Part shown: positions 1 to 64,000 of the stretch, one piece after another
How positions within the stretch are numbered: position 1 is the first letter of the stretch
How the letters are laid out: each line of letters opens with the position of its first letter
Origin: a virus
Taxonomy: Duplodnaviria > Caudoviricetes
Length of the DNA stretch: 64,000 nucleotides
Direction: 5' to 3' (one strand)
IMG/VR virus record: IMGVR_UViG_3300013121_000033
Location: 1 to 64,000 of that record
Program-made: the position numbers and the translations under genes
Notes under the pieces: generated by a model
Told to the model about the DNA's origin: nothing
Seen by the model: only the letters and a program-made list of their open reading frames with translations
Database searches by the model: none

Positions 1-54
1 CCTCACGCGGGTCCTCGGCACTTCCGTTGCCCGTTTTCCCGGGGCCTGAGTTTT

Positions 55-357
55 TTGCCCCGCCGCCCCTGTCTCGACGCCGGCGCCCCCGGGTGCCTGC
101 GCTACACGACCGCCGGCTCGGTGTGTGCCCCGTGCGCCCGCCGCCGCAAGCGGGCCCGCAACGCCGACCGCCGGGTCGCCGCCGAGGCCGTGGCCGCCTG
201 GCGTGCGACGCATGGGGACTGGTGCCCGGGCTGGGGCCGGCCCGCCCATCCCTCCACAGACCTCACCGCCGAGCACGGCCCGCACCCCGTGGGGTCGGGG
301 CGGGTCGACTCAATTTTGTGCCGAGCTTGCAATAGCCGGAAGGGGACTCGACCATGA
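55..357 (+). CDS. Small HNH endonuclease (terminase-associated, HK97 gp74-like)
   Basis: MPRRPC...CxxC, DLTAEH...LCRACNSRKG; lies upstream of the terminase genes; TTG start uncertain. Confidence 0.75.
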   Translation: MPRRPCLDAGAPGCLRYTTAGSVCAPCARRRKRARNADRRVAAEAVAAWRATHGDWCPGWGRPAHPSTDLTAEHGPHPVGSGRVDSILCRACNSRKGTRP

Positions 358-887
358 GCCGCTCGGCCTCCGCCGCCTTCGACCGGCGACCCTACGACCT
401 GGCGGCTGCGATGATCAGCCGCTCGGCATGGACGGTCAACACCGACCTCGGCGTCATCATCGGGTCGCGCGGCCGTGCGATCGGATCGCTCAACGCCGAC
501 GGCTACGTCCAGGTCGCCGTCTACGACGGGTCCCGCGCCCGCCGGCCCATGGCCCATCGCATCATCTGGGAGTACGTCCACGGGCCTATCGAGGACCCGG
601 TGATGGAGATCAACCACAGGAACGGCTCCAAGGCTGACAACCGGATCGCGAACCTCGAGCTGGTCACCCCGTCGGAGAACCAGGCGCACGCCTTCGCCGA
701 AGGTCTTCATGTCGCGGCCGTTGGTGAGGAAGTCGGGACGGCCATCCTGACCGAGACCCATGTGCGTGCCGTCCGGGCACTCCACGCCGCTGGGTTCCGG
801 CAGTTCGAGATCGTCGCCACCACGGGGATCAGCGCTTCGCAGGTCAGCCGTATCGTGCGTCGCAAGACTTGGCCTTCGGTCGCCTGA
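354..887 (+). CDS. HNH homing endonuclease (HNH_3) with C-terminal HTH
   Basis: AHRIIW...INHRNGSKADNRIANLELVTPSENQAHA; GISASQVSRIVRRKTW. Confidence 0.85.
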   Translation: MSRSASAAFDRRPYDLAAAMISRSAWTVNTDLGVIIGSRGRAIGSLNADGYVQVAVYDGSRARRPMAHRIIWEYVHGPIEDPVMEINHRNGSKADNRIANLELVTPSENQAHAFAEGLHVAAVGEEVGTAILTETHVRAVRALHAAGFRQFEIVATTGISASQVSRIVRRKTWPSVA

Positions 888-1432
888 TGCCCGCCCCCCG
901 CAAGCGGCCCGGCACCCGGGTCGACAACCGTCCCCAGCGCCAGCGCCACCTCGAGGTCGCCGCCGACGCCGCACCCGTCAGCACCACCCCGTCGCCGCCC
1001 GCCGGCACCCTCGCCGCCACGAAGTTGTGGTGGGACGAGTTCTGGAAGTCCCCTCACGCCGCGTCGATGACCCCGGTGCACATGCCGGTGCTCGAGCGGC
1101 TCGTCTGGTGCTACGACGAGCTGCGCCGCACCACCAAGGTCGTGGCCAAGGCCCGCATGGTCCAGGGCTCGCAGGGCCAGCCCGTCGCCAACCCGCTCAT
1201 CGGCTACACGATGGCGCTGCAGAAGGAGATCCGCAGCCTCGAGGCCGAACTCGGCATCGGGCTCAAGTCAGCCTCCAACCTCGGCATCGTCCAGGGCCAG
1301 GAAGCCCTCACCGCCCAGGCGCTCAACGACATGGCCGAGGAGGTGGATGAGCGTGCCGGCCAAGAAGGCGCCATCGAAGTCACCAGCCGCGAAGAAGCGG
1401 ACCTCCTCGCCGGGTTCGAGGAAGCCCGCTAG
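887..1432 (+). CDS. terS: Terminase small subunit (P27 family)
   Basis: GQPVANPL...LEAELGIG motif; precedes terL; TGATG coupling at 885-889. Confidence 0.85.
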   Translation: MPAPRKRPGTRVDNRPQRQRHLEVAADAAPVSTTPSPPAGTLAATKLWWDEFWKSPHAASMTPVHMPVLERLVWCYDELRRTTKVVAKARMVQGSQGQPVANPLIGYTMALQKEIRSLEAELGIGLKSASNLGIVQGQEALTAQALNDMAEEVDERAGQEGAIEVTSREEADLLAGFEEAR

Positions 1433-3035
1433 CAAGCGCACCGCCAACCGGGCCGCGGCCCGGAAGAAGTGCCCGACCTGGCAGGACTACCTCACCACCC
1501 GACGCCCCGAGGGCCCCACCGACGGGTACCGGTGCATCCGCTGGATCGAGCGTCACTGCGTCCACACCAACGACCGATGGACCGGCAAGCCGTTCCAGCT
1601 GCTCCCCTGGCAGAAGTTCGTCATCCTCTGCCTGTTCACGATCGGCCCCGACGACCTCCGACTCATCCGCTGGGCGCTCATCGGGATCGCCAAGAAGAAC
1701 GGCAAGACCGAGCTGCTCGCCGCGCTCGCCCTCTACTTCGCCTTCGGCCCGTCCGGTCCCGACGGCCAGCCCGAGCCCGCTGCGCTCGTCGTGGTCGCCG
1801 CCGGCTCCGACGAGCAGGCCGACCTCCTCTTCGGCGCCGCCCGCACGATGTGCGAGCTCTCCCCGACGTTGCGGGCCGTCACCGAAGGCGGCCGCTTCGA
1901 GGACGAGATCCAGTGCCCGTCGCTGCCCGGCTCGAAGATCAAGCGAGTCGCCGCCGCCGCCAAGAAGACCTCGTCCACCCTCGACGGCAAGAACGTCTAC
2001 GTCGCGATCATCGACGAGCTGCACTGCTGGGAGGGCAACGGCGCACGGGTCGTGTGGGACACGATCACCAACGGCACCGTGACCCGCCGCCAGCCGATGG
2101 TGCTGCAGATCACCACCGCCCACTTCGACGATGACACGATCTGCGGCGAGCAGTACGCCTACGGCAAGGCCGTCGCCGAGGGCAAGGTCATCGATCCCCG
2201 CTACTTCTTCTGGTGGGTCGAGGCGCCGGCCGGTGCCGACCACACGGACCCCGAGGTGATCGCCGCCTCGAACCCGTCGTTCGGGATCACCGTCGGGATC
2301 GACTTCTACCTCGACCAGCTGACCAAGAAGACCGAGGCGGTGTTCCGCCGCTACTTCCTGAACCAGATCACCGAGGCCGAGGAGTCGTGGCTCGAGCACG
2401 GCCAGTGGGAACGCCTCTCGGTCGGCGACAAGTTCACCATCGACCCCGACCTGCCCACCTGGACCGGAACGGACGCCGCGACCAAGCACGACTCCACCGC
2501 CCACATCACCGCCCAGTGGAACCCGGACACCGGTCGGCTCCGGCTCCGCTGCCGCATGTGGGAACGGCCCTTCGACCCCCGCACCCGTCGACCGCTCGAG
2601 GGCTGGAAGCTCCCCACACCCGACATCGAGAACTACCTGAGCGACTGGCATCGCTCCGCTGGGGAGAACCTCAAGGCCTGCGGGTACGACCCCGCCCTGT
2701 TCCACCGCTCCGCCGACGCGCTCGAGGACCTCGGGCTCCCCATGGTCGAGTTCCCCCAGTCCGACGCCCGCATGGTCCCCGCGTCGCAACTCCTCTACCA
2801 GCTCATCGTCGAAGGCAAGATCGAACACGACGGCGACCCTGACTTCGCCCGTCACATGCGCAACGCGGTCGCCGTCCAGGCCCGCGGCGGCAACGGCGGC
2901 TGGCGGCTCTCCAAGGGGAAGAGCCGCGGCAAGAAGATGGACGCCGCGATCGCCGCCGCGATCGCCGTGTGGCTGGCCTGCCAGCCCGCCGAGGACGAGG
3001 AGCAACCCGCGGAGCCCGAGTTCGTCAGCCTGTGA
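1347..3035 (+). CDS. terL: Terminase large subunit
   Basis: Walker A IAKKNGKT, Walker B IIDELH, ITTA coupling motif, C-terminal KMDAAIA nuclease Asp. Confidence 0.95.
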   Translation: MSVPAKKAPSKSPAAKKRTSSPGSRKPASKRTANRAAARKKCPTWQDYLTTRRPEGPTDGYRCIRWIERHCVHTNDRWTGKPFQLLPWQKFVILCLFTIGPDDLRLIRWALIGIAKKNGKTELLAALALYFAFGPSGPDGQPEPAALVVVAAGSDEQADLLFGAARTMCELSPTLRAVTEGGRFEDEIQCPSLPGSKIKRVAAAAKKTSSTLDGKNVYVAIIDELHCWEGNGARVVWDTITNGTVTRRQPMVLQITTAHFDDDTICGEQYAYGKAVAEGKVIDPRYFFWWVEAPAGADHTDPEVIAASNPSFGITVGIDFYLDQLTKKTEAVFRRYFLNQITEAEESWLEHGQWERLSVGDKFTIDPDLPTWTGTDAATKHDSTAHITAQWNPDTGRLRLRCRMWERPFDPRTRRPLEGWKLPTPDIENYLSDWHRSAGENLKACGYDPALFHRSADALEDLGLPMVEFPQSDARMVPASQLLYQLIVEGKIEHDGDPDFARHMRNAVAVQARGGNGGWRLSKGKSRGKKMDAAIAAAIAVWLACQPAEDEEQPAEPEFVSL

Positions 3036-3046
3036 GGAGGCCCGCG

Positions 3047-3199
3047 ATGTCCCGACTGTCCACCGCGCTCGAACTCGTCGGGGCGCTGCTCGTCGCCGGC
3101 GGCGCCGCTGTCCTCGCACCCTGGCTCGGCCTGGTCGTCGCCGGCCTCGGCGTGTTCGCCGTCGGCGTCGCGCTCGACCCTCCCGCCCGGCGGCGCTGA
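3047..3199 (+). CDS. Small two-TM membrane protein preceding portal
   Basis: GAGGAGG RBS; hydrophobic 50 aa; a common position in HK97-like modules. Confidence 0.75.
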   Translation: MSRLSTALELVGALLVAGGAAVLAPWLGLVVAGLGVFAVGVALDPPARRR

Positions 3200-3202
3200 C
3201 CC

Positions 3203-4417
3203 GTGAGCCTCGTCCGTTCCCTCATCGAAGGCCGCGCGATCCGCGACGAAGACCTGTGGGGCCAGTGGGCCAAGGGCGACAACCCCGGCGGCAACACCTT
3301 CGCCGGCCGCCAGGTCACCCAGGAGACCGCGGTCAGCCTCATCGCCGTCCACGCCTGCGTCACCCTCATCTCAGACGCCATCGGCACCCTGCCCCTCGAC
3401 GCCTTCGACCCGCCGAACCGCGGCCGCCACCTCCAGGACCCCCAGCCCCGCTGGATCAACGACCCCAACCCCGAGATGGACGGCCTCGGCTTCGTCGAGG
3501 CGCTCGTCACCTCGATGCTCCTCGACGGCAACGCCTACGTCGAGGTCGTCCTCGACCGGGTCGGCCGGCTCGTCGAGCTGTGGCCCCTCAACCCCCGCGC
3601 CGTCCGCGACATCCGCCGCGTCGACAACGGCAAGGTCTTCGACATCCAGATGAGCAACGGCCGCGTCGTCGTCGGCGCCCCGGCCTACCGCCGCGGTGGT
3701 GCCGGCGGGGTTCTGCACATCCCCGCCTACCGGGCCGCCGGCAAGCTCAAGGGAGCCTCGCCGATCGCCCGGGCAGCCCAGGCCATCGGCCTCGGCCTCG
3801 TCACCGAGGAGTACGGCGCCCGGTTCTTCGGCCAGGGCTCGCACCCCGGCGGCATCATCGAACTCCCCGGCAAGGCCAGCCCCGACGTCGTCGAGCGCCT
3901 CAAGGACAACTGGGAGGCCCACCACTCCAAGCCCGGGAAGTTCCACCGGCCCGGCGTGCTGTCCGACGGCGCCAAGTGGCACCAGCTGTCGATCGCTCCC
4001 AACGAGGCCCAGTTCCTCGAGACCCGCCGCTTCCAGCTCAACGAGATCGCCCGCCTGTACCGGGTCCCGCCGCACCTCATCGCCGACGTCGACCGGTCCA
4101 CCTCGTGGGGCACCGGCATCGAGGAACAGGCGATCGGCTTCGTCGTCTACACGCTCCGCCCCTGGATCGTCCGCCTCGAGCGAGCACTGTCGGAGCTCAT
4201 CCCCGGCAACGGCTACGTCCGCTTCAACGTCGAGGGCCTCCTCCGCGGCAACACGAAGTCCCGGTACGACGCCTACGCCGTCGCCCGCCAGTGGGGCTGG
4301 CTGTCGGTCAACGACATCCGTGACCTCGAGGACCTCGACCCCGTCACCGGCGGCGACACCTACCTGTCCCCGCTCAACATGAACCCCCTCGACCGACCCG
4401 CCGGAGGCGCACCGTGA
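3203..4417 (+). CDS. Portal protein, HK97 family
   Basis: AVHACVTLISDAIGTLPL, GNAY, AQFLETRRFQ..EIARLYRVPPHL. Confidence 0.95.
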   Translation: MSLVRSLIEGRAIRDEDLWGQWAKGDNPGGNTFAGRQVTQETAVSLIAVHACVTLISDAIGTLPLDAFDPPNRGRHLQDPQPRWINDPNPEMDGLGFVEALVTSMLLDGNAYVEVVLDRVGRLVELWPLNPRAVRDIRRVDNGKVFDIQMSNGRVVVGAPAYRRGGAGGVLHIPAYRAAGKLKGASPIARAAQAIGLGLVTEEYGARFFGQGSHPGGIIELPGKASPDVVERLKDNWEAHHSKPGKFHRPGVLSDGAKWHQLSIAPNEAQFLETRRFQLNEIARLYRVPPHLIADVDRSTSWGTGIEEQAIGFVVYTLRPWIVRLERALSELIPGNGYVRFNVEGLLRGNTKSRYDAYAVARQWGWLSVNDIRDLEDLDPVTGGDTYLSPLNMNPLDRPAGGAP

Positions 4418-5100
4418 GAGAACGTCGCACCATCAGCACCGACCTCGCGGTGCGAGCGAAGACCGACGCCGGCGTCGTCATCGGCGGCCACTCCCCGGTC
4501 TGGAACCGCTACAGCCAGAACCTCGGCGGCTTCGTCGAGCAGGTCGCCCCCGGCGCGACGGCCAAGACCATCCAGGAGGCCGACATCCGCGGCCTCCTCA
4601 ACCACGACCCCAACCTCCTCCTCGGCCGCAACAAGGCCGGCACCATGCGCCTCGCCGAGGACAACGTCGGCCTCGACTTCGAGATCGACGTCCCCGAGAC
4701 CACCCCGGGCCGCGACCTGGTCGTGTCCGCCGAGCGCGGCGACATCAACGGGTCCTCGTTCAGCTTCCAGGTCGTCGGCGGCGGCCAGACCTGGGGCTTC
4801 ACCGAGGACGACTTCCCGCTCCGCACCCTCACCGAGATCAAGCTCTACGACGTCGGGCCCGTCACGTTCCCCGCGTACCTCGACGCCGAGTCCGGCATCC
4901 GGTCCGACATGGCCCGCGCGGCCGCCTTCGCCGGCCTCGTCACCGAGCGCCGCTCGATCGACGAGATCCTCGAGGCGGCCGCCGCCGACCAGCTGGCCGA
5001 GATCATCCGAGCCAACGACCCCGACGAGCCGCGCGACACGCACTCGCTCGTGGTCCACCGCGCCCGCCTCGAGCTGGCGCACCGACGAGCGGCGGTCTGA
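4414..5100 (+). CDS. HK97 prohead protease
   Basis: LLNHD, GSSFSF, LYDVGPVTFPAY. Confidence 0.95.
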   Translation: MRERRTISTDLAVRAKTDAGVVIGGHSPVWNRYSQNLGGFVEQVAPGATAKTIQEADIRGLLNHDPNLLLGRNKAGTMRLAEDNVGLDFEIDVPETTPGRDLVVSAERGDINGSSFSFQVVGGGQTWGFTEDDFPLRTLTEIKLYDVGPVTFPAYLDAESGIRSDMARAAAFAGLVTERRSIDEILEAAAADQLAEIIRANDPDEPRDTHSLVVHRARLELAHRRAAV

Positions 5101-5204
5101 CCGCTCATCACACCGGGGCCGCGCGACCCGCACCCCACACCAACCCCAACCACTAGGCGCCGCCACAACGGCGCGCGCCCCGAGTCCCACAGGAGGGACC
5201 CACC

Positions 5205-6449
5205 ATGGAGCTGCGCGAGCTGCTCAAGAACAAGATCGACGCCCGCGCGTCGGTGTGGGAGAAGGCCAAGGAGCACCTCGACACCGTCGAGTCCGAGGGC
5301 CGCGCCATGACCGGCGAGCACGAGGAGACCTGGAAGCGGTACATGACGGAGCTCGACCAGATCGACGCCGCCATCGCCGACACCCGGGCCCTCATCGAGA
5401 GCGAGCAGGCCGCCAACGAGGCCCGCGAGCTGTCCGACCGGCTCGGGCAGGGCCAGGAGGGTGGCGACCGCGCCGGAGGCGACAAGGCCGACGACGACGC
5501 CAAGCTGCGCGCCATCGCCAACGGCGAGGCCCGCGCCGCCGAGTTCCGCTTCGCCCCCGGCGAGGACCGCAGCTTCGCCACCGGTGAGCGCCGCGACCTC
5601 ACCGAGGGCACCAACTCGGCCGGCGGCTACACCGTGCCGACCAGCTTCCTCAACAAGCTGTACGAGCACCTGATCGCCAACTCGGCGATCCGCCAGACCC
5701 GCGCGACGGTCCTCAACACCGACTCCGGCGAGCCGCTCCTGGTCCCGAAGACCACCGCGCACGGCACCGGCGCCCTCGTGTCCGAGGGTGGCTCGATCGG
5801 CGAGTCCGACCCGACGTTCGGCCAGGCCCGCCTCGACGCCTACAAGTACGGCGTGCTCATCCAGGTGAGCAGCGAGCTCGTCACCGACACCGGCGTCGAC
5901 CTCGTCGGCTACCTGGCCCGCCAGGGCGGCCAGGCGATCTCCAACGCCGCCGGCGTCCACTTCATCACCGGCGACGGCTCCTCGAAGCCCCAGGGCATCA
6001 CCACGGTGTCGACCCTCGGCAAGACCGCGGCCTCCGCGACCGCGATCACCTTCGACGAGCTGATCGACCTGATGTACTCGGTCATCGCGCAGTACCGCAT
6101 CAACGGCGAGTGGATGTTCCGCGACGCCACCCTCGCCGCGATCCGCAAGCTCAAGGACAACGACGGCCAGTACCTCTGGCAGCCGGCCCTGTCCGGCGGC
6201 GAGCCGTCGACCATCCTCAACCGGCCCTACGTGACCGACCCGAACATGCCGGCCATGACCACCGGCCTCAAGTCGGTGCTGTTCGGCGACTTCTCGACCT
6301 ACGTCATCCGCGACGTCAACGGCGTCCGGGTCGAGCGGTCCGACGACTACGCCTTCGGCAACGACCTCGTCACCTGGCGCGTGCTGCTGCGCACCGACGG
6401 CGACCTGGTCGACACCACCGGCGCGGTCAAGCACCTCATCCAGGCCTGA
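5205..6449 (+). CDS. Major capsid protein, HK97 family
   Basis: N-terminal coiled-coil delta domain, GGYTVP, LKDNDGQYLWQP, FGDFS. Confidence 0.95.
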   Translation: MELRELLKNKIDARASVWEKAKEHLDTVESEGRAMTGEHEETWKRYMTELDQIDAAIADTRALIESEQAANEARELSDRLGQGQEGGDRAGGDKADDDAKLRAIANGEARAAEFRFAPGEDRSFATGERRDLTEGTNSAGGYTVPTSFLNKLYEHLIANSAIRQTRATVLNTDSGEPLLVPKTTAHGTGALVSEGGSIGESDPTFGQARLDAYKYGVLIQVSSELVTDTGVDLVGYLARQGGQAISNAAGVHFITGDGSSKPQGITTVSTLGKTAASATAITFDELIDLMYSVIAQYRINGEWMFRDATLAAIRKLKDNDGQYLWQPALSGGEPSTILNRPYVTDPNMPAMTTGLKSVLFGDFSTYVIRDVNGVRVERSDDYAFGNDLVTWRVLLRTDGDLVDTTGAVKHLIQA

Positions 6450-6461
6450 GCCTGAGCGGCC

Positions 6462-6505
6462 CCCGGGCCCGCCCCGACGCGACGGCGTCGCTGGGCGGGC
6501 CCGGG
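6462..6505 (+). terminator. Long GC hairpin after the capsid gene (terminator or mRNA-stabilising stem)
   Basis: CCCGGGCCCGCCC-CGACGC / GCGTCG-GGGCGGGCCCGGG; no U tract. Confidence 0.55.
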
Positions 6506-6572
6506 ACCCGCAGCGCGCGTCCGTCCCGCAAGCCACGTCCACCTGCAACCCCACCCGGAAGGAGGCCTGGCC

Positions 6573-6749
6573 ATGGCCAAGGTCAAGATGAAGTTCCAGA
6601 TCACCGGCACCCGCGACGGCCTCGACTGGCCCGCCGCCGGCGACACCATCGACGTCCCCGCCGACGAGGCCGACGACCTCGTCCGCGCCGGCGTCGCCGA
6701 GAAGGTCACCGCCGCCGCGGCCAAGAAGACCGCCGGCTCCGACGCCTGA
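6573..6749 (+). CDS. Small virion-module protein (58 aa)
   Basis: AAGGAGG RBS; MAKVKMKFQITGTRDG..WPAAGDTIDVP..EA..L pattern; not in the ORF track. Confidence 0.75.
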   Translation: MAKVKMKFQITGTRDGLDWPAAGDTIDVPADEADDLVRAGVAEKVTAAAAKKTAGSDA

Positions 6750-6897
6750 TGGTGCTCACCAAGGGTTCGGTCAACCCCGAGCCTCCGCCCCCGCCGCCCG
6801 AGCGTGACCGCGAACGTGCCGACACCCAGCGGTCGGCCGAGCGCGCCGTGACACCGCCCCGCGAGGAGCGGTGATGACGCCGGCCGAGAACTGAGCG

Positions 6898-7530
6898 ATG
6901 GCCACCCTCGACGTCCTCACTCTCGCCGAGGCGAAGGCAGCGCTCGGCCTCGACCCGGACGACACCGAGGACGACGAGCTGCTCGCCCGCAAGATCACCG
7001 CCGTGTCGCAGGCCCTCGACGGGCTCTGCGGTCCGGTGGTGCAGCGGACCGTCTCCGAGGTCCACGCCGGCGGTCGACCCCACGTGTGGGTCGACCAGCC
7101 GCCCGTGAAGTCGTTCACGTCGGTCACCGAGTACGACGCGACCGTCCCCCAGGTCCTCACCGCCGAGACCTACGCGTCGCAGCCTGCCGCCGCGTACCTC
7201 CCCGACCGGTTCGCCGGCACCACGAGCACCTACAACGGCAAGATCCGCCGCCGGGCTGGCGGCGCATCGTCGACGTTCCCCGTCGGGCCCGAGGCGGTCA
7301 GGGTCGTCTACGTCGCAGGCCGGTTCGCCGACACGGCGTCGGTCGACCCGATCTTCAAGGACGTCGCCGGGGTGATGCTCAAGAACTCCTGGCGCCCGCA
7401 CGAGGCCGGAGTGCAGTCCCTCGGCGAGTTCGACGTCCCCGCACAGAACTTCCCCCGGTTCGGAGTCCCGAACTACGTCCGCGACCTGCTGCCCGAAGCG
7501 GAGTGGGCCGCCGGCCCGAACGTCGCATGA
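6898..7530 (+). CDS. Head-tail connector/adaptor
   Basis: LTLAEAKAAL N-terminus, VRVVYVAG; position after capsid gene. Confidence 0.8.
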   Translation: MATLDVLTLAEAKAALGLDPDDTEDDELLARKITAVSQALDGLCGPVVQRTVSEVHAGGRPHVWVDQPPVKSFTSVTEYDATVPQVLTAETYASQPAAAYLPDRFAGTTSTYNGKIRRRAGGASSTFPVGPEAVRVVYVAGRFADTASVDPIFKDVAGVMLKNSWRPHEAGVQSLGEFDVPAQNFPRFGVPNYVRDLLPEAEWAAGPNVA

Positions 7531-8003
7531 AGGGCACCTCGCTCGTCGTCGCGAAGAAGGCGCTCGTCGCGCGGATCGCCGCCGTCGCCGCGCTCGACGG
7601 GGTCACCGTCAACTACCACCAGCCCGTCAAGGCCAGGGACCTCAAGTCGGCCAGCGCGTTCGAGGCGGTCTGGCTCGGCGACGCCTCCGCGACCGACGAG
7701 GTCCCAATCCTCACCGGCGGGCACCTCTATCGCGACGAGCACATCGACCTCGGCCTCCACGTCCAGGTCCTCACGCTCGCCAAGGTCGACGCTCAGGAGC
7801 TCGCCGACACCCGCGCCGCCGCGATCGTCGCCGAGATCGAAGGGCTCCTCGCGAACGACCCGACCATCGGCGTCACCGACCCGGCCGACTTCACCGTCCT
7901 GTTCGCCGGTGTCCGCCACGTCGTCGGATACCTGCCCGACCAGGGCGCCGGCTCCCGGTTCGACTGCACCGTGCGCATCACCGCCCGCCTCTCCCCGACC
8001 TGA
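7527..8003 (+). CDS. Probable tail terminator / head-tail protein
   Basis: ATGA overlap; size and position before the tail tube gene. Confidence 0.6.
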   Translation: MKGTSLVVAKKALVARIAAVAALDGVTVNYHQPVKARDLKSASAFEAVWLGDASATDEVPILTGGHLYRDEHIDLGLHVQVLTLAKVDAQELADTRAAAIVAEIEGLLANDPTIGVTDPADFTVLFAGVRHVVGYLPDQGAGSRFDCTVRITARLSPT

Positions 8004-8018
8004 CCCAGGAGGGACCAC

Positions 8019-8276
8019 ATGAAGGTCCGCTACGTCGGCCCGGCCGCCCGGCCGGTCACCGTCCACACGCCCGACGGGCAGTTGCTCACCGACGACGCCG
8101 GCGTCGTCGACGTGCCCGACGACCTCGCCGCCCGGCTCCTCGACCAGGACACCTGGGAGACCGGCGGCGGCCGCGCGACCAAGGGCCGCAAGCCCCGCAG
8201 CGGCGACCAGATCGCTCCCGAGCCGTCCACCCCGGACGGCAGCGACCCCGATGGCCACCAGGCCGAGGAGGACTGA
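8019..8276 (+). CDS. Small virion-module protein
   Basis: GGAGG RBS; VDVPDDLAARLLDQ..W motif. Confidence 0.65.
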   Translation: MKVRYVGPAARPVTVHTPDGQLLTDDAGVVDVPDDLAARLLDQDTWETGGGRATKGRKPRSGDQIAPEPSTPDGSDPDGHQAEED

Positions 8277-8279
8277 CCG

Positions 8280-9233
8280 ATGGCACTCAAGTCCGGCTTG
8301 GCCGCACAGATCGGCTACAAGCTCGAGACCACCTGGGGGACGTTCGTCGCGCCCACCCGGTTCATCCCGCTCAAGAGCGAGTCGATCACCGAGCAGATCG
8401 ACCCGCTCGAGTCCGAGGGGATCCTCGCCGGCCGCCGGGTCCTGACCTCCGAGCAGTGGGGCCAGGGCAACGTCGAGGTCTCCGGCAGCATCGAGCACGA
8501 GCTGTACCAGCAGGGCTGCGGCCTGCTGTTCCGGATCATGTTCGGCGCCGTGTCCACCACCGGGGCCGGCCCGTACGTCCACACGTTCACGCCCGGCGAC
8601 CTCACCGACGACCACGTGTCGTGCCAGGTCGGCATCCCCGACGTGTCCGGCACCGTGCAGCCGTTCAGCTTCTACGGCACCAAGGTCACCGAGTGGGAGC
8701 TCTCCGGCAAGGCCGGCGAGATCGTCATGCTCACCCTCGGCGTGGTCTCCAAGCAGCTGGCCACCAGCGACGCCCTCGCCTCGGCCAGCTTCGGCTCCGG
8801 CGCGGCCACCCCGTTCCGGTTCGTGCACGCCACCGCGACGGTCGCCGGCTCCGCCGCCAAGGTCAAGGAGTTCAGCCTCAAGGGCAACAACGGCCTCGAC
8901 ACCGACCGCCGCTTCATCGGCACCGCCTACATCGACGAGCCCCTCGAGGCCGACCTGCGCGAGTACAGCGGCGAGCTCACCCTCGAGTTCGAGTCGCTCA
9001 CGCAGATGAACCGGTACCGCAACGCCACCGAGGCCGCCGTCGTCATCACCCTCTCCGCCTCCGCGTCGGCGTCGCTCGTCATCACCATGAACTGCCGGTT
9101 CGACGGGTCCACCCCGACCGTCGACGGCCGCGGGATCGTCGAGCTGAAGGTCCCGTTCAAGTGCGTCGCCTCCTCCACTGACGCCTCGGCCATCACCGCG
9201 GTGATGACCAACAGCGACGCCACCCCCAGCTGA
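8280..9233 (+). CDS. Major tail tube protein
   Basis: ETTWGT, PYVHTFTPG, REYSGELTLEF; position. Confidence 0.85.
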   Translation: MALKSGLAAQIGYKLETTWGTFVAPTRFIPLKSESITEQIDPLESEGILAGRRVLTSEQWGQGNVEVSGSIEHELYQQGCGLLFRIMFGAVSTTGAGPYVHTFTPGDLTDDHVSCQVGIPDVSGTVQPFSFYGTKVTEWELSGKAGEIVMLTLGVVSKQLATSDALASASFGSGAATPFRFVHATATVAGSAAKVKEFSLKGNNGLDTDRRFIGTAYIDEPLEADLREYSGELTLEFESLTQMNRYRNATEAAVVITLSASASASLVITMNCRFDGSTPTVDGRGIVELKVPFKCVASSTDASAITAVMTNSDATPS

Positions 9234-9739
9234 TGAGCCGCGGCCGGGGCGTCGTCCAGGTCCGGGGGCTGCGCACCTTCCAGGCGGAGCTGCGCAGCGC
9301 TCACCCGAAGCTGGCCCGCGCCCTGGCCAAGGCCAACCGGCAGATCGCCGAGAAGGTCGCGGCCAACGTCCGCGCCAAGGCCCAGGCACGCGGCGGGATC
9401 ACCGCCAAGGCCGCGCCGGCGATCGTCGGCCGCGGCGAGCAGCGCGTCGCGAAGATCGCCATCAACAAGGGGACCAGCTACCAGTTCGCCGACGGCGCCT
9501 TCTTCGGCGCCAAGCAGTACCCGCAGTTCGCGCCGTGGGTCGGCAACAGCTGGGAGGACGACTGGCCGGTCGGCGCCAACGCCGAGGGCCCCGGCCGCGG
9601 CGCCTACGCGATCAACCCCGGCATCTTCGTCTCGATCCCCGAGATCGAGGACTTCTACCTCAACGCCTTCGAGGACGCCGTCGCCGCCGCGTTCCCCGAC
9701 GACATCGCCGACATCGGCCGAGGCGTCATCGGCCTCTGA
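9233..9739 (+). CDS. HK97 gp10-like tail completion protein
   Basis: VQVRGLR N-terminus, basic composition, A.FFG motif. Confidence 0.55.
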   Translation: MSRGRGVVQVRGLRTFQAELRSAHPKLARALAKANRQIAEKVAANVRAKAQARGGITAKAAPAIVGRGEQRVAKIAINKGTSYQFADGAFFGAKQYPQFAPWVGNSWEDDWPVGANAEGPGRGAYAINPGIFVSIPEIEDFYLNAFEDAVAAAFPDDIADIGRGVIGL

Positions 9740-9922
9740 GACGACCCGCAGGCCGTCGCGTCCCCGGTCACCCGACCCGGGCCGCACCGGCGGCGCCTGC
9801 GGCGTCCGAGGCAGCAATCCGCCCCCCGGCAGGTGGGCGCCCACCGTCCCGCACGACACGGCCGTGCGGGGCGGTGGGGAACACCTGCCACCCCAACCCA
9901 CCTGCCACCCACGGAGCAACCC

Positions 9923-10384
9923 ATGGACACCACCGAAGCACCCCCAGGCGTCGACCCGATCGGGTTCGCCATGACCGTCCGCGGCCAGCGGCACGAGGTC
10001 ATCGGCACCTCGGTCGACGCCGAGGACGAGTACGCGTTCGAGATGGAGACCGGCCGCGCCCTGCAGGACTTCCTGTCCGGCGAGCTCAACCAGGCACGCC
10101 TCGCCGTCATGTGGTGGCTCGCCCGCCGCCACGCCGGCGAGACCCGCCTCAAGGTCGAGACCTGCGTCACCCAGTTCCCCAAGCCGCTCGAGGTCGCCGG
10201 CGCCAAGGCCGTCGACGGCGACGACCAGACCGTGTTCCAGCTCGAGGAGCTCTACCCCGACGAGGCCACCTCCCCGGAAGCGTCCGGCGGGAGCTCGGAC
10301 CCGACTGGCCTGACCTCTCCCGCCTCTACGGCCTCCACCCCTGGCACGTCGGCGGACCCGAGCGGCTCTCCCGAGCCGAGCTGA
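9923..10384 (+). CDS. Tail assembly chaperone (G); G-T extension to 10464 by probable -1 frameshift
   Basis: Immediately upstream of the tape measure gene; the overlapping -1 frame encodes LSRLYGLHPW...LSRAEL, typical of T segments. Confidence 0.75.
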   Translation: MDTTEAPPGVDPIGFAMTVRGQRHEVIGTSVDAEDEYAFEMETGRALQDFLSGELNQARLAVMWWLARRHAGETRLKVETCVTQFPKPLEVAGAKAVDGDDQTVFQLEELYPDEATSPEASGGSSDPTGLTSPASTASTPGTSADPSGSPEPS

Positions 10385-10482
10385 GCGTCTACCGCGACCA
10401 CCTCGAGCAGGTCCGCAAGGCCGACCGAGAACGCGCCCGCGCCGCGAAGCGCAACCGCCGATGAACCCGGGGAGGTGACCTG

Positions 10483-13377
10483 ATGGCCCGATCCCGCCGC
10501 CTCGAGGTCGTCTTCGCCGGCGACGCCAAGGGCGCGCTCACATCGATGACCGCCGTCGAGCGCAAGGCCGGCGGGCTCGGGTCCAGCATGGCCGGGCTCG
10601 GCACCGCCGCGGCCGCGGCCGGCGTCGCGATCGGCGCAGCCGCGATCGGCGCCGGGATCGCCCTGTACGGGATCGGGTCGAGCTTCGACGAGGCGTACGA
10701 CAAGATCCGGGTCGGGACCGGCGCGACCGGCCGCCGGCTCGAAGGGCTGCAGCAGTCGTTCCGCAACGTCGCGGCCGACATCCCCGCCAGCTTCGGTGAC
10801 GTCTCCACGGCGATCACCGACGTGAACCGGCGACTCGGCCTCACGGGCCCTCAGCTCGAGACCGTGTCAGGCCAGATGCTCAACCTGAGCCGGATCACCG
10901 ACACCGACCTCGGGTCGAACCTGCAGAACCTCACCCGGGTGTTCGGCGACTGGGGCGTCCAGGCCGACCAGATGCCCTCGGTGATGGATCAGATGTTCCG
11001 CGCCACCCAGCAGTCCGGCGTCGGCCTCGACCAGCTGTCCTCCCAGGTCGTCCAGTTCGGCGCGCCCCTGCGGAACCTCGGGTTCTCGTTCTCCGACAGC
11101 GTGGCGATGCTCTCCCAGTTCGAGGCCCAGGGAGTCAACACCAGCACCGTGATGTCCGGCCTCCGGCAGGGCCTCCGCAACTTCGCCGAGGACGGCGAGG
11201 CCCCCGCCGACGCGTTCCGCCGGTTCGTCGACGGGGTCCGCGACGGCACCCTCGACATGACCGACGCCATGGAGACCTTCGGGGGCCGCGCCGGCGCCGA
11301 CATGTTCGCAGCGATCTCCGAGGGCCGGTTCGACTTCGACCAGCTCTCTGCGTCGATCTCGAACGGCACCGACACCATCAACCAGGCCGCCCACGACACC
11401 GAGGACTTCGGCGAGAAGTGGCAGCGCATCAAGAACCGGGTGTTCCTGGCGCTCGAGCCCGTCGCCATGCGGGTGTTCGACGCGGTCGGCGACGCCATGG
11501 ACGACCTCGGCCCCAAGGTCGACCAGTTGTCCAGATGGTTCACCGAGAACATCCCGCCCGCCATGGCCCGCGTTCAAGCGATCTTCGAGCGGGTCTGGCC
11601 GCGCGCCCGGGAGCTGTTCCTCGGCGCTGTGTCGGCGATCTCGAACTGGTGGGCTCAGAACGGGCCGGGGATCATGTCGACCCTCCACGACCTGGGCGAC
11701 ACCTGGCAGGCGGCGTTCGACGCGATCCGCCTCGTGGTCGAACGGGTCCTCGGGGTCGTGACGAACCTGTGGGACCGGTTCGGCGGCCAGTGGCTGGGCC
11801 ACGTCCAGACCGCGTTCTCAGCGATCATCGAGACCTTCCAGGGTGCCCTCGGGATCTTCCGAGGGATCTGGGAGACCTTCGCCGCGGTCTTCCGGGGCGA
11901 CTGGTCCGGCGCCTGGAACGGGATCAAGGACATCTTCGCGGGGGTGTGGCACCTGATCCGAGGTGCCGCACGACTCGCGATCAACGCCGTGTCGGGGATC
12001 ATCGGCGCCGGCATGGCCGCCATCTCGATGGCGTGGGGGTACGCGTGGCGAGGGATCCGCGGCGTGTTCTCCCGCGTGTGGGACGGCATCAAGAGCGGGC
12101 TCCGCGGCGCGATCGACGCCGTGAAGGGCGCCATCCGCGGCGGCGTCGACGCCATCGGCCGGATCTGGTCGGGGATCAAGTCGGCGATGTCGGGCCCGAT
12201 CAACTGGGTGATCGACAACGTCATCAATCGGTTCCTCGGTGTGATGCGCACCGTCGCGGGTGTCGTGAACCTCGGCGGGATCATCCCCGACAACGTCGGC
12301 CACGTCGGCGGCGGCGGCTCCTCCGGTGGAGGGTCGTCGCGGCGGCTTGGCCTGCAGTACCACGAGGGTGGCGTCGTGGGCCGCTCCGGCGGCTCCGCCC
12401 ACCGTGGGCCGCTGCGACCCGGGGAAGTCCCGGCGGTGCTCCAGCTCGGCGAGACCGTCGTCGACCGCCACGGCCTCGTCGCCGGCCGGCCCGCCGCGGA
12501 CGTACTCGCCGAGCGCTACGGGATCCGCTCCGACTCGGAGCTGCGCGCCCTCGGCCTCCCCGTCGGCGGTTTCCCCAACCCCGTCTCGGCCATCGCCGGG
12601 ATCGCGTCAGACGCGGTCCACTCGGTCGCTCAGCGGCTCCGGGACCTCGCCGCCGGCGGCCTCGCCCGGCTACTCGACCCGATCCGCACGGCGATCGGCA
12701 CCGCCGGCGACCGGTTCGGCATCCCCGGCCGAGTGTTCGCCGGGATGGTCAACCGGCCCCTCGACGCCCTGCTGATGTGGGTCGCCGGCGCCTCCAACGA
12801 GGCCGACAGCCGAGATGTCCCGGCGTCGTTCGGGCCCGGGATGATCTGGCAGCAGCTGTGGAACGTCGTGCACCACCAGTTCCCCTCGGCGCAGCTCACC
12901 TCGGGGTTCCGGCCCGGCGCGATCACCGCCACCGGGAACCAGTCGCTGCACGCCCGCGGCCGAGCGATCGACGTCAGCCCCGACATGGCGATCTTCAACT
13001 GGCTCGCCTCGACCTACCCGAACTCGGGAGAGCTGATCTTCTCGCCGGCGAACGGCCGTCAGCTGTACCGCGGGCAGCCGCACTTCTACGGAGAACCGAC
13101 CCGAGGCGACCACTGGGACCACATCCACTGGGGGATGTTCGACCGTGGCGGCTTCCTGCAGCCCGGCCTCACGCTCGCCTACAACGGCACCGGCCGCCCC
13201 GAGCCCGTCGGCCACCACCTCAGCGGCGGAACCATCGAGCTGCACTTCCACGCCGACGTCGCCGTGGCCGGCTCCGTGCTCGCCGAGCGTGACCTGGTCG
13301 AGGCCCTCGACTCGGCGCTCCGCAAGGGGGTCCGCGCCCACGAGCTCGAGCGGCTCATCCGGCAGGTGACCGGATGA
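10483..13377 (+). CDS. Tape measure protein with C-terminal peptidase-like domain
   Basis: 964 aa; Trp-periodic amphipathic repeats; HEGG and DRGG motifs; HARGRAID...HWDHIHW. Confidence 0.92.
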   Translation: MARSRRLEVVFAGDAKGALTSMTAVERKAGGLGSSMAGLGTAAAAAGVAIGAAAIGAGIALYGIGSSFDEAYDKIRVGTGATGRRLEGLQQSFRNVAADIPASFGDVSTAITDVNRRLGLTGPQLETVSGQMLNLSRITDTDLGSNLQNLTRVFGDWGVQADQMPSVMDQMFRATQQSGVGLDQLSSQVVQFGAPLRNLGFSFSDSVAMLSQFEAQGVNTSTVMSGLRQGLRNFAEDGEAPADAFRRFVDGVRDGTLDMTDAMETFGGRAGADMFAAISEGRFDFDQLSASISNGTDTINQAAHDTEDFGEKWQRIKNRVFLALEPVAMRVFDAVGDAMDDLGPKVDQLSRWFTENIPPAMARVQAIFERVWPRARELFLGAVSAISNWWAQNGPGIMSTLHDLGDTWQAAFDAIRLVVERVLGVVTNLWDRFGGQWLGHVQTAFSAIIETFQGALGIFRGIWETFAAVFRGDWSGAWNGIKDIFAGVWHLIRGAARLAINAVSGIIGAGMAAISMAWGYAWRGIRGVFSRVWDGIKSGLRGAIDAVKGAIRGGVDAIGRIWSGIKSAMSGPINWVIDNVINRFLGVMRTVAGVVNLGGIIPDNVGHVGGGGSSGGGSSRRLGLQYHEGGVVGRSGGSAHRGPLRPGEVPAVLQLGETVVDRHGLVAGRPAADVLAERYGIRSDSELRALGLPVGGFPNPVSAIAGIASDAVHSVAQRLRDLAAGGLARLLDPIRTAIGTAGDRFGIPGRVFAGMVNRPLDALLMWVAGASNEADSRDVPASFGPGMIWQQLWNVVHHQFPSAQLTSGFRPGAITATGNQSLHARGRAIDVSPDMAIFNWLASTYPNSGELIFSPANGRQLYRGQPHFYGEPTRGDHWDHIHWGMFDRGGFLQPGLTLAYNGTGRPEPVGHHLSGGTIELHFHADVAVAGSVLAERDLVEALDSALRKGVRAHELERLIRQVTG

Positions 13378-15959
13378 CGCTGCCCACGCTGCGCGCCCAG
13401 GTCGCGTTCGACACCGCCCCACTGGCCGCCACCCCGACGTGGACCACGATCCACGAGGGCACCACCACCCGCCGGGCCACCCAGGTGCAGACCCGATCTG
13501 GCCGCAGCTTCGAACTCGACGCGTTCCAGCCCGCGACCATGTCGGTCGACCTCGACAACTCCGACCGCCGGTTCGACCCGCTCCACGCCACCGGCCCGTA
13601 CTTCGGGAAGCTCCTGCCGAGGAAGCGGTGCCGCCTCCAGGCGGACTGGGGCACCTACCTCAACTGCACCGGCGCGTCCGGCGCGGCTGCGTACACCGCT
13701 GACGCGGCGGCGCTCGACATCGTCGGCGACATCGACCTACGCGCCCGGGTAGCCCCAGCGGACTGGACGCCGTCAGCGAACGCGACGCTCGTAGCGAAAG
13801 GCTCACTCGCAGCGTCGCAGTTCTCCTACAGCCTCGGCCTGACCACGAGTGGGGCCCTGATCCTCGCCTGGTCGACGAACGGGACCATCGGCGGGATCGT
13901 CGCCGCGACGTCGACGGCCGCGGTCGCCGCTGCGGACGGCGACATCCGTTGGGTCCGGGCGACGCTGGACGTCGACGACGGCGCCGGGAACCGGGTGGTG
14001 AAGTTCTGGGCGTCGACCGACGACACCCACGACCACACCGCGGTGACCTGGACGCAGCTCGGCGCGACGGTCACGACCGCCGGCGTGACCTCGATCTGGT
14101 CCGGCACCGCGTTCGTCACGGTCGGCGCGCTCGCCGACGACACCGCCCGACTCACCGGGAAGGTGTACGCCGCCGCGATCCTGAGCGGCGTCGGGGGAAC
14201 GGTCGTCGCGAACCCCGACTTCACCGACGGCAACCGGTTCTCGCCCGGCGCGACCGCCGGCACCGACAGCGCCGGCCGCACGTGGACGGTGTCGTCGCCG
14301 GCCACCCTCGTCGCGGTCACCTACGACCTGTTCTCTGGGTTCGTCGACACGTGGCCCCAGCAGTTCGGCCGGTACCAGGCGACCGCTGAGCTGACCGCGA
14401 CGGACGGGTTCAAGATCCTCTCGAAGATCGACATCGCCGGGGCCTACGAGGAGGTCGTCCGCTCCGACAGCCCCGCCGGCTGGTGGCGGCTCGGCGACAA
14501 CACCCCCACCACCGACCTGTGCTCGGACAGCTCCGGCGGCGGCCATGACGGGCAGTACAAGGGCGGCCCGACCCGCGTCGACTCGCTCGTCGCGGCCACC
14601 ACCGACGGCGCCGTCGACTTCGACGGCGCCAACGACAAGCTCGAGCTGCCCGCCGAGACGTTCGGCACCGCGTCGAACAACTCGCTACCCGTCTCGTTCG
14701 AGCTCTGGATCGCGACCAGCATGGTCCCGGCCGGGTCGAGCCCCGGTGCAGTGATCATGTCGATCAACATCCCGTACGGCAACGCCGGCGGGTTCCTGGA
14801 CCTGTTCGCCTTCTACCTCCGCGCCGACGGCACCGTCAGGTTCCAGGCGCTGATCGGCCCGCCAGGCGGATGGAACCTCACCACCGCCACCTCCGCCGGC
14901 GCCGTCAACAACGGCGCCGTCCACCACCTGGTCGGCACCGTGGACACCGACAAGAAGGCCCGCCTCTACATCGACGGCACCCTCGTAGCCACCGGCCCCG
15001 CCCCGGCCTTCTCCGGGTACGTCTCCCCCGACCGGGCCCTGCTCGCAGCACCCCGGATCAACACCACCGGCTACTACAAGCTCGACGGCGCCCTCGACGA
15101 GATCGCCTTCTACACGACCGCGCTGACCGACACCCAGGTCGCCAACCACTACAACGCCGGCGCCAACCGGTGGTCCGGCGACACCACCGGCGCCCGCATC
15201 GGCCGGGTCCTCGACCTCGCCGGCTGGCCCACCGCCGACCGCGACCTCGACACCGGCCGCTCCACCATGGGCGCCTACCAGGGCGCCGACTCCAACACCC
15301 TCGCGATCGCCCAGGAGGCTGAGGCGACCGAAGGCGGCACGCTCTGGCAGTCGCCGGGCGGGAAGATCACGTTCAGGGATCGCCACGCCCCCATCCAGGA
15401 CTGGAACGCCACCACGAGCCAGGCCACCTTCACCGACGACCCGGCCGCCGCAGCCCCCCAGCCGTACACCACGCTCGACCTCAGCTACGACGACAGCCTG
15501 ATCGTCAACGAGGCCGAGGTCTCGTGGACCGGCGGTGCCGAGACGTCACGCGACCAGGCGTCGGTCGACGCGTACACCCGCCAGGCAGTCCGGATCGACA
15601 CCGCCCTCACGACCGCGCCCGAAGCCCGCGACCGCGGCGACTGGCTTCTCGCCCGCTACGCCCAGCCCGCCGTCCGCCCCGAACGGGTCGTGCTCCGCCC
15701 CGCCGCCGACGCCCGCCTCTGGCGGCACTGCCTCGCCCGCAAGATCGGCGACCGCGTCACCGTCCGCAGGCTCCCGCAGAACACCGGGTCCGCCATCCAG
15801 TTCGACGCGGTCATCGAGTCGATCGCCCACCGCATCGCAGACGGCCGCAACACGTGGGAGACCGAGTTCGGGCTCTCGCCGACCGCCGTCGACCGCGGCT
15901 GGCTCGTCGTCGACGACACCGCCAAGGGCCTGCTCGACACCGGCCGCCTCGCCTTCTAG
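13374..15959 (+). CDS. Minor tail / baseplate protein with LamG (ConA-like) domains
   Basis: LDNSDRRFDP N-terminus; GWWRLGD, HHLVGT, LYIDG, GALDEIAFY. Confidence 0.85.
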   Translation: MTLPTLRAQVAFDTAPLAATPTWTTIHEGTTTRRATQVQTRSGRSFELDAFQPATMSVDLDNSDRRFDPLHATGPYFGKLLPRKRCRLQADWGTYLNCTGASGAAAYTADAAALDIVGDIDLRARVAPADWTPSANATLVAKGSLAASQFSYSLGLTTSGALILAWSTNGTIGGIVAATSTAAVAAADGDIRWVRATLDVDDGAGNRVVKFWASTDDTHDHTAVTWTQLGATVTTAGVTSIWSGTAFVTVGALADDTARLTGKVYAAAILSGVGGTVVANPDFTDGNRFSPGATAGTDSAGRTWTVSSPATLVAVTYDLFSGFVDTWPQQFGRYQATAELTATDGFKILSKIDIAGAYEEVVRSDSPAGWWRLGDNTPTTDLCSDSSGGGHDGQYKGGPTRVDSLVAATTDGAVDFDGANDKLELPAETFGTASNNSLPVSFELWIATSMVPAGSSPGAVIMSINIPYGNAGGFLDLFAFYLRADGTVRFQALIGPPGGWNLTTATSAGAVNNGAVHHLVGTVDTDKKARLYIDGTLVATGPAPAFSGYVSPDRALLAAPRINTTGYYKLDGALDEIAFYTTALTDTQVANHYNAGANRWSGDTTGARIGRVLDLAGWPTADRDLDTGRSTMGAYQGADSNTLAIAQEAEATEGGTLWQSPGGKITFRDRHAPIQDWNATTSQATFTDDPAAAAPQPYTTLDLSYDDSLIVNEAEVSWTGGAETSRDQASVDAYTRQAVRIDTALTTAPEARDRGDWLLARYAQPAVRPERVVLRPAADARLWRHCLARKIGDRVTVRRLPQNTGSAIQFDAVIESIAHRIADGRNTWETEFGLSPTAVDRGWLVVDDTAKGLLDTGRLAF

Positions 15960-15969
15960 GAGGAACCCA

Positions 15970-16503
15970 TTGGCCTGGACCCCCCCGAAGACCTGGTCGG
16001 TCGGCGACGTCCTCACCGCCGCCGACCTCAACGCCTACGTCCGCGACAACGCGAAGTGGCTCGGCACCGACAAGCCGCACTGCCGGGTCCGGAACTCCGC
16101 CAACATCTCGCACACCTCCACCGGCAACTACCAGGCCCTGACGTTCGACTCGGAACGCGTCGACGTCGGCGCCATGCACGACACCTCGACCAACACGGGC
16201 CGGCTCACCGTCCCCGCCGGCGGCGGAGGGTTCTACCAGGTCGGCGGGTGCATCGAGTTCGCCTCGAACGGGACCGGCCGGCGCGGCATCCAGGTCCGCC
16301 TCAACGGGACCACCGTGATCGCCCGCCAAGAAGCCCAGGCGATCTCCGCCAACGACCATCCCCTCACGATCTCCACCGTCTACCAGCTCGCCGCCGGCGA
16401 CTACCTCGAGCTGCTCGGCTTCCAGTCGTCCGGAGCGAACCTCAACATGCTGGCGAGCTCCGCGTACGCGCCCGAGTTCTGGGCCCACTGGCTCGCCACC
16501 TGA
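15970..16503 (+). CDS. Minor tail protein / fibre (C1q-like beta sandwich)
   Basis: TTG start after AGGAGG; W..GDVLTAADLNAYVRDN; RLTVP..GFYQV, LAAGDYLEL. Confidence 0.75.
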   Translation: MAWTPPKTWSVGDVLTAADLNAYVRDNAKWLGTDKPHCRVRNSANISHTSTGNYQALTFDSERVDVGAMHDTSTNTGRLTVPAGGGGFYQVGGCIEFASNGTGRRGIQVRLNGTTVIARQEAQAISANDHPLTISTVYQLAAGDYLELLGFQSSGANLNMLASSAYAPEFWAHWLAT

Positions 16504-16596
16504 GCCGCTCGGGCGGTTGACCCCGCCCTGACCGTCCGCGGCGCCGCACACGGCGCCTCAGACACCGATCCCGACGACGAAAGGACCCGTACCCCG

Positions 16597-16857
16597 ATGC
16601 GCAACCTTGTCGCGCGCCTCTGGCGCGCCATCACCCGCGAGCGAGCCGTCATCACCGGCATCGCACTGGCCGTGCTCGAGGCCGTCTCCCGCGGCGAGAT
16701 CACCAAGGCGACGGCCGTCCCGGTGATCGCCGGGATCGTCCTCCGGTTCTTCGTCACCCCCTACGACCGCCCCGCGCTCCGCGGCCCGGAGCTCGGCGAC
16801 CACGCCGACCACGCCGACCCCGAGGCCTTCCACGCCGGCCGCGCTCCCCTGTCGTGA
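16597..16857 (+). CDS. Putative holin
   Basis: Two hydrophobic segments ending R.FVTP; adjacent to the endolysin. Confidence 0.6.
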   Translation: MRNLVARLWRAITRERAVITGIALAVLEAVSRGEITKATAVPVIAGIVLRFFVTPYDRPALRGPELGDHADHADPEAFHAGRAPLS

Positions 16858-17621
16858 GCAAGACGCCCCTCACCACCGCCCAGGCCCGAGCGGCGTGGGC
16901 CCCGGCGTGCTCCACCTCGAGGACCACCGCCCGGTTCTTCACCGGCGTGCAGGTCACGATCGACCCGCGGGTCGTGCCGGCGTTCGCCGCGCTCGACGAG
17001 GCCCTGAAGCGCCACGGCTACCGTCCGCGGCCCGGCGTCACCGGCGCCTACGTGTGCCGGCAGATCACCGGCGGGAGCGGCTACTCCCTCCACGCCTACG
17101 GCACCGCGATCGACATCAACTGGGACACCAACCCGTACCGGGCAGACGGCCGCCTCGTCACAGACATGCCGCCGGCGATGATCTCCGACATCACCGGGAT
17201 GCGCACGAACTCCGGCGCCCCGGTGTGGGGGTGGGGCGGCGCCTACCGGTCCATCAAGGACGCCATGCACTTCGAGATCGTCTGCACCCCCGCCGACCTC
17301 GCCACCGGTGTCGCCGGCGCCAAAGGCCCGCTCACCAAGACCGAGAAGCTCTTCATCTGGCTCAAGGCCGGCGCACTCGCCGCCCGCAAACCGTTCCTCC
17401 GTCCGGGCTCGGAGAATGACCCGGCCAAGGTCGAGGCGATCAAGGCCGCCCAGCAGCTCCTCGGCCTGCCGCAGACCGGCACCTACGGTCCCGCGACCGT
17501 CAAGGCGGTCAAGGCCTTCCAGGGCTTCTTCGGCATCCCCCACCGCGGTCCCGCCGGCCGGATCAACCGCCGCACCTGGCAGTGGCTCATCTACGGGGCG
17601 TTCACGAAGGGCCGCACCTGA
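16854..17621 (+). CDS. Endolysin: M15 peptidase plus peptidoglycan-binding domain
   Basis: SLHAYGTAIDINW, WGG..., DAMHFE; TGTYGPATVKAVKAFQ. Confidence 0.9.
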   Translation: MSKTPLTTAQARAAWAPACSTSRTTARFFTGVQVTIDPRVVPAFAALDEALKRHGYRPRPGVTGAYVCRQITGGSGYSLHAYGTAIDINWDTNPYRADGRLVTDMPPAMISDITGMRTNSGAPVWGWGGAYRSIKDAMHFEIVCTPADLATGVAGAKGPLTKTEKLFIWLKAGALAARKPFLRPGSENDPAKVEAIKAAQQLLGLPQTGTYGPATVKAVKAFQGFFGIPHRGPAGRINRRTWQWLIYGAFTKGRT

Positions 17622-17624
17622 GCG

Positions 17625-18047
17625 ATGACCGCCTCGATTCCGCCGTGGCTCGCTGACCTCGGCGCCGGTTCCGGCGCCATCGCCGCGACCATCGGCCTCG
17701 TCATCATCGTCGCCGGCCTCATCGGCCGCGCCTTCCGACGAGGCGCCCGCGCCCTCCACGACGTCATCCACGCCGAGGTGCCCGCCGCCATGGCCGCCGC
17801 GGCGCCCACCGTGACCCGCGACCTCGTCCGCCGCGAGGTCGCCGACGCGATCGAGCCGCACGCCGCCGAGCTGCGCGGCGAGCTCCGCGGCCTCGCAGCG
17901 CAGATGCAGCCCAACGGCGGCGAGTCGATGCGCGACCAGATCGACACGGTCAACCGGCGTGTGGCGTCGCTCGAGGCCGGGCAGCGGAAGATCTTCGCCC
18001 ACCTCTCCCCGGGGCACCACCTCGACGACGACGCCGGCGAGACGTAG
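17625..18047 (+). CDS. Lysis-module membrane protein
   Basis: N-terminal TM, coiled coil, PNGGESMRD motif common in actinophage lysis cassettes. Confidence 0.65.
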   Translation: MTASIPPWLADLGAGSGAIAATIGLVIIVAGLIGRAFRRGARALHDVIHAEVPAAMAAAAPTVTRDLVRREVADAIEPHAAELRGELRGLAAQMQPNGGESMRDQIDTVNRRVASLEAGQRKIFAHLSPGHHLDDDAGET

Positions 18048-18068
18048 AGCGCTTCCTAGGCACCTCGA

Positions 18069-18099
18069 GAAGGCCCCCGGCGATCAGCCGGGGGCCTTC
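18069..18099. terminator. Bidirectional terminator hairpin
   Basis: Perfect 13-bp stem GAAGGCCCCCGGC/GCCGGGGGCCTTC between convergent genes. Confidence 0.8.
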
Positions 18100-18163
18100 G
18101 TCGCGTCCAGGCGACCGGATCGGCCGCGGGTGTCACCCCACCGCCGAAACGTCACGTGACGAA

Positions 18164-18439
18164 TCAGAACGGCGGCGGGCCCGAACCGCGCACCGTGGCC
18201 CACGCCTCGCCGGCACCGACCGGCAGGTTGGTGATGATGATGTCGCCGTGGCGGCCGTCGACGACGATCGTGACCCCGTCCGCGCCGAGCATGTCGAAGA
18301 GGTCCCCGCCGTCGTCGACCCGCACTCGGCCCTCCCAGCTGCCGAGGCCGTTCGGGTCGTGCCGGACGACGAGGGAGGCGTGGACGGCGACGACCTGGTC
18401 GCCGTGCTCGATCTGTGCGGGCCCGTTGTAGGTGCTCAT
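18164..18439 (-). CDS. DUF4873-like small protein
   Basis: Y.GPA.I N-terminus, W.G, C-terminal GSGPPPF. Confidence 0.55.
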   Translation of the reverse strand: MSTYNGPAQIEHGDQVVAVHASLVVRHDPNGLGSWEGRVRVDDGGDLFDMLGADGVTIVVDGRHGDIIITNLPVGAGEAWATVRGSGPPPF

Positions 18440-18466
18440 GGGGTGAAATGGTCGCGCGCCTGCCGG

Positions 18467-18694
18467 TTACGGCGCTGGTTGTTCGCTGCCGGTGACCACC
18501 TTCTTGGCCCACGTGTGGGACACGCCGGCGGTGTCGGCGATCTCTCGCCAGCTGGCGCCGGCGGCGTGCGCAGTGCGGATGAGGTCGTCGCGTCGCTCGG
18601 CGAGCTCCTGGACCTTGCGTTGTGCCTTCTCGAGGTTGGCGCGGGTGGCGGCGAGCTCGGCAGCGACGTCGTCCGGGACGGGTCGGCGCTGCAT
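18467..18694 (-). CDS. Small coiled-coil + HTH DNA-binding protein
   Basis: RDDLIRTAHAAGASWREIADTAGVS. Confidence 0.7.
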   Translation of the reverse strand: MQRRPVPDDVAAELAATRANLEKAQRKVQELAERRDDLIRTAHAAGASWREIADTAGVSHTWAKKVVTGSEQPAP

Positions 18695-19024
18695 CAGTCG
18701 GGAGGGTTGCCGTCGACGTAGACGAGCATCTCGGTGTCGCCGCGCACGGCGTAGAGCCGGCCGTCGTCGATGCGGTCGTACCACCGGCCAGTCCGGCAAC
18801 CCCACCAGCGCGACCGCCTGACGGAACGCGTGCTCGCCGTCGATGGCCGCCGTGACGGCGTCGTCCGCCTGGCCGACGTTGATGATCACCCCGAACGACC
18901 CGCGGCCGGCCCGAGCGACCGCGCCGTAGTCCGCGAGCGCATCCACGAGCTCGCCGACGAGGTCCTCGTCGACGGCGCCCTCGCCGGCGACGTCGATCAC
19001 CGCAGTCCATCCGCCGATGTCCAC
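18694..19024 (-). pseudogene. Frameshifted or chimeric ORF
   Basis: The codon-biased frame switches at ~18780 (..GLPDWPV | WYDRIDDG..PPD*). Confidence 0.45.
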
Positions 19025-19067
19025 CGGCCCGCACGCTACCGGCCCGCCCGGCACCGCGCCCCGGCGT

Positions 19068-20477
19068 TCAGCCCCTCCACACCGGCGCGAGCCTCGACGG
19101 GTCGAACCACGCCCGAGGAAGACCCGCCCGCGACCCGGACGGCCGCAGGTCGATGTGGTCGAACATCAGCTCGAACACCGCCCGCCGGTGGTCGACGCTC
19201 ATCTCCGGCCACCGTCGGGCCAGCTCCCCCGCGCCAGGCACCGCGGCCAACGCGACATCGGTGGTGAGCGACGACAGCCCCGCCTCGGTCGCCTCGATCC
19301 GATCCGTGAGCCGCTGCCTCGCGGCGAGCCACTCGCCGCGGTCGAGGTCCCCGTCCGCCCACATCTCGACCAGCTCGGCGAGACGGGCCCGGTCGGCGCC
19401 CAGCTGCTTCGCGAGCCGCGCCTGCTCGGTGTCGTGGTCGATCGCCGCGTCGACCGCCCGCGCGACCTTCGACGCGAACTCGACCGAGTCGACGAACGTG
19501 AGGACCATCTCGAGCACGGCCGCCTCGACGTGCTCGGCGATCCCGGTGACCCCGGAGCACCCGAAGCGTTCCGGCGGTGGGCACTTGTACATCGGCTTGC
19601 CGTGCTGGTAGCCGCCGTTGAGCGGCGCCGAGCACTTCCCGCACCGCAGTATCCCCGACAGCGGGTACACCCTCGCGGCCTGCCTGCGAGGCCCCACCGC
19701 CCGCCGGCGGAAGAAGGCGACCACCTGGTCGTGGGTGTCGAGATCGAGGATCGGCTCCCACTCGGCGATCGCTACGACCTGGTCATCCCGGACCCGCAGG
19801 CCGGCGTACCTCGCTGCCGTGAGCGTCCGTCGCACCGTCGTGTCGGTCCACCGGTGCCCGTACGGCGTCGTGACGCCCCGGTCGTTCCAGTCGCGCCGGA
19901 TCGCCGACAGCGGCTCACCGGACAGGAGCCGATCGACCGCGGCCCGGAGCTCGTCAGCCTCCGCCTCGACGATCGCGTCGCGGCTGGCGGTGTACCCGAA
20001 GACCCGCATCCCGCCCCCGAACGCCCCCCGCTCGGCGAGCTCGGCGTGCTTGCGCCGCAGCCGGCGCGACTTGTCGGCGGACTCCTTCCGCGCGACGGCC
20101 GCCATCAGCGTGGACATGAACTCGTCGTCGCCGTCGTCCGGGTCGAACTCCCCCGACGGTGTCGCGACGAGCCCGACGCCGGCGTCCCGACAGGCGGCGA
20201 GGAACAGCTGCTGGTCGAGCACCGACCGCCACAGGCGATCGGAGTGCCACGCGACGACCACGTCGACCCGCCCGTCGGCCACCAGGTCGAGGAGCTCGTC
20301 GTAGCCGGGCCGATCCCCGCCGCTGTACGCCGACCGGTCGTTGTCCTCGCACCGCGCGACCACCTCCCAGCCACGGCGACTGCACAGCGCCTCGCAGTCC
20401 TCGAGCTGGCGCGCGACCCCGGCGGCGGTGCCTGCGCGGTCCTTCGAGATGCGCGTGTAGATCACGGCTCTGGCCAT
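19068..20477 (-). CDS. int: Large serine recombinase (integrase)
   Basis: YTRIS catalytic Ser, DRLWR, recombinase domain, Zn ribbon LSGILRCGKC..YKC..C, coiled coil. Confidence 0.95.
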   Translation of the reverse strand: MARAVIYTRISKDRAGTAAGVARQLEDCEALCSRRGWEVVARCEDNDRSAYSGGDRPGYDELLDLVADGRVDVVVAWHSDRLWRSVLDQQLFLAACRDAGVGLVATPSGEFDPDDGDDEFMSTLMAAVARKESADKSRRLRRKHAELAERGAFGGGMRVFGYTASRDAIVEAEADELRAAVDRLLSGEPLSAIRRDWNDRGVTTPYGHRWTDTTVRRTLTAARYAGLRVRDDQVVAIAEWEPILDLDTHDQVVAFFRRRAVGPRRQAARVYPLSGILRCGKCSAPLNGGYQHGKPMYKCPPPERFGCSGVTGIAEHVEAAVLEMVLTFVDSVEFASKVARAVDAAIDHDTEQARLAKQLGADRARLAELVEMWADGDLDRGEWLAARQRLTDRIEATEAGLSSLTTDVALAAVPGAGELARRWPEMSVDHRRAVFELMFDHIDLRPSGSRAGLPRAWFDPSRLAPVWRG

Positions 20478-20483
20478 GGGCTC

Positions 20484-20505
20484 ATCCTCCCCAGCCCCAC
20501 CGACA
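20484..20505 (-). promoter_or_regulatory. RecA-NDp/PafBC-type DNA-damage promoter, leaderless, for the integrase
   Basis: TGTCGGTG-N8-GAGGAT-N6-ATG. Confidence 0.6.
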
Positions 20506-20550
20506 GGAACGGCTGTGACATCGAGAGGTAGCCCAGGCGACCGCGCGATG

Positions 20551-21201
20551 TCAACCGTCGTCGTCGGGCCGGTCCGCTCCCCACCGCCACACGGCGGGGC
20601 GCTCTAGGCGGTAGCCCGTGGCGGTCATCACGGTGTCGGGTAGCAGCGACTTCCGGATCTTCGATCGACTGATGGTGAAAGCCTCTGGGTCCACGGTGCG
20701 CAAGTGCTGCGAGGGTCGCTCAGGTGGGAACGCAACGATCACCCGCTTCCCCGCAGCACGTACCGCCTCGACGGCGGCGACCTGGTCGGCGTCGCCCGAG
20801 ATAAGCATGACGGTGTCGTAGGCATCAGCGTGGGCACCGGTGACCATGTCGACCGCGAGGTTGACGTCGGTCCGCTTCTCGACACGCCGGTCGGTCGTCC
20901 TGTCGCAGTGCTTGCAGTCCCACGGCTCGTACCGGACGAACCCCTCGATGATCTCGAGCTGAGGCGGCGGCCGGTGCGCACGGAGAGCATCGAGGTAGAG
21001 GCTCTGGCGTTCCCGGCTGTCCGCGGGCCTCTTCACCCGGGCCGTGTAGTACCTGACCGACTCGAGGTAGTGGTCTGCCGGGAGAAGCCGCTCGACGAGG
21101 TCGACCAGGTCGAGCCACAACGCGCCACGAAGGCCGGCCTCGTCCAGGCCGAAGTACAGGTTGAACCCGTCGATGTGGGCTCGTAGGCGCTGCAGCGACA
21201 T
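20551..21201 (-). CDS. NYN (LabA/DUF88, PIN-fold) ribonuclease
   Basis: IDGFNLY, VRYYTA, EKRTDVNLAVD, LISGDAD. Confidence 0.92.
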   Translation of the reverse strand: MSLQRLRAHIDGFNLYFGLDEAGLRGALWLDLVDLVERLLPADHYLESVRYYTARVKRPADSRERQSLYLDALRAHRPPPQLEIIEGFVRYEPWDCKHCDRTTDRRVEKRTDVNLAVDMVTGAHADAYDTVMLISGDADQVAAVEAVRAAGKRVIVAFPPERPSQHLRTVDPEAFTISRSKIRKSLLPDTVMTATGYRLERPAVWRWGADRPDDDG

Positions 21202-21224
21202 CGGTCACGTCCCGCGTGGAGGGC

Positions 21225-21327
21225 TTGAAGTCCGGAGCGGCTCGCCGATATGGTGATACGTACACCGCCAGCGAGAGCATCGCTGGACCTGACGGCCCCC
21301 CGCTCCGGCGGGGGGTTCGTTGTTTTT
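21225..21327 (+). ncRNA. Candidate ~70-nt small RNA with its own promoter and terminator, divergent from NYN
   Basis: TTGAAG-18-TATGGT; stem CCAGCGA/TCGCTGG; stem CCCCCCGC/GCGGGGGG followed by TTCGTTGTTTTT. Confidence 0.6.
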
Positions 21328-21435
21328 CCCACAACGAACGTTCGGGCCATCTTCCACCCCCTCGCGGTCTTTCATCAACCGACATCGGTGTGATTCGAGG
21401 CACTTGTGACTCAGGTCACGTGTGGGCGCCTGCGC

Positions 21436-21891
21436 TCAGGCGGACATCCGACGGGCCCGCACGATCTCGAGTTCCCGGAGCGCTTGCGAGGCAACGACCT
21501 GGGGGACCTCGAACTCGTCGGCGACGTCGGCGGCGGTGACCCCATGGCCAAGGCCGGCGACCCGGTCGACCATCGGGCCGAGCTCGTCGAGCGGCACGAG
21601 CCGTAGCGCCACCTCGCGGTGGATGCGGTTCTCCTCGCGTACGACCTCGACCGAGAGCGCACCGCGGATGTTGCGACAGTGCGAGATCGTCCCGCGCTCG
21701 AGGTGGAGCAGCTCGTGCGCGAGCGCGACCTTCCGCTCGGCCTGGGTGAGCCGCCGGTCGAGCACGATCACCGTCGCCGGGCCCCGCCTGGCCAGCACGG
21801 CGCCGCCGGTCTCGTTGGGGAGCTCGGCGAACGTCATGGTGACGTCCGGGAGCTGCTTGAGGACCCGCCACGGCGACCAGCGTTGAGACAT
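21436..21891 (-). CDS. ImmA/IrrE-family metallopeptidase (antirepressor protease)
   Basis: ERKVALAHELLH, E..., ADEFEV HTH. Confidence 0.88.
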   Translation of the reverse strand: MSQRWSPWRVLKQLPDVTMTFAELPNETGGAVLARRGPATVIVLDRRLTQAERKVALAHELLHLERGTISHCRNIRGALSVEVVREENRIHREVALRLVPLDELGPMVDRVAGLGHGVTAADVADEFEVPQVVASQALRELEIVRARRMSA

Positions 21892-21897
21892 CGCGCG

Positions 21898-21919
21898 ACC
21901 CTACGAAGGGGGTGTGACG
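21898..21919 (-). promoter_or_regulatory. RecA-NDp/PafBC-type promoter, leaderless, for the ImmA-like gene
   Basis: CGTCACAC-N8-TAGGGT-N6-ATG. Confidence 0.55.
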
Positions 21920-22010
21920 GTCTGGGCTTGGCCGTGCCGACTACCCCATCCGCGCGCGCGGCCTCCGGCGGGCTTACGGTGCGGTCTTGCGGCCCCCACC
22001 CGCCCATGGT

Positions 22011-22040
22011 AGATCTTTGGATCTCAAGATCTTTAGATCT
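22011..22040. repeat. Four tandem RGATCY sites at 8-bp period upstream of the RM operon
   Basis: AGATCT 22011, GGATCT 22019, AGATCT 22027, AGATCT 22035. Confidence 0.95.
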
Positions 22041-22056
22041 TCCAGAGGGGGCAAGC

Positions 22057-22332
22057 ATGGCAAGGACGACGGGCACGGCGAGCGTGGCAGACCTCGTGAA
22101 GTCCGGGACACTGAAGCCCGGCGAGCGCCTCGAGGCGCGCCGGCGGTCGGCGCCGGCTATCGCCGCGTCGGTGAGCGAGACTGGGCTTATCAAGGTCGGC
22201 CGCAAGGAATTCCGCACACCGACCGAAGCGGCGAAGGCCGCGCTCAACCGGACCTCGGTCGATGGCTGGCTGACGTGGCGGGTGCCACGACTCGACGACC
22301 GCACTCTTGCCGACGTGAGGGACGGCCGATGA
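22057..22332 (+). CDS. Stand-alone RAMA-domain protein
   Basis: DLVKSGTLKPGERL...G.I.V....F.TPTEAA...DGWLTW...L.D.R pattern of RAMA (DUF4357-like). Confidence 0.8.
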   Translation: MARTTGTASVADLVKSGTLKPGERLEARRRSAPAIAASVSETGLIKVGRKEFRTPTEAAKAALNRTSVDGWLTWRVPRLDDRTLADVRDGR

Positions 22333-22952
22333 TCGACCTCACCCTCGACCACCTCGGCGGCGTCCCGTTCGGGACCGTGCTCGCGGACCCGCCGTGGCGG
22401 TTCCAGAACCGCACCGGCAAGGTCGCACCGGAGCACCGCCGACTGTCCCGCTACGACACCATGACCACCGCGGAGATCTGCGACCTCCCCGTAGCCGACC
22501 TGATGGCCGACCAGTCGCACTGCTACCTGTGGGTCCCGAACGCGCTCCTCGCTGACGGCCTAGCGGTGATGGAGGCCTGGGGGTTCACGTACAAGTCGAT
22601 GGTCGTGTGGGCCAAGCGCCGCAAGGACGGCGGCCCCGACGGTCGCGGTGTCGGCTTCTACTTCCGCAACGTCACTGAGCCGATCCTGTTCGGGGTGCGC
22701 GGCAAGCTCCGCACACTCGAGCCCGGCCGCCGCCAGGTCAACATGATCGAGACCCGCAAGCGCGAGCACTCCCGCAAGCCCGACGAGCAGTACGACATCA
22801 TCGAGGCCTGCTCGCCGGGCCCGTTCCTGGAACTGTTCGCCCGCTACCCGCGTGAGGGCTGGTCAACGTGGGGCAACGAGGCCGACCCCGAGGTCGTGCC
22901 CCGCGGCCGCCAGTGGCCGACCTACGGCGGCGTACCGGTCGCCGGCACCTAG
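22329..22952 (+). CDS. MT-A70 family DNA methyltransferase
   Basis: LADPPW, YLWVPN, WGFTYK, EHSRKP, LELFAR, WGNE. Confidence 0.93.
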   Translation: MIDLTLDHLGGVPFGTVLADPPWRFQNRTGKVAPEHRRLSRYDTMTTAEICDLPVADLMADQSHCYLWVPNALLADGLAVMEAWGFTYKSMVVWAKRRKDGGPDGRGVGFYFRNVTEPILFGVRGKLRTLEPGRRQVNMIETRKREHSRKPDEQYDIIEACSPGPFLELFARYPREGWSTWGNEADPEVVPRGRQWPTYGGVPVAGT

Positions 22953-23614
22953 CTGACCCGGATCCGGTAGGTCAACGGCGAGATCGCCACAGCGAGCACC
23001 GGGCATCCACCGGGGTCGCCCCGGGTGAGCCTCGGCTCGAGCTTCTCGAGGTTGGTCGTCGTCGAGGTGTCGAACTTCTTCTCGTCTGCGCCGCGCTGCG
23101 CAGCGAGTTCTCGGATCGACTGGGTCCGGGTGATGATCACGGCACCGTCGATGACGCCCTCCTGGTAGAGCGCCCGGTAGGCGGACAGGTCCCTGTCGAG
23201 GTTGCCGTCCTTGGCGTTCCACTCGACGTCTAGCGCGACCCGCCCCTTGAGGTTGTCGACCTTGTAGCTCTCCGACTGCACCGTGCTGACGTACTCGAGG
23301 ACGGTCTTCTCGCCGGCGGTCCGCCACGGCATGACCCTCTTGACGCTGGTCACCTCGAGGTTGTGCTGGCCCTCGCGCCATCCGAGCTCACGGAACTTGT
23401 CGTCGAGCGCCCTGGCGGTGATCGACTTGTTGCCCCCGGGTGAGAGGAGGTCCTCGTCGGTCAGGTCGAACCAGTCGAGGACGTCCACGATCTCTCGCAG
23501 CTCGTCGGGGTTCGTTGCGGCGAGCACGACGGCGGCGTTGCGCGTCTCCCGCATCTCGTAGCGGCGCAGGACGTAGTCCGGCATCACGTCGAGATAGCTG
23601 AAGGTCAGGTCCAC
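22949..23614 (-). CDS. BglII/BstYI-family type II restriction endonuclease
   Basis: PGGNKS, KVDNLKGRVALDVEWNAKD..DRDL, GAVIITR, GGCPVL; convergent with the MTase. Confidence 0.88.
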   Translation of the reverse strand: MDLTFSYLDVMPDYVLRRYEMRETRNAAVVLAATNPDELREIVDVLDWFDLTDEDLLSPGGNKSITARALDDKFRELGWREGQHNLEVTSVKRVMPWRTAGEKTVLEYVSTVQSESYKVDNLKGRVALDVEWNAKDGNLDRDLSAYRALYQEGVIDGAVIITRTQSIRELAAQRGADEKKFDTSTTTNLEKLEPRLTRGDPGGCPVLAVAISPLTYRIRVS

Positions 23615-23710
23615 GCCATCGGCTCCCCCGGCGCCGCACCCCCAGGAGCGACGACCAGGCGCCGAGGTTACCCGCCTGAGAAGTGGCCCACGGTGACGCC
23701 AGGCGACACC

Positions 23711-23974
23711 TCAGGTGGCCGGGTCCAGCTGGTCTGCCATCCCTCGGAGCACCCCGGCTGCGAACACCCGCAGCTCGTCGGCCAGGTCGTCGTGCCCGGC
23801 CTGTCGGAGGGTGTCCACGACCTCGGCGAGATCGTGATCCCGCCAGTCGGTGAGTGGCTGAGCGAGCCGATCCCCGATCCGGAGCCCGTCGAGCCACACG
23901 GCGGCCTCGCCGGCGATGCCCTGATCGGCTGCGGCCCGATCGAGCGCGGCGGCGAGCTCGTCGGCCAGGGTCAC
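23711..23974 (-). CDS. Hypothetical protein downstream of the repressor
   Basis: ORF with coding-like codon usage. Confidence 0.55.
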   Translation of the reverse strand: MTLADELAAALDRAAADQGIAGEAAVWLDGLRIGDRLAQPLTDWRDHDLAEVVDTLRQAGHDDLADELRVFAAGVLRGMADQLDPAT

Positions 23975-23982
23975 CTGGTCAG

Positions 23983-24399
23983 CTACTTGTCGCCGTCGAG
24001 GTAGGGCTTCACGATCCTGATGACGGCCTGGCGGACCTCGTCGGGAACGTGGCGCATCGCGCTGTTGAAGTCCAGCTCGATCTCCTCATCCCCCGGCCGT
24101 GGCGGCGGTTCCGGCGCGTCCTCGCCGGCGATGAAGAGGCGGATCACGGTCAGCAGCCGGTGGTCAGGTGGGTCGATGGCAGCCTCGGCGTCGTAGAGCG
24201 TCCGCCACTCCTCCGAGGTCACGCCTAGGAGCTCGTTGACCTCGGCCAGCGTTGCGACGCTGGGGGCCACGCCCGATTCCCACTTCGAGACCGACTGCTG
24301 GGTGACGCCGAGCTTGTCGGCCATGGCCTTCTGTGAGAGGCCGCGAGATGTGCGAACGGCGCGCATGAACTCGGTCATGGCCTGATGGTGAGCGTCCAC
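23983..24399 (-). CDS. XRE-family immunity repressor (CI-like)
   Basis: GLSQKAMADKLGVTQQSVSKWESG; divergent from the Cro-like gene. Confidence 0.88.
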   Translation of the reverse strand: MDAHHQAMTEFMRAVRTSRGLSQKAMADKLGVTQQSVSKWESGVAPSVATLAEVNELLGVTSEEWRTLYDAEAAIDPPDHRLLTVIRLFIAGEDAPEPPPRPGDEEIELDFNSAMRHVPDEVRQAVIRIVKPYLDGDK

Positions 24400-24464
24400 C
24401 GCCCGAAACCCTAGTGCCCACCCGATGAATCTCCCTACTGGTGTAGTTACGGCGGTGAGATTTC

Positions 24465-24513
24465 ACAACTCACGGTGTTGACAACCCACGGTTATGAGTT
24501 GTACAACTCACGG
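24465..24513. promoter_or_regulatory. Genetic-switch operators and rightward promoter
   Basis: ACAACYCACGG x3 (24465, 24481, 24503); palindrome TGAGTTGTACAACTCA 24495-24510; TTGACA at 24478. Confidence 0.8.
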
Positions 24514-24514
24514 C

Positions 24515-24793
24515 GTGCCCGATCACGCCAGCAGGCGTCAGCCCACCGTGCAGACCGGCCTAGGCACCGCCTGGGGCCAGAACGTCCGTGATCGCCGCCA
24601 GGCGCTCGGCCTCTCGCAGGACCAGCTCGCCGACCTCTGCGGCGTCACCCAGTCCGCCATCTCGAAGATCGAGAGCGGGGCGATGATCCCCCTGGACCGT
24701 CTCAAGGTCACGATCTCGGCCAAGCTCGGCACCACCCCGACGGACCTCTTCCCGTGGCCTCCGATGGCCGAGCTGGTCGGGGGTGCGGCGTGA
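24515..24793 (+). CDS. Cro-like XRE regulator
   Basis: GLSQDQLADLCGVTQSAISKIESG; probable leaderless GTG. Confidence 0.85.
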   Translation: MPDHASRRQPTVQTGLGTAWGQNVRDRRQALGLSQDQLADLCGVTQSAISKIESGAMIPLDRLKVTISAKLGTTPTDLFPWPPMAELVGGAA

Positions 24794-24951
24794 TCACCGC
24801 TGCCGACGTGGCGCGCCAGTCGCGGATCGAGCAGGGCCTCGACGAGACGGTCGACCCGGCGATCGTCGAGAGGGTCGCGCAGGTGGTGGCCAGGGCCTCG
24901 ACTCCCCCGCCGCCGGCGACCGGTCGCGTTCCCCGCAAGGCGGCGGCGTGA
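24790..24951 (+). CDS. Hypothetical early protein
   Basis: GTGA coupling; SR.EQGL..TV.DP motif common after cro in actinophages. Confidence 0.6.
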   Translation: MITAADVARQSRIEQGLDETVDPAIVERVAQVVARASTPPPPATGRVPRKAAA

Positions 24952-25289
24952 CCCGGCCGGCGGCGATGAGCGTCGGGCAGCTTCGCGAGGCGTTGATGGG
25001 GTACCGGCCGGACGCGCCGGTGATGATCCACCCGACCGGTGACCCGGACGACCCGATCGTGCCGTTGTCGCACCTGGGTCGGGGCGCGACGTTCCCGCTC
25101 GACGGCGAGGGGTTCCCGACCGGCGAGGCGGCGGTTCCGTACCCGCTGTTGGTGGTCGCCCCGGGTGTGCCGCACCTGGTGGCCGAGGACGTCCCGGCCG
25201 GCGAGGCCCAGGCCGTCGACGGCGACGTGCTGCTGGCCAAGGTCGGCGAGAAGGTGCTCGCTGCCATCGATCGGGACCTCGGCCGATGA
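24948..25289 (+). CDS. Hypothetical early protein
   Basis: Coupled ORF; MSVGQLREAL..Y.PDAPV. Confidence 0.6.
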   Translation: MTRPAAMSVGQLREALMGYRPDAPVMIHPTGDPDDPIVPLSHLGRGATFPLDGEGFPTGEAAVPYPLLVVAPGVPHLVAEDVPAGEAQAVDGDVLLAKVGEKVLAAIDRDLGR

Positions 25290-25528
25290 CCCGCCGGTCG
25301 GTCGAGACCGCTCTGGCGGTGGCGTCGGGTGACCGGCTGGTCCGGTTCGCGTCGCTGCCTGGTGCGGTTGACCCGGACGACGACGAGCTGCTCGCTCGGT
25401 TGGAGCGCCGGTACGAGATGGGTCAGCAGGCGGGCCGTGACCCGCAGGCGGGGTGGCTGCGCCGGCGGATCGCCGAGCTGCGCGCCCGGAGCTCGAAGAA
25501 GTCGTCCATGTCGAAGGGGGATCGCTGA
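25286..25528 (+). CDS. Hypothetical early protein
   Basis: Translationally coupled ORF. Confidence 0.55.
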   Translation: MTRRSVETALAVASGDRLVRFASLPGAVDPDDDELLARLERRYEMGQQAGRDPQAGWLRRRIAELRARSSKKSSMSKGDR

Positions 25529-25758
25529 TGGCGCGTGCCCGTACCGAGGCGGCGCGTGAGGTCGTGCGCCGAGCGAACCGGATCAAGTTGCAGCGGCGCC
25601 GGGTGTTCCCGGGCCGGGTGGCGTACCCGACCCGGCTGTACTCGATGCGCCAGCTGGACCAGGCGGTGTGCCTGGTCCGCCGGCGGGGCACGGCCCGTGA
25701 CCAGAAGGTGTTGGTCGCGGCCGGGTTCCGGCCGTCGCGCACGGTGGGGGCCCGCTGA
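25528..25758 (+). CDS. Hypothetical basic protein
   Basis: RBS GAAGGGGG; TGATG coupling. Confidence 0.55.
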   Translation: MARARTEAAREVVRRANRIKLQRRRVFPGRVAYPTRLYSMRQLDQAVCLVRRRGTARDQKVLVAAGFRPSRTVGAR

Positions 25759-26267
25759 TGGGCTGGTTCCGCCGTGGCCGTGGCGTGAAGCCTTCCCCGG
25801 GGAACGGGCTCGGCGGTGTCCCGCCCGCCGTCGAGCCCCCCGGGGCTGTCCGTGCCGGCGGGGAGGGTTCCCCAGGCCGTGAGGCCGGGAGCGGTGCGCC
25901 GCTGTCCGTCGACCCCACCCCCGCCGGCACGTCCCCCGCCGAGGTGGCGGCCCGGATGCTGCACCCGGCGTACACCGCCCAGCAGGTCGCGGCGACGACC
26001 CGAGCGGTGACGGACGACACGATCTTCTTGTTGACGGCGAACGACCCGTCGACGTTCCGCCTCTACCAGGAGCGCCTGCTCGAGGTGGCGCATCACCCGG
26101 CTCGTGCGTACTCGGCCCTGTCGGCGCTGTCGACGTTCGCGGTGGGGCTGATCCTGGCGCCACCGGCGCCGGGCACCTCGCGTGACGAGGTGATCCAGGA
26201 CTGGCGCGGGTTCCTCGACGCGATGTCGGCCCAGGTCGTCGCCGACGCGGAGAAGCGGGAGCGGTGA
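25758..26267 (+). CDS. Hypothetical early protein
   Basis: Coupled ORF. Confidence 0.55.
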   Translation: MGWFRRGRGVKPSPGNGLGGVPPAVEPPGAVRAGGEGSPGREAGSGAPLSVDPTPAGTSPAEVAARMLHPAYTAQQVAATTRAVTDDTIFLLTANDPSTFRLYQERLLEVAHHPARAYSALSALSTFAVGLILAPPAPGTSRDEVIQDWRGFLDAMSAQVVADAEKRER

Positions 26268-26565
26268 GGGACGCGACCGTGGCCGAGTTCGAGCGGCTCG
26301 TGGCCGCCCATGGTTCTGTCGGCGAGGAGGGGTCCCCGCACGAAAGCGACGGGGCAGGCCCCCCGCCCGGGTCTGGCGTGTCCCCGACCCGCGCCGGCAG
26401 CGGCCGTACCCGACCGGGAGGAACGGTGACCCCCAGCACCGCCCGGCCGGGTACGGCCACCCCCCTGATCCAGGCGCCGCCACGTCCTCGTGGCGATGAC
26501 CGCCGCTCGATCGACCGTTGGGCCACCCGCACCGCCGCGCTGGCCCGTGCCACCGGAGGCGCGCG

Positions 26566-26988
26566 ATGACGCAGGTGCAGCCCCGCTTCAAGGACGACCA
26601 GGTCGACTGCCCGTGCGGCTGCCCGGCGTTCGGCCGCCTGAACCGGGCGACCGGCCACACGTTCAACTGCCACGACGCTTGCCCGACGTGCGCGAACCCG
26701 AAGCGCCGGGTCCGGATGCGGTTCGAGAAGCGCCGGGTCCCGACCGCGGTGCGCCGCCAGGTCGCCGCCCGGGCCCATGGCCTGTGCGAGGCCCGGGTGT
26801 CCGAGGACTGCATGAACGGCGGCGTCCACGCGCACCACCGCCGTCGCCGCTCGCAGGGCGGCCTCGACACCGCCGAGAACCTGCTGTGGGTGTGCACCCC
26901 GTGCCACCTGTGGGTCCACGAGCACGTCGCCGAGGCCGTGGAGCGCGGCTTCCTGATCGCCACGGAGGTGGCCGATGCCCACGAATGA
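26566..26988 (+). CDS. HNH endonuclease with N-terminal Zn finger
   Basis: CPCGC; HAHHRRRRSQGG..NLLWVCTPCHLWVH. Confidence 0.85.
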   Translation: MTQVQPRFKDDQVDCPCGCPAFGRLNRATGHTFNCHDACPTCANPKRRVRMRFEKRRVPTAVRRQVAARAHGLCEARVSEDCMNGGVHAHHRRRRSQGGLDTAENLLWVCTPCHLWVHEHVAEAVERGFLIATEVADAHE

Positions 26989-27298
26989 CCCGGTCCGCTC
27001 GTTCAACGAGTGGATCCTCGACCACGCACGCGGGTCCCTCAACGACGAGATGACCGCGGCGCTCGCCGACCTCGTCCTGGCCGTCACATCGATGGAGAAG
27101 GCCAAGGGCACCGTCGTGCTGAAGATCACGGTCGAGCAGGCCGGGACCGGCGACCGGACCGTGCTCACGTCCGGTGAGGTCACCACGAAGCTTCCCCGCC
27201 CCGCCGCCCCGCGCTCGGTGTTCTACCCCGACGACGCCGGCGGCCTCCACCGCTCCGACCCCGACCGACCGTCCCTGTTCAAGGAGAACCAGCCGTGA
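26975..27298 (+). CDS. Conserved partner of DUF2303 (YfdP-like)
   Basis: LV.AV....KG.V.LKI.V; F.....G.L.R.DP; upstream of DUF2303. Confidence 0.65.
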   Translation: MPTNDPVRSFNEWILDHARGSLNDEMTAALADLVLAVTSMEKAKGTVVLKITVEQAGTGDRTVLTSGEVTTKLPRPAAPRSVFYPDDAGGLHRSDPDRPSLFKENQP

Positions 27299-28197
27299 CC
27301 GACCTGCCCACCCCGATCGAGCTCGTGGCCGGCGCCGCCACCGAGACCGCCGCCCTGGCCGACCTGCTCGCCGACACCCACCAGGCGATCGCCGTGCACC
27401 CCGTCACCGACGACCTCGCCACGGTCGTGACCCCGCCGGGCGCGACCCGCACGATGGTGAACCTGCAGCCCTTGGCGGACCAGCCGACCCGCGCCCGGGG
27501 CCTGGTCGTGGTGCACCGGCCCGACAGCTTCGTCGACGCCGTCGACCGCCTCGGTCCCACCGAGGGCACGGTCGTCTACGTCGACGACGTCACCCAGCGC
27601 CTCGTCGCCGTCCTCAACGACGACCACGGCGCCGACGATCCCGGCTGGCGCGACCACCGGGTCCGCCTCGAGCAGCAGCACACCCCCGAGTGGACGTTCT
27701 GGACGTCGCACCAGGGCCTCGGCGAGCAGCAGCGCTTCGCGGAGGTGATCGAGGACGGCCTCGACGAGATCATCGACCCGGCCCCCGCCGACCTCCTCGA
27801 GGTCGCGCAGACCTTCCAGGCGGCGATCCAGTCCGAGTTCCGCCAGGCGGCCCGCCTCCACGACGGCGCCGTGCAGTTCGTGTTCGCCGAGAGCATCGAC
27901 GCGAAGGCCGGCGTGTCCGGCACCGTGGACGTCCCCACCGAGTTCAAGGTCCGCCTCGCCGTCTACCGCGGCGGCGCCCTCGTCGACCTCACGGCCCGCC
28001 TCCGCTACCGGCTCCGCGGCGGCGCCCTGCAGATCGGCTACCAGCTGGTGCACCCCGAGCGCGCCGTCGACGACGCGTTCGCGCACGCCATCGACCGGAT
28101 CCTCGCCGGCCTGGCCGACTTCGACGTCGTGTACGGGCCCGCCCCGGCGGAGGCGTCGATCGTCGAGGTGCCCGCGGTCAGCATCACGGCGCGATGA
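27295..28197 (+). CDS. DUF2303 (YfdQ-like) protein
   Basis: PGWRDHR, TPEW, Q..FAE.IED, ARLRYRL. Confidence 0.85.
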   Translation: MTDLPTPIELVAGAATETAALADLLADTHQAIAVHPVTDDLATVVTPPGATRTMVNLQPLADQPTRARGLVVVHRPDSFVDAVDRLGPTEGTVVYVDDVTQRLVAVLNDDHGADDPGWRDHRVRLEQQHTPEWTFWTSHQGLGEQQRFAEVIEDGLDEIIDPAPADLLEVAQTFQAAIQSEFRQAARLHDGAVQFVFAESIDAKAGVSGTVDVPTEFKVRLAVYRGGALVDLTARLRYRLRGGALQIGYQLVHPERAVDDAFAHAIDRILAGLADFDVVYGPAPAEASIVEVPAVSITAR

Positions 28198-28532
28198 CCG
28201 CCCCGGTGTCGAACGGCGCCGCCCAGGAGGCGGTGAAGGCGAACGAGCTCCGCGGGGCGATCGCGACTCTGGCACGCCGGAAGGGCTGGGCGGTGCTGGA
28301 CCTGCACTCGACGAACGCCGGGCAGCCGTCCCGCCCGGACCTCGAGCTGGTCCCGCCGTCGGGCCCGACCGTGTACGTGTTCGTGAAGTCCGGCGCAGCG
28401 AAGAAGCACCTGCTCGACAAGCAGCAGGAGTGGGCCGACTACCTGACCGTCCCCGACGCCCGCGAGGTCCTGGTCGTGACCCCGGAGACCCTCGACGTCG
28501 TGTGGGACCTGCTCGAGGAGCGGGCCGGGTGA
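28194..28532 (+). CDS. VRR-NUC-like nuclease (possibly degenerate)
   Basis: PDL.LV...VK, Q..W..L pattern; canonical E-x-K replaced by F-V-K. Confidence 0.6.
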   Translation: MTAPVSNGAAQEAVKANELRGAIATLARRKGWAVLDLHSTNAGQPSRPDLELVPPSGPTVYVFVKSGAAKKHLLDKQQEWADYLTVPDAREVLVVTPETLDVVWDLLEERAG

Positions 28533-28825
28533 TCGTCGGCTGGCTGTTCATGGCGTCCGCCGTCCTGTTCGTCGCGGCGGCGTTCCACTTCGGCCGTGGC
28601 CACGAGTCCCGCGGTGTCGAGACCACGGCGATCGCTTCGGAGGCGACCGTGTACCCGGCGGTGACCGTTGAGCGGCGGGGCCTTTCGGAGCGGTGGGTGC
28701 CGAAGGTCGAGGTCCGGTTCTTCGAGGTCCACGAGTTGGCCGGCGCGCCGTGCGGCTCGTTCCAGGAAGCCCAGGTCGAGGCCCGCCGCCTGGCCGCCGC
28801 GACCCGTCGGGAGCTGATCCCGTGA
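28529..28825 (+). CDS. Hypothetical membrane-anchored protein
   Basis: N-terminal TM segment. Confidence 0.55.
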   Translation: MIVGWLFMASAVLFVAAAFHFGRGHESRGVETTAIASEATVYPAVTVERRGLSERWVPKVEVRFFEVHELAGAPCGSFQEAQVEARRLAAATRRELIP

Positions 28826-29418
28826 GGCCGGCGACGGCGGTCTCGTGGGAGTCGCTGGCGGCGTGCCGTGGCGCCCCGACGGGCCTGTTCTACCCGGACG
28901 CCGACGAGGACCCGGCCGCCGCCCTGTCGTACTGCGCTGGCTGCCCGGTGACCGGCGAGTGCTTCGAGGCGTTCGCCGACGACGACCAGGCGGTGGCCGG
29001 CGGCTTCACCGGCGCCCAGCGCGCCGCCATGGCCCGCGGCGAGCTCGTGGTCGGCCCTCCGGTCGTCACCAACACAGCCCTGTCCCGTACCACCACGAAC
29101 GGCGCCCTGATCGGCGAGGCGGTCCCGGTGGTCGCCGCGACCGAGTGGCGGACCTGCGTGATCTGCGACACCGGCTTCGCGACGACCACCACGACGGTCT
29201 GCTGCACGGACCGCTGCCGGGCCCGCAAGGCCCGCCGCGACGCCCGGGCCCGTCTCCCGTTCCGCTGCGACGACTGCAACCAGGGCTTCGCGACCGCCGA
29301 CACCCTCTCCGACCACGGGTGCGTCGCCAAGCTCTTGTCCTCGGCCGACAAGGCCGCTCACGCCGCCCGCCGCGCCCGCGACGACCTCGGCCGGTTTACC
29401 CCGGGGTCCGCCGCATGA
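28822..29418 (+). CDS. whiB: WhiB-family regulator fused to Zn-finger motifs
   Basis: AAC..LFYP..C.GCPV..EC..VAGG; then CxxC..C...C and CxxC..H.C. Confidence 0.75.
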   Translation: MRPATAVSWESLAACRGAPTGLFYPDADEDPAAALSYCAGCPVTGECFEAFADDDQAVAGGFTGAQRAAMARGELVVGPPVVTNTALSRTTTNGALIGEAVPVVAATEWRTCVICDTGFATTTTTVCCTDRCRARKARRDARARLPFRCDDCNQGFATADTLSDHGCVAKLLSSADKAAHAARRARDDLGRFTPGSAA

Positions 29419-29690
29419 CCGCGACCCTGACCGTGATCCCCGGCGGGCTCGACTGGCGGGCCGACGCCGAGTGCGCCGGCTACCCGACCGACTGGTGGTT
29501 CCCGGACCGCACCGAGGGTGCGCACTGCTACACGAAGGCCCGCGAGGTGTGCTCGGCGTGCCCGGTCCGCTACGAGTGCCTCGAGCACGCCCTGACCGAA
29601 CCGGAGGTGCGCGGCATGTGGGGCGGCCGGACCCCGGTCGAGCTGGCCCGCGAACGCGGCCGCCGTGCACGGGAGGCCCGCCGTGGGTGA
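29415..29690 (+). CDS. whiB: WhiB-family regulator
   Basis: AEC..WWFP..CSACPVRYECLEHAL..GMWGG. Confidence 0.92.
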   Translation: MTATLTVIPGGLDWRADAECAGYPTDWWFPDRTEGAHCYTKAREVCSACPVRYECLEHALTEPEVRGMWGGRTPVELARERGRRAREARRG

Positions 29691-29853
29691 CGCCGCCCGG
29701 GATCTCCGCTACGGCCGCCGTGGCGGCATGTGGGCCGAGGACTGGTCCGACGAGGACGAGGCCCGCTACCAGGCCGCGAAGAAGACGACGCAGGACCAGG
29801 CCGACACCGACGACGACCAGCCGTCCCTGTTCGACGGCGAGGCCCGACCGTGA
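29683..29853 (+). CDS. Hypothetical small protein
   Basis: ORF ending QPSLFD. Confidence 0.5.
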   Translation: MGDAARDLRYGRRGGMWAEDWSDEDEARYQAAKKTTQDQADTDDDQPSLFDGEARP

Positions 29854-30191
29854 ACCGCCACGACGACCAGCGCACCACGAGGATCCACCGGCGCCGCGCC
29901 GCCCGGCTGCAGGCCATGGCCCACGACGCCTACGAGGCCGGCGACGTGGTCGCGACCCGCCTGGCGGTGTGCCACCCGACCGATGTCGCTGCGGCGCAGA
30001 ACGCGACGGCCGACGCCCTGTGCGACGAGCTCGGCGACCGGCGCCGTGGCGCCGTGTGGTGGATCAAGGTCCCGGTCGCTCAGCTGTCCGACCACGAACG
30101 GAACCTGATCGCGTCTGGCGACGCGGTGAGGTTCATGGCGCTCAACCCGGACTGGACGGTCGTGGTCGCGTGCGCCCGGGCGGCCGTGTGA
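29850..30191 (+). CDS. Hypothetical protein
   Basis: Coupled ORF. Confidence 0.55.
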   Translation: MNRHDDQRTTRIHRRRAARLQAMAHDAYEAGDVVATRLAVCHPTDVAAAQNATADALCDELGDRRRGAVWWIKVPVAQLSDHERNLIASGDAVRFMALNPDWTVVVACARAAV

Positions 30192-30508
30192 TGAACCTGC
30201 GACCGATCCCCGAGTGGCACGACGACGCGGCGTGCACCGACCCGGCCCTCGGCGGGCCTCGCGCCCGGGCCCGGATCTTCTACCCGCCCTGGTCCGGCCA
30301 CACCAGGAGCATCGGCGCAGCGACCCGGGCCGGCTGGGCGGCCGCCAAGACGATCTGCGCCGACTGCCCCGTCCAGGCCGCCTGCCTCGACGACGCCATC
30401 GCCTACGGCGAACCCGCCGGCGTGTGGGGCGGCCTCGACCCGATCGAACGCGACGTGGAGGCCCGCCGCCGGGCCCGACGCATCCCGAGGGAGCCGATGC
30501 CCGCATGA
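30191..30508 (+). CDS. whiB: WhiB-family regulator
   Basis: AAC..IFYP..AKTICADCPVQAACL..GVWGG. Confidence 0.92.
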   Translation: MNLRPIPEWHDDAACTDPALGGPRARARIFYPPWSGHTRSIGAATRAGWAAAKTICADCPVQAACLDDAIAYGEPAGVWGGLDPIERDVEARRRARRIPREPMPA

Positions 30509-31440
30509 CCCACCCCGACACCGAACGCCTCCTCGACGGCCGCAACGTCCACGAGTACGTCCCGGACCTGCCCCTCGTCGAGATCCACGAGCCGACCTCC
30601 CACGACCAGCAGTACCGGGTCGAGATCTACGACCCGGCCACCGTGGTCCGCTACCGGGCCGACCTCGCCGCCGGCGACGAGTTCCCGCCGCTGATCGTCC
30701 GGCGCCGCAACAAGACCGGCGGCTACGTCCTGCTGTCGGGGATGCACCGGTGGCACGCCGCCCGTGCCCTCGACTGGCCGGCGTTCCCGGCCTACATCGT
30801 CCGGTGCACCCCCGCGACGGGCCGGCTGATCTCGTTCGACGCGAACCGCACCCACGGCAAGCCCCTGTCGCCATCGGAGCTCGGCGAGCTGGCTGCCCGC
30901 CTGGTCGAGCTCGACGGGATGACCGTCGACGACGCCGCGCACACCGTCGGCGCCTCGAAGTCCCAGGTCGGCACCGCCCTGGCAGCGCACCGGTGCGACC
31001 GACGGGCCGCCGAGGTCGCCGACCTCGACACCACCCACCTGGCCCTGTCGCTCCGCTCGGTGATGAACACGATCACCGACGACGTCGTGTTCGGCGACGC
31101 CGCCGAGCTGATCGTGACCCACAACCTCGGAGGCGGCGCCGCCCAACAGTTGGCGTCGCAGCTGCAGAAGCTCGACCGGGCCGACGCCCTCGAGCTGGTC
31201 CGCGAGAAGGCGGCGATGCGGTCCGGGTTCGCCGGCGGCCGTGGCCACCGCAAGCCCGAGCGCGAGCGGCTGCAGAACGCCTGCTGGTCGATCCTCGACG
31301 TGGACGTCGACCAGGTCGTGGCCGAGCTCGAGGAGGCGCCCGAGTTGGCCGAGATGGCTCGGACCCGGATGGAGAAGGCCGGCAGGCACTTCCTTGCGCT
31401 GGCCCGAGCGATCGACCGGGTCATGGAGAAGGCCGGATGA
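30505..31440 (+). CDS. ParB/Srx-like nuclease domain plus HTH protein
   Basis: FPPLIV..LLSGMHRWHAA..ANRTHG. Confidence 0.85.
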   Translation: MTHPDTERLLDGRNVHEYVPDLPLVEIHEPTSHDQQYRVEIYDPATVVRYRADLAAGDEFPPLIVRRRNKTGGYVLLSGMHRWHAARALDWPAFPAYIVRCTPATGRLISFDANRTHGKPLSPSELGELAARLVELDGMTVDDAAHTVGASKSQVGTALAAHRCDRRAAEVADLDTTHLALSLRSVMNTITDDVVFGDAAELIVTHNLGGGAAQQLASQLQKLDRADALELVREKAAMRSGFAGGRGHRKPERERLQNACWSILDVDVDQVVAELEEAPELAEMARTRMEKAGRHFLALARAIDRVMEKAG

Positions 31441-31880
31441 GCCAGCTGTCGATCTCCCACCAGGACCTCGCCGTGGTGCTGGACCTCGCGTTGCTGACCG
31501 AGGACCTGTCCCGCGACGAGCTCAAGGCGGTCCGCGAGACGGCCCGCCGCCTGGACCAGCACCGCAACTGGATGGTCACCGGCGGTCAGAACGACCGGGT
31601 CGCCCGGCCGGCGCGGACCGTTCCGTGCACGTTCTCGGACCATCACCTGTCCGGCCGCGCCGCGACCCGCGCCGGCGTGACCCCGTGCCGGTGCTCCGGC
31701 GACCTGGTGGTCCCGGACTTCACCGACAAGGCACGTGGTGAGCGCCTGACCGACGCCGCCGGCTGGTCCCGCGCCGTCGCCGCCGTGGAAGACCTCCACG
31801 ACCCGGCCGCTGCGTCGCCCCGTGTCCTCGTTCCTGTCGCCGCAGGCGGCGCCTCAGACAGCGATCCGGGGGAGCCGTGA
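31437..31880 (+). CDS. Hypothetical protein
   Basis: Coupled ORF. Confidence 0.55.
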   Translation: MSQLSISHQDLAVVLDLALLTEDLSRDELKAVRETARRLDQHRNWMVTGGQNDRVARPARTVPCTFSDHHLSGRAATRAGVTPCRCSGDLVVPDFTDKARGERLTDAAGWSRAVAAVEDLHDPAAASPRVLVPVAAGGASDSDPGEP

Positions 31881-32644
31881 GCGTCCAGGCTCTCTCTTGG
31901 GTGCTGGAACGGTGCCCCGAGCACGTCGGCCCCCAGGCCCGCCTCGTGCTCATGTCGATCGCGAACCACGCCGGCCCCCGCGGCGAGGACAGCTACCCGT
32001 CCGTCGCGACGATCGGCCGCGAGACCGGACTGAACGCACGCCAGGTGCAGCGCTGGACCGCCTGGCTCGCCGACGAGGGCCTGCTCGAGGTCGAGCGCCA
32101 GGCCGGCGGCGACGACCGGATCCGGGCCGACCGGCGCCCGAACCGGTACACGATCGTCCCGCTCCGCCGCGGGGTGACATCTACGACACCCCGTGCTGAG
32201 GAGGCCCCCGAACGGGCCCCGGACACCACCGTTGACCCCGAGAACACGGGGCCCGCCGACGGGGTGACACCTACGACACCCGGCACCCCCGAACGGGGTG
32301 ACATCAGCGTCACCCCGCCGCCGTCCACGGGGTGTCATCCACGGCACGACGGGGTGACACTGAAGGCGCCACGGGGTGACACTGACGCCACCCAAACCGT
32401 CATTGAACCGAACTACGAACCGCGTGGAACAAGTCCTTCGACAACTTCCAGCCGCGCGGCCACCCCGCCGGCGAAGGACCAGGACCTCGATCAGCGGCCG
32501 GTAGAGCGAACGCGGGCACGAGACCTCGTCCGACGAGCACGACGCACCATCACCGCCGCCGAGAGCGTCGCCCCGGTCGCCGCCCACCTCGAAGCCGACC
32601 ACGCCCTCGCCGCCGAGCTTGGCCTGATCGGAAGCGACGCCTGA
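31877..32644 (+). CDS. Replication initiator (N-terminal HTH_36, lambda O-like organisation)
   Basis: MSVQALSWV, RLVLMSIANHA, YPSVATI, NRY; internal iterons. Confidence 0.85.
   Translation: MSVQALSWVLERCPEHVGPQARLVLMSIANHAGPRGEDSYPSVATIGRETGLNARQVQRWTAWLADEGLLEVERQAGGDDRIRADRRPNRYTIVPLRRGVTSTTPRAEEAPERAPDTTVDPENTGPADGVTPTTPGTPERGDISVTPPPSTGCHPRHDGVTLKAPRGDTDATQTVIEPNYEPRGTSPSTTSSRAATPPAKDQDLDQRPVERTRARDLVRRARRTITAAESVAPVAAHLEADHALAAELGLIGSDA
32171..32393 (+). repeat. Iterons / replication origin inside the initiator gene
   Basis: Six GGGGTGWCAY copies at 32171, 32261, 32295, 32329, 32351, 32373, several followed by an inverted GWCACCC-like half. Confidence 0.8.
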
Positions 32645-33015
32645 TGGCGACCGAACGCTGCCCGGCCTGCTCGAAGTCGGTCCGCTGGGGCCAGTGCACC
32701 GACCCCGAGTGCGGCTGGACCGCCGGCGAGACCACGACCCCGCTCGTGAAGGGCACCGTCGACCGCGGCTACCGCCACGCCCGCAAGCCGATCCAGCCGC
32801 CACGCGAGCCACGCCCGACGGGCCCGCCGACCGAACGCGAGCGTGCCATCGGCCTCCCCTGGCTCCAGCGGTGCCGCCAGACCCTCGCCGAGCACACGCC
32901 ACCCGACCCGACCGTCGCCGACCGCCTGGCGCAGGTCGTCCGCACCACCGCATCCCCGAAGGCACGCCAGGTCGCCCTCGAGGTCGCCGCCCAGCTCGAG
33001 GAGGCCCGGCCATGA
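32644..33015 (+). CDS. Hypothetical Zn-ribbon protein
   Basis: CPAC..C....C. Confidence 0.55.
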   Translation: MATERCPACSKSVRWGQCTDPECGWTAGETTTPLVKGTVDRGYRHARKPIQPPREPRPTGPPTERERAIGLPWLQRCRQTLAEHTPPDPTVADRLAQVVRTTASPKARQVALEVAAQLEEARP

Positions 33016-33200
33016 CCGTGTCGGTCGAGTGGCACCCGTCCCCGTACGGGACCGGTCACGACGTGCCCCGCTACCGGTGCTCGTGCGGCGAGCTCCACAA
33101 CGGCGCCCAGGCCGCCAACCAGTGCCGCCACCCGGCCATGCCGAAATCGCATGAGCCGGACCTGCCCCAACTCGCCCTCGACCTCGGAGAACCCGCATGA
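33012..33200 (+). CDS. Hypothetical small protein
   Basis: Coupled ORF with CSCG. Confidence 0.5.
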   Translation: MTVSVEWHPSPYGTGHDVPRYRCSCGELHNGAQAANQCRHPAMPKSHEPDLPQLALDLGEPA

Positions 33201-33457
33201 CCCGAGCCCTCGCCTTCATCGCCGGCGTGGTCATCACCGCGGTGACGTTCCTGGCCGGCCTCGCCGCCCTGGCGCTGTTCGCTCTCGCCGACCGGGACCT
33301 CGACCTCGACCCGGAGCAGTGCCCGTCAGTGCTCCACCCGATCGGCGGCTACACGGGCCCGCCGGTGCGCTGCCAGGACTTCGCCGACCACGACGGCCAA
33401 CACCGCCACGACAACGGCGACGGCATCGAGACCACCTGGGAGGACACCAATGCCTGA
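33197..33457 (+). CDS. Small membrane-anchored protein
   Basis: TM segment plus C..C...H.G.H. Confidence 0.55.
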   Translation: MTRALAFIAGVVITAVTFLAGLAALALFALADRDLDLDPEQCPSVLHPIGGYTGPPVRCQDFADHDGQHRHDNGDGIETTWEDTNA

Positions 33458-33746
33458 CCTCGACCAGGCCCTCGCCACCATCGCCGGCGACGCCGCATCC
33501 ATGCTCGTCGACCTCAACGCCGACCTCGAGCGCACCCGCCGCCAGCGCAACGACGCCCTCGACGCCCTGGCCGACATCGCCGGGATCGTCCTCGACACCG
33601 ACGGCACCGCCCTCACCGTCGCGGCCGAGTGCCTCGATCAGTTCGACCTGTGCACTGGCCGCTACCCGACCGACCCGAACGAGTGGTGCTCGGTCTGCGT
33701 CGCCGAGGTCGCCTGGTACGCCATCACCACGGCGGCGAGCTCGTGA
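33450..33746 (+). CDS. Hypothetical protein
   Basis: GGAGG RBS; coiled coil plus Cys. Confidence 0.55.
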   Translation: MPDLDQALATIAGDAASMLVDLNADLERTRRQRNDALDALADIAGIVLDTDGTALTVAAECLDQFDLCTGRYPTDPNEWCSVCVAEVAWYAITTAASS

Positions 33747-34396
33747 AGGCCATCACCGTCCGCCAGCCGTGGGCGCAACTCATCGCCGAGGGCGTCAAGA
33801 CGATCGAGTGGCGCACCCGGCCAACCAGCTACCGCGGCCCCATCCTGATCCACGCCGCGAAGGCGAAGATGCGCGTCGGTCACCTAGTGCCGTGGTACGA
33901 GGCCGGGTTCTCGTGCGAGGCGAACATGGGAGCAGACGGCTACTGGGGCGACGTGCGCTACCAGTGGGCGACGTTCCCACTCGGCGCGGTGGTGGCCGTC
34001 GCCAACCTCACCGACTGCCTCCCTGTCGGGAGCTTCCACCACGGCGACTGGGACCGCCTCGACCCGAACCCGCCGACCCGTGACGTCGACTACATCAACA
34101 CGAACGTGGAGGCGATCGCCGAAGGGCTGTGCGAATCGCCTGACGCTTCGCCGCTCGCGATCCACCACACACGCGTCAGTGACAAGGGATCGGTGCACTG
34201 GTCCGAACCGATCCCCGACCAGGTCGCCTACTCCGGCGGCTACGCGGTCCGCGGGAACTTCGGCTACCTGCTCTCCGACGTGCGGCGACTCGGTCGGCCG
34301 GTCCCGGCGAAAGGCGCGCTCGGCCTGTGGACGGCACCCGACGATGTCGTCGCTGCGGTCGTCGAGCAGATCGGAGAGTTGCCGTGTACCGCGTAA
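33743..34396 (+). CDS. ASCH-domain protein
   Basis: KAITVRQPWAQLIAEGVKTIE.R..YRGPILIHA; PVPAKGALGLW. Confidence 0.9.
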   Translation: MKAITVRQPWAQLIAEGVKTIEWRTRPTSYRGPILIHAAKAKMRVGHLVPWYEAGFSCEANMGADGYWGDVRYQWATFPLGAVVAVANLTDCLPVGSFHHGDWDRLDPNPPTRDVDYINTNVEAIAEGLCESPDASPLAIHHTRVSDKGSVHWSEPIPDQVAYSGGYAVRGNFGYLLSDVRRLGRPVPAKGALGLWTAPDDVVAAVVEQIGELPCTA

Positions 34397-34586
34397 CCGA
34401 AGCGGTCATCGACCGGGGAGCGGAATCGTTCCGTGGTGTCGCCGACATCCGCGACGACGAAACCAAGGCGCGGCGTGCCGCCGACCGGATGGCCCGTCGA
34501 CCCGGTCACGCCACCGCGGTTGCTGCGTACGTCGTGCTCGACACCGACGGCCGCGAGGTCTACCGGGCGGCGGTCGCCTGCTCCAC

Positions 34587-34608
34587 TGTCACACCCTCTT
34601 CGTAGGAT
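34587..34608 (+). promoter_or_regulatory. RecA-NDp/PafBC-type promoter, leaderless
   Basis: TGTCACAC-N8-TAGGAT-N7-ATG. Confidence 0.55.
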
Positions 34609-34615
34609 CGGAACC

Positions 34616-36022
34616 ATGGCATCGACAACGACATCCGTTCTCCCTACTCGTGAACCGACGGGGCTGCCGTCGTGGCCGGTGATCCTCGTCGAGGGTCCAT
34701 CGAAGTCGGGGCGGACGTGGACAGCGTTGACGTTGTCGACGTCGCCGCGGGTTGGTCGGACGTTCGTGTTCGAGTTCGCCGACGCTGGCGGGTCGGGTGA
34801 CGAGTACGCGGCGCTCGGCCGGTACGAGCTTGTCGTCCTCGACGGCGGCTGGGATGACTTCATCGCGAAGCTCCAAGCGGCGGCGGACATGCCGACGGAG
34901 AACGGGCGCCCGAACGTCATCGTGATCGACTCGGTGACCGCGTTGTGGGATGACCTCAAGTGGTGGGCGGAGTCGAGGGCGCGGCGGTCGCGACGCGGTC
35001 AGGCCGCGCTCGCTGCGGACCCGGACGCTGCGGTCGAGGTGTCGACGAACTATTGGAACGACGCCAAGTCGCGGTGGGGGCTGATGCTCCACATCCTGAA
35101 CCAGTTCGAGGGGATCGCTGTCGTGATCGCCCGAGCCGACGAGGTGACCGCGTTCGAGAACGGGCAACCGGTTGAGGGCAAGACGGTCTACCGGGTCGAC
35201 GCCGAGAAGAGCCTCACGGCGAACGTCACTGCGGTGGTGCGGGTCACGCCGAACCATGATCGTCTCCTGATGGCGGCGCGGTCGTCGCTGCTTGTCGTGC
35301 CGCCGTCGGGGTTGACGTTGCCGCCGGAGGGGACGCTCGATTTCCTCGTGTTCGACCTGCTGCTCGGGGGTCGCCCCAAGTTCGCGAAGCCGCGGCGTCT
35401 CTCGACTCGGATGCTGTCGTCGAGCGAGGCGAAGCCGTTGATGCTTCGCCGGTTGGTCGAGGGGCACGGCATCGACAAGGACATCGCACGCGACGCGGCT
35501 CACACCGTGTGGGTTGCCCGCAACCCTCGGAACGCGGACATCTCCGAAGAGTCGTTGCCGGACCTGATCGCGGAAGCGGTCCGGGTCGCGACAGCGCCAC
35601 CCCCCGGCGAGGCTGCCCCGGTCGGGTTGACCGACGACGAGGTGGCCGCGGCACAGGCGATGACGGTCGTCCCGTACAAGCTGCCCGAGTGGGTCGAACT
35701 CATCCAGGAGGCCCGCGGCGGCGACGAGGTGGCCGTGGCGCAAGTCCGGTCGGTCCTTCATGGGAACCCGTTGGCTGACGCCACGGACGAGGGCGGCGAG
35801 GCTCCCGAGGCCGACCCCGTCCCGGAAGCGGTCGGGCCGTCAGGTGAAGAGGCTGATTCCCCCCGGGCCTACGAGGAAGCCGCCGACGATGAGCACGACG
35901 CCACCGAGGATGTCTCGGTGGGCGAGGCGCATGATCCCGGCGACGACGAGGACGACAGCGATCAACCACAGGATGAGTCCCATGACGAGCCCAGTACCCC
36001 GAAGCGACGCCGGGGACACTGA
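34616..36022 (+). CDS. AAA_24/Sak4-like recombination ATPase with acidic tail
   Basis: EGPSKSGRT Walker A, VIVIDS Walker B. Confidence 0.7.
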   Translation: MASTTTSVLPTREPTGLPSWPVILVEGPSKSGRTWTALTLSTSPRVGRTFVFEFADAGGSGDEYAALGRYELVVLDGGWDDFIAKLQAAADMPTENGRPNVIVIDSVTALWDDLKWWAESRARRSRRGQAALAADPDAAVEVSTNYWNDAKSRWGLMLHILNQFEGIAVVIARADEVTAFENGQPVEGKTVYRVDAEKSLTANVTAVVRVTPNHDRLLMAARSSLLVVPPSGLTLPPEGTLDFLVFDLLLGGRPKFAKPRRLSTRMLSSSEAKPLMLRRLVEGHGIDKDIARDAAHTVWVARNPRNADISEESLPDLIAEAVRVATAPPPGEAAPVGLTDDEVAAAQAMTVVPYKLPEWVELIQEARGGDEVAVAQVRSVLHGNPLADATDEGGEAPEADPVPEAVGPSGEEADSPRAYEEAADDEHDATEDVSVGEAHDPGDDEDDSDQPQDESHDEPSTPKRRRGH

Positions 36023-36923
36023 CCCTCGCTGCACGGTCGAGGGTTGCGACCGGGTCCCGCTCGAACGTGGTCACTGCCGTGGACACTTGTGGAGCGTTCT
36101 TGGAGTCAGGACGGATGGGGTAAGGGTGTGCGAAGTGGCCGACTGCGGGCGGCCAACGAAGTCGAGAGGGCTGTGTAGCGGGCACCACTATCGGTGGCAG
36201 AGGTGGGGGCGGGTGGCTGCTGATGTTCCGATAGTTGGGCGCGCGTGTCGACGTCCTGGCACCTGGCGTGCCCCGGTGGCCGACCGGTTGCTCGGGTACA
36301 TCGAGCGGTTGCCGTCGGGGTGCGCGACGATCGTCGAGGGGTGTGGGGTCACTGAACGGCAGACGTTCTCGCTGTCGTCGACGACGGGCGTGACGTTTCG
36401 TCGAGCCGTGTACCTCGTGTTCGTCGGCGACATCCCCGGGGGCTACTCGGTTGTGGCGACGTGTAGCACCGTTGGGTGTGTCGCCGCCGAGCATCTGGAA
36501 GCCGTCTCCGCTTCCGAAGTGGCAGCGAGAAGCAACCGTGCCAGGGCGGGGTTGAACAGGAAGTGGCACGAGAGCACGACCACACGACGGCCGGAGCGGA
36601 TCAAGCTGACTGAGCTTGCCGTTGCTGAGGCCCGGTTGCGGGCGGCGGCGGGGGAAACGACCCGGTCGTTGGCCGCCGAGTTCGGAGTTGACGCTGCGAC
36701 GATGTCGTTGGCGTTGCGGGGTCGGACGTGGGCGCATGTCGATGTTCCACCGCTTGAGGCGAGGACGTCGTCGCGGAAACTGTCTGACCGTCAGGTGGCT
36801 GAGGTCGTGGAACGACGCGCAGCAGGTGAGGCATTGCGTTCGCTCGCGGTCGAGTACGGGGTGTCAGCCGGGACGATTTCCTCGTGGACCAAACAAGACG
36901 GTGTTGACGTGACAACAACGTGA
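35982..36923 (+). CDS. Degenerate His-Me (HNH-like) endonuclease with two N-terminal Zn fingers and two HTHs
   Basis: CxxxxCxR.....G.C..H x2; C....CV..HL; HTH repeats. Confidence 0.6.
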   Translation: MTSPVPRSDAGDTDPRCTVEGCDRVPLERGHCRGHLWSVLGVRTDGVRVCEVADCGRPTKSRGLCSGHHYRWQRWGRVAADVPIVGRACRRPGTWRAPVADRLLGYIERLPSGCATIVEGCGVTERQTFSLSSTTGVTFRRAVYLVFVGDIPGGYSVVATCSTVGCVAAEHLEAVSASEVAARSNRARAGLNRKWHESTTTRRPERIKLTELAVAEARLRAAAGETTRSLAAEFGVDAATMSLALRGRTWAHVDVPPLEARTSSRKLSDRQVAEVVERRAAGEALRSLAVEYGVSAGTISSWTKQDGVDVTTT

Positions 36924-36938
36924 CGGTAGGGTGGGGGC
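36904..36938 (+). promoter_or_regulatory. SigA-type leaderless early promoter
   Basis: TTGACG-17-TAGGGT-6-GTG. Confidence 0.75.
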
Positions 36939-37079
36939 GTGGACAACGACCCCGTCACCGTGGTGATCTGCCCGGAGTGTGAGCGGTGGGAGTCCGTCTC
37001 GCACGAGCGTCCCACGATCGAGTTCGCCCGAGCGTTTCTCGCCGCCAAGGGGATCACCGACCCGGAAGGACAGCCGTGA
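36939..37079 (+). CDS. Small leaderless protein (MDND..., CxxC)
   Basis: Start 6 nt after the -10 box; coupled to the next gene. Confidence 0.6.
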   Translation: MDNDPVTVVICPECERWESVSHERPTIEFARAFLAAKGITDPEGQP

Positions 37080-37648
37080 CCGCTCACCCGTTGATCGACG
37101 CTTACCACGCCATCTATGACGCAATCGACGCGGCGGCGGGGAACGACGACATCGTATGGTCGGGGTTCGAGGCGATCCGCCATCTGTGCGACGTGATGAG
37201 GGAGAAAGGTGTCGAGGTGCCTCGCCGGTTCGCTGGTGAGGGGCGACCGAAGGCCGACGCGATGAACACTGTCGAGGCAGGGTTGGTACAGCTTGGGGAG
37301 GCGGCGAGGGCGGCGAGCACGGCTTTCCAGTTCGGCGACGACACTGTCTCCCCGACGGAGGTCGGCCAGCGTGTCCGGCTCACCAGTTGGGCCAAGGGTA
37401 CGGATGTGAAGTCGTACATGGTCGGCATGACTGGTGTCGTCGTCCGGTTCACCCGCGCTGGGAACCCGGTGATTCGTTTCGACGAGCCGAACTACAACAA
37501 CCCGGCGGCCGCCGAGGTGACGGACACCTACGGGTGTGCTCGACGCGTCGACGACAACGACCGGTTGGTCCGTCCCGTCATGACCGAGTGTTGCGCTGGA
37601 CGTATCCGTCGCGGTGACCGCTGCGACGCTTGTGGAAAGGTGGCGTGA
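37076..37648 (+). CDS. Hypothetical protein with SH3-like segment
   Basis: VGQRVRL..VGMTGVV. Confidence 0.55.
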   Translation: MTAHPLIDAYHAIYDAIDAAAGNDDIVWSGFEAIRHLCDVMREKGVEVPRRFAGEGRPKADAMNTVEAGLVQLGEAARAASTAFQFGDDTVSPTEVGQRVRLTSWAKGTDVKSYMVGMTGVVVRFTRAGNPVIRFDEPNYNNPAAAEVTDTYGCARRVDDNDRLVRPVMTECCAGRIRRGDRCDACGKVA

Positions 37649-37651
37649 ACG

Positions 37652-37951
37652 ATGAGTCTCCCTGATCTGCCTGATGGCTTCGAGTACATGCAGGCTGCGG
37701 CTCGGGCGCGGGGGCAGGGGCAGCGGGCGAGGGTGCATGTTGCTCGGCCGGTGCCGCAGTGGCCGGATGACCGGTGGCCGCCGTTGGTGCCGTTGTGCCG
37801 GACCCGGTCACGGCTTTCGACCATCGGGGCCGACTGGCTTGTTCACAAGTCGATCGACGACTTGTGTCCTGGTTGCGAGAAGCGGATGCCGGACGAGTCG
37901 TGGCGTGACGCTGTCGACGCGATCGCCAACTATCGAGAGGGAGGCCAGTGA
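37652..37951 (+). CDS. Hypothetical Zn-binding protein
   Basis: VH..LC..CPGC. Confidence 0.55.
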   Translation: MSLPDLPDGFEYMQAAARARGQGQRARVHVARPVPQWPDDRWPPLVPLCRTRSRLSTIGADWLVHKSIDDLCPGCEKRMPDESWRDAVDAIANYREGGQ

Positions 37952-38163
37952 TGGCAGGGAAGTGGGAACGGATCAGCGACGAGGCCGAAGAGGTCGCGGG
38001 GACGTTGATGCCGGAGTTGATCGACGCGTGTGCGAACGCTACCGACTCGGACCGGGACGCGAAGGCGGAGGCACGCGAGGACGCGGAGCGGGTGTGGCGT
38101 GAGGCGTGGGTGACGCTCGCGAAGATCGGCAAGGTCGCCGGGTGGGAGCGTCCCGATGTCTGA
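37948..38163 (+). CDS. Hypothetical protein
   Basis: GGAGG RBS; coupled. Confidence 0.55.
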   Translation: MMAGKWERISDEAEEVAGTLMPELIDACANATDSDRDAKAEAREDAERVWREAWVTLAKIGKVAGWERPDV

Positions 38164-38602
38164 TCTCGTGACTCCGGCTGATCTTGCTCGTGCGTTGGCG
38201 GCGTTGTCTCATCCGGCGCGTCTAGCGGTTGCCCGTGCCGCGGACCTGTTGGGCGACGGGATCGTTCAGGGACCGAACCGGCATGCCCGGAACCCGTGGG
38301 AGCGGTTGGGTGGCCGTCAGGTTGATTCGAGGGAGTGGCGGTGGGGTCCTGAGGGGCGTGTGGCGGCGAGGTCGTGGGACCCGCGCCAGTGGGGTGACCG
38401 GTCGTTGCCGCCGTGGCGTGTCCGTCTCCACAGCGGGTTCGGGTTCGTCGAACTCGACTTCGACTCTGAGGGCGAGGCGTTGACCGCGGTTCGGGAGATG
38501 CTGGCGTTTCGTGCGCTCGGGGTGGGTGGTGGCCGGAACCGGTGGGCTGACAGCGACATTGTTGCTCTGGGCGACTGGTTGTCGGATCGGGGGTTGGCGT
38601 GA
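38156..38602 (+). CDS. Hypothetical protein
   Basis: Overlapping operon ORF. Confidence 0.55.
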   Translation: MSDLVTPADLARALAALSHPARLAVARAADLLGDGIVQGPNRHARNPWERLGGRQVDSREWRWGPEGRVAARSWDPRQWGDRSLPPWRVRLHSGFGFVELDFDSEGEALTAVREMLAFRALGVGGGRNRWADSDIVALGDWLSDRGLA

Positions 38603-38949
38603 CGCGTCGTCGTCTCACTGCCTCGACGAAGCCGTTGACCGAACGGCAGATGTTCGTGCTCAACGCGCTGGTCGAGATCAACGCCGATAACCTCCGGCGC
38701 CGCGAGCGCGGCGAGCGCGTCCGCGACGGCGCGTACGCTTTCCAGGTCGCCGACCGGCTCGTGGAGGCCGAGTTACAGTCCGACGGCCGCGTCGTCCGCG
38801 GGTATGCGAACGGCGCAGCGAACACCCTCGCGTCGCTCGCCCGGCGTGGCCTCGTGTCCGGCAACGACACCGGCGGCGTGTTCGTCCAATGCTTGTGGTC
38901 GATCACCGACGCCGGACGCGCGGCTCTCACCGATCGGGGGTTGGCGTGA
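38599..38949 (+). CDS. Winged-HTH protein
   Basis: LTERQ..VL, TLASLARRGLV, WSITDAGRAAL. Confidence 0.65.
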   Translation: MTRRRLTASTKPLTERQMFVLNALVEINADNLRRRERGERVRDGAYAFQVADRLVEAELQSDGRVVRGYANGAANTLASLARRGLVSGNDTGGVFVQCLWSITDAGRAALTDRGLA

Positions 38950-39254
38950 AGCTGACGTGCACGATCGACAAGTTCGAGTTCACATCGGACGGCCGCTACG
39001 GCCAGTGGGTCGAAGTGTTCCGTGCGGACGGCTCGGGGTTGAATTACACGAAGCCACCGAACCCGAGCTATCCGTGTGGCGACTTCCGGTTCTATCCGTC
39101 GGAGCGGGTTGCGGACGAGGAGGGCGATTCGCCGTGCGCGATTGTTCATGTCCGGTTGTGGTGTCCGACGGTCGAGATCGTGTCGTTTCCGTGGGTGGAG
39201 TACAGCGGCTATGCCCGTGAGCTTGCTGCGGTGCCTGTGATGGAGCGCGGTTGA
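38946..39254 (+). CDS. Hypothetical protein
   Basis: GTGA coupling. Confidence 0.55.
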   Translation: MKLTCTIDKFEFTSDGRYGQWVEVFRADGSGLNYTKPPNPSYPCGDFRFYPSERVADEEGDSPCAIVHVRLWCPTVEIVSFPWVEYSGYARELAAVPVMERG

Positions 39255-39430
39255 TGACCAGCGACGAAGCCATCGGGAGGGCCATCGAGTTCTTCAACTA
39301 CGCCGAGGCGAGCTACCAGGCGGACGACGACGACTCTGTCACGATCGCGGCCGCTCAGATCGGTCATGGCTACGCGACTCTCGCGATCGCCCTTCAAGCT
39401 CAGGAGCGCGCTGATGTTGTCGGAGGTTGA
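39254..39430 (+). CDS. Hypothetical small protein
   Basis: TGATG coupling; A.AH-like motif AQIGHGYATLA. Confidence 0.5.
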   Translation: MTSDEAIGRAIEFFNYAEASYQADDDDSVTIAAAQIGHGYATLAIALQAQERADVVGG

Positions 39431-39736
39431 TCGGTTGCGGTGGAACGCGGCGGTGGGGCGTGGTGATGTGGTGGAGATCGACGCGTTGAGGGACGAGTTG
39501 TTGACCGTGGTCCATACGGGGATCATGAACGACGACCCGGATTATCGGGTTGCTGGGTGGGTACCGCCGCCGGACCGCTGAGGTTTCTACCCGGATTTCA
39601 TACCGGATTTCATACCAGCGAGCGGATCGGATGTCACGAGGCTGGCGAGACGCCGGTGACCTCGGTGAACGTGAAGGGCACGCTCGATTCGTCGGCAGCC
39701 ACATAGAAGCCTGACACGGTGATGATCGAGTCGTAG

Positions 39737-40822
39737 TCACTGAACATGGGAACCTCGGATCGGAACGTCGGCTTGCGGGTCGCCGTGGGCGAGGACTCGG
39801 GCGTAGTGGGTGCCGCAGAGGCCCTTGGTGCGGGCGGGGCGGCCGCACCCGTCGACGGTGCAGGTGTCGCCGTTCGCTGTCCAGGGCCGGAGCGGGATGT
39901 CGGCTTGGACGTCGCCGTGTTTCCGCCACCGGTTGTAGTGGCCGTTGCACCAGCCTCGGGTCTTGACGGGATGGGTGCAGCCGGGGACTGAGCATTCCGC
40001 GGGCTCGTGGACGGGTCGTTCACCGATCGGAGTGTGGGCCTGCGGGTCGCCGTGTGTCTGCACCCGGTTGTAGTGGGCGGTGCACCAGCCCTTCGCGAGG
40101 ACGGGCCGGTCGCATCCCTCGACTGCGCAGGTGCGTTCGGAGCGGGGCACAACGACGGCGTCACCGACGTGAGCGAACCCGACGTGCCGGTAAGTGCGCC
40201 CCTGGACCATCTTCTGTGCGGCGGGCCACGAGATTCCGAGCCGGTCCTTGATCTGTTGCATCGTGGCGCGCCCGTGGGTGTAGTCGAGCCGGGCCGCTAG
40301 CACGTCCTCGTCGGTCACCTTCCGGGCGTGCCGGGAGGTGGTGACGCTGGGGTCGAGGTACGGCTTCACATAGCGGGCGAGGGTGGCGTGCCCTACGTTC
40401 AGCGACGCGGCGACGTCGTTGATCGTCTCGCCTGCGTTGACCCTCGCCGCCGCCTCCTGCGCCACCTCGTCGGTCATGACCCGTCGAGGGTTGTGGCGTC
40501 CCATGCGGGACGTGTCGGCTGCGTTGTCGGCGTCGGTCCCGAGGGCCAGGTGCTCGTGATCGAAGCACGCTCGGTTGCCACAGACGACATGGCGGACAAG
40601 TAGCGGCCCGGGGTCCTCGTGCGCAGCAGTCCAAGCGACCCGGTGAGCCCGCAACCCCGCCCAGCCCGTCGACCCGTACCCGGCCTGGTCGATCCGATCC
40701 GGCCAGATCAGACAGTCGTGCGGCCCCGAGCGGACCGCACGCGGTGTCGCCTCGGCGATGATCGCTACCGCGATGCCCTTGTCGATCGGCCGTGTTTCGA
40801 ACTTTAGACCGGTGCGTACCAT
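39737..40822 (-). CDS. His-Me finger (HNH) homing endonuclease with HTHs and three C-terminal Zn fingers
   Basis: CLIW..GYG..AHRVAW..RH..CGNRAC..HL.LGT..DN..D; CxVxGC.RP..A.GWC..HY.R x3. Confidence 0.85.
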   Translation of the reverse strand: MVRTGLKFETRPIDKGIAVAIIAEATPRAVRSGPHDCLIWPDRIDQAGYGSTGWAGLRAHRVAWTAAHEDPGPLLVRHVVCGNRACFDHEHLALGTDADNAADTSRMGRHNPRRVMTDEVAQEAAARVNAGETINDVAASLNVGHATLARYVKPYLDPSVTTSRHARKVTDEDVLAARLDYTHGRATMQQIKDRLGISWPAAQKMVQGRTYRHVGFAHVGDAVVVPRSERTCAVEGCDRPVLAKGWCTAHYNRVQTHGDPQAHTPIGERPVHEPAECSVPGCTHPVKTRGWCNGHYNRWRKHGDVQADIPLRPWTANGDTCTVDGCGRPARTKGLCGTHYARVLAHGDPQADVPIRGSHVQ

Positions 40823-40853
40823 GCGGGCAGTATAACCCGCATCTCAGTAACCG

Positions 40854-42317
40854 CTAGATCGTCTTGCGGATCATGGGCCGCTGGCCGGGCCGGTTTGGCT
40901 GGCCTCGGAGCCACTTATTGTGCATCGCGTTCGCAATGCGAGCGGCCTTCTCCTTGGTCATATGCCGCCGCTCCCTGAGGGCAGTGTAGACTGCCAACCA
41001 CTTAACACTTCGACAGGTCGCGGGGCTGCCGTGCAGGCATTTTTGGCGGCGGTTTTTGCGGCCGCGTTTGGATCGGGAGGGGCCGGGGGTGTCTGGTTTG
41101 CGGGGGTGTTGGATGTCGCCGATGACTTTGCCGGTGATGGCGGCGGTGACGGCGGGTTGGGTGGTGGGTTGGGTGTAGGCGGTGGTGATGTCGTTGGGGG
41201 TGTGCCAGCCGTGGCCGGGGATGGGGGCGAGGTGGAGGGTGGGGTTGCCGAGGGCGGCGGTGACGGCGGCGGTGGTGGGGTTGATCCATGCGGGGAGCAT
41301 GTTGGTGGCGCCGATGGCGTGGGCGCGGCGGCGGATGTGGGCTTCGACCTTGTCGCGGTGCTTGGCGCGTCCGATGGATTGGAGTGCTCGGCGGAGGTCG
41401 TCGCGGTTTCGGATGGGGTATGACCCGTCGGAGAGGGCGATGTTCTTGTCGGCGAGGGTGTCGCGTTCGGCTTGGGTGAAGGTGGCGGCGGTCATGCCGT
41501 GGCGGCGTTTGCGGCGGAGGGGGTGGGGACCGCAGACGGCGGTGACGCCGTCGTCGCGGGTGACGCGGGCGAGGCCGCACACCTTGCACCAGGGGCCGAG
41601 TTCGGAGGGGACGTGGGGGTGGGGGATGTCCTGGGCGTCGGCCATGGTGCCGTCGATGCCGAGGGCTTGGCGGAGGGGTTCGCCTTCTTCCTGTGCGGCT
41701 TCGGTGGTGTAGGTGTCGTCGAGGTCGGGTTCCATGTCGTCCATGTCCATGGCGCCCATGTCGTCGTCGTAGTCCGGGTGGTCGGCTTGGGTGAGGAGGT
41801 CGTCGATGTCGAACTTCGCGGCCGTCGGGTAGCCGTCGTCGAGGTCGAGGCCGGAACCGAGTTCGTAGACCGTCCAGTCGTCGCCGCGAACGAACGCGAC
41901 GGCGTCGAGCAGGATCGCGCCGTCGCCGACGGCTTCGGCGAGGTTCGCTGCCGGGAGGCCGTAGCCGACCGTGAGATGCGGGGTGAACGTCGGATACTTC
42001 TTGACGTCGTCGGGGAGCGGGGGGAGTTCCATGCGGGCACGGACGAACTCGGGGGCGTCGTCGAGGAACAGGACTTGCGCCGGGGGGGTGTCGTCCCCGA
42101 GTGGGCCGCTGTCGACGATCGTCGCGACGAACGGGTCGATCGACAGGGCGATGCGTTCCGCTGCGGCGTCGAGCGCGGCGGCGAGGTCGTCGTCGATGTC
42201 CTTGCCGTAGTAGCCGAGGGTGACGTGCTGCTGGTCGAACGGGTCGGCGCCGTCGACTTGGAGTTGCGACTCCTCCGACTCGGCGGGGATGAAGCAGATC
42301 ATCGCGGACTCGGCCAC
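40854..42317 (-). CDS. 2H phosphoesterase (2'-5' RNA ligase-like) multidomain head-module protein
   Basis: HVTL and PHLTV 2H motifs; later DGSYPI.N..DL..A....GR domain; GTG start at 42317. Confidence 0.8.
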   Translation of the reverse strand: MAESAMICFIPAESEESQLQVDGADPFDQQHVTLGYYGKDIDDDLAAALDAAAERIALSIDPFVATIVDSGPLGDDTPPAQVLFLDDAPEFVRARMELPPLPDDVKKYPTFTPHLTVGYGLPAANLAEAVGDGAILLDAVAFVRGDDWTVYELGSGLDLDDGYPTAAKFDIDDLLTQADHPDYDDDMGAMDMDDMEPDLDDTYTTEAAQEEGEPLRQALGIDGTMADAQDIPHPHVPSELGPWCKVCGLARVTRDDGVTAVCGPHPLRRKRRHGMTAATFTQAERDTLADKNIALSDGSYPIRNRDDLRRALQSIGRAKHRDKVEAHIRRRAHAIGATNMLPAWINPTTAAVTAALGNPTLHLAPIPGHGWHTPNDITTAYTQPTTQPAVTAAITGKVIGDIQHPRKPDTPGPSRSKRGRKNRRQKCLHGSPATCRSVKWLAVYTALRERRHMTKEKAARIANAMHNKWLRGQPNRPGQRPMIRKTI

Positions 42318-42334
42318 GGTGGGTCCTCTCAAGG

Positions 42335-43264
42335 TCAGATGGGGAGCTTCGCGAGGGCTGCGAACACGCAACCGCAGGTGTCGAACCGGGTGATCCACCA
42401 GTCGGACTCGACTGTCTCGAACCGGTTCAAGCGGGGGTCCCAATACTGGGGTGCGCCCTCGACGTTCGGGGCGTTCACCTCGACACGGTGGGGGCCGCCG
42501 AACTCGACGATCGGGGACATCATGACCCACGCTGCGCCGTCCGGGGCTTCCATCCCGTCAGGGTCGTCGTCGGTGATCGGACCCCAGGTGCCCGGCGTCG
42601 CCGGATACCCGGACCCGGGGACGACGATGTGACCCGTGATCGTCATGAACCGGTTCCCCTGCCGGTACAGGACACCCTGGTTGTCGAGATCGACGATCAA
42701 CGGTTCCGGGACGTGGATCATCCCGAGGACACCCTTCGAGCACTCGTTCCAGTTCGCGATGAGCAACGCCATCGCGGTCGTCGCCTTCACCGGTGGCACC
42801 TCGGAGATCGGGACGGCGAGTTGCTGCAACGACGGGTTCCCCGTCTTGGCTCCCGTCCACAGTTCCCGCTCGACCTCGAACGCCAGCTTCGCGTCCAACG
42901 CGGCACGCGCCTCAGCGGTCCACACGTCCTCCTCGCCGGTGTCGATCGACCCCGACGGGCAACCGTGGAACGCTTCGGTGCGACCCGGCTTGAACTCGTA
43001 GACGTCGCCGTCGTCGCCCGGGGTGCGGTCAGCGAGGTCGCCGCCGCCCTCGCACGTCTCACGGGTGTCGACATCCATGCAGAGCGTCGAACGGGCGCTG
43101 ACACCGTTCTTCCACTCGGAGAACGTCAACGGCCGCTCCCGGGCGACCGCCTTCCCGTCGACGGTTTCGAACACGGTCATCGTCGCCGACAGTTCGTCGG
43201 CAGAGGTGAGCAGCGACACCTCCGGCCCCTTCGGGGTCATCGGACGGATCGGTTGGCCCATCAT
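42335..43264 (-). CDS. Major capsid pentamer-type protein
   Basis: W.NGV..C, VERELWTG, GMIH, T..GH.VVPGSGYP pattern seen in actinophages with separate hexamer/pentamer capsomers. Confidence 0.65.
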   Translation of the reverse strand: MMGQPIRPMTPKGPEVSLLTSADELSATMTVFETVDGKAVARERPLTFSEWKNGVSARSTLCMDVDTRETCEGGGDLADRTPGDDGDVYEFKPGRTEAFHGCPSGSIDTGEEDVWTAEARAALDAKLAFEVERELWTGAKTGNPSLQQLAVPISEVPPVKATTAMALLIANWNECSKGVLGMIHVPEPLIVDLDNQGVLYRQGNRFMTITGHIVVPGSGYPATPGTWGPITDDDPDGMEAPDGAAWVMMSPIVEFGGPHRVEVNAPNVEGAPQYWDPRLNRFETVESDWWITRFDTCGCVFAALAKLPI

Positions 43265-43307
43265 CTATCTCCCAACAAGGGTGGTCGCGACCGGCACAGC
43301 GTAGGGT

Positions 43308-43325
43308 CTGGACGTGTCACAACCG
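43308..43325 (-). promoter_or_regulatory. Late promoter motif upstream of the pentamer gene
   Basis: CGGTTGTGACACGTCCAG, 17/18 identical to the motif upstream of the hexamer gene. Confidence 0.7.
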
Positions 43326-43886
43326 CCGATCGAGCCCCGCCGGTACTCGTCGCTGCGGCGGTCCACGAAAGGACTGTCCCGAGCGAAACCCATCGACCGA
43401 GGGAAAGGCCCCAAAGGTAACCCGGATGCCACGAGAGCGTGGCAGCAACGGTCACGGACCCCGCTCGCGCCGAAAGCCGCCAAGACGGCAGACAGGGCGC
43501 AGGAACGGCGAGACGTCGTCGCCCGCGTGTTCCGCCAGCAAGGCGGCCGGTGCGCCCTCTGGTGGCACGAGACGCCGTGCAGAGGGCCGCTCGACGGCCA
43601 CGAAGTCGTCCGCCGCGGCCACTACCCCGACGGCCCCTACGACGACCAGGTCGTCGTCGTCGTCTGCCGCGGCCACCACGAGATAGATGACCGGCGGGTC
43701 GAGTCGGTGCGAGTCGGGCTCCGCGTCGAAGCAGGCATCTGGACACGATGGGGGTACCTCGCCGTCGCCGAGCAACGCCGCCGCCGCCGTTCCTACGCAC
43801 GAGGCGTCGATCCCGGGCCGCCTGTGTGGGACACCTGGCCGACCGACCCCCTCGACCCTGACCTCGCCCGCATGTGGCTCCCCTGA
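43314..43886 (+). CDS. HNH-like endonuclease
   Basis: C..C....D.HE...R...VCRGHH; basic N-terminus; start uncertain. Confidence 0.6.
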   Translation: MSQPPIEPRRYSSLRRSTKGLSRAKPIDRGKGPKGNPDATRAWQQRSRTPLAPKAAKTADRAQERRDVVARVFRQQGGRCALWWHETPCRGPLDGHEVVRRGHYPDGPYDDQVVVVVCRGHHEIDDRRVESVRVGLRVEAGIWTRWGYLAVAEQRRRRRSYARGVDPGPPVWDTWPTDPLDPDLARMWLP

Positions 43887-43915
43887 CCGTCACACCCATC
43901 CCATACGATCACCCC

Positions 43916-44419
43916 ATGGACAACGCCAGGCTCCCCGAACCGCTGTCGATCCCCCCATCGGACCTCGCCGCAGCCGTCGACACGATCGGAGAATGGGTCA
44001 CAGCAAGCGACCGCGACCGACTCGTCGAAGCCGACATCGCCATCGAGGAAACGATCCGAGCGCTCCGCCACCTCGCCGAGATCGTCACGAACGGCCTCGG
44101 TCAAGTCGTCGGCCGCACCGGGCGCATCAACACCGCGTGGGGGCCAAGGTGGCTGTCGCGCCGTCAAGGCAGCCAGATCACCGACTGGGACACCATCACC
44201 GCCGCCGCACGGCGGGCAGCGCTGTTCGATCCCGAAACCGGGGAACGCCGCGACGCCGAAGCGGCCGTCACCGAGTTCTCGACGCTCATCTCCCAAGTCG
44301 CGCCGCTCACCCCGTCCAGCCAGCCGCGCGTCGAAGGGCTCCGCAAGCTCGGCCTCGACAAAGCCGCCGTCGTCGAACGGGAACGAGTCGGCCCGTGGAA
44401 AGCAGACCCCGTCGGCTAA
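43916..44419 (+). CDS. Hypothetical leaderless protein (MDNA...)
   Basis: CGTCACAC-N8-TACGAT-6-ATG promoter. Confidence 0.65.
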   Translation: MDNARLPEPLSIPPSDLAAAVDTIGEWVTASDRDRLVEADIAIEETIRALRHLAEIVTNGLGQVVGRTGRINTAWGPRWLSRRQGSQITDWDTITAAARRAALFDPETGERRDAEAAVTEFSTLISQVAPLTPSSQPRVEGLRKLGLDKAAVVERERVGPWKADPVG

Positions 44420-44675
44420 CATCCCGACCGGGTGTGCGGTGCGCCCTCGGCCCCGATTGGGGCCGTCAAGCTCAACCAGGTCGGCCAATGGCCCAGGGGC
44501 GGCAGCCGCTTCACCGTGATGGGCTGCCGGTCGGCGATAGCCCTCACTTTCGTTCTGTCCGGTCTGCCGGGCGCTTTGTGCATGAAGATTGGCGAATCAA
44601 CCGCCAGTCTGGCAGACGGTGACGTTGGAGGAAGGCGCCCGCGTGAGGGCGTCTGGGGCCGCGACAGCGAGGTGC
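44420..44675 (+). ncRNA. Candidate structured non-coding RNA
   Basis: About five stems with + strand G-U pairs in a 260-nt gap between convergent genes. Confidence 0.35.
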
Positions 44676-44678
44676 GCG

Positions 44679-45599
44679 TTAGCCGTGGACCTCGTAGTCG
44701 ACATCGGGCCGGTCGCCCTTCACCCGCACCCGGGCCGGATGCCAGAACTTCCCTTCGTACTTGCCGAACAGGAGGCCCCGGTTGTACTTCTCGCCGTAGT
44801 GGGCGAAGTGGCCTCTGGTCGGGGAGAACTCGCCGGTGCCTTCGCCGAGCGGGGTGCCCTTCGACCCTGCGCGCCGCGGGCCGGGCGGGTACACATGGAT
44901 CGTCTTCACGACGACCCCACCACCGGCGCGTTCGATGCGCCGCCGCTCGGCCCGCGGTCGGGCCGGTTCGGCGACGTCGACGTTCGACGCGTTCAGGAAG
45001 TTCAGGGTCCGCAGGAGGGTCAGCATCTCCATCGTGAAGTCGGCGCCGGTCGCCGAGTAGGAGGGGGACAGGTCGGCCCAGGAAAGGTCGGCCATCTCGC
45101 CGTCGTCGTAGACCGCGATGCGCCACAGGTACGCGGGGCCGAGCGTGGCGAGGTCGCGGTCCTCGGTGTCGGAGCGGCCGCCGACGTAGAGGTGGGCGGT
45201 GAGCCGCCAACGGACCCGGTCCCAGTCGATCGGGTCTGCGGTGTCCCAGCGGTCGGAGATCGAGGTGTCAGCGACGAGGACGTGGAGGACGAGGACGTTG
45301 CCGTAGGCGTTGACGAAGCTGACCGCCATTTCCTCGAACGGTGGGGCGATGCACGGGTGGTCGCCGTATAGGTCCACGGGGACGCCGTCGGGGATCGACT
45401 GGCGGATCGCGGTGGCGTCGATCACGACGGGGTCCCGACCGCGGACGAGGGAGTGGGCGAGGCGGGCAGCTTCGATGCCGGGGATCAGGGTGCCGTCCGT
45501 GGCGGTGAGCATCCGGCCCTTGACGTCGACCGGGCGGACCCGCCCGGCGCGCAGGTCAGCGATCACCTTTGCGATCGCCTCGGCGTTGGATGTGCTCAT
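44679..45599 (-). CDS. Conserved phage protein with C-terminal RGH motif
   Basis: RAERRR, TRGHFAHY, FW.P. Confidence 0.65.
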   Translation of the reverse strand: MSTSNAEAIAKVIADLRAGRVRPVDVKGRMLTATDGTLIPGIEAARLAHSLVRGRDPVVIDATAIRQSIPDGVPVDLYGDHPCIAPPFEEMAVSFVNAYGNVLVLHVLVADTSISDRWDTADPIDWDRVRWRLTAHLYVGGRSDTEDRDLATLGPAYLWRIAVYDDGEMADLSWADLSPSYSATGADFTMEMLTLLRTLNFLNASNVDVAEPARPRAERRRIERAGGGVVVKTIHVYPPGPRRAGSKGTPLGEGTGEFSPTRGHFAHYGEKYNRGLLFGKYEGKFWHPARVRVKGDRPDVDYEVHG

Positions 45600-46039
45600 C
45601 GTGGCATCCGTGCGTGGTCGGGGCACCGTGTGGGGGTCACGGTCCACCCGTGAGTCTCGAAGAAGTCGCGGGCCTCGTCGTCGGTGACCCGCTCGACGTT
45701 GTCGCCGTCGAGGCGGTCGCGTCGCCCGCAGTCGATGCAGTCGACGAACACGCCGTTCACTCCGAGGTTCACGGGCCGCCCTGCGACCTGGATGCCGAGG
45801 ACGTCGTTCGGGATGTATCGGGTGCCCCGTGGCGGCGGGGCGGGTTGGACGGTGACCTCGACATCGAAGATCGACCGCTCGTAGGTGGACCGGATCATGG
45901 CGGCCCACCGCTCCGCCTCGGCACGGTCGGCCCACGTCTTGGCCTTGTCGGGTGTCCGTGACTCGCCGACGCCGCTCACCTTGCTCTGGTAGGTGACGCG
46001 GCCGGTGCGCCGGTTGCGTTGCTGAACGATCCAACTCAC
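45596..46039 (-). CDS. Hypothetical Zn-binding protein
   Basis: CIDC...GW....CPDH. Confidence 0.55.
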   Translation of the reverse strand: MSWIVQQRNRRTGRVTYQSKVSGVGESRTPDKAKTWADRAEAERWAAMIRSTYERSIFDVEVTVQPAPPPRGTRYIPNDVLGIQVAGRPVNLGVNGVFVDCIDCGRRDRLDGDNVERVTDDEARDFFETHGWTVTPTRCPDHARMPR

Positions 46040-46323
46040 GATGCGCCTCGCAGCTTGGTGACTCGGTGGACGGTCTTGACGCGGTCGGGGTGGAACGACC
46101 GGAAGTGGACTGGTTCCCCGGCGCGGGCCTTGCCGAGGCAGGTGATCCACTCTGCGCCCGGCGGGGTGCGGACGTGCTCGACGAACCGGTAGCGGCCCGG
46201 GACCCCACGGATCGAGAGTTCGGTGCCAGAGACGACACGGCGGCCGTTCACGGTGATCTCGGCGGACCGTTCCCAGTCGGCGTCGACCAGGCCGACAGCG
46301 GTGGTCGTGCGGCGGCGGGTCAC
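46036..46323 (-). CDS. Small SH3-like actinophage protein
   Basis: IRG..GRYRF..HV...EWI...FRSF.PDRV. Confidence 0.65.
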   Translation of the reverse strand: MTRRRTTTAVGLVDADWERSAEITVNGRRVVSGTELSIRGVPGRYRFVEHVRTPPGAEWITCLGKARAGEPVHFRSFHPDRVKTVHRVTKLRGAS

Positions 46324-46649
46324 GCCGTCACCGTCCCGGTGACAGCGTCGCTCGTCCACTCGACCCACCCGTCGGTCGACCACTGAACGGTGACCCGGCG
46401 GTGCTCGCAGAACTCGGTGACGAGGTGCGGACGCCAGACCCGGTGGCGGGTGGTGCCGTCGGCGCAGTCGTGGACCTCTGTCAGGGTCCAGCCGTCAGCG
46501 GCGATCGCGTCGACTGCGACGAGTTGACCGAGGTCGCGGGCGACGGCGGAGAAGCAGGGGCCGTCGAAGTGTTGGGTGCCAGCGGCGTTCGAGCCGTAGA
46601 CCCGGTCCGTCGGCGGGTGGTAGTGGATGGTGGTGTCGTCGTTGTCCAT
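46320..46649 (-). CDS. Hypothetical leaderless protein (MDND...)
   Basis: TAGGGT-6-ATG. Confidence 0.6.
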   Translation of the reverse strand: MDNDDTTIHYHPPTDRVYGSNAAGTQHFDGPCFSAVARDLGQLVAVDAIAADGWTLTEVHDCADGTTRHRVWRPHLVTEFCEHRRVTVQWSTDGWVEWTSDAVTGTVTA

Positions 46650-46705
46650 GCCCACACCCTACCAGAGTGTTGACGTGACCACAACACCCGGTGTATGGTG
46701 GGGCC
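46650..46705. promoter_or_regulatory. Overlapping divergent leaderless promoters
   Basis: +: TTGACG-18-TATGGT-6-ATG; -: TTGTGG-17-TAGGGT-6-ATG. Confidence 0.75.
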
Positions 46706-47089
46706 ATGGACAACGACACCGAAACCACCGCCCCAACCGTTCCCGTCACCGTGACGGTCCTCCACACCAGCGACCTGTCCGCCTACATCCTCGCCGGACG
46801 CGGCGACCGGATCGACTACAGCGACGTCACCGACCGCGACGGCAACCCCGTCACCTGGACCGAGGTGTTCACCTTCCCCGCCAACATCGACCCCGGCGCC
46901 GACGGCGTCCTCACCCTCTGCGAAACGGCCTTCCAGGTGTTCAACATCGGCGAGACGGGCATCGCCGCCGACTACCGGGCGAAGGACCTGCGGTCCCTCT
47001 CGTGCGGCGACCGACTCCGGATCGCCTACCCCGACAGCGTCGACACCTACGAGGTCGCCAGCTTCGGGTTCGAACGGGTCACCGACTGA
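46706..47089 (+). CDS. Leaderless protein (MDND...) with YodL-like RSLS.GD motif
   Basis: F.VFN...RSLSCGD...Y.VASFGF. Confidence 0.6.
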   Translation: MDNDTETTAPTVPVTVTVLHTSDLSAYILAGRGDRIDYSDVTDRDGNPVTWTEVFTFPANIDPGADGVLTLCETAFQVFNIGETGIAADYRAKDLRSLSCGDRLRIAYPDSVDTYEVASFGFERVTD

Positions 47090-47090
47090 C

Positions 47091-48068
47091 CTACTTCCGC
47101 TTGTCCGGATCGCCCATCAACTGACCGTCCCGACGTCGCCGCACCCGCGGCGACTCGGGAAGCGCCAAGATCGCGTCCGCCGCACGTCGAGCAGACCCGC
47201 CGTCCCGGTAGGCGTACACCTTCGCGACCATCGCCTCGCGCGCCGCCCGCACATCAAGCGGGTCCGACAACGCATACGCGACAGCAGGACCCAAGCCGCC
47301 CGGCTGATTCACCACCACCTGCCCGTTCGGCCAATCCCAGAACCGGCCGCCGTGCCACACCCGCCGCCGGTACTTCGGCGAGTTCAGGAACACGACCGGC
47401 CGCCCCGTCGCAGCGAACTCGGGAAGCATGCTCGTGTTGTCAGCGGCAAGCAGCGAAGCCTCCGACATCACCTCGTCGTAGGACACGGTCCGCACCCCGA
47501 GCGCCGCCCACTCGTCGAGCAGCCGCCCCTCCCACTTCGGGTGCTCATGCCCCACGACGTCACCGCCACCGGCACGAACCGAGTCGACGAACTCGCTCAT
47601 CGCCGCCCGATAGTGGAACCACGCCGACGACGCCTCCGAACACACCAGGTCAGCGTCCCAGTGGAACGTCACCGCCACCAGCCCCGGCGTCGGCTCGACC
47701 GGGTCCAGCAACCACCGGTCGAGCGCCGGACACCCGACCACCGCAACCTTCGCCTTCCGGTACGTCGCCTTCCATGCCTCCGCTACCTGCCGGTTCGGGG
47801 TGACGAACAAGGCGACATGCCCGAGCCCAGTCGCACCGGCGAACCCCCGCCGCATCGACGACCTGTCCCCCCCGTAGGTTTGACCGGCTCCGTGTTCCAG
47901 CATGACGAGAGCCCGTGACGGGAGACGGTCAGCGTCCGCCCACGACGCGACGATCGTGTAGTCCGCTTCCTTCGGGTCGTCGCAACGCACCGACTCGGGC
48001 AACGCGTCCCACACAGGCAGGATGTGGCGGGCGTAGTGGCGCAACGTCGCGAACCGGGCGATCTTCAT
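47091..48068 (-). CDS. GT-B fold glycosyl/glycerophosphotransferase
   Basis: EHG, VGCPALD, H.HP, DNTSMLPEFAATGRPVVFLN. Confidence 0.8.
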   Translation of the reverse strand: MKIARFATLRHYARHILPVWDALPESVRCDDPKEADYTIVASWADADRLPSRALVMLEHGAGQTYGGDRSSMRRGFAGATGLGHVALFVTPNRQVAEAWKATYRKAKVAVVGCPALDRWLLDPVEPTPGLVAVTFHWDADLVCSEASSAWFHYRAAMSEFVDSVRAGGGDVVGHEHPKWEGRLLDEWAALGVRTVSYDEVMSEASLLAADNTSMLPEFAATGRPVVFLNSPKYRRRVWHGGRFWDWPNGQVVVNQPGGLGPAVAYALSDPLDVRAAREAMVAKVYAYRDGGSARRAADAILALPESPRVRRRRDGQLMGDPDKRK

Positions 48069-48155
48069 GACCAGCGACCATACGCGACAGAGAGGGGCCG
48101 GGCCGTGAAGCCCGACCCCCCTCCGGTCAGGGGGTACTCGGTGAAGCCGCTGGGA

Positions 48156-50120
48156 TCAGGAGAAGTCGCAGTCGGCGGGCTCGACACCGTTGGCGCGGGC
48201 ACCGTTGGCGCACGCCGAGATGTCGATGGTCGCCGACGGCGAGCAGCCGGTCTTGGCGAGCGACAGCCACTCCTTCGAGAACCAGAGCTTCTTGTTCTGG
48301 CGGACCAGGTTGCCGTCGACCATCCAGCCCGTCGCCTGCTCGCCGGTCGCCGAGTACAGGTAGTCGGCGGGGGCGATGAGGCGGACCCGGTTCGTCGTCG
48401 GCAGCGCCGGGATCGAGTCGGCCGAGCCGCCCACCGTGGTGAGAGCGTCGAACGCACCCGACTTGAAGTCCCGGAGGAACTTCACCCGGACACCGGTCTG
48501 GTCCTCGATGTAGGCGACGAGTTCCGCCGCCCGACCGCGGGTCGTCTGGGCGAACACTCGACGGTTCTCGTCGTTGATGAGCCGCTTGATGTGACCCGGC
48601 TCCAACCAGAGGTCGTAGTCGCCCTCGTCCAGCCGCTCGCGGTACGTCAACTGCGGGAGCAGTTCGTTGACCGCGTCGATGAGGGCGACCAGGGCGCCGA
48701 CATCGGTGTAGGTCGCCGTGTACGGGTGGGCGGTGGCGTCGAACTTGGTCAGGAGGTACTGCTCACGCACCCGGGCACGCACGACGGCGAGCTTGTGCAT
48801 GAACTCCTCGACCCGCTCGGGCTGGCTGATCTCGGTCGAGTCATCGACTCGGGCCGAGGCGACCAGTTCCTCCGCCTTCACCGGGACGGCGTCGGCGCAG
48901 GTGATGTCGACCGTCGGCTTCCAGGTCGACGAGTCGTCGTCGTCGATGCCTTCCTGGTCGTCCTCGCCCCAGATCGCGACGCCGTCCTCGACCTCGTCGG
49001 ATGCGATCGCCGGGAAGTGCTGGAACCCGAGGCGACCGATCGGCCGCGACGGCAGCGAGTCCGCGAACGGCGAATCGACGATGCCGCACATCGGGATGTC
49101 CCGGAGGATGTCCAGCGGCTCGCAGATCGCGGCGGTCACGCCGGGGAGCGGCGCCAGACCGGCACGCTTCCGCTTGAACGCTGCGACCGTCTCGGCGATG
49201 AGGAGCGTCGCACGGTCCGGGCCGGTGTTGCGGTCCAGCACCTCGACCGGCATGTCGGCCGTGTCCTCGAACGGCTTGAGGGAGGCGATCACGCCGGAGA
49301 CGGCGCCGCCGCCGGGGCCGGGGCGGACGGACCGCACGGCCTCGATCATCTCGCCGATCTGGCCGTAGTTGACCTCCTCGCCCTGACGGACGACCGACTG
49401 GCCGCCCATGGCGACGAAGCTGGTGCGGGGCCGCTCGAACGCCGCGGCATCGGCGACCGGTCGACCGTCGGCGACGACGGCGGCGGTGACACCGGCCCCG
49501 GCCAACTCGCGGTCACCGGCTGCGTCGGCGGTGAATGCCTCGGCCTGGGCGACGGTGTCGGCCAGGGCGTCGGCGCTGGGCTCGTTGCTCTCGGGGGTCT
49601 GTGCCACCGTCGTCTCCTGCTCTGCGAGGGCACCCGCCGTGGGTGCCGTGGTGGAAGCATCCACCGTGGACGTGTCACCGCCCTGCACCGGGGCCTCGGC
49701 GGGTGCCTCGGCGACCGGAGTGGACGGGGCTTCTGCGACCTCGGCCGGGGCCTCGGTCACCTCGGTGGCCGCCTCCACCTCGGTGGGCGGCTCGGCCTCG
49801 GTCGCCTCCGCGGCGGCGTCGACCTCCGGCTCCACCTCGGCCTCGGCGACCGGCTCGACGAGGGCGACGTCCTCGACGATCTCGACGCTGCGCAGCTTGT
49901 TGATCGCTTCGGCGATCTCGTTGCGCTGCGCCTTGAGCGACTTCATCTGGTCGCTCCACTGCAACGTCCGCTTCTCGCCGTCGAGAGCAGCGATCGTCTC
50001 GGTCAGGCGGCCGTGCTCCGAGAGCAGGTCGTCGACGTCCATGGCGGTGAGGTCGAGAGCCTGGCCCTCGACCTCGGCGGCCTCCGTCGCGGCCTCGGCG
50101 TTCTCCGGGGTCTGGTCCAT
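48156..50120 (-). CDS. Major capsid hexamer-type protein with N-terminal scaffold-like region
   Basis: Coiled coil plus long acidic Ala/Glu linker, then AAICEP..Y/D..LPS..R.G.., K...I.C capsid core; ATG at 50120. Confidence 0.75.
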   Translation of the reverse strand: MDQTPENAEAATEAAEVEGQALDLTAMDVDDLLSEHGRLTETIAALDGEKRTLQWSDQMKSLKAQRNEIAEAINKLRSVEIVEDVALVEPVAEAEVEPEVDAAAEATEAEPPTEVEAATEVTEAPAEVAEAPSTPVAEAPAEAPVQGGDTSTVDASTTAPTAGALAEQETTVAQTPESNEPSADALADTVAQAEAFTADAAGDRELAGAGVTAAVVADGRPVADAAAFERPRTSFVAMGGQSVVRQGEEVNYGQIGEMIEAVRSVRPGPGGGAVSGVIASLKPFEDTADMPVEVLDRNTGPDRATLLIAETVAAFKRKRAGLAPLPGVTAAICEPLDILRDIPMCGIVDSPFADSLPSRPIGRLGFQHFPAIASDEVEDGVAIWGEDDQEGIDDDDSSTWKPTVDITCADAVPVKAEELVASARVDDSTEISQPERVEEFMHKLAVVRARVREQYLLTKFDATAHPYTATYTDVGALVALIDAVNELLPQLTYRERLDEGDYDLWLEPGHIKRLINDENRRVFAQTTRGRAAELVAYIEDQTGVRVKFLRDFKSGAFDALTTVGGSADSIPALPTTNRVRLIAPADYLYSATGEQATGWMVDGNLVRQNKKLWFSKEWLSLAKTGCSPSATIDISACANGARANGVEPADCDFS

Positions 50121-50229
50121 GGGATCGGGTCCTCCGTCGTGGTCCTCGCCGCCCCCGGGGTGGGGGTTGCGACTGTTGACGTCAACCGGAGGATCGACCG
50201 CCGGTATCAGACGGTCGACATCATCGGAC

Positions 50230-50247
50230 CTGGACGTGTCACGACCG
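50230..50247 (-). promoter_or_regulatory. Late promoter motif upstream of the hexamer gene
   Basis: CGGTCGTGACACGTCCAG. Confidence 0.7.
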
Positions 50248-50442
50248 TGTAAACGGCGGGACCACGAGCGTGTCGCCATCGCGCACAACGTGACGCACCT
50301 GGCTTGAGTTCCGTGCGAGGAAGCGGTCCAAGTCCTCGTCGGAAGCGAACCGGCGGATGGCGCCGGTGAGGTTCATGATGCCGGGGCCGACGATGCGTTC
50401 GCTGCCGTCGCCGCGCTGACCGCCGCAGGATGCGCAGGCCAT
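50239..50442 (-). CDS. Small Cys-rich protein (MACASCGG...)
   Basis: MxCxxCG proteins commonly precede actinophage capsid genes. Confidence 0.6.
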   Translation of the reverse strand: MACASCGGQRGDGSERIVGPGIMNLTGAIRRFASDEDLDRFLARNSSQVRHVVRDGDTLVVPPFTRS

Positions 50443-50684
50443 CAGTCGGACGTCAACGTGACAGCGTCGGGGTCCTCGGGCGGCTCGGCGATCGACGCGC
50501 CGCCGCCCGGGTCCTCGTCCTCGATCTCGACAACGGGGACGTCGTTGACGCGCATCTCGGCCAGGGTCGACTCGATGCCGTCGACACGACGCTGGATCGC
50601 GTCGACACGTTCAGCGAGGTCGGCGGGCAGGTCCCCTTGCGCCTGGGCTCGTTCGACGGTGGCAGCAGCGTTCTCGACGTCCAT
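50442..50684 (-). CDS. Small coiled-coil head-module protein
   Basis: Coupled ORF. Confidence 0.6.
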   Translation of the reverse strand: MDVENAAATVERAQAQGDLPADLAERVDAIQRRVDGIESTLAEMRVNDVPVVEIEDEDPGGGASIAEPPEDPDAVTLTSD

Positions 50685-50711
50685 GAGCGTCGAGGATAGA
50701 TGCCGGGAGTG

Positions 50712-51335
50712 TCAGCCCCGTGGGTTCGCTGCGATCTGCTTCGCCTGCCAGCGTGACGCTTCGTCAGCGGCGCGTTCCCACATCGGGTAGATCGGGTCGC
50801 TCTGATCCGGGCTCGGGCCGAACATCTTCGCTGCGAACGCCGACGGGGCGAGGGTCGAATCGGCGTTCGCCTGGAACGACGCGACGACCGCGGCCTGTGC
50901 GTCGGTGTCACCGTTGACGGCAGCCCCGACAACGGACTCGGTGAGCCCGGAGGGGAACACGACATCGGGGGGTGCGGTCAGCGACGCGATGACACCGACC
51001 TTGCGTTCGATCCGGTCCAGGTGCGCTTCGAGCACGTTGAGCGCCGCGGTGACTGCTTCGGTCGAGACGTACGGTTCCGGTTCGAGGTTCACGTCGACTT
51101 CGCCGTCGGCGTACACGGACGACAGGAGCTTGAACGGGACCGCTTGTGCCGGGTCCTGCGTCTCCAACCACACCTGTGTGTCGTCCTCGGGTGGGTCGGC
51201 GGAGTACGAGAGCAGCTTGCCGTCGGGGGTGACGGCTGCGACGTAGACGTCCTGAACGGCTTGAGCGTCGGCGGCTGTCGTAGCGACGTCCGTCAGGTCG
51301 TTGGGGTCCCCGGGGGCGGTGTCCTGCGGTTCCAC
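50712..51335 (-). CDS. Head-module protein sharing its N-terminal domain with the 1481-aa protein
   Basis: VYV...TPDG.LLS...VW...AVP...VD..LEPEPY..VTAA; leaderless GTG. Confidence 0.7.
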   Translation of the reverse strand: MEPQDTAPGDPNDLTDVATTAADAQAVQDVYVAAVTPDGKLLSYSADPPEDDTQVWLETQDPAQAVPFKLLSSVYADGEVDVNLEPEPYVSTEAVTAALNVLEAHLDRIERKVGVIASLTAPPDVVFPSGLTESVVGAAVNGDTDAQAAVVASFQANADSTLAPSAFAAKMFGPSPDQSDPIYPMWERAADEASRWQAKQIAANPRG

Positions 51336-51361
51336 AGCGGCAAGTATGTCGCGTGGGTGGG

Positions 51362-51643
51362 TCAGGAGGTCGCTTGGACGAGCGCTCGCCTGTCTCGGGC
51401 TTCGCGGATGCGCTTGAGGTCGTCCTCGGGGTGAGTGCCGGTCGGGTGCGTCCACGGGTTGAACCCGCCGTGGTCACCGTCACCGATCGCGAAGTACGCG
51501 GCGTTCGGGTCGACGGGCGGTTCGAATGTGGGGACGTTGACCTTGCCGGTGTCGTAGGCGTCGACCACGTCGTCCGCGGTGACGTTGCCTTGGATGTAGG
51601 CGTAGTAGAGCCGGTCCTCGCTGTTGTCGTCGTCCACGTCCAC
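51362..51643 (-). CDS. Small acidic protein
   Basis: AAGGGA RBS; directly downstream of the Zeta-domain protein. Confidence 0.55.
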   Translation of the reverse strand: MDVDDDNSEDRLYYAYIQGNVTADDVVDAYDTGKVNVPTFEPPVDPNAAYFAIGDGDHGGFNPWTHPTGTHPEDDLKRIREARDRRALVQATS

Positions 51644-51685
51644 TCCCTTCACACCCACCAATGTAGGGATCACGTCAACAAGGCG

Positions 51686-54600
51686 TCAACCTGCGGGGGC
51701 GGCGGGACCGGCGACGGGTTCACCTGCCGGGACCACTTCCCATTCGGATGTCGTCCCGGAGAGGAACCCTGAGGGGATACCGCCACCGACGCCGATCTGA
51801 GCCCACGTCCCGTCGGGCTGCTTCACGAGGGGGACGCCGCGGCCGTCGACCCGTCGGATCGTTGTTCCTGCCTGCTCGGCGTCGAATCCGGAAGTGTCGC
51901 CGCGCTTGATCCGCTTCCGCTTCGGCGGAGTCGGCGTGGATGGCTTGTCGGACTGTGGGACTTCGGTGGTGAGCGGGCGGATGCCAGCCGGGCGGCTGCC
52001 GTCGCCTTCGACGTCGACACGCCAGTCGGCGTCGAAGGCGATGTCCTCGTCGGTGAACTCGGTGCCGGACGAATCGACCCATGTGCCGGTCGAGGTGCGG
52101 CGGAGTTGGTCGCCGACGCCGTCTGTTCGAGAGATGCGCGAGTCGGTGGGGAGCGCAGCGAGCGCGTCCGGGGTGTGCTTCGGGATCACAGTCGCGAGGC
52201 GTGCCCGGTTGTCGACCACGACTCCGTCGGTGAACAGCCCGTCGGCGAGCATCGCGTCGAAGTTGTCATCGACACTCGACGCAGCCCCGGGGAGTTGCGG
52301 TGCCGCGGTATCCCACGTTTGCGGCGGCACGAGGCGCCCACCGTCGGGGGTGGCGGCACCGCGTGCGTAGCGGTCGAGAGCGGATCGGCGTGAACCATCG
52401 AGCGTGATCCGGGCGTTGATCCCGACCCGTTCGTCGTAGCCGCGGTCGACGAGTTGTTGGACCTTCTTCTGGACGCCGCCGCGGGACACGAGGGTGCCGT
52501 CCAACGCGACGTTGTAGCCCTCGTCGATGAGCCGCTGCCACAGGGCCTTCGACAGGTACGACGACTCTTCGTGGGTGAGGCCGACCGTCTCCATCGGCTT
52601 GAGCCCTTCGACGTGCGGGTAGGCGCCGTGGTGGATCAGCGCTTCCTTCATGAGGTCGGGGTTGACGACGACGTGGGTGACACCGTCGGGGATGTCACCG
52701 GTGCCGGGCTCGAACATGACGAACCCGCGTTCGGCGGCCGGTCCACCCGGTTGCAGGGCGGTGGATTTCCCGGCGCCGGGGAGGCCCGCCATGATGACCG
52801 CACGACGTTCCTTCGGGACCTTCCCTTCGACCTGGCTGATGATGTCGTCGATGATCTGCTGGTGGAGGGCCTGGCGTTCCGGTGTCCATTCGTCGCCGTT
52901 GGGGCCGAGACGGTTCTCCAAGACGTGCGTGTCGAGCGGGCTGTCGGTGAGCGCGAGGTCGGAGAGGATCGCGGTGAGGGCCGCAGCGCGGTCGTAGGGC
53001 CGGTCGAACCCGGGGACGGACGCGACTGCTTCCTCGACCTGCGTGCGGAACCCTTGCGCCTCGGGGGTGAACCGCAACCCGACGTCGGCGTCGGGAAGGT
53101 TGACACCCTTGTCGATGGCTGCCTTGATCTTCTCGATGTCGCCGGGGTCGGCCTCGGGACCGGAGAACACTGAGGCGCCGGGGATGCCGACTTCGGCGGT
53201 GTACGCGTTCGCGAGAGCGAGGAGTTCGGTGATCGGCATGTCGATCCGTTGGATGTCCATGTCGGCTGCGCCGTCACCGTTCGCGAGGGCGTACGCAGCT
53301 TGGGCGGCCCACCGGTGGTGGCCGTCGACGACGTAGTCGTCGGACGACACGAAGATCGTGCCGCGCACAGCGTTCGGGTCGACTCCGATGTCCCGGTAGA
53401 TCGCTGCAACCTTGGCGCCGTCGAGTTCCGCTTGGGACGCCTTGAGCATCGACGGGTTGATCCGTTCGTCGGTGACCGTGACACCGGTCGAGCGGACGTA
53501 GTCGACGAACTGGTCGCCGACGTTCACCCACCCTTGGTCGTCGCGAGGGAGTGAGGCCGCCATGGTCCCGGGGAGCGGGTCCGGCGACGAGAACTGCGGC
53601 ATGTGGATGCGTTCGATCCCTTTGTTGTCCGCACAGAACAGGTTCGTGCCGGGTACGGACACGAGGCACAGGTCGTACTTGGGTGCGTCCGCTCCGGCGG
53701 CGACCGCTTCCTTCACCATCTCGTCGAGCTTGTCGACGAGAGTGGATACCTGGCGTTCGTGCGCGAGTTGGACATGCTGCTTCTGTGCGATGAGCGCGGC
53801 CGCTGTCTGGACGTCGGTGGTCTGGAACGGGTTCGCCTTGGTTCCGTCGCCAGCGGTCACCTGGTCGGCGAGGTCCGGGGTCAGATCAACCTTGGACAGG
53901 TCCGCCGTCGACCCCGAGGCTGCCGGGCTGGCGGCTTCGGGGTAGGAGACGACCTTGCCGGTGATGCCGTTGACGTTGATGGCGCTCGCTACGTTGCCGT
54001 GCTCGTCGCTGATCGTGCCGTCGTCGTTCAACGTGATCGTGTCGGCGAGGCCGTCAACCTTGAACTTCGTTCCGGCCGGGTACTTCGACGTGTCGATCTG
54101 ATGCTCGGTGTCGACCTCGGGGCGGTCCATGGCAGGAGAACTGACGGTGGGGAACCGTGACTTTGGGGGTTCACCCGCCGATGCTGCACGGTCAGCTTCG
54201 CGTTGTTGGCGGGCCGCTTCTTCCGCTGCGCGGCGGGCGGAGCGTTCTGCGCGGCGGGCGTCTCGGTCGGCAGCGACCTTCTCCCAGTCGGTGTTCCCGG
54301 TGTCCGGTTCCTGCGGCGCCCCATCGGGGAAGTACCCCCACTCCATGAGGTCATCGCCCGCGTACCGGACACTGTCGGCGGGAACCTGTTCGGACACGAC
54401 AACACCGGGGCCACCCGCGATGTTGGACGCGGCGTGCTGCTCTGCGTAGCTCCGGGAGAGCGTCACCCAATCGCCCTGGCCGAACGCCTTGCCCTGGTCG
54501 GCGACATCGGAAGGGACAGCCCGGTAGATCGTGACGGTCGCATCGGGGTTGCCGTCGACTGACCGGAGCGCGGCCATTGTCTCATCGACACCACCCGGGT

Positions 54601-56131
54601 TGGACGTGCCGTATCGCTCAGGGTGGTCCGCCCAATTGGCGGGCATCATCTCCGTGTCGTTGATGAGTTCCGCGGCGGACGGCCCGTACGTGGGGGTATG
54701 GCCGACTCCATGGCTGAACGCGTCGGGCGAGTCGGTGGAGTCGATGTTGAGGACGCTGCCGTCGGGGACCCGCCACTCGTGAGCGATCGGGTCTTTGAGG
54801 TCGACACCCATCGTTCCCGGCTTCGGTGACACCGTGACGATCCCAACGTTGTTGGGGTCGAGGTTTGCGAGGTCGTCGGCCTTCACGCCGGTGATGAACA
54901 TGTCGCGGGGACCGCCGCTGAATCCGCGTTGCATCGCGAACGTCTGGTAGAGGCCGAGCCGCTTCTGCGGATCATCGAACCGGCTGAGGTCGGAACCTTC
55001 GACAGCGACGAGGTTGTCGTAGAACGGGGCGGACCCTCCGTCGCCGGTCTTGGCGCGTTCGAACAGGTCGGCGGCGGTGATGTCTCCGCGGGCGACGGCG
55101 CGGGCTTCGAGAATCTGGTCGCGGATCAGGTCGGCGGTGGCACGGTCCGTGGTGAGACTGATCGCGTGGTCGGTGCCGCCACCGAGCCCCGACCCCGACC
55201 CGACACCGAGGTCGGCACGCGACTTGAGTGCCCCGTCGGCCTTCACCGCGGACAGGTTCGTGGTGACGTGGTACAGGGTGTCGGGGAGCGGGTCGAACCG
55301 GTCGGCCTGACCGTTCGAGATGTCATGAGCGACCGACTCCGCCTGCCACGGGGCGAGGCCGTAGTCGGACGTCAACTGCTCCTGACGGATGTCGCCCCGA
55401 GAGATCGCCTTCGCCGCTTCGACATTCCACGCCGGGGTGATGTCGGCGACACCGTCCACCTTCGGGGGAACCGGCAACGCAGCGTTGACCTGGGGGACGT
55501 CGGGGGCAACTTTGTCGGGAGTGTCGACTTCGGGGAGTTCGGGAAGGTCGTCCAACCACGACGAGAACTCGCGGTTCGCGAGGTCCCATGCGTTCTGGTC
55601 GTCACCCGGTTCCGACGGTCGTTCGCCGAGCACCTTCGCCGCCCACATGCCACGGTTCTCCCGAGAGTGGGGGCCTCGACCCCACCCGTCGGCCGCTTCC
55701 TTCAACTTCTTGTCGAACGACGCGAGGAGTTCGGTGCGGGCTGCGCCGTCCCCTTTGAGCAGCTTCCGGAGTAGGCCCTTGGACACGAACCCCTTGGGAG
55801 CGAACCTGCCGCTGTTCGGATCGTGCCAGTAGCCGAGTTCGTCGAGGCCGCCACCGATCCCGTCGCCCACCTCGTCCGCCGCCGACTTCACTTTCCGCTT
55901 CCCCGCGGCGGCGGTCACGCCCGGCTGGTACGGCTCCGGTTCGAGGTAGAGGTCAACTTTGTTGGCCCCGTAGTGGGCGATGACCTGTGCAAGTGGGACG
56001 GCTTCGCTATCCGGTTCGCCGTCCTCCCACACCATCGTGGTGTCGTCAGGGGTGCCGGATGCCCAAGATAGAAGCCTGCCGTCAGGGGTGTCGGCGACGA
56101 CGTAGACGGGCGCGGTGGCGGTGTCGGTCAC
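51686..56131 (-). CDS. Polyvalent protein (1481 aa): two ART-like domains, ParB/Srx, Zeta-toxin-like kinase
   Basis: LYHVT..ISLTTD..E; IYRAVP..GDWVTLS..YA..H..EWGY; VVDGHHRWAA; GLPGAGKS..NPD..K..HEES..ALDGT. Confidence 0.8.
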   Translation of the reverse strand: MTDTATAPVYVVADTPDGRLLSWASGTPDDTTMVWEDGEPDSEAVPLAQVIAHYGANKVDLYLEPEPYQPGVTAAAGKRKVKSAADEVGDGIGGGLDELGYWHDPNSGRFAPKGFVSKGLLRKLLKGDGAARTELLASFDKKLKEAADGWGRGPHSRENRGMWAAKVLGERPSEPGDDQNAWDLANREFSSWLDDLPELPEVDTPDKVAPDVPQVNAALPVPPKVDGVADITPAWNVEAAKAISRGDIRQEQLTSDYGLAPWQAESVAHDISNGQADRFDPLPDTLYHVTTNLSAVKADGALKSRADLGVGSGSGLGGGTDHAISLTTDRATADLIRDQILEARAVARGDITAADLFERAKTGDGGSAPFYDNLVAVEGSDLSRFDDPQKRLGLYQTFAMQRGFSGGPRDMFITGVKADDLANLDPNNVGIVTVSPKPGTMGVDLKDPIAHEWRVPDGSVLNIDSTDSPDAFSHGVGHTPTYGPSAAELINDTEMMPANWADHPERYGTSNPGGVDETMAALRSVDGNPDATVTIYRAVPSDVADQGKAFGQGDWVTLSRSYAEQHAASNIAGGPGVVVSEQVPADSVRYAGDDLMEWGYFPDGAPQEPDTGNTDWEKVAADRDARRAERSARRAAEEAARQQREADRAASAGEPPKSRFPTVSSPAMDRPEVDTEHQIDTSKYPAGTKFKVDGLADTITLNDDGTISDEHGNVASAINVNGITGKVVSYPEAASPAASGSTADLSKVDLTPDLADQVTAGDGTKANPFQTTDVQTAAALIAQKQHVQLAHERQVSTLVDKLDEMVKEAVAAGADAPKYDLCLVSVPGTNLFCADNKGIERIHMPQFSSPDPLPGTMAASLPRDDQGWVNVGDQFVDYVRSTGVTVTDERINPSMLKASQAELDGAKVAAIYRDIGVDPNAVRGTIFVSSDDYVVDGHHRWAAQAAYALANGDGAADMDIQRIDMPITELLALANAYTAEVGIPGASVFSGPEADPGDIEKIKAAIDKGVNLPDADVGLRFTPEAQGFRTQVEEAVASVPGFDRPYDRAAALTAILSDLALTDSPLDTHVLENRLGPNGDEWTPERQALHQQIIDDIISQVEGKVPKERRAVIMAGLPGAGKSTALQPGGPAAERGFVMFEPGTGDIPDGVTHVVVNPDLMKEALIHHGAYPHVEGLKPMETVGLTHEESSYLSKALWQRLIDEGYNVALDGTLVSRGGVQKKVQQLVDRGYDERVGINARITLDGSRRSALDRYARGAATPDGGRLVPPQTWDTAAPQLPGAASSVDDNFDAMLADGLFTDGVVVDNRARLATVIPKHTPDALAALPTDSRISRTDGVGDQLRRTSTGTWVDSSGTEFTDEDIAFDADWRVDVEGDGSRPAGIRPLTTEVPQSDKPSTPTPPKRKRIKRGDTSGFDAEQAGTTIRRVDGRGVPLVKQPDGTWAQIGVGGGIPSGFLSGTTSEWEVVPAGEPVAGPAAPAG

Positions 56132-56156
56132 CCGGCAAGTATGCGGGGTGGACTGG

Positions 56157-56429
56157 TCAGCCGCGAGGTTCGGGGTCAGGAAGGTCGACGTCGGTGTCGG
56201 TCACGGTGAGGCCGACGTCACGAGCCGCGGCGGCGAACGCCGAGAACGCTGCGACGTCAGCTTCGGGAAGGTCCCAGTTGCCGGTGAGCCCGACGAACTC
56301 GTCGACCTGCAACCCGACCAGTTCCCCGGACTCCATCGCCGCCTCAACCTCGGACGCGACCACGTCGAACGGGGTGACCCCGTCGCGGGTCGCCGTGTAG
56401 GTGACCCCGTTGCTCAACGTGACCTTCAT
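56157..56429 (-). CDS. Small acidic protein
   Basis: ATGA-coupled to the giant upstream gene. Confidence 0.6.
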   Translation of the reverse strand: MKVTLSNGVTYTATRDGVTPFDVVASEVEAAMESGELVGLQVDEFVGLTGNWDLPEADVAAFSAFAAAARDVGLTVTDTDVDLPDPEPRG

Positions 56430-59400
56430 GGCGCCACCGTACCCGCCGCGGCGCCTGCCGTCGATGCTGCCACGTCAGGAGTGGGCAGTGGGGCTACCGG
56501 GGTTGGGGTGCCGGGCAGGGGGGCGCCTTGGATGGGGGTGGTGTTGCCGTCGACACCTGCGGGGGTTGTCGGGGTGATCGTCGCCATGAGGCCCGCCGCG
56601 AAGGCTGCGAGCTTCGGGTCAGCGAGCCACGTTCGGGACTCACGATGACGGCGGTTCGACTTCGAGAACTGCTGCACCGCGGTCGTGAACACCTCGAAGT
56701 TTCCGCCGTCGCCGACGGACGGCTTGTAGAGGCGCCCCGAGTATTCGTCGGCGAACTCGTCTTTCCAGCCTTGCGGGTGGCGCCCGGACACCTGGCGGGT
56801 CCACCTGAACTTCTTGCGGTCCGGGTCGGCGGCGACACGGCGGATCAGGTGCCACGCTTCGGCGGCGGTGAGTCCTGCGAGGGTGTCCTCGAAGCTGTGA
56901 CCGAACTCGTGTGAGACGACGTCGACATACTTGGGCTGCTTCGTGACCGACGGGACGGACAGTTTGTGGGTGCGGCCCTCGTTCCAGTGGGTGCCGCCAC
57001 CGAGGCCGCGGGCGCCTTGGATCGCGAGGCGTTGCGGGACGCGACGGAAGATCGCCGACCACGACGTCGGGAAGATGCGGAGCCCTGCTTCGGCGGTGCG
57101 GCGCACGTCGTTGTTCCCGAGGCGGGCGAACGGCTTGTCCTCGGGGTACTTGCCGGAAGCGGCGAACACGGCGTGCGCGTCGACGCCCATCGGGATACCG
57201 AGCGCTTCCATCGTGTCGACCCACGCCCGGGTGATGTCGGGCACCTCGGAAGCCCCTTCGAGTTCCGCTGCGCGGCGGCGGCGGGCGATCGTCTTGAGGA
57301 TGTCGGCGCCGTTACCGTCCAGGATCACGGTTGTCGATTCGGTGCGCCGGTACACCTCACCGGTTCGTTCGCTGACCCCGGTCGTCGGATACGACCATGT
57401 CATCTTGACCTGGCCGCCCTTCGAGACGTGGATCGCTACCTTCGATGCAATCCCGCCGGTCGGGATGCGAGCACTTAGGCCATTCGGCTGCCCTGTGTCG
57501 GGGTCGAAGTACGCGTAGACCTCGTAACCGTCGTACGTTTTCCAGGTCGAGAAATCGTTGATGTCGGTGTTGCGGAGCCACCCCAGCCGTTCCGTCACGG
57601 CTGCAACGTCAGCGGGGTCTGTTTCGGGGGTTGGGTTGCCGACGCCGTTGAGGACGGTGTTGACGATCGCTGCTCGGATCGGGGTGGGGCTTTCATCGCC
57701 TTCGCCGTAGTCGGGGAACAGGGCGGTGAACCTGGCGTCCACCACAGCGGTGAGTGCCGCCCCGAATTCCTCGACCCGGTCGAGGTTCCGTACCGACGTC
57801 CGTTCATCCGGGGTGAGGTTGTCTGACTCGATGCGGTCCAACAGTTCACCGTCGCCTGGTTCCTGGCTTTCGGGTCGCGAGAACCACGACGCGTGATCGG
57901 CGGGGAGGCCGTCGAGGACTGTTTGGCGGGCGGCGGCGAGCGCCGCGACGCGTTCCTCCCACGGTCGGGTTTCGTCGAGCGCGACGGTGTAGTCGGGGTC
58001 GGGGATGACCCCGAGTTCGTCGGCGGTCGAGATGGACGTCCACAGGTCGGTTCCGCCGTCGCCGTTCGGTTCGGCGTAGACGATGTCGCGGGCGGGGAGG
58101 CTGACATCGCCGTCGGGGTCGGCGACGAAGTGGCCGCCCACCCACCGGGCGGCGACGGTGTCGTCGTTCGAGCCGCTGCGCAGATCACGGATCGTGTCCC
58201 GCGACCTGGTCATGAGCGCTTGGACAAGATTGTCCTCGCGTCCGCTGATCGTGGCGCCCCGCCCGGAACGGAGCGACAGGACAACCCGGTCGGCGTCGGC
58301 GGCTCCGGCTGCGGCGTCAGCGACCGCCAGGAGGCGTGAGACGCGGGGGTCGGTGACGGGGAGGACGATGTGGTCCTCGTCGGACACCGGGAGCGTCGAG
58401 TTCATGAACCCGTACGGGAACGGCGACCAGCCGACCGTGTGGTCGCGGACGTTGACGGACACGGTGAGCGGCTGCGCTCCGGGCGGCCAGGTTGTGACCC
58501 GCCACATGCCGGTCGGTTCCACGACGGGCTCCGAGGCCGACGACCCGTAGGCAGCCCGCCTGTGCCACACCCCGTCTAGGTCGACGACCGCTTCGTTGCC
58601 GTTGGCTGACCGGAGGGCGGTGCCTTCGGGGAGGAACTTGCGGGCCTCGGGGTCGGACGCGTCGAACATGACGGACGGCTTGCGGGTGATGGTCCGGAGG
58701 GCCGCCTTGATGCCAGAGCCGCGTTCGGCTTCGGTGACGAGGTCGAGGCCGTTTGCGATGTCGGGGATGAGGGCGTCGATGCGGGCGTCGATGTCGTCGG
58801 GCAACGGGACCCGAGCGGTCGTGTCGGCGTCGAGTGGAGGGTTGGCCCACAGGAACGTGGGGACGCCGTCGGTGTCGTTGAGGGTGCCGTGCACGTTGCC
58901 CCAATTGAGCGTGACGGGCTTGACTCCGTTGATCGGGGTGGTCGTGTAGATGGCGCGGCCGCCGACGGAACCGATCTCGTAGGCAGGCCACTGCACGTCA
59001 ACGTTGCCGACCGTGACACCGCCGCCTTGGGTGGCGTTCGCCGTCGTCGCGTTCGACCGGAGGAACGCAGCGACCGCTCGCTGCGGGTCGTCCGGCTGCG
59101 TGATGTCAGCCATCGCGTAACTCGTCGGACCGTCGAGGCGGCGCTTCACCGCCGCTGCGTCGACATCACGCCAGTAGCGAGCGACATCTGCCGGGTCGAG
59201 ATCACCGACCGCCGAGAACAACGCCTGCCGTGCGGCAGAAACATCTGTGAACGACGCCGCCGCAGACGGGGTCGGACCCTGCGGTTCCGGGTCTGGGGCT
59301 GCGCCGTCGGGTGCGGTGTCTGCGAACCGGGACCACTTCACCTTGAGCGCGGGTTGGTCGTCGCGGGGGATGCGCGCGTACGTGTCGTCCACGTACTCGA

Positions 59401-62400
59401 CGGGCACCGTCGAGCCTTGCGGGTAGCCGTGACGGTTCAGATAGTTGTCGGCGACGACAGCTTCGCCGGTGCCGCCCGCGTCGCGGATGCGGTCCCTGGT
59501 AGCTGCTCCCGCTCCCGTGGTTGTCCTGGTCGTGTTTGGAGTACGTGACGGCGCAGACACGACGCGGGTGCCGGGGCCGGGCTCGGCGTCGGAGAATCGA
59601 CCCCACTTCACCTTGAACCGTTCGCCGTTGTCGAGCGTCACCGTCGCGTAGGTGTCGTCCTGGTACTCGACAGCGACAGCGTCACCCTTCTGCACCCCGA
59701 GCCGGGACAAGTAGTTGTCGCGTGCGATCGCCAGAGTCGGGCCGTCAGAGGCACGAACCCGGTCCTTCACCGATGTCGGCAGGTCCACGGTCGGCGCGTC
59801 GAGCACATCTCCGGTCAGGGACTTTGCCCCGGCCCATGACGCCGACCCCAACAGGACTTCACGGCCGACGGGATCGCGTGCCACCTCGTACGGGGTCGGG
59901 TATCCGTCGGGTGCCTTCATGCGCACCATCTCGGCGATCGACTTGCCGTCGCCTACCGCCACGAGTTGACGGCCGAGTTCATTGTCCGGGTCGCGTTCGA
60001 GTAGCAGGTTTCCGATCTGGTGGCCGCTCGCGACGGACGCCCAGTCGAACCCGGCGTCCGCCCATGCCAGCGCTCCGGTCATCCTGGTGTGGCCGGGACG
60101 GGCCGGTTCGGACACCGCCGTCACACTGAGGCGTTGCACACCTTGAGCGGCGAGGCCGTCCTCGATGTGGGCGGCGAGGCGGGTCCCGACCCCTTTGCCG
60201 GTGTGGGCACCTTCGAGTTCCATGGACGCCAGGTGAGCGACCGGGGAGCCGTCCTCATCGAGTGAGAGACGGTAGGTGTAGATGCCGACCTTGTCGCCGT
60301 TGTGGGTGATCTCGCCGGTGACGTCGATGCTGTGATCCCGGGCCAGGCGCACCGACGGCGTCGCCGTGTATCCGTCGCCCAAGTCCGCGGTGAACACCGG
60401 GGCCAGCCGGTCCTTGACCGACGCATCCCACGTCGACCGGTCCGCCCCCGCTGCCGCAAGGACGTCGCCGAGGGGGCGTGCGGTGTCGGCGGTTTGGGCG
60501 TCGAGTGCTGCCCGTTCGATGAGGCCGCGGAGGACGCCGACGGAAACGGGCGAGTCGCTGGTGATCTCGGTGCCGTCCGCGGTGGACGCCCAACGCGCCC
60601 CAGCACGACCGCCGTACGAACCGAGCGTCTTGCCAGACGCGGTGAGGACCGTGAACTTTCCGGCACCGTCACGCCGAACGCGGGTCGCTTCGCCGGTCGC
60701 GGCTTCCCACGGGGTCGCGAGAGGCTGCATCCCTGTGTCGGTTCGCGGTGCAGGGGATTCGGCAGTGTCGGGGCGGATGTGGAGGACCGCCCAGAAGTGG
60801 ACGCTCTGTTCGTCTCCGGCTTCGGCGGTGAGAACTTCGCGGTGGGCGACGGCGACCTCATAGGGGGTCAGGTCGGTGTCGGTCAACGGTTCCCCCGCGA
60901 CGAGTTTGCGGGTCACCTCCGCCATTCGGTCGGCCATCACGTCGTCGCCGACGGAGCGGAGGTTCGACTCGATGTGGTTCAGGTCTTGTTTGCCCCCCGG
61001 TGCGAACCAGTCCGGGTTGAGGCCCCAGTCGAACCCGGCCTTCGCCCAGGTGTAAGCGCCGTTGAGGTCGCCGCCTCCCGCTGAGGACGTCGCGTTCATG
61101 ACGACTCGGTCGACCCCGGCGGACCGGTAGGCGTCGAGGGACGCGGCGAGGAACCGGGTGCCGATCCCGTTGCCCTGCTGGTCCTTGTCGAGGACGAACT
61201 GGTCGTGCACGACGACGGCTTCGCCGTAGTCGAAGTGCCGAGAGCGGACGTAACGAGTGAACGTACCGACCGTCTGACCTTCGACTTCGATGCGGCCACG
61301 AACGGTGGTGTTCCCTCCGATCGCGCCTGGCTCGATGTCGTCCACGACGGATCGTGTGTCGTCACCGAGGTCGTGCTCGAACAGGCTTCGGATGAACGCC
61401 GGGTCCTCCGACACGGTTAGTGCGTCGTCAGCCGGACCGTCCAACTTCGGGACGTCAGCCAACCGGCGGCCAGCCAGCGTTGGCGGTTCTGTAACCGCAG
61501 GAAGTTCCGCTCGGGCGGTCATCGCAGCGGCGTGCCGTTCAGGGAACGTGTTGAACGGAGCGGTTGGGACCCCGTCGATCGGCTCGGGCCACGCTTCGAT
61601 CGCGTCGATGATCTTCGGATCGCGGACGACGATCACTTCGTCCTTGTCTGCGCCGCCCTTTCCGAGTACCTGGTCGATGGGGAAGTCGCGGGTGGTATCG
61701 TTGCGCCCCCACTTCTTCGGTGACCCCGGGTTGTCACGATTCCGGTTCTTCTCTGCTGGCAGCGTTGACCACGACGTCAGCCCCGACGTAGCTGTGTCGC
61801 CTTTGCGCCCCGGGCTCCCATACCGGCCGGGGTCGTTCCCACCGAAGGGGTCTTTCGAGTCGGAGCCCCGGCTCAACGTCACCGTTTCGGGGGCGCGCTC
61901 CGCCCACAAGCGGTGCATCGTCTTGAGCCCCTGTACCTGCTCCGGCTGCGGGTCCTCGGACTTCATGACATCGGAGAGCAAGCGACGGGTCCAGGCGAAC
62001 AAACTGAACCGTTCGGCTTCGGCACCGGGCTCACCCCACGAGGCGTTCGGGTCGAACCCGGGAAGCAGTTTCGTGATGTCCTCGAAAGCGGCCAATTCCT
62101 CTGGGGTCAGGTCGTCCCGTGTCGGGGCCTTCATCGCCGCCTCAAGTGACCGGGCGGCGGCGGGGGTGTCGGCGGCAGGGGCGGTGAGGCGGTCGATGTT
62201 GCGGGCGTGCCAGTTCGCGAGTTCGCGTTGGGCGGCGTCCCACACGTTGCGGTCGTCGCCAGAACGGTCCGGGCGGGGGCCGAGGACCAGTTCGGACCAG
62301 CGGCCGCCGTTCTCCCGCCACAAGCCACGCCCGAAGTCGGGGTCGTCATGGGCGCGTTTGTCGAGCAACCCCAAGAACTCGGTGCGGGCCTTCCCGTCGC

Positions 62401-62713
62401 CCTTGAACAGAGCGCGGAGGATGCGGGCCGAGATGTAGCCCTTCGGTGCGAACTTCCCGGTGGACGGGTCATGCCAGAACCCGAGTTCGTCGAACCCGCC
62501 GACGCCTTCGCCGACGTCGCGGCGAACCCGACGCGCAGCAGCGGTCACGCCCGGGTCGCGGCGGCCGGGGCGAGCGGCGGCGATCTCCGTGTAGCTGTAG
62601 CCGTCGGCGAGGAGCGCGGCGCGCTGCTCTGCCCACAGTTCAAGGTCGACCGGGACGGTGTCGACGGGCGGCCCAAGGTTCGGTTCGGTGAGCGGGACAG
62701 CAGGCGTGGTCAC
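56426..62713 (-). CDS. Polyvalent protein (2095 aa): R-S-E ART-like, two GNAT, tandem SH3-like repeat, zincin peptidase
   Basis: LSRG..LTSWST..EVIV; QGNGIGT..GAYTWAKAGFDW; GKGVGT..GALAWADAGFDW; HEFGH..EVFT. Confidence 0.8.
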   Translation of the reverse strand: MTTPAVPLTEPNLGPPVDTVPVDLELWAEQRAALLADGYSYTEIAAARPGRRDPGVTAAARRVRRDVGEGVGGFDELGFWHDPSTGKFAPKGYISARILRALFKGDGKARTEFLGLLDKRAHDDPDFGRGLWRENGGRWSELVLGPRPDRSGDDRNVWDAAQRELANWHARNIDRLTAPAADTPAAARSLEAAMKAPTRDDLTPEELAAFEDITKLLPGFDPNASWGEPGAEAERFSLFAWTRRLLSDVMKSEDPQPEQVQGLKTMHRLWAERAPETVTLSRGSDSKDPFGGNDPGRYGSPGRKGDTATSGLTSWSTLPAEKNRNRDNPGSPKKWGRNDTTRDFPIDQVLGKGGADKDEVIVVRDPKIIDAIEAWPEPIDGVPTAPFNTFPERHAAAMTARAELPAVTEPPTLAGRRLADVPKLDGPADDALTVSEDPAFIRSLFEHDLGDDTRSVVDDIEPGAIGGNTTVRGRIEVEGQTVGTFTRYVRSRHFDYGEAVVVHDQFVLDKDQQGNGIGTRFLAASLDAYRSAGVDRVVMNATSSAGGGDLNGAYTWAKAGFDWGLNPDWFAPGGKQDLNHIESNLRSVGDDVMADRMAEVTRKLVAGEPLTDTDLTPYEVAVAHREVLTAEAGDEQSVHFWAVLHIRPDTAESPAPRTDTGMQPLATPWEAATGEATRVRRDGAGKFTVLTASGKTLGSYGGRAGARWASTADGTEITSDSPVSVGVLRGLIERAALDAQTADTARPLGDVLAAAGADRSTWDASVKDRLAPVFTADLGDGYTATPSVRLARDHSIDVTGEITHNGDKVGIYTYRLSLDEDGSPVAHLASMELEGAHTGKGVGTRLAAHIEDGLAAQGVQRLSVTAVSEPARPGHTRMTGALAWADAGFDWASVASGHQIGNLLLERDPDNELGRQLVAVGDGKSIAEMVRMKAPDGYPTPYEVARDPVGREVLLGSASWAGAKSLTGDVLDAPTVDLPTSVKDRVRASDGPTLAIARDNYLSRLGVQKGDAVAVEYQDDTYATVTLDNGERFKVKWGRFSDAEPGPGTRVVSAPSRTPNTTRTTTGAGAATRDRIRDAGGTGEAVVADNYLNRHGYPQGSTVPVEYVDDTYARIPRDDQPALKVKWSRFADTAPDGAAPDPEPQGPTPSAAASFTDVSAARQALFSAVGDLDPADVARYWRDVDAAAVKRRLDGPTSYAMADITQPDDPQRAVAAFLRSNATTANATQGGGVTVGNVDVQWPAYEIGSVGGRAIYTTTPINGVKPVTLNWGNVHGTLNDTDGVPTFLWANPPLDADTTARVPLPDDIDARIDALIPDIANGLDLVTEAERGSGIKAALRTITRKPSVMFDASDPEARKFLPEGTALRSANGNEAVVDLDGVWHRRAAYGSSASEPVVEPTGMWRVTTWPPGAQPLTVSVNVRDHTVGWSPFPYGFMNSTLPVSDEDHIVLPVTDPRVSRLLAVADAAAGAADADRVVLSLRSGRGATISGREDNLVQALMTRSRDTIRDLRSGSNDDTVAARWVGGHFVADPDGDVSLPARDIVYAEPNGDGGTDLWTSISTADELGVIPDPDYTVALDETRPWEERVAALAAARQTVLDGLPADHASWFSRPESQEPGDGELLDRIESDNLTPDERTSVRNLDRVEEFGAALTAVVDARFTALFPDYGEGDESPTPIRAAIVNTVLNGVGNPTPETDPADVAAVTERLGWLRNTDINDFSTWKTYDGYEVYAYFDPDTGQPNGLSARIPTGGIASKVAIHVSKGGQVKMTWSYPTTGVSERTGEVYRRTESTTVILDGNGADILKTIARRRRAAELEGASEVPDITRAWVDTMEALGIPMGVDAHAVFAASGKYPEDKPFARLGNNDVRRTAEAGLRIFPTSWSAIFRRVPQRLAIQGARGLGGGTHWNEGRTHKLSVPSVTKQPKYVDVVSHEFGHSFEDTLAGLTAAEAWHLIRRVAADPDRKKFRWTRQVSGRHPQGWKDEFADEYSGRLYKPSVGDGGNFEVFTTAVQQFSKSNRRHRESRTWLADPKLAAFAAGLMATITPTTPAGVDGNTTPIQGAPLPGTPTPVAPLPTPDVAASTAGAAAGTVAP

Positions 62714-64000
62714 GGTGCAACTCCGGGGGCTGCGGCGGGTGCGCCGGTGCCGATGATGTTGGTGTTCATCCAGTCGATGAGGGCTTGGGCTTCGGGACCG
62801 AAGTCGGACGTATCGCCGCCCAGGGCGGCGGCTGCGAACGCCTCAGCGAACCCTTCCTGCGCGTTCTCGTTCGAGTAGAACGAGATGAACCGGCGCTTCA
62901 TCCGCGACAGACGATCTCCCGAGCCGCCCCAGGCGTTCTCCCATTCCGATGTGTACGCGGCGTGGTAGCGGTCCCACAGCCGTTTCCATTCGTCGGCGAG
63001 CGGGGTGCCGACCCACCCCACGTCGGAGATCGAGTCGTGGACGTAGTGGCCGGTTTCATGGGTGAGGACAGCGCGGCGGTCCGGGGTTTCGCTGCCTCGT
63101 AACCATCCGACGGTGGTGACGTCGCCGATATCGAACCGGTCCCCGCGGACGTTCACGGCGATCGGGTCGCCGCCGATCTCGCGACGCGAGTTCAACCACA
63201 CCGTCCCCGAGCCCTGCTGATAGTTGGCGGTCGCCGGTTCGTGCTCGGGATCGCGCCGGTAGCTGACGATGAGTCGCGGCTGGTCGATCCCGAGTCGAGC
63301 GAAAGCTTGTTGGACTCGATCGTTCGCCATCGCTTCACGCCAGTCGGACTCGACATCTGCGATGACAGCCGGGTCGAGTTCGCTGTCGATGATCGGTGGG
63401 CTTTCACGCCACCGCCGTTCGCGGCTCTTCCCTTCGAACCGTTGCCGCCACTTCTCGAACTCGCGGGCGATCACATCGGGGTCGCGACGGTAGAACGCGA
63501 GCGCCAACTGTTCGGTATCGGTCAGCTTGTAGCCGCGGGCTTCGCGCCACAGTGCGGTACCGATCAGGCCGTCGCGGCCCGACAGAGCGTTGCGTTCCTC
63601 GGGGGTCATCGCTTCGATCTCGGCGAGGCGTTCCGGCGGGTGGCTGTCGAGGAGCGATTGGACACGGACGAGCGCGACGGACTGTGCATCCGACGCGGGG
63701 CGGCCGCGGTCGGCCCACAGGTCGGTGCCGTCGGCGACGAGCTTCGCGACGTCGGCTTTCTTGAGGCGCTTTGCGGCAGGCGTCGTGCGGGGCGGGACGG
63801 GTGGCGGGTCGGGACGGAGGTTGAGGACACCGTCCCACGCGCCGACCCCGGACTTCATGATGTCGGGATGGATGGTCGCGACTTCGTAGGGGGTGATGTC
63901 GGACGCGTCGAGTGGTTCCCCGGCGTCGAACTTTGCTCGCACCTGTTCGACCCGGTCCGCCATGGCGTCGTCGCCCGCGGCGCGGAGGTGACGTCCGATT
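62710..64000 (-). CDS. Polyvalent protein, C-terminal part (end of a GNAT module plus zincin peptidase); 5' end outside the window
   Basis: MADR..AGEPL..D.TPYEVA matches the post-GNAT segment of the 2095-aa protein; HETGH..EGFAEAF. Confidence 0.8.
   Translation of the reverse strand, partial: IGRHLRAAGDDAMADRVEQVRAKFDAGEPLDASDITPYEVATIHPDIMKSGVGAWDGVLNLRPDPPPVPPRTTPAAKRLKKADVAKLVADGTDLWADRGRPASDAQSVALVRVQSLLDSHPPERLAEIEAMTPEERNALSGRDGLIGTALWREARGYKLTDTEQLALAFYRRDPDVIAREFEKWRQRFEGKSRERRWRESPPIIDSELDPAVIADVESDWREAMANDRVQQAFARLGIDQPRLIVSYRRDPEHEPATANYQQGSGTVWLNSRREIGGDPIAVNVRGDRFDIGDVTTVGWLRGSETPDRRAVLTHETGHYVHDSISDVGWVGTPLADEWKRLWDRYHAAYTSEWENAWGGSGDRLSRMKRRFISFYSNENAQEGFAEAFAAAALGGDTSDFGPEAQALIDWMNTNIIGTGAPAAAPGVAP

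What the first reader, a model, noticed from the sequence alone, without database searches (positions are those of the whole stretch)
22011..23614. RAMA reader + MT-A70 writer + BglII-type nuclease with a phased array of four RGATCY sites in the operon leader
Seen: AGATCTtt GGATCTca AGATCTtt AGATCTtc is an AT-rich island in ~72% GC DNA. It has four RGATCY palindromes at exact 8-bp period and ends 16 nt before the RAMA start. RAMA is translationally coupled to the MTase; the REase is convergent; no C-protein is present. Known: BglII cuts AGATCT and BstYI cuts RGATCY; RAMA domains are proposed readers of methylated adenine; some RM promoters are controlled by methylation of their own site. Inference: the array reveals the system's target and forms an epigenetic feedback switch. 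Unmethylated on entry, it allows MTase expression; once methylated it is bound by the stand-alone RAMA protein, which represses the operon (possibly relieving convergent interference on the REase). A methyl-reader acting as RM controller is not a regulatory scheme I know to be described.
Basis: partly seen in the sequence, partly recalled or inferred. Interest (0 to 1): 0.82.

Follow-up and report, generated by a model that had tools for sequence, protein, structure and literature searches.

The report
Phased target-site array controlling a restriction-modification operon
A small bacterial restriction-modification cassette carries four tightly phased copies of its own likely cutting site on top of the promoter of its methylase operon. 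This array travels strictly with a small RAMA DNA-binding protein in relatives, so it looks like a new kind of self-sensing switch and gives RAMA domains a natural DNA target to be tested on.

Summary
Four RGATCY hexamers sit at an exact 8-bp period at 22011-22040, 16 nt before a 91-aa RAMA gene. That gene overlaps (ATGA) a 207-aa MT-A70 methylase, which converges on a BglII/BstYI-family nuclease.

The array is not chance. Of 18 distinct RAMA+MT-A70 loci from other organisms, 16 carry 2-4 RGATCY sites at exactly 8 bp just upstream of RAMA. None of 73 RAMA-less loci of the same R-M family has such a pair. All 52 tallied array sites fit RGATCY. Most arrays are preceded by TGNT, which reads as an extended -10 overlapping site 1.

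RAMA-less relatives instead fuse an HTH to the methylase. The HTH_58 class keeps two AGATCT sites around its -35.

Two relatives fuse RAMA to the methylase in frame. The RAMA model matches the DNA-clamping C-terminal domain of CcrM.

My reading is a methylation-coupled autoregulatory operator, read by RAMA acting together with the methylase. Whether RAMA reads m6A is untested, and the literature disagrees on it. I class this as a new variant of known R-M autoregulation (CfrBI type, SsoII type). An earlier scan note on other DNA had only seen the BglII-like/MT-A70 pairing, not the array.

The parts
22011..22040 (+). Array of four RGATCY hexamers at an exact 8-bp period (AGATCT, GGATCT, AGATCT, AGATCT). 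Proposed operator and methylation sensor of the RAMA-MTase operon.
   Evidence: Conserved as 2-4 sites at 8 bp in 16 of 18 distinct RAMA+MT-A70 loci, and absent from 73 RAMA-less loci.
22007..22015 (+). TGGT followed by the first site, which reads as TGnTAGATC, an extended -10-like element overlapping site 1. A TTGCGG -35-like hexamer lies at 21987-21992, 17 bp upstream. This promoter assignment is inferred, not mapped.
   Evidence: TGNT precedes the first site in 12 of 17 arrays, against about 1% expected from base composition. In L098 a TTGACC / TATGTT promoter abuts the array. The consensus promoter scan found nothing.
22045..22051 (+). Shine-Dalgarno GAGGGGG of the RAMA gene.
   Evidence: read directly from the sequence.
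22057..22332 (+). Stand-alone RAMA-domain protein of 91 aa, with a conserved N-terminal MARTTGT tail.
   Evidence: PF18755 E=1.6e-14. AF2 model with pLDDT 87.5. Foldseek matches the CcrM C-terminal domain 6PBD (TMq 0.75-0.78) and MPND RAMA 7YDT/7YDW. Subfamily alignment.
22329..22952 (+). MT-A70 family DNA methyltransferase of 207 aa with a DPPW motif. Translationally coupled to RAMA through an ATGA overlap. Inferred product is RG(m6A)TCY.
   Evidence: PF05063 E=2.5e-27. Closest solved relatives are ciliate MTA1/AMT1 DNA 6mA methylases. A homolog of 67-84% identity lies next to the REase homolog in 78 of 80 loci.
22949..23614 (-). BglII/BstYI-family type II restriction endonuclease of 221 aa, convergent with the MTase gene (4-nt overlap).
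   Evidence: PF09195 E=1.7e-27. D120, D129 and E131 are invariant in 24 homologs. A weak direct match to BstYI 1SDO covers the D...ExQ-equivalent block. 1631 homologs were found.

Best explanation
This is a type II restriction-modification cassette. Its likely target is RGATCY, protected by N6-methylation of the GATC adenine. The RAMA-MTase operon appears to be autoregulated through a dense, phased array of the system's own target sites laid over its core promoter.

Proposed mechanism (inferred):
- On arrival in a naive cell the array is unmethylated and unoccupied, so the promoter fires and makes RAMA and MTase in coupled amounts.
- The MTase methylates the genome and the array.
- RAMA is a small DNA-clamping domain that in relatives is fused to the same MTase. 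Alone or with the MTase, it then occupies the array, which overlaps the -10 and the transcription start, and throttles the operon.
- This keeps MTase low enough that incoming DNA is cut before it is modified.

Shown here:
- the genes and their domains;
- the array and its strict co-occurrence with RAMA;
- the restriction of array sites to RGATCY;
- the RAMA fold;
- the natural RAMA-MTase fusions.

Inferred:
- the recognition sequence and the methylated base;
- the promoter position;
- that RAMA binds the array;
- the sign of regulation and its dependence on methylation.
For: (1) Comparative conservation. 16 of 18 distinct loci with a MARTTGT-type RAMA next to MT-A70 have 2-4 RGATCY sites at exactly 8 bp immediately upstream of RAMA. 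This holds although RAMA identity is only 45-60% and the flanking DNA is unrelated. The two exceptions keep two sites, at 10 bp (L033) and at 16 bp around a one-mismatch middle unit (L109).

(2) Specificity of the link. 40 of 46 close site pairs in RAMA loci are 8 bp apart, and 0 of 73 RAMA-less loci (570 kb) has one. In a quick MTase tree, 11 RAMA-less loci sit inside the RAMA clade and none has an array.

(3) An orphan RAMA+MTase pair without a REase (L099) keeps a 3-site array. The array therefore belongs to the RAMA-MTase unit.

(4) All 52 array sites tallied over 17 loci fit RGATCY (39 AGATCT, 7 AGATCC, 4 GGATCT, 2 GGATCC). This is exactly the BstYI-type degeneracy, as expected if the sites must stay substrates of the MTase.

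(5) Promoter overlap. TGNT precedes site 1 in 12 of 17 arrays, and L098 has a clear -35/-10 abutting the array.

(6) Analogy within the same MTase family. Other clades carry a fused C-terminal HTH_58 or N-terminal HTH_3. The HTH_58 clade has two AGATCT sites flanking the -35, upstream of a TANNNT -10 and a leaderless start. RAMA thus occupies the slot of a regulatory DNA-binding module.

(7) RAMA is fused in frame to MT-A70 in L087 and L090, and both still have arrays.

(8) Established precedents, as reviewed in PMC3874152: MTase autorepression through a DNA-binding domain (SsoII, EcoRII, MspI) and control by methylation of cognate sites in the M promoter (CfrBI, LlaDII). In an RG(6mA)TCY system, loss of the HTH repressor of the MTase raised MT transcripts about 50-fold and let foreign DNA escape restriction (PMC10287943).
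Against: - No binding, methylation or transcription data exist for this locus or any homolog.
- The two solved RAMA domains bind the DNA backbone non-specifically. For MPND, 6mA made no difference in EMSA/MST (PMC9963953).
- MTases 67-84% identical work without RAMA in most loci, so RAMA is dispensable for catalysis, and conceivably also for regulation.
- TAGATC has C at -7, which makes it a poor -10. The consensus promoter scan found nothing, and the transcription start is unmapped.
- RAMA loci cluster on the MTase tree. The co-occurrence may therefore reflect few evolutionary events (quick tree, weak support).
Confidence: 0.55

Rival explanations
1. RAMA is only a catalytic helper of the MTase, a trans-acting equivalent of the CcrM C-terminal domain that clamps the non-target strand. 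The array acts without any reader. Methylation of adenines inside the -10 and start region directly changes RNA polymerase activity, as in CfrBI or the IS10 pIN promoter (the latter from my own knowledge).
For: The RAMA fold equals the CcrM C-terminal domain, which is essential for CcrM activity and binds only phosphates (PMC6787082). RAMA is fused to the MTase in L087 and L090 and is translationally coupled here. Cognate sites also sit in M promoters of RAMA-less relatives. Control by promoter methylation is documented (PMC3874152).
Against: This does not explain why the 8-bp phased, 3-4-site architecture appears only where RAMA is present, or why it is lost in RAMA-less members of the same MTase clade. 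Near-identical MTase cores function without RAMA.
Confidence: 0.25
2. Free RAMA is a genuine m6A reader that binds the array only when it is methylated, represses the operon, and thereby also relieves convergent interference on the REase gene.
For: RAMA was predicted to discriminate m6A from its domain architectures (PMC4738411). MPND RAMA pulled down 6mA DNA selectively in one study (PMC6591016). The operator is built of methylatable target sites and overlaps the promoter. The convergent gene order holds in most RAMA loci.
Against: The 6mA preference of MPND was not reproduced (PMC9963953), and that RAMA did not bind Dam-type G(6mA)TC (PMC6591016). CcrM RAMA makes no base contacts (PMC6787082). 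The in-frame fusions argue that RAMA does not act independently of the MTase. No data bear on REase interference.
Confidence: 0.25
3. RAMA is a methylation-blind, sequence-specific repressor, a functional analogue of a C protein, whose operator merely resembles the R-M target.
For: The conserved N-terminal MARTTGT tail and the RRR patch are specific to the array-linked subfamily. RAMAs lacking that tail (L100, L107) have no arrays.
Against: The R/Y degeneracy of array sites mirrors enzyme specificity and does not look like a private operator. In a cell with active MTase every site is methylated, so a methylation-blind reading makes the identity of operator and target an unexplained coincidence, and one repeated in the HTH_58 clade.
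Confidence: 0.1
4. The repeat is a by-product with no function of its own: a slippage-generated tandem repeat, or an RNA hairpin in the 5' leader that masks the Shine-Dalgarno.
For: The window's leader folds to -25.6 kcal/mol (z = -2.8), pairing CCCGCC with the SD. Palindromic repeats fold inevitably.
Against: The flanking complementarity is not seen in other loci. The hexamers are conserved while the spacers vary freely, with no compensatory pattern. Conservation extends across loci with unrelated flanks.
Confidence: 0.03

Closest known systems
CfrBI and LlaDII R-M systems (expression set by methylation of the cognate site in the M promoter; PMC3874152)
   Same: The system's own recognition site lies inside the methylase promoter, so the methylation state can feed back on expression.
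   Different: CfrBI has a single site and no dedicated accessory protein (bioRxiv 10.64898/2025.12.04.692298). Here there are 2-4 sites at a fixed 8-bp phase, always with a RAMA gene or domain.
SsoII / Ecl18kI / EcoRII / MspI methylases with a regulatory HTH (PMC3874152)
   Same: A DNA-binding module attached to the MTase acts on an operator overlapping its own promoter. Relatives in this family have HTH_58 or HTH_3 fused to the MTase, and two relatives fuse RAMA.
   Different: In those systems the operator is a separate inverted repeat, not the R-M target. The module here is a RAMA fold, not an HTH, and in this window it is a separate, translationally coupled protein.
Acinetobacter baumannii A118 RMC, phage NrS-3 Nph3I, and M.Ath2165II (RG(6mA)TCY systems; PMC10287943, PMC10734518, PMC4706337)
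   Same: In A118 and Nph3I a PF09195 nuclease is paired with an adenine methylase, and 6mA in GATC blocks cutting. In A118 a small regulator represses the MTase about 50-fold. M.Ath2165II adds the same methylated motif.
   Different: The A118 methylase is annotated simply as a DNA adenine methylase, and the regulator there is a classical HTH. No site array or RAMA is reported. M.Ath2165II is known only from a methylome assignment.
CcrM (beta-class N6A MTase with a C-terminal RAMA domain; 6PBD, PMC6787082)
   Same: The RAMA fold accompanies an adenine MTase. Residues equivalent to G331, W332 and R350 are conserved (G70, W71, R88).
   Different: CcrM RAMA is C-terminal, fused, non-specific and needed for catalysis. 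CcrM is an orphan cell-cycle MTase with no site array at its promoter known to me.
Dam-dependent switches (agn43/OxyR, pap/Lrp, IS10 pIN, SeqA at oriC) and GcrA at methylated GANTC promoters (from my own knowledge)
   Same: Clusters of methylatable GATC or GANTC sites in regulatory DNA are read by proteins or by RNA polymerase according to methylation state.
   Different: Those use orphan methylases and unrelated reader folds. None controls the methylase of an R-M system through a RAMA protein.

Membership tests
BglII/BstYI-family type II restriction endonuclease | Match to the PF09195 profile above its curated cut-off | tested here: met
   96.6 bits against a cut-off of 26, covering profile positions 1-162 of 163.
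BglII/BstYI-family type II restriction endonuclease | Conserved acidic catalytic block (Asp, then D/E-x-E/Q about 9 residues later) | tested here: met
   D120, D129 and E131 are invariant in 24 homologs. The block aligns with the BstYI ...IEVQF... segment, but only at E=0.25.
BglII/BstYI-family type II restriction endonuclease | Cleaves AGATCT or RGATCY | not testable with these tools
   Inferred from the 52 of 52 tallied promoter-array sites that fit RGATCY and from characterised relatives (PMC10287943, PMC10734518).
MT-A70 family N6-adenine DNA methyltransferase | PF05063 match and a DPPW catalytic motif | tested here: met
   96.3 bits against a cut-off of 23.9. ADPPW was read and is invariant in 20 homologs.
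MT-A70 family N6-adenine DNA methyltransferase | Makes m6A, here at the GATC adenine | not testable with these tools
   The nearest solved relatives are DNA 6mA methylases. The only invariant A in RGATCY is the GATC adenine.
RAMA domain (PF18755) | Profile match and the RAMA fold | tested here: met
   54.2 bits against a cut-off of 35.2. The model matches CcrM 6PBD and MPND 7YDT/7YDW at TMq 0.70-0.78.
RAMA domain (PF18755) | Discriminates N6-methyladenine in DNA (the proposed family function) | not testable with these tools
   The literature conflicts: PMC6591016 reports it, PMC9963953 does not.
C-protein-controlled R-M system | A small HTH controller gene conserved next to the R gene, with C-boxes | tested here: not met
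   An HTH_3 gene at 23983-24399 lies two genes upstream of the R gene. It has no homolog in any of about 100 related loci. C-boxes were not sought.
R-M autoregulation through cognate sites in the M promoter (CfrBI type) | Recognition site(s) inside the promoter of the methylase transcription unit | tested here: inconclusive
   The sites lie 16-46 nt upstream of the first gene and overlap a TGnTA-type element. The transcription start is not mapped.
MTase autorepression by an attached DNA-binding domain (SsoII type) | DNA-binding domain on the same polypeptide as the MTase | tested here: not met
   In this window RAMA is a separate ORF. The feature is met in relatives L087 and L090 (RAMA fusion) and in the HTH_58 and HTH_3 clades.

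The most novel reading that the evidence does not exclude
The MARTTGT-type RAMA protein is a true context-specific reader of N6-methyladenine. It coats a densely methylated 8-bp-phased array of RG(6mA)TCY sites and shuts off its own methylase operon. That would be the first methyl-reader-based controller of a restriction-modification system, and the first RAMA domain with a defined cognate DNA ligand.
Probability: 0.27. Interest if true: 0.85.

Novelty: new variant of a known kind. Interest (0 to 1): 0.68.

Why it matters
RAMA domains are widespread in bacterial defence systems and occur in animal chromatin proteins (MPND, MYSM1). Whether they read 6mA has been disputed since 2016.

This cassette and its relatives supply what has been missing. 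They offer a 91-residue RAMA protein with a conserved natural DNA target. That target can be methylated at will with commercial Dam methylase.

The question then reduces to a gel shift and a reporter assay.

Independently of that answer, the data show that a whole family of MT-A70/BglII-like R-M systems builds its own target sites into the methylase promoter, using three different DNA-binding modules (RAMA, HTH_58, HTH_3). This broadens the single-site CfrBI paradigm of methylation-sensed R-M homeostasis.

Tried and rejected
- **Site avoidance as evidence for the target.** RGATCY is almost absent from 32-225 kb of the contig (1 site). That part avoids about 20 different 6-bp palindromes, so the avoidance says nothing specific.
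- **C-protein idea.** The HTH_3 gene, the 87-aa ORF and the ImmA-like gene that flank the cassette have no counterparts in related loci.
- **Apparent RAMA-MTase fusion P0133.** In L098 it is followed by a separate MT-A70 fragment, so it is probably a frameshift and was not counted. L087 and L090 are continuous ORFs.
- **Complex prediction of MTase with RAMA.** It returned no verdict (score 0.00, controls not run). It is not used as evidence either way.
- **Searches that gave little.** NCBIfam gave no names for the three proteins. Plasmid and phage searches did not identify the replicon and gave no link to a sequenced methylome. The first RAMA alignment was too divergent for the locus search. 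The word-based homolog search with RAMA found only 5 relatives; the exhaustive profile search found 871.
- **More distant stand-alone RAMAs.** These lie next to McrBC, next to a T5orf172-like gene with a D12 methylase, or divergent from a BglII-like REase. They have no arrays and lack the MARTTGT tail, so the array is a subfamily trait and not a general RAMA trait.
- **RNA hairpin reading.** Considered and set aside.
Full report
**What is there.** The sequence at 22011-22040 holds AGATCT, GGATCT, AGATCT, AGATCT with 2-bp spacers, an exact 8-bp period. It is 33% GC in DNA of 71-73% GC.

- Sixteen nucleotides downstream, after a GAGGGGG ribosome-binding site, starts a 91-aa ORF (22057-22332). 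It is a RAMA domain (PF18755, E=1.6e-14).
- Its stop overlaps (ATGA) the start of a 207-aa MT-A70 methyltransferase (22329-22952; PF05063, E=2.5e-27; DPPW motif).
- A 221-aa BglII/BstYI-family endonuclease (22949-23614, minus strand; PF09195, E=1.7e-27) converges on the MTase gene with a 4-nt overlap.
- Markov shuffles of the local 32 kb give 0.033 site pairs at 8 bp and no triples in 3000 trials.

**Is the array functional?** I collected 80 loci around homologs of the nuclease (50-63% identity) and looked for the partners by tblastn.

- An MT-A70 gene of 67-84% identity lies next to the nuclease in 78 of 80 loci, so this pairing is an established R-M family.
- RAMA is present in only seven of these loci. 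Every one has RGATCY sites stacked immediately upstream of RAMA.
- A second, independent collection was seeded with RAMA itself from metagenomes, together with look-ups of RAMA representatives. It added eleven more distinct loci.

In total, 16 of 18 distinct loci with this RAMA subfamily next to MT-A70 carry 2-4 sites at exactly 8 bp. The other two keep two sites, at 10 bp (L033) or at 16 bp around a one-mismatch middle unit (L109).

The flanking DNA is unrelated between loci, and the 2-bp spacers vary freely. In RAMA loci 40 of 46 close site pairs are 8 bp apart. In 73 RAMA-less loci (570 kb) there is not a single 8-bp pair.

On a quick maximum-likelihood tree of the MTase core, the RAMA loci fall in one 25-member group. 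That group also holds 11 RAMA-less loci, and none of those has an array. Support on this tree is modest, and one origin of RAMA plus array is not excluded.

An orphan RAMA+MTase pair without any nuclease, sitting in a phage-like run of small genes (L099), still has a three-site array. The array therefore belongs to the RAMA-MTase unit, not to the nuclease.

**What the sites are.** I tallied 52 array sites over 17 loci: 39 AGATCT, 7 AGATCC, 4 GGATCT and 2 GGATCC. None falls outside RGATCY. This is the degeneracy of BstYI-type enzymes.

PF09195 nucleases paired with adenine methylases that make RG(6mA)TCY, and that are blocked by that methylation, have been demonstrated:
- in Acinetobacter baumannii A118 (PMC10287943);
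- in phage NrS-3 (PMC10734518).

The same m6A motif is reported from Gemmatirosa and Azospirillum methylomes (PMC3974934, PMC4706337).

The closest solved relatives of the MTase are DNA 6mA methylases of ciliates. I therefore take RG(m6A)TCY as the probable specificity. This remains an inference.

The near-absence of RGATCY from the remaining 193 kb of the contig is not evidence for it. That part avoids some twenty palindromes.

**Where the sites lie.** In 12 of 17 arrays the first site is preceded by TGNT. That gives TGnTAGATC, the layout of an extended -10 element. In the window a TTGCGG lies 17 bp upstream.

In L098 a clear TTGACC / TATGTT promoter directly abuts the array. The array would then span the -10 and the first 20-30 transcribed bases, a position suited to repression.

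This is inference. TAGATC is a poor hexamer (C at -7), a consensus scan found nothing, and no transcript data exist.

**What relatives without RAMA do.** The same MTase core comes in at least three other forms.

- A C-terminal HTH_58 fusion. It occurs in about 12 loci from Corynebacterium, Actinomyces, Microbacterium, Rarobacter and Lysobacteraceae, and on a Roseovarius plasmid.
- An N-terminal HTH_3 fusion (three loci).
- Bare or otherwise extended forms.

In the chromosomal HTH_58 loci, two AGATCT sites 19-24 bp apart flank the -35 region. They lie upstream of a TANNNT -10 that sits 6-7 nt before the start codon, which implies leaderless mRNAs. On the Roseovarius plasmid the two sites are 12 bp apart.

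Placing the system's own target in the methylase promoter is thus a family habit. RAMA occupies the slot that a regulatory HTH occupies elsewhere.

Both principles are known separately, as reviewed in PMC3874152:
- autorepression by an HTH-bearing MTase (SsoII, EcoRII, MspI);
- control by methylation of a cognate promoter site (CfrBI, LlaDII).

- In CcrM this domain clamps the phosphates of the non-target strand and is needed for activity (PMC6787082).
- MPND RAMA was reported to prefer 6mA DNA in pull-downs, though not Dam-type GATC (PMC6591016).
- A later structural study found sequence-independent binding and no effect of 6mA (PMC9963953).

The m6A-reader role proposed from domain architectures (PMC4738411) is therefore still open. 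PMC11037411 says the same.

Two relatives (L087, L090) encode RAMA and MT-A70 as one continuous 304-307-aa protein, and both still carry arrays.

The array-linked subfamily has a conserved, probably disordered N-terminal MARTTGT tail. RAMAs in other contexts lack this tail and have no arrays. Those contexts are next to McrBC, next to a T5orf172-like gene, or divergent from a BglII-like nuclease.

**Reading.** The best-supported picture is a methylation-coupled autoregulatory operator made of MTase substrate sites. It would be read by RAMA acting together with the MTase, and it would hold methylase expression down once the cell is protected.

The biological need for this is illustrated in A118. 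There, loss of the MTase repressor raised MT transcripts about 50-fold and allowed foreign DNA to escape restriction (PMC10287943).

It is not favoured over a RAMA-MTase complex, or over direct methylation effects on RNA polymerase with RAMA as a catalytic clamp. The strict RAMA-array co-occurrence is the main argument against that last rival.

**Novelty.** I found no paper describing RAMA as a regulator of an R-M system, or phased target-site arrays in R-M promoters. The elements are known kinds: an R-M system, sites in the M promoter, and a DNA-binding module on the MTase. Their combination and the 8-bp array are new, so I class it as a new variant of a known kind.

Noticed in passing
window 32100-64000 and the rest of the 225-kb contig (G000:C1): From about 32 kb onward the contig drops from 71-73% to 67-68% GC. 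It is almost free of some twenty 6-bp palindromes (AGATCT, GGATCC, AGGCCT, ATCGAT, CAGCTG, CTGCAG, TGGCCA, CACGTG, CTCGAG, GCCGGC and others). The first 32 kb, which holds the R-M cassette, has them at expected frequency. This looks like a restriction-avoiding phage or plasmid backbone joined to a different, perhaps recently acquired, segment. There are no tRNAs in the window and no match in the phage collection.
   Followed up: partly
L015, L022, L028, L041, L044, L050, L055, L059, L069, L070, L076, L079; Roseovarius plasmid L096: A sister clade of the methylase carries a C-terminal HTH_58 domain ending in an RGRGRP-like tail. In the chromosomal loci two AGATCT sites 19-24 bp apart flank the -35 region, upstream of a TANNNT -10 that lies 6-7 nt before the start codon (leaderless). 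On the plasmid the two sites are 12 bp apart. This appears to be a second, undescribed way of wiring the R-M target into the M promoter.
   Followed up: partly
L087:496-1407 and L090:445-1365: Natural in-frame RAMA-MT-A70 fusion proteins (304 and 307 aa) with a linker of about 10 residues. Both sit behind RGATCY arrays.
   Followed up: yes
REase start codons of about 12 loci (e.g. L001, L006, L007, L017, L038, L040, L046, L055, L076): The nuclease gene begins ATG-GAT-CT, so an RGATCY site overlaps its own start codon even though GAT is a rare codon in these high-GC genomes. The window's own gene (GTG-GAC-CTG) lacks it.
   Followed up: no
P0127, P0130, P0138, P0143: Proteins of 470-780 aa with three to five tandem RAMA domains (the DUF4357 profile also matches within them). 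Tandem readers would match tandem site arrays, but their genomic contexts were not examined.
   Followed up: no
Actinomycetospora loci (e.g. L016, L018-L020, L023-L027): In this clade the nuclease and methylase are in tandem with no RGATCY sites between them. A different conserved block of about 30 nt (ctgtcggacc...gctagcgtcccgcc) lies in the gap, and the methylase has a low-complexity N-terminal extension. L016 has a 24-bp coding repeat that happens to carry AGATCC three times.
   Followed up: no
window 21436-21891 (-), 23711-24399 (-), 20551-21201 (-), 51686-56131 (-): The cassette is bracketed by an ImmA/IrrE-like metallopeptidase gene and, on the other side, an HTH_3 repressor-like gene plus an 87-aa ORF, all on the minus strand. 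It looks as if the R-M unit had been inserted into an ImmR/ImmA-type module. A NYN-domain gene lies nearby, and a 1481-aa protein with a Zeta-toxin domain lies further on.
   Followed up: partly
L099:2959-2980: An orphan RAMA+MT-A70 pair without a nuclease, inside a run of small same-strand genes (phage-like), keeps a three-site array that overlaps the end of the preceding gene.
   Followed up: partly

Follow-up and report, generated by a model that had tools for sequence, protein, structure and literature searches.

Conserved front end of the giant proteins

The giant genes in the head region of an uncultured, high-GC phage genome of 225 kb share one constant front end, in which a VTAA site is followed by a common module and then by enzymatic domains that vary from protein to protein. 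This layout, in which a leader precedes the VTAA, had been seen in a preliminary description of the sequence and was confirmed. Some 30 divergent representative proteins show it too, and the genes belong to the head module, which runs from the portal and protease genes to the major capsid protein gene. Tentatively, at slightly less than an even chance, we regard the module as the front end, constant and non-enzymatic, of a cassette for head cargo, in which a short unit A would be a retained loading signal, the polypeptide would be cut at a TA site and a helical unit B would act as an adaptor. The window analysed here is a stretch of 64,000 nucleotides, and the window coordinates given below all refer to the minus strand.

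Two complete giant genes are present in the window. Giant cargo gene 4 (51686..56131) encodes P0001 (1481 aa), with a leader, VTAA, the module and ParB-like, ParB/Srx-like and Zeta-toxin-like domains, and giant cargo gene 3 (56426..62713) encodes P0002 (2095 aa), with a type III leader, VTAA, the module, two GNAT domains, SH3-like NYL..KVKWxRF repeats and a C-terminal HEFGH zincin motif. In whole-protein BLASTP, the only common part was residues 70-195 of P0001 and 54-168 of P0002, which share 67 of 123 positions (54%; E 9e-33). This was the sole significant segment, and the others all had E>1, so the remainder of the two proteins is unrelated. Translation likewise confirmed that, in both complete giants, the shared module follows VTAA at the places first given.

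In P0001, the type I leader (residues 1-71; 55919..56131) is followed by VTAA (residues 72-75; 55907..55918, verified by translation), the predicted prohead-protease site. Then come a linker, AGKRKVKSAADEVGDGIGGG (55847..55906), which is basic at first and then Gly-rich and is disordered in the model, unit A, LDELGYWHDPNSGRFAPKGFV (55784..55846, checked by translation), which carries the universal motif, and unit B (55547..55783), a basic four-helix domain. The corresponding parts of P0002 are VTAA (residues 56-59; 62537..62548) and unit A, FDELGFWHDPSTGKFAPKGYI (62432..62494), both checked by translation, and unit B (62210..62431), placed by BLASTP and translation.

It turned out that the whole genome contains exactly four copies of the module (tblastn). 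The third belongs to giant 2 (P0004, 1222 aa, G000 62710-66378), of which only the C-terminal part (62710..64000) falls in the window; its VTAA and complete module lie just outside (G000 65815-66141; E 1e-27), so this truncated protein does start with the module, a point raised in the preliminary description. The fourth, in giant 1, comprises only the first ~52 residues of the module (G000 71781-71924; E 5e-12). A six-frame regular expression for WHDP..G.FA matched in the same four giant genes exclusively, and all four sit between the gene of the protease-like protein p327 and the capsid gene.

Beyond the module, the domain sets in Pfam and PHROGs differ between P0001 and P0002, in agreement with the enzymatic diversity first noted. 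P0001 has Zeta_toxin (Pfam, E 1.3e-15) and two ParB-like PHROG families. In P0002 there are two GNAT domains and the C-terminal HEFGH motif seen in its translation, and giant 2 has GNATs and HETGH. These three giants contain at least two unrelated effector or catalytic domains per polypeptide, as polyvalent proteins do.

Two units of the module

The module had been taken as one unit of ~110 aa. It is conserved in both giants, but it consists of two separable units, and only WHDPxxGxFAxxG is universal. Unit A ([FLY]DxxGxWHDPxxGxFAxxG, ~20 aa) has invariant G39, A42 and G45 and a nearly invariant F41, while unit B is a four-helix domain with pI ~10. In the model of the module, residues 1-25 are disordered, unit A has low-to-moderate confidence with strand bridges, and unit B forms four helices (pLDDT ~90) that have no known fold relative. 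The mean net charge of the module is +4.6 (pI ~10), and an acidic stretch (mean -3.9 over 30 aa) lies upstream of the predicted cut site. In giant 1 and the L003-L010 proteins, unit A is followed by another, SH3-like domain, and unit B is absent.

The module gave no match in Pfam (E<=0.01), PHROG or NCBIfam, the LPD families being covered if they are in the Pfam copy used. The best E was 0.7 in a profile search of PDB sequences, Foldseek of the model against PDB and BFVD gave nothing at E<0.001, and in the wide structure comparison with VIA the best Z was 4.9 and no DNA-binding fold was recognised. With no counterpart among these families, sequences and folds, the module is probably not a known catalytic domain.

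Relatives, cargo domains and gene context

A profile search of 1.84 billion (1.84e9) representative proteins gave 35 matches at E<=1e-3, at least one of which (P0017) is a repeat-protein false positive, and 15 at E<=1e-10. The 35 proteins are 412-3601 aa long, and the module never stands on its own. Downstream of it are found Zeta_toxin (7), AAA_33 (5), DUF3626 (2), 2H (2), pentapeptide, ADPrib_exo_Tox and ATLF domains, and the set varies between relatives, with Zeta, GNAT, ART, 2H and zincin domains.

The array in this genome is flanked by the portal (phrog_776), p327 and the capsid protein (NF033847, 117 bits, cutoff 75). The order is kept in independent contigs: in L002, three unit-A proteins are followed by a capsid protein (45% identical) and then a glycosyltransferase, in L009 a portal and a p327 homologue precede a unit-A protein, and in L003, L006 and L007 a p327 homologue is followed by unit-A giants. 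The module-bearing phages are uncultured, high-GC, large-genome and probably actinobacterial. Besides, the arrangement had been described as independent of MuF fusion. This holds in that Phage_Mu_F (PF04233) has no Pfam match in any giant or in the portal (E<=0.01), but in six relatives (P0013, P0018, P0019, P0025, P0031 and P0035) a p327 domain is fused ahead of the cassette, which is therefore not independent of head-assembly proteins.

Some relatives contain helical hairpins like those of unit B internally, with neither site nor unit A, ahead of GNAT or Zeta domains (P0005, P0007 and P0010), so the role of unit B may be tied to effectors. These hairpins, together with P0011, P0013 and P0019, in which the module directly precedes the Zeta domain, would agree with the module being payload: a binding or regulatory domain directed at the host, which might, for example, target a nucleic acid or protein there or cap the adjacent enzymes, and which is the first cargo domain by chance. 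We consider this improbable, for cargo with unrelated enzymes has nothing but the module in common, and the module always comes first and is restricted to one phage lineage with one type of capsid protein and protease.

Candidate cleavage site and protease

Of 31 proteins, 23 have T-A-[AGS] no more than 45 aa upstream of GxFA, compared with 6.6% of background windows (binomial P 4e-21; this is the only form tested, and the representatives are not fully independent). Most of the remaining relatives have a VAA-, LAA- or AAT-type variant. The loose site pattern is easily found in Ala-rich proteins. VTAA itself is present in all four giants, the capsid protein, the portal, p327 and the small protein p247; the head-module proteins contain 13 in 11.8k aa, against ~1 expected from composition and ~3 at the rate of the rest of the genome. 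Each giant has essentially one N-proximal site and is otherwise at shuffle expectation.

The location of the motif is also conserved. The major capsid protein (48156..50288), whose N-terminal propeptide is coiled-coil and acidic, has VTAA at its propeptide boundary (49479-49490) and again at 49128-49139. Among 43 homologues of this protein, an aligned column A-[VM]-[TV]-A-[SGA] is found where the variable acidic N-terminal region ends, and the second motif, x-T-A-A-I-C-x-P-L-D-I, is invariant. Portal homology (phrog_776, L009) starts at residues 313/314 with VTAA at 319, and [FY]A[VI]T-A[ASG] is conserved just after the p327 core. With the motif at the capsid propeptide boundary, the start of portal homology and the end of the p327 core, cleavage there is a prediction well supported by sequence, and the earlier view of VTAA as a site of the maturation protease can be kept at that strength.

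The least probable of the readings weighed here is that neither processing nor packaging takes place. In it, TA[AGS] would merely reflect the composition or structure of Ala-rich proteins, and the giants would act in the infected cell late in infection. VTAA is indeed ~3-fold above composition expectation even outside the head module. However, this reading accounts poorly for a motif at aligned columns in the capsid homologues and at portal and protease-like domain boundaries, for the excess of head-module VTAA over the genome's own rate, and for the location between protease and capsid genes, which is conserved in several contigs.

The prohead protease is probably p327, whose gene lies between those of the portal and the capsid protein and whose family has invariant H99, H122 and S183-G-D-W-R. 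Among 48,161 chains, the top match of its model (pLDDT 56) was the T4 gp21 prohead protease, which is a weak match (VIA Z 3.9, 112 aa, rmsd 4.4), and the proteases of VZV and HCMV also appeared as weak rows. The Atlas leads (0.86-0.87) were Peptidase_S77/S78 and Mu-like_Pro, while Pfam and NCBIfam gave nothing for p327.

Leaders and leaderless relatives

There are three unrelated types of leader in this genome. Type I resembles p247 (45% over 64 aa; residues 66-129 of p247 for the P0001 leader), a stand-alone, cargo-less paralogue (50712..51455) in which leader I and VTAA (51042-51053) are followed by a non-basic, WHDP-less version of unit B. Type II resembles p80 (34% over 62 aa), a small acidic coiled-coil protein (50442..50684) that is 34% identical to the giant 1 leader; the match of this leader type to the protease tail is far weaker (E 0.05).

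Several relatives start 8-19 residues ahead of WHDP and have neither leader nor site. For instance, ORFs of 1343 aa and 2107 aa in L003 and L005-L008 open with M-x7-8-WHDPGNGQFA, and ORFs of L002 start 8 and 17 residues before the W, with no TAA-type site. Because such relatives exist, the leader is not the general targeting element, and because unit A lies natively near the start or behind the protease in relatives, we read it as a retained N-terminal cargo signal and not as the leader's passenger.

Along the lines of the preliminary description, in which the module was a DNA-binding or ejection handle after cleavage, the labour could be divided differently: the variable leader would be a prohead-targeting propeptide like the CTS of T4, and the module would have no loading role and would become, once exposed, a basic handle of that kind that leads the cargo through portal and tail with the genome. 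This is possible, though we think it doubtful. That two of the three leader types resemble head-module proteins fits targeting by leaders here, and in leader-bearing proteins unit A is internal during prohead assembly, so its strict position close to the N-terminus (8-35 aa away, whether that terminus is native or predicted for the mature protein) could mean a function after cleavage. The linker is basic and disordered, the module has its high pI, and the internal proteins of T4 are basic and ejected (PMC9026906). Against this, leaderless relatives still need loading and have unit A as the sole common element, no DNA-binding fold or family was detected for the module, and unit B, which bears most of the charge, is absent in giant 1 and its relatives.

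The same relatives bear on a further reading, in which unit A serves the prohead protease as a P'-side docking element (exosite) that ensures one precise cut at the adjoining TA|A site of a floppy, low-copy cargo and has no later role. Site and unit A strictly co-occur at short but variable spacing, the protease domain is directly upstream by fusion in six relatives, and the giants have their single N-proximal site. We still find it very improbable, since leaderless proteins retain unit A despite having no site to cut, and the capsid protein, portal, p247 and 2H protein have sites but no unit A.

Proposed mechanism and significance

In the loading-signal reading that we prefer, unit A would be a short strand-forming motif at the front of a very large multi-enzyme protein, always ~8-35 residues from an N-terminus that is either native or predicted for the mature form. 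A common head component, which may be the portal, the propeptide or inner surface of the capsid protein, or the protease, would recognise it, and otherwise unrelated polyvalent effectors would in this way be built into the prohead. Its function would be comparable to that of the T4 capsid-targeting sequence (CTS) or of a MuF fusion, except that unit A stays on the protein. Where anything longer stands ahead of unit A, be it a scaffold-like leader or a prohead-protease domain, a (V/I/K)-T-A-(A/S/G) site and a basic run lie between; the assemblin-like p327 most likely cuts there during head maturation (by analogy, as V-T-A|A), and the cut would free the cargo with unit A close to its new N-terminus. 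Unit B would be an optional adaptor that probably pairs first with acidic propeptides in the prohead. After these leave, the charge switch would turn it to DNA, and the cargo would stay with the genome for co-ejection.

It is also conceivable, but unlikely, that unit A is an N-terminal export signal unmasked by the protease, which would engage the portal or tail channel only at a distance of no more than a few tens of residues from a free N-terminus. Multi-enzyme proteins of 130-400 kDa would then be threaded into the host N-terminus first, ahead of or with the DNA. If true, it would be a dedicated protein-translocation signal for the siphovirus tail, portable to arbitrary cargo.

The lineage offers a compact candidate signal of ~20 residues and a simple candidate cleavage code, V-T-A|A/S/G, which the cargo has in common with the capsid protein, the portal and the protease. 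If confirmed, these would give an annotation rule for head cargo in uncultured actinobacterial phages and a second cargo-loading tag for engineering HK97-type capsids, of another mechanism (retained, not removed), and would show that a preference for Ala at P1, as in assemblin, is retained by the prohead proteases of this group.

Comparison with known systems

Several phages pack and inject head enzymes, such as T4 Alt and internal proteins, MuF toxins, the E proteins of phiKZ and SPN3US, and polyvalent proteins. Recognition of unrelated giant cargo is, to our knowledge, known only for T4. In MuF (SPP1 gp7/Mu gpF) fusion toxins, a constant head-associated N-terminal part precedes polymorphic C-terminal effectors; the giants are alike in this, but their constant part is a motif of ~20 aa, to which a four-helix domain may be added.

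Assemblin is said to cut at (V/L)-x-A|S, as reportedly described by Welch et al. in 1991, which resembles V-T-A|(A/S/G) here. Herpesvirus pUL26 consists of assemblin, R-site, scaffold and M-site, and its N-terminal protease releases itself (PMC4498786). Relatives of the P0013 type similarly run from protease to site, module and cargo, whereas what follows the protease here is a train of effectors and not a scaffold, and the tie between p327 and assemblin is one of weak fold matches only.

In T4, a short N-terminal CTS loads the unrelated proteins IPI-III and Alt into the prohead core, gp21 trims them at a motif also used on capsid and core proteins, and they are ejected with the DNA (PMC9026906). 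There, the CTS is what is conserved, and it is removed (7-65 aa, with the cut after L/I-x-E). The present proteins keep their conserved element, which lies downstream of the site, their leaders vary or are missing, the motif is T-A-(A/S/G) and the cargo has 1200-3600 aa. SPN3US and phiKZ-like giant phages load many proteins, among them paralogous ejection (E) proteins, whose N-terminal propeptides of 20-254 aa are removed by gp245/gp175, and the portal has a long propeptide as well (PMC10052503, PMC5694885). That lineage is unrelated to the present one, which has a siphovirus-type MCP_Sipho capsid protein, its motif is A-X-E, and its E proteins are not of the polyvalent, multi-enzyme kind that has a retained signal in common. 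Unlike in T4 and SPN3US, the shared conserved element is not a removed propeptide, as the leaders are of unrelated types and absent in relatives.

The likeness in cargo is to the polyvalent proteins of phages and conjugative elements (Iyer, Burroughs, Anand, de Souza, Aravind 2017, PMC5512222), described there, in the part of the paper drawn on here, as giant proteins with unrelated conflict domains, whose genes lie next to those of portal and capsid and for which packaging and injection are predicted. They share the domain strings (Zeta kinase, ParB, GNAT, ART, 2H, zincin) and the location beside portal and capsid genes. In the same passages, the link to phage delivery is made by MuF/portal fusions or plain context, and neither a front end of WHDPxxGxFAxxG and four helices, as in the present giants, nor their candidate TA|A processing code appears in them. 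In conclusion, the array is a variant of the polyvalent, T4 CTS-type and SPN3US E-protein systems, and the concept of polyvalent or propeptide-processed head cargo is already known.

Organization of the contig and head module

The sequence comes from a single contig (G000) of 225,159 bp with 68% GC, the window being its bases 1-64000, and a large-genome uncultured high-GC phage occupies it from ~34 kb on. Window 1-34000 is higher in GC than the remainder (70-74%, GC3 >0.9) and carries a second, small phage-like gene set, with an HK97-type capsid protein (window 5205-6449; Phage_capsid, E 2e-67), a tape measure (window 10483-13377) and a large serine recombinase (window 19068-20477). The contig is thus composite: a temperate-type element of ~34 kb is joined to a phage of ~191 kb, with integration, a satellite and a chimeric assembly as candidate origins. 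Its length alone makes a 3225-aa ORF (G000 100033-109710) the probable tape measure of the large phage, whose tail would then be very long.

The head module lies on the minus strand in the order portal, HNH, p327 (the probable prohead protease), giant 1, small gene, giant 2, giant 3, small gene, giant 4, small gene, p247, p80 and major capsid protein, where the giants are very large multi-enzyme proteins and candidate head cargo. An HNH endonuclease gene (G000 73133-74044) is inserted between the portal (1079 aa, phrog_776; G000 74069-77308) and p327 (G000 72119-73102). Giant 1 (1823 aa) is followed by giant 2 (1222 aa), giant 3 (P0002, 2095 aa) and giant 4 (P0001, 1481 aa), while the major capsid protein (710 aa, phrog_777) matches NF033847 (MCP_Sipho) with 117 bits (cutoff 75). 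Giant 3 starts with a GTG that overlaps the stop of giant 2 (GTGA, window 62710-62713), a sign that translation in the array may be coupled. Small acidic ORFs of 90-103 aa stand behind three of the four giants (window 51362-51673 and 56157-56429; G000 66427-66738); family searches gave no match for them, and they might be immunity or chaperone partners.

A common module in the giant proteins

The preliminary description held that two giants share one module directly after VTAA and then carry unlike enzymatic domains, and both points stood when they were re-tested. BLASTP of P0001 against P0002 gave one significant segment (residues 70-192 vs 54-168; 54% identity, E 9e-33) and no further one, the rest of the two proteins being different: downstream, P0001 contains ParB-like regions and a Zeta toxin, and P0002 contains a pair of GNATs, repeats of SH3-like type and the motif HEFGH. 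Giant 2 is the protein whose C-terminus forms the truncated ORF at >62710, for which the same beginning had been asked, and tblastn found a full copy of the module at the start of giant 2. There are four copies in the whole genome by tblastn, in P0001, P0002, giant 2 (full) and giant 1 (first ~52 residues only). A six-frame regex search for WHDP..G.FA matched only those four giant genes, and the module coordinates were confirmed by translation.

In the AlphaFold2 model, built on a 29-row alignment, module residues 1-25 (VTAA and a basic/Gly linker) are disordered, the WHDPxxGRFAPKGF stretch (unit A) makes short strand bridges with low-to-moderate confidence, and residues 48-126 (unit B) make up a domain of four helices, modelled with confidence (pLDDT about 90). 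The two units are separable: in giant 1 and in the relatives at loci L003-L010 of other contigs, what comes after unit A is a different domain, an SH3-like one also found in giant 3, and weak unit-B-like hairpins occur internally in P0005, P0007 and P0010. The module is basic (mean net charge +4.6, pI about 10), and the 30 residues upstream of the site are acidic (mean -3.9).

A repeated small domain, probably SH3-like, has the signature (A/V)DNYLxRxGxxxGxxVxVxYxDDxYAxV...KVKWxRF and lies at window 59300-59770 (P0002 residues ~983-1130) and G000 ~71300-71770 (giant 1 residues 147-310). In proteins of the giant-1 type it comes after unit A, and many relatives have it again (P0005, P0007, P0015, P0018).

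The module had no match in Pfam, PHROGs or NCBIfam, and its best match in a PDB profile search had E 0.7. Foldseek of the model against PDB and BFVD gave none below E 0.001, the best Z of an exhaustive VIA search (4.9) was at the background level for helical domains, and ESM Atlas gave no usable match. With neither a family nor a fold matched in these collections, no known catalytic domain was recognised in the module.

Distribution, payloads and gene order in relatives

Of 1.84 billion representative proteins, a profile search matched only 35 at E<=1e-3, all of 412-3601 aa, and no short stand-alone module protein was among the matches. At least one of them, the repeat protein P0017, was rejected as a false positive, and P0033 and P0036 are doubtful. 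The module is located at residues 20-150, or behind an N-terminal part of ~300 aa or ~600 aa.

A census of downstream domains showed that the payloads vary (Pfam, 28 of these proteins). Zeta_toxin (7) and AAA_33 (5) are the most frequent, DUF3626, DUF7218 and 2H phosphoesterase occur twice each, and pentapeptide repeats, ADPrib_exo_Tox and ATLF are also found. It is against this variety that a payload-associated domain, one of the weaker rival readings of the module, has to be weighed.

Scans of contig collections found 1 locus in IMG/VR, 7 in metagenomes and, in the 185,579 species genomes, a single one, which belongs to a Micrococcales MAG; the genomic context of relatives is taken from these one viral, one genome and seven metagenome loci only. 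Neither megablast with window 46000-64000 nor tblastn with the module or with the capsid protein found a match in the phage GenBank collection. The related contigs agree with this phage in gene order: portal, p327 homologue and unit-A protein follow one another in L009, unit-A giants come after a p327 homologue in L003, L006 and L007, and in L002 three unit-A proteins are followed by a capsid protein (45% identical to that of this phage) and then by a glycosyltransferase. In three relatives (L002:1390-1510; L003:~5940-5980; L004:1230-1250), a single stop codon ends an upstream ORF that is in frame with the unit-A giant, e.g. ...CRNCRG*FVPYDSLGIWHDP; with 3 of ~7, this could be chance, a recent gene split or read-through.

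A predicted processing site

Several independent sequence observations indicate that VTAA is probably a processing site. Among non-redundant homologues, 23 of 31 have TA[AGS] within 45 residues upstream of GxFA, vs 6.6% of background windows (P 4e-21), and a variant of the VAA, LAA or AAT type is present in most of the others. The site is followed by a basic run, and the site spacing is 7 to 35 residues. The head-module proteins contain 13 VTAA in 11.8k residues, against an expectation of about 1 by composition and of about 3 by the rate in this genome.

The N-terminus of the capsid protein is a coiled coil and then a long acidic Ala/Glu/Pro/Thr linker which ends at VTAA-267; in 43 homologues this column reads A-[VM]-[TV]-A-[SGA] in nearly all closer ones, is missing in the seven most distant, and terminates an N-terminal region of 129-276 aa with strongly negative charge. 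A second capsid-protein site, x-T-A-A-I-C-x-P-L-D-I, is invariant in 44 of 44 sequences. It is located at residues 384-387 (window 49128-49139), with the fuller form x-T-A-A-I-C-x-P-L-D-I-(I/L)-R-(D/E)-(I/V)-P in all 44; a last maturation cut at this place would leave a mature capsid protein of ~325 aa and a propeptide of ~385 aa, an unusually long one. The portal has VTAA at 319, and its homology to phrog_776 and L009 begins at residues 313/314. p327 and its homologues carry a conserved [FY]A[VI]T-A[ASG] directly after the conserved core. These are the observations with which the weaker rival of "no processing" has to be reconciled.

Two other readings of the motifs were rejected, signal peptidase (AxA), as the sequences have no hydrophobic signal segment, and type VII (WxG), as they have no conserved WxG turn. 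Besides, a 558-aa protein (window 40854-42530), in which a 2H phosphoesterase is N-terminal and DUF7218 C-terminal, has MTAA/VTAA between its small modules, at residues 346, 423 and 461, and looks like a polyprotein that would be cut by the same code.

The candidate protease

The probable prohead protease is p327. It has invariant H99, H122 and S183-G-D-W-R, and the best match of its model (modest, pLDDT 56) among 48,161 chains is T4 gp21 (Z 3.9, 112 aa); herpesvirus proteases appear as weak rows in this search, and the Atlas leads are S77, S78 and Mu-like_Pro. Herpesvirus assemblins cut (V/L)-x-A|S, and by analogy the predicted cut is placed at V-T-A|A. In P0013, P0018, P0019, P0025, P0031 and P0035, a p327-like domain (35-47% identity) is N-terminal to the site and module, a layout which recalls herpesvirus pUL26 (PMC4498786). 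That unit A is a protease exosite is another of the weaker rivals, to be considered beside these fusions.

Leaders and p247

The part upstream of VTAA, the leader, is of three types in this genome: type I is common to giant 4 and p247, type II to giant 1 and p80 (its match to the protease tail is only weak, E 0.05), and type III to giants 2 and 3. Judged from the relatives' ORFs, leaders are dispensable outside this genome. Two ORFs (1343 aa and 2107 aa) in L003/L005-L008 start M-x7-8-WHDPGNGQFA, two in L002 start 8 and 17 residues before W, and L004 has a leader of 8 residues ending in VVAA. Whenever a longer stretch precedes unit A, a TA|A-type site is present. As leaders are absent in several relatives, the only universal feature is unit A near the N-terminus, native or as predicted after maturation, of a head-module giant.

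p247 (window 50712-51455) is a paralogue of the front end of giant 4 that lacks the cargo and consists of leader, VTAA and a non-basic, WHDP-less unit B. The homology is colinear (BLASTP E 5e-18 overall; unit B, hhalign 66%, E 5.5e-5), and P0006 has a p247-like segment in mid-protein, then a second VTAA and the full module. In spite of this homology, p247 as phage scaffold with unit B as a scaffold-derived coat-binding hairpin was dropped as the main reading. p247 has one other stand-alone homologue in 5.8e9 proteins vs 43 capsid-protein clusters, so it is not the general scaffold of the lineage.

Proposed mechanism

We propose that unit A would be a cargo signal at the N-terminus which is retained and which a common head component recognises, that the TA|A-type site would free it from anything fused upstream, and that unit B may be an optional basic adaptor, pairing first with acidic propeptides and later with DNA. 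The preliminary model, in which the leader targets the protein and the module becomes a DNA or ejection handle after cleavage, stays a strong rival, because a function after cleavage could explain just as well why unit A lies near the N-terminus. Modelling of the module in complex with the capsid protein (57-710; score 0.00, mark 0.32) counts neither way.

Comparison with known systems

The giants show those traits of polyvalent proteins (PMC5512222) that can be tested on sequence. The propeptide-plus-protease logic proposed here is the same as in the T4 CTS/IP/Alt system (PMC9026906) and the E proteins of SPN3US/phiKZ (PMC10052503). What is new is the restriction to one uncultured lineage, judged from the collections searched here, the motif and its four-helix companion, which are without known relatives, the protease-fused variants, a candidate T-A-(A/S/G) code common to capsid protein, portal, protease and cargo, and a conserved signal which we read as retained, not removed.
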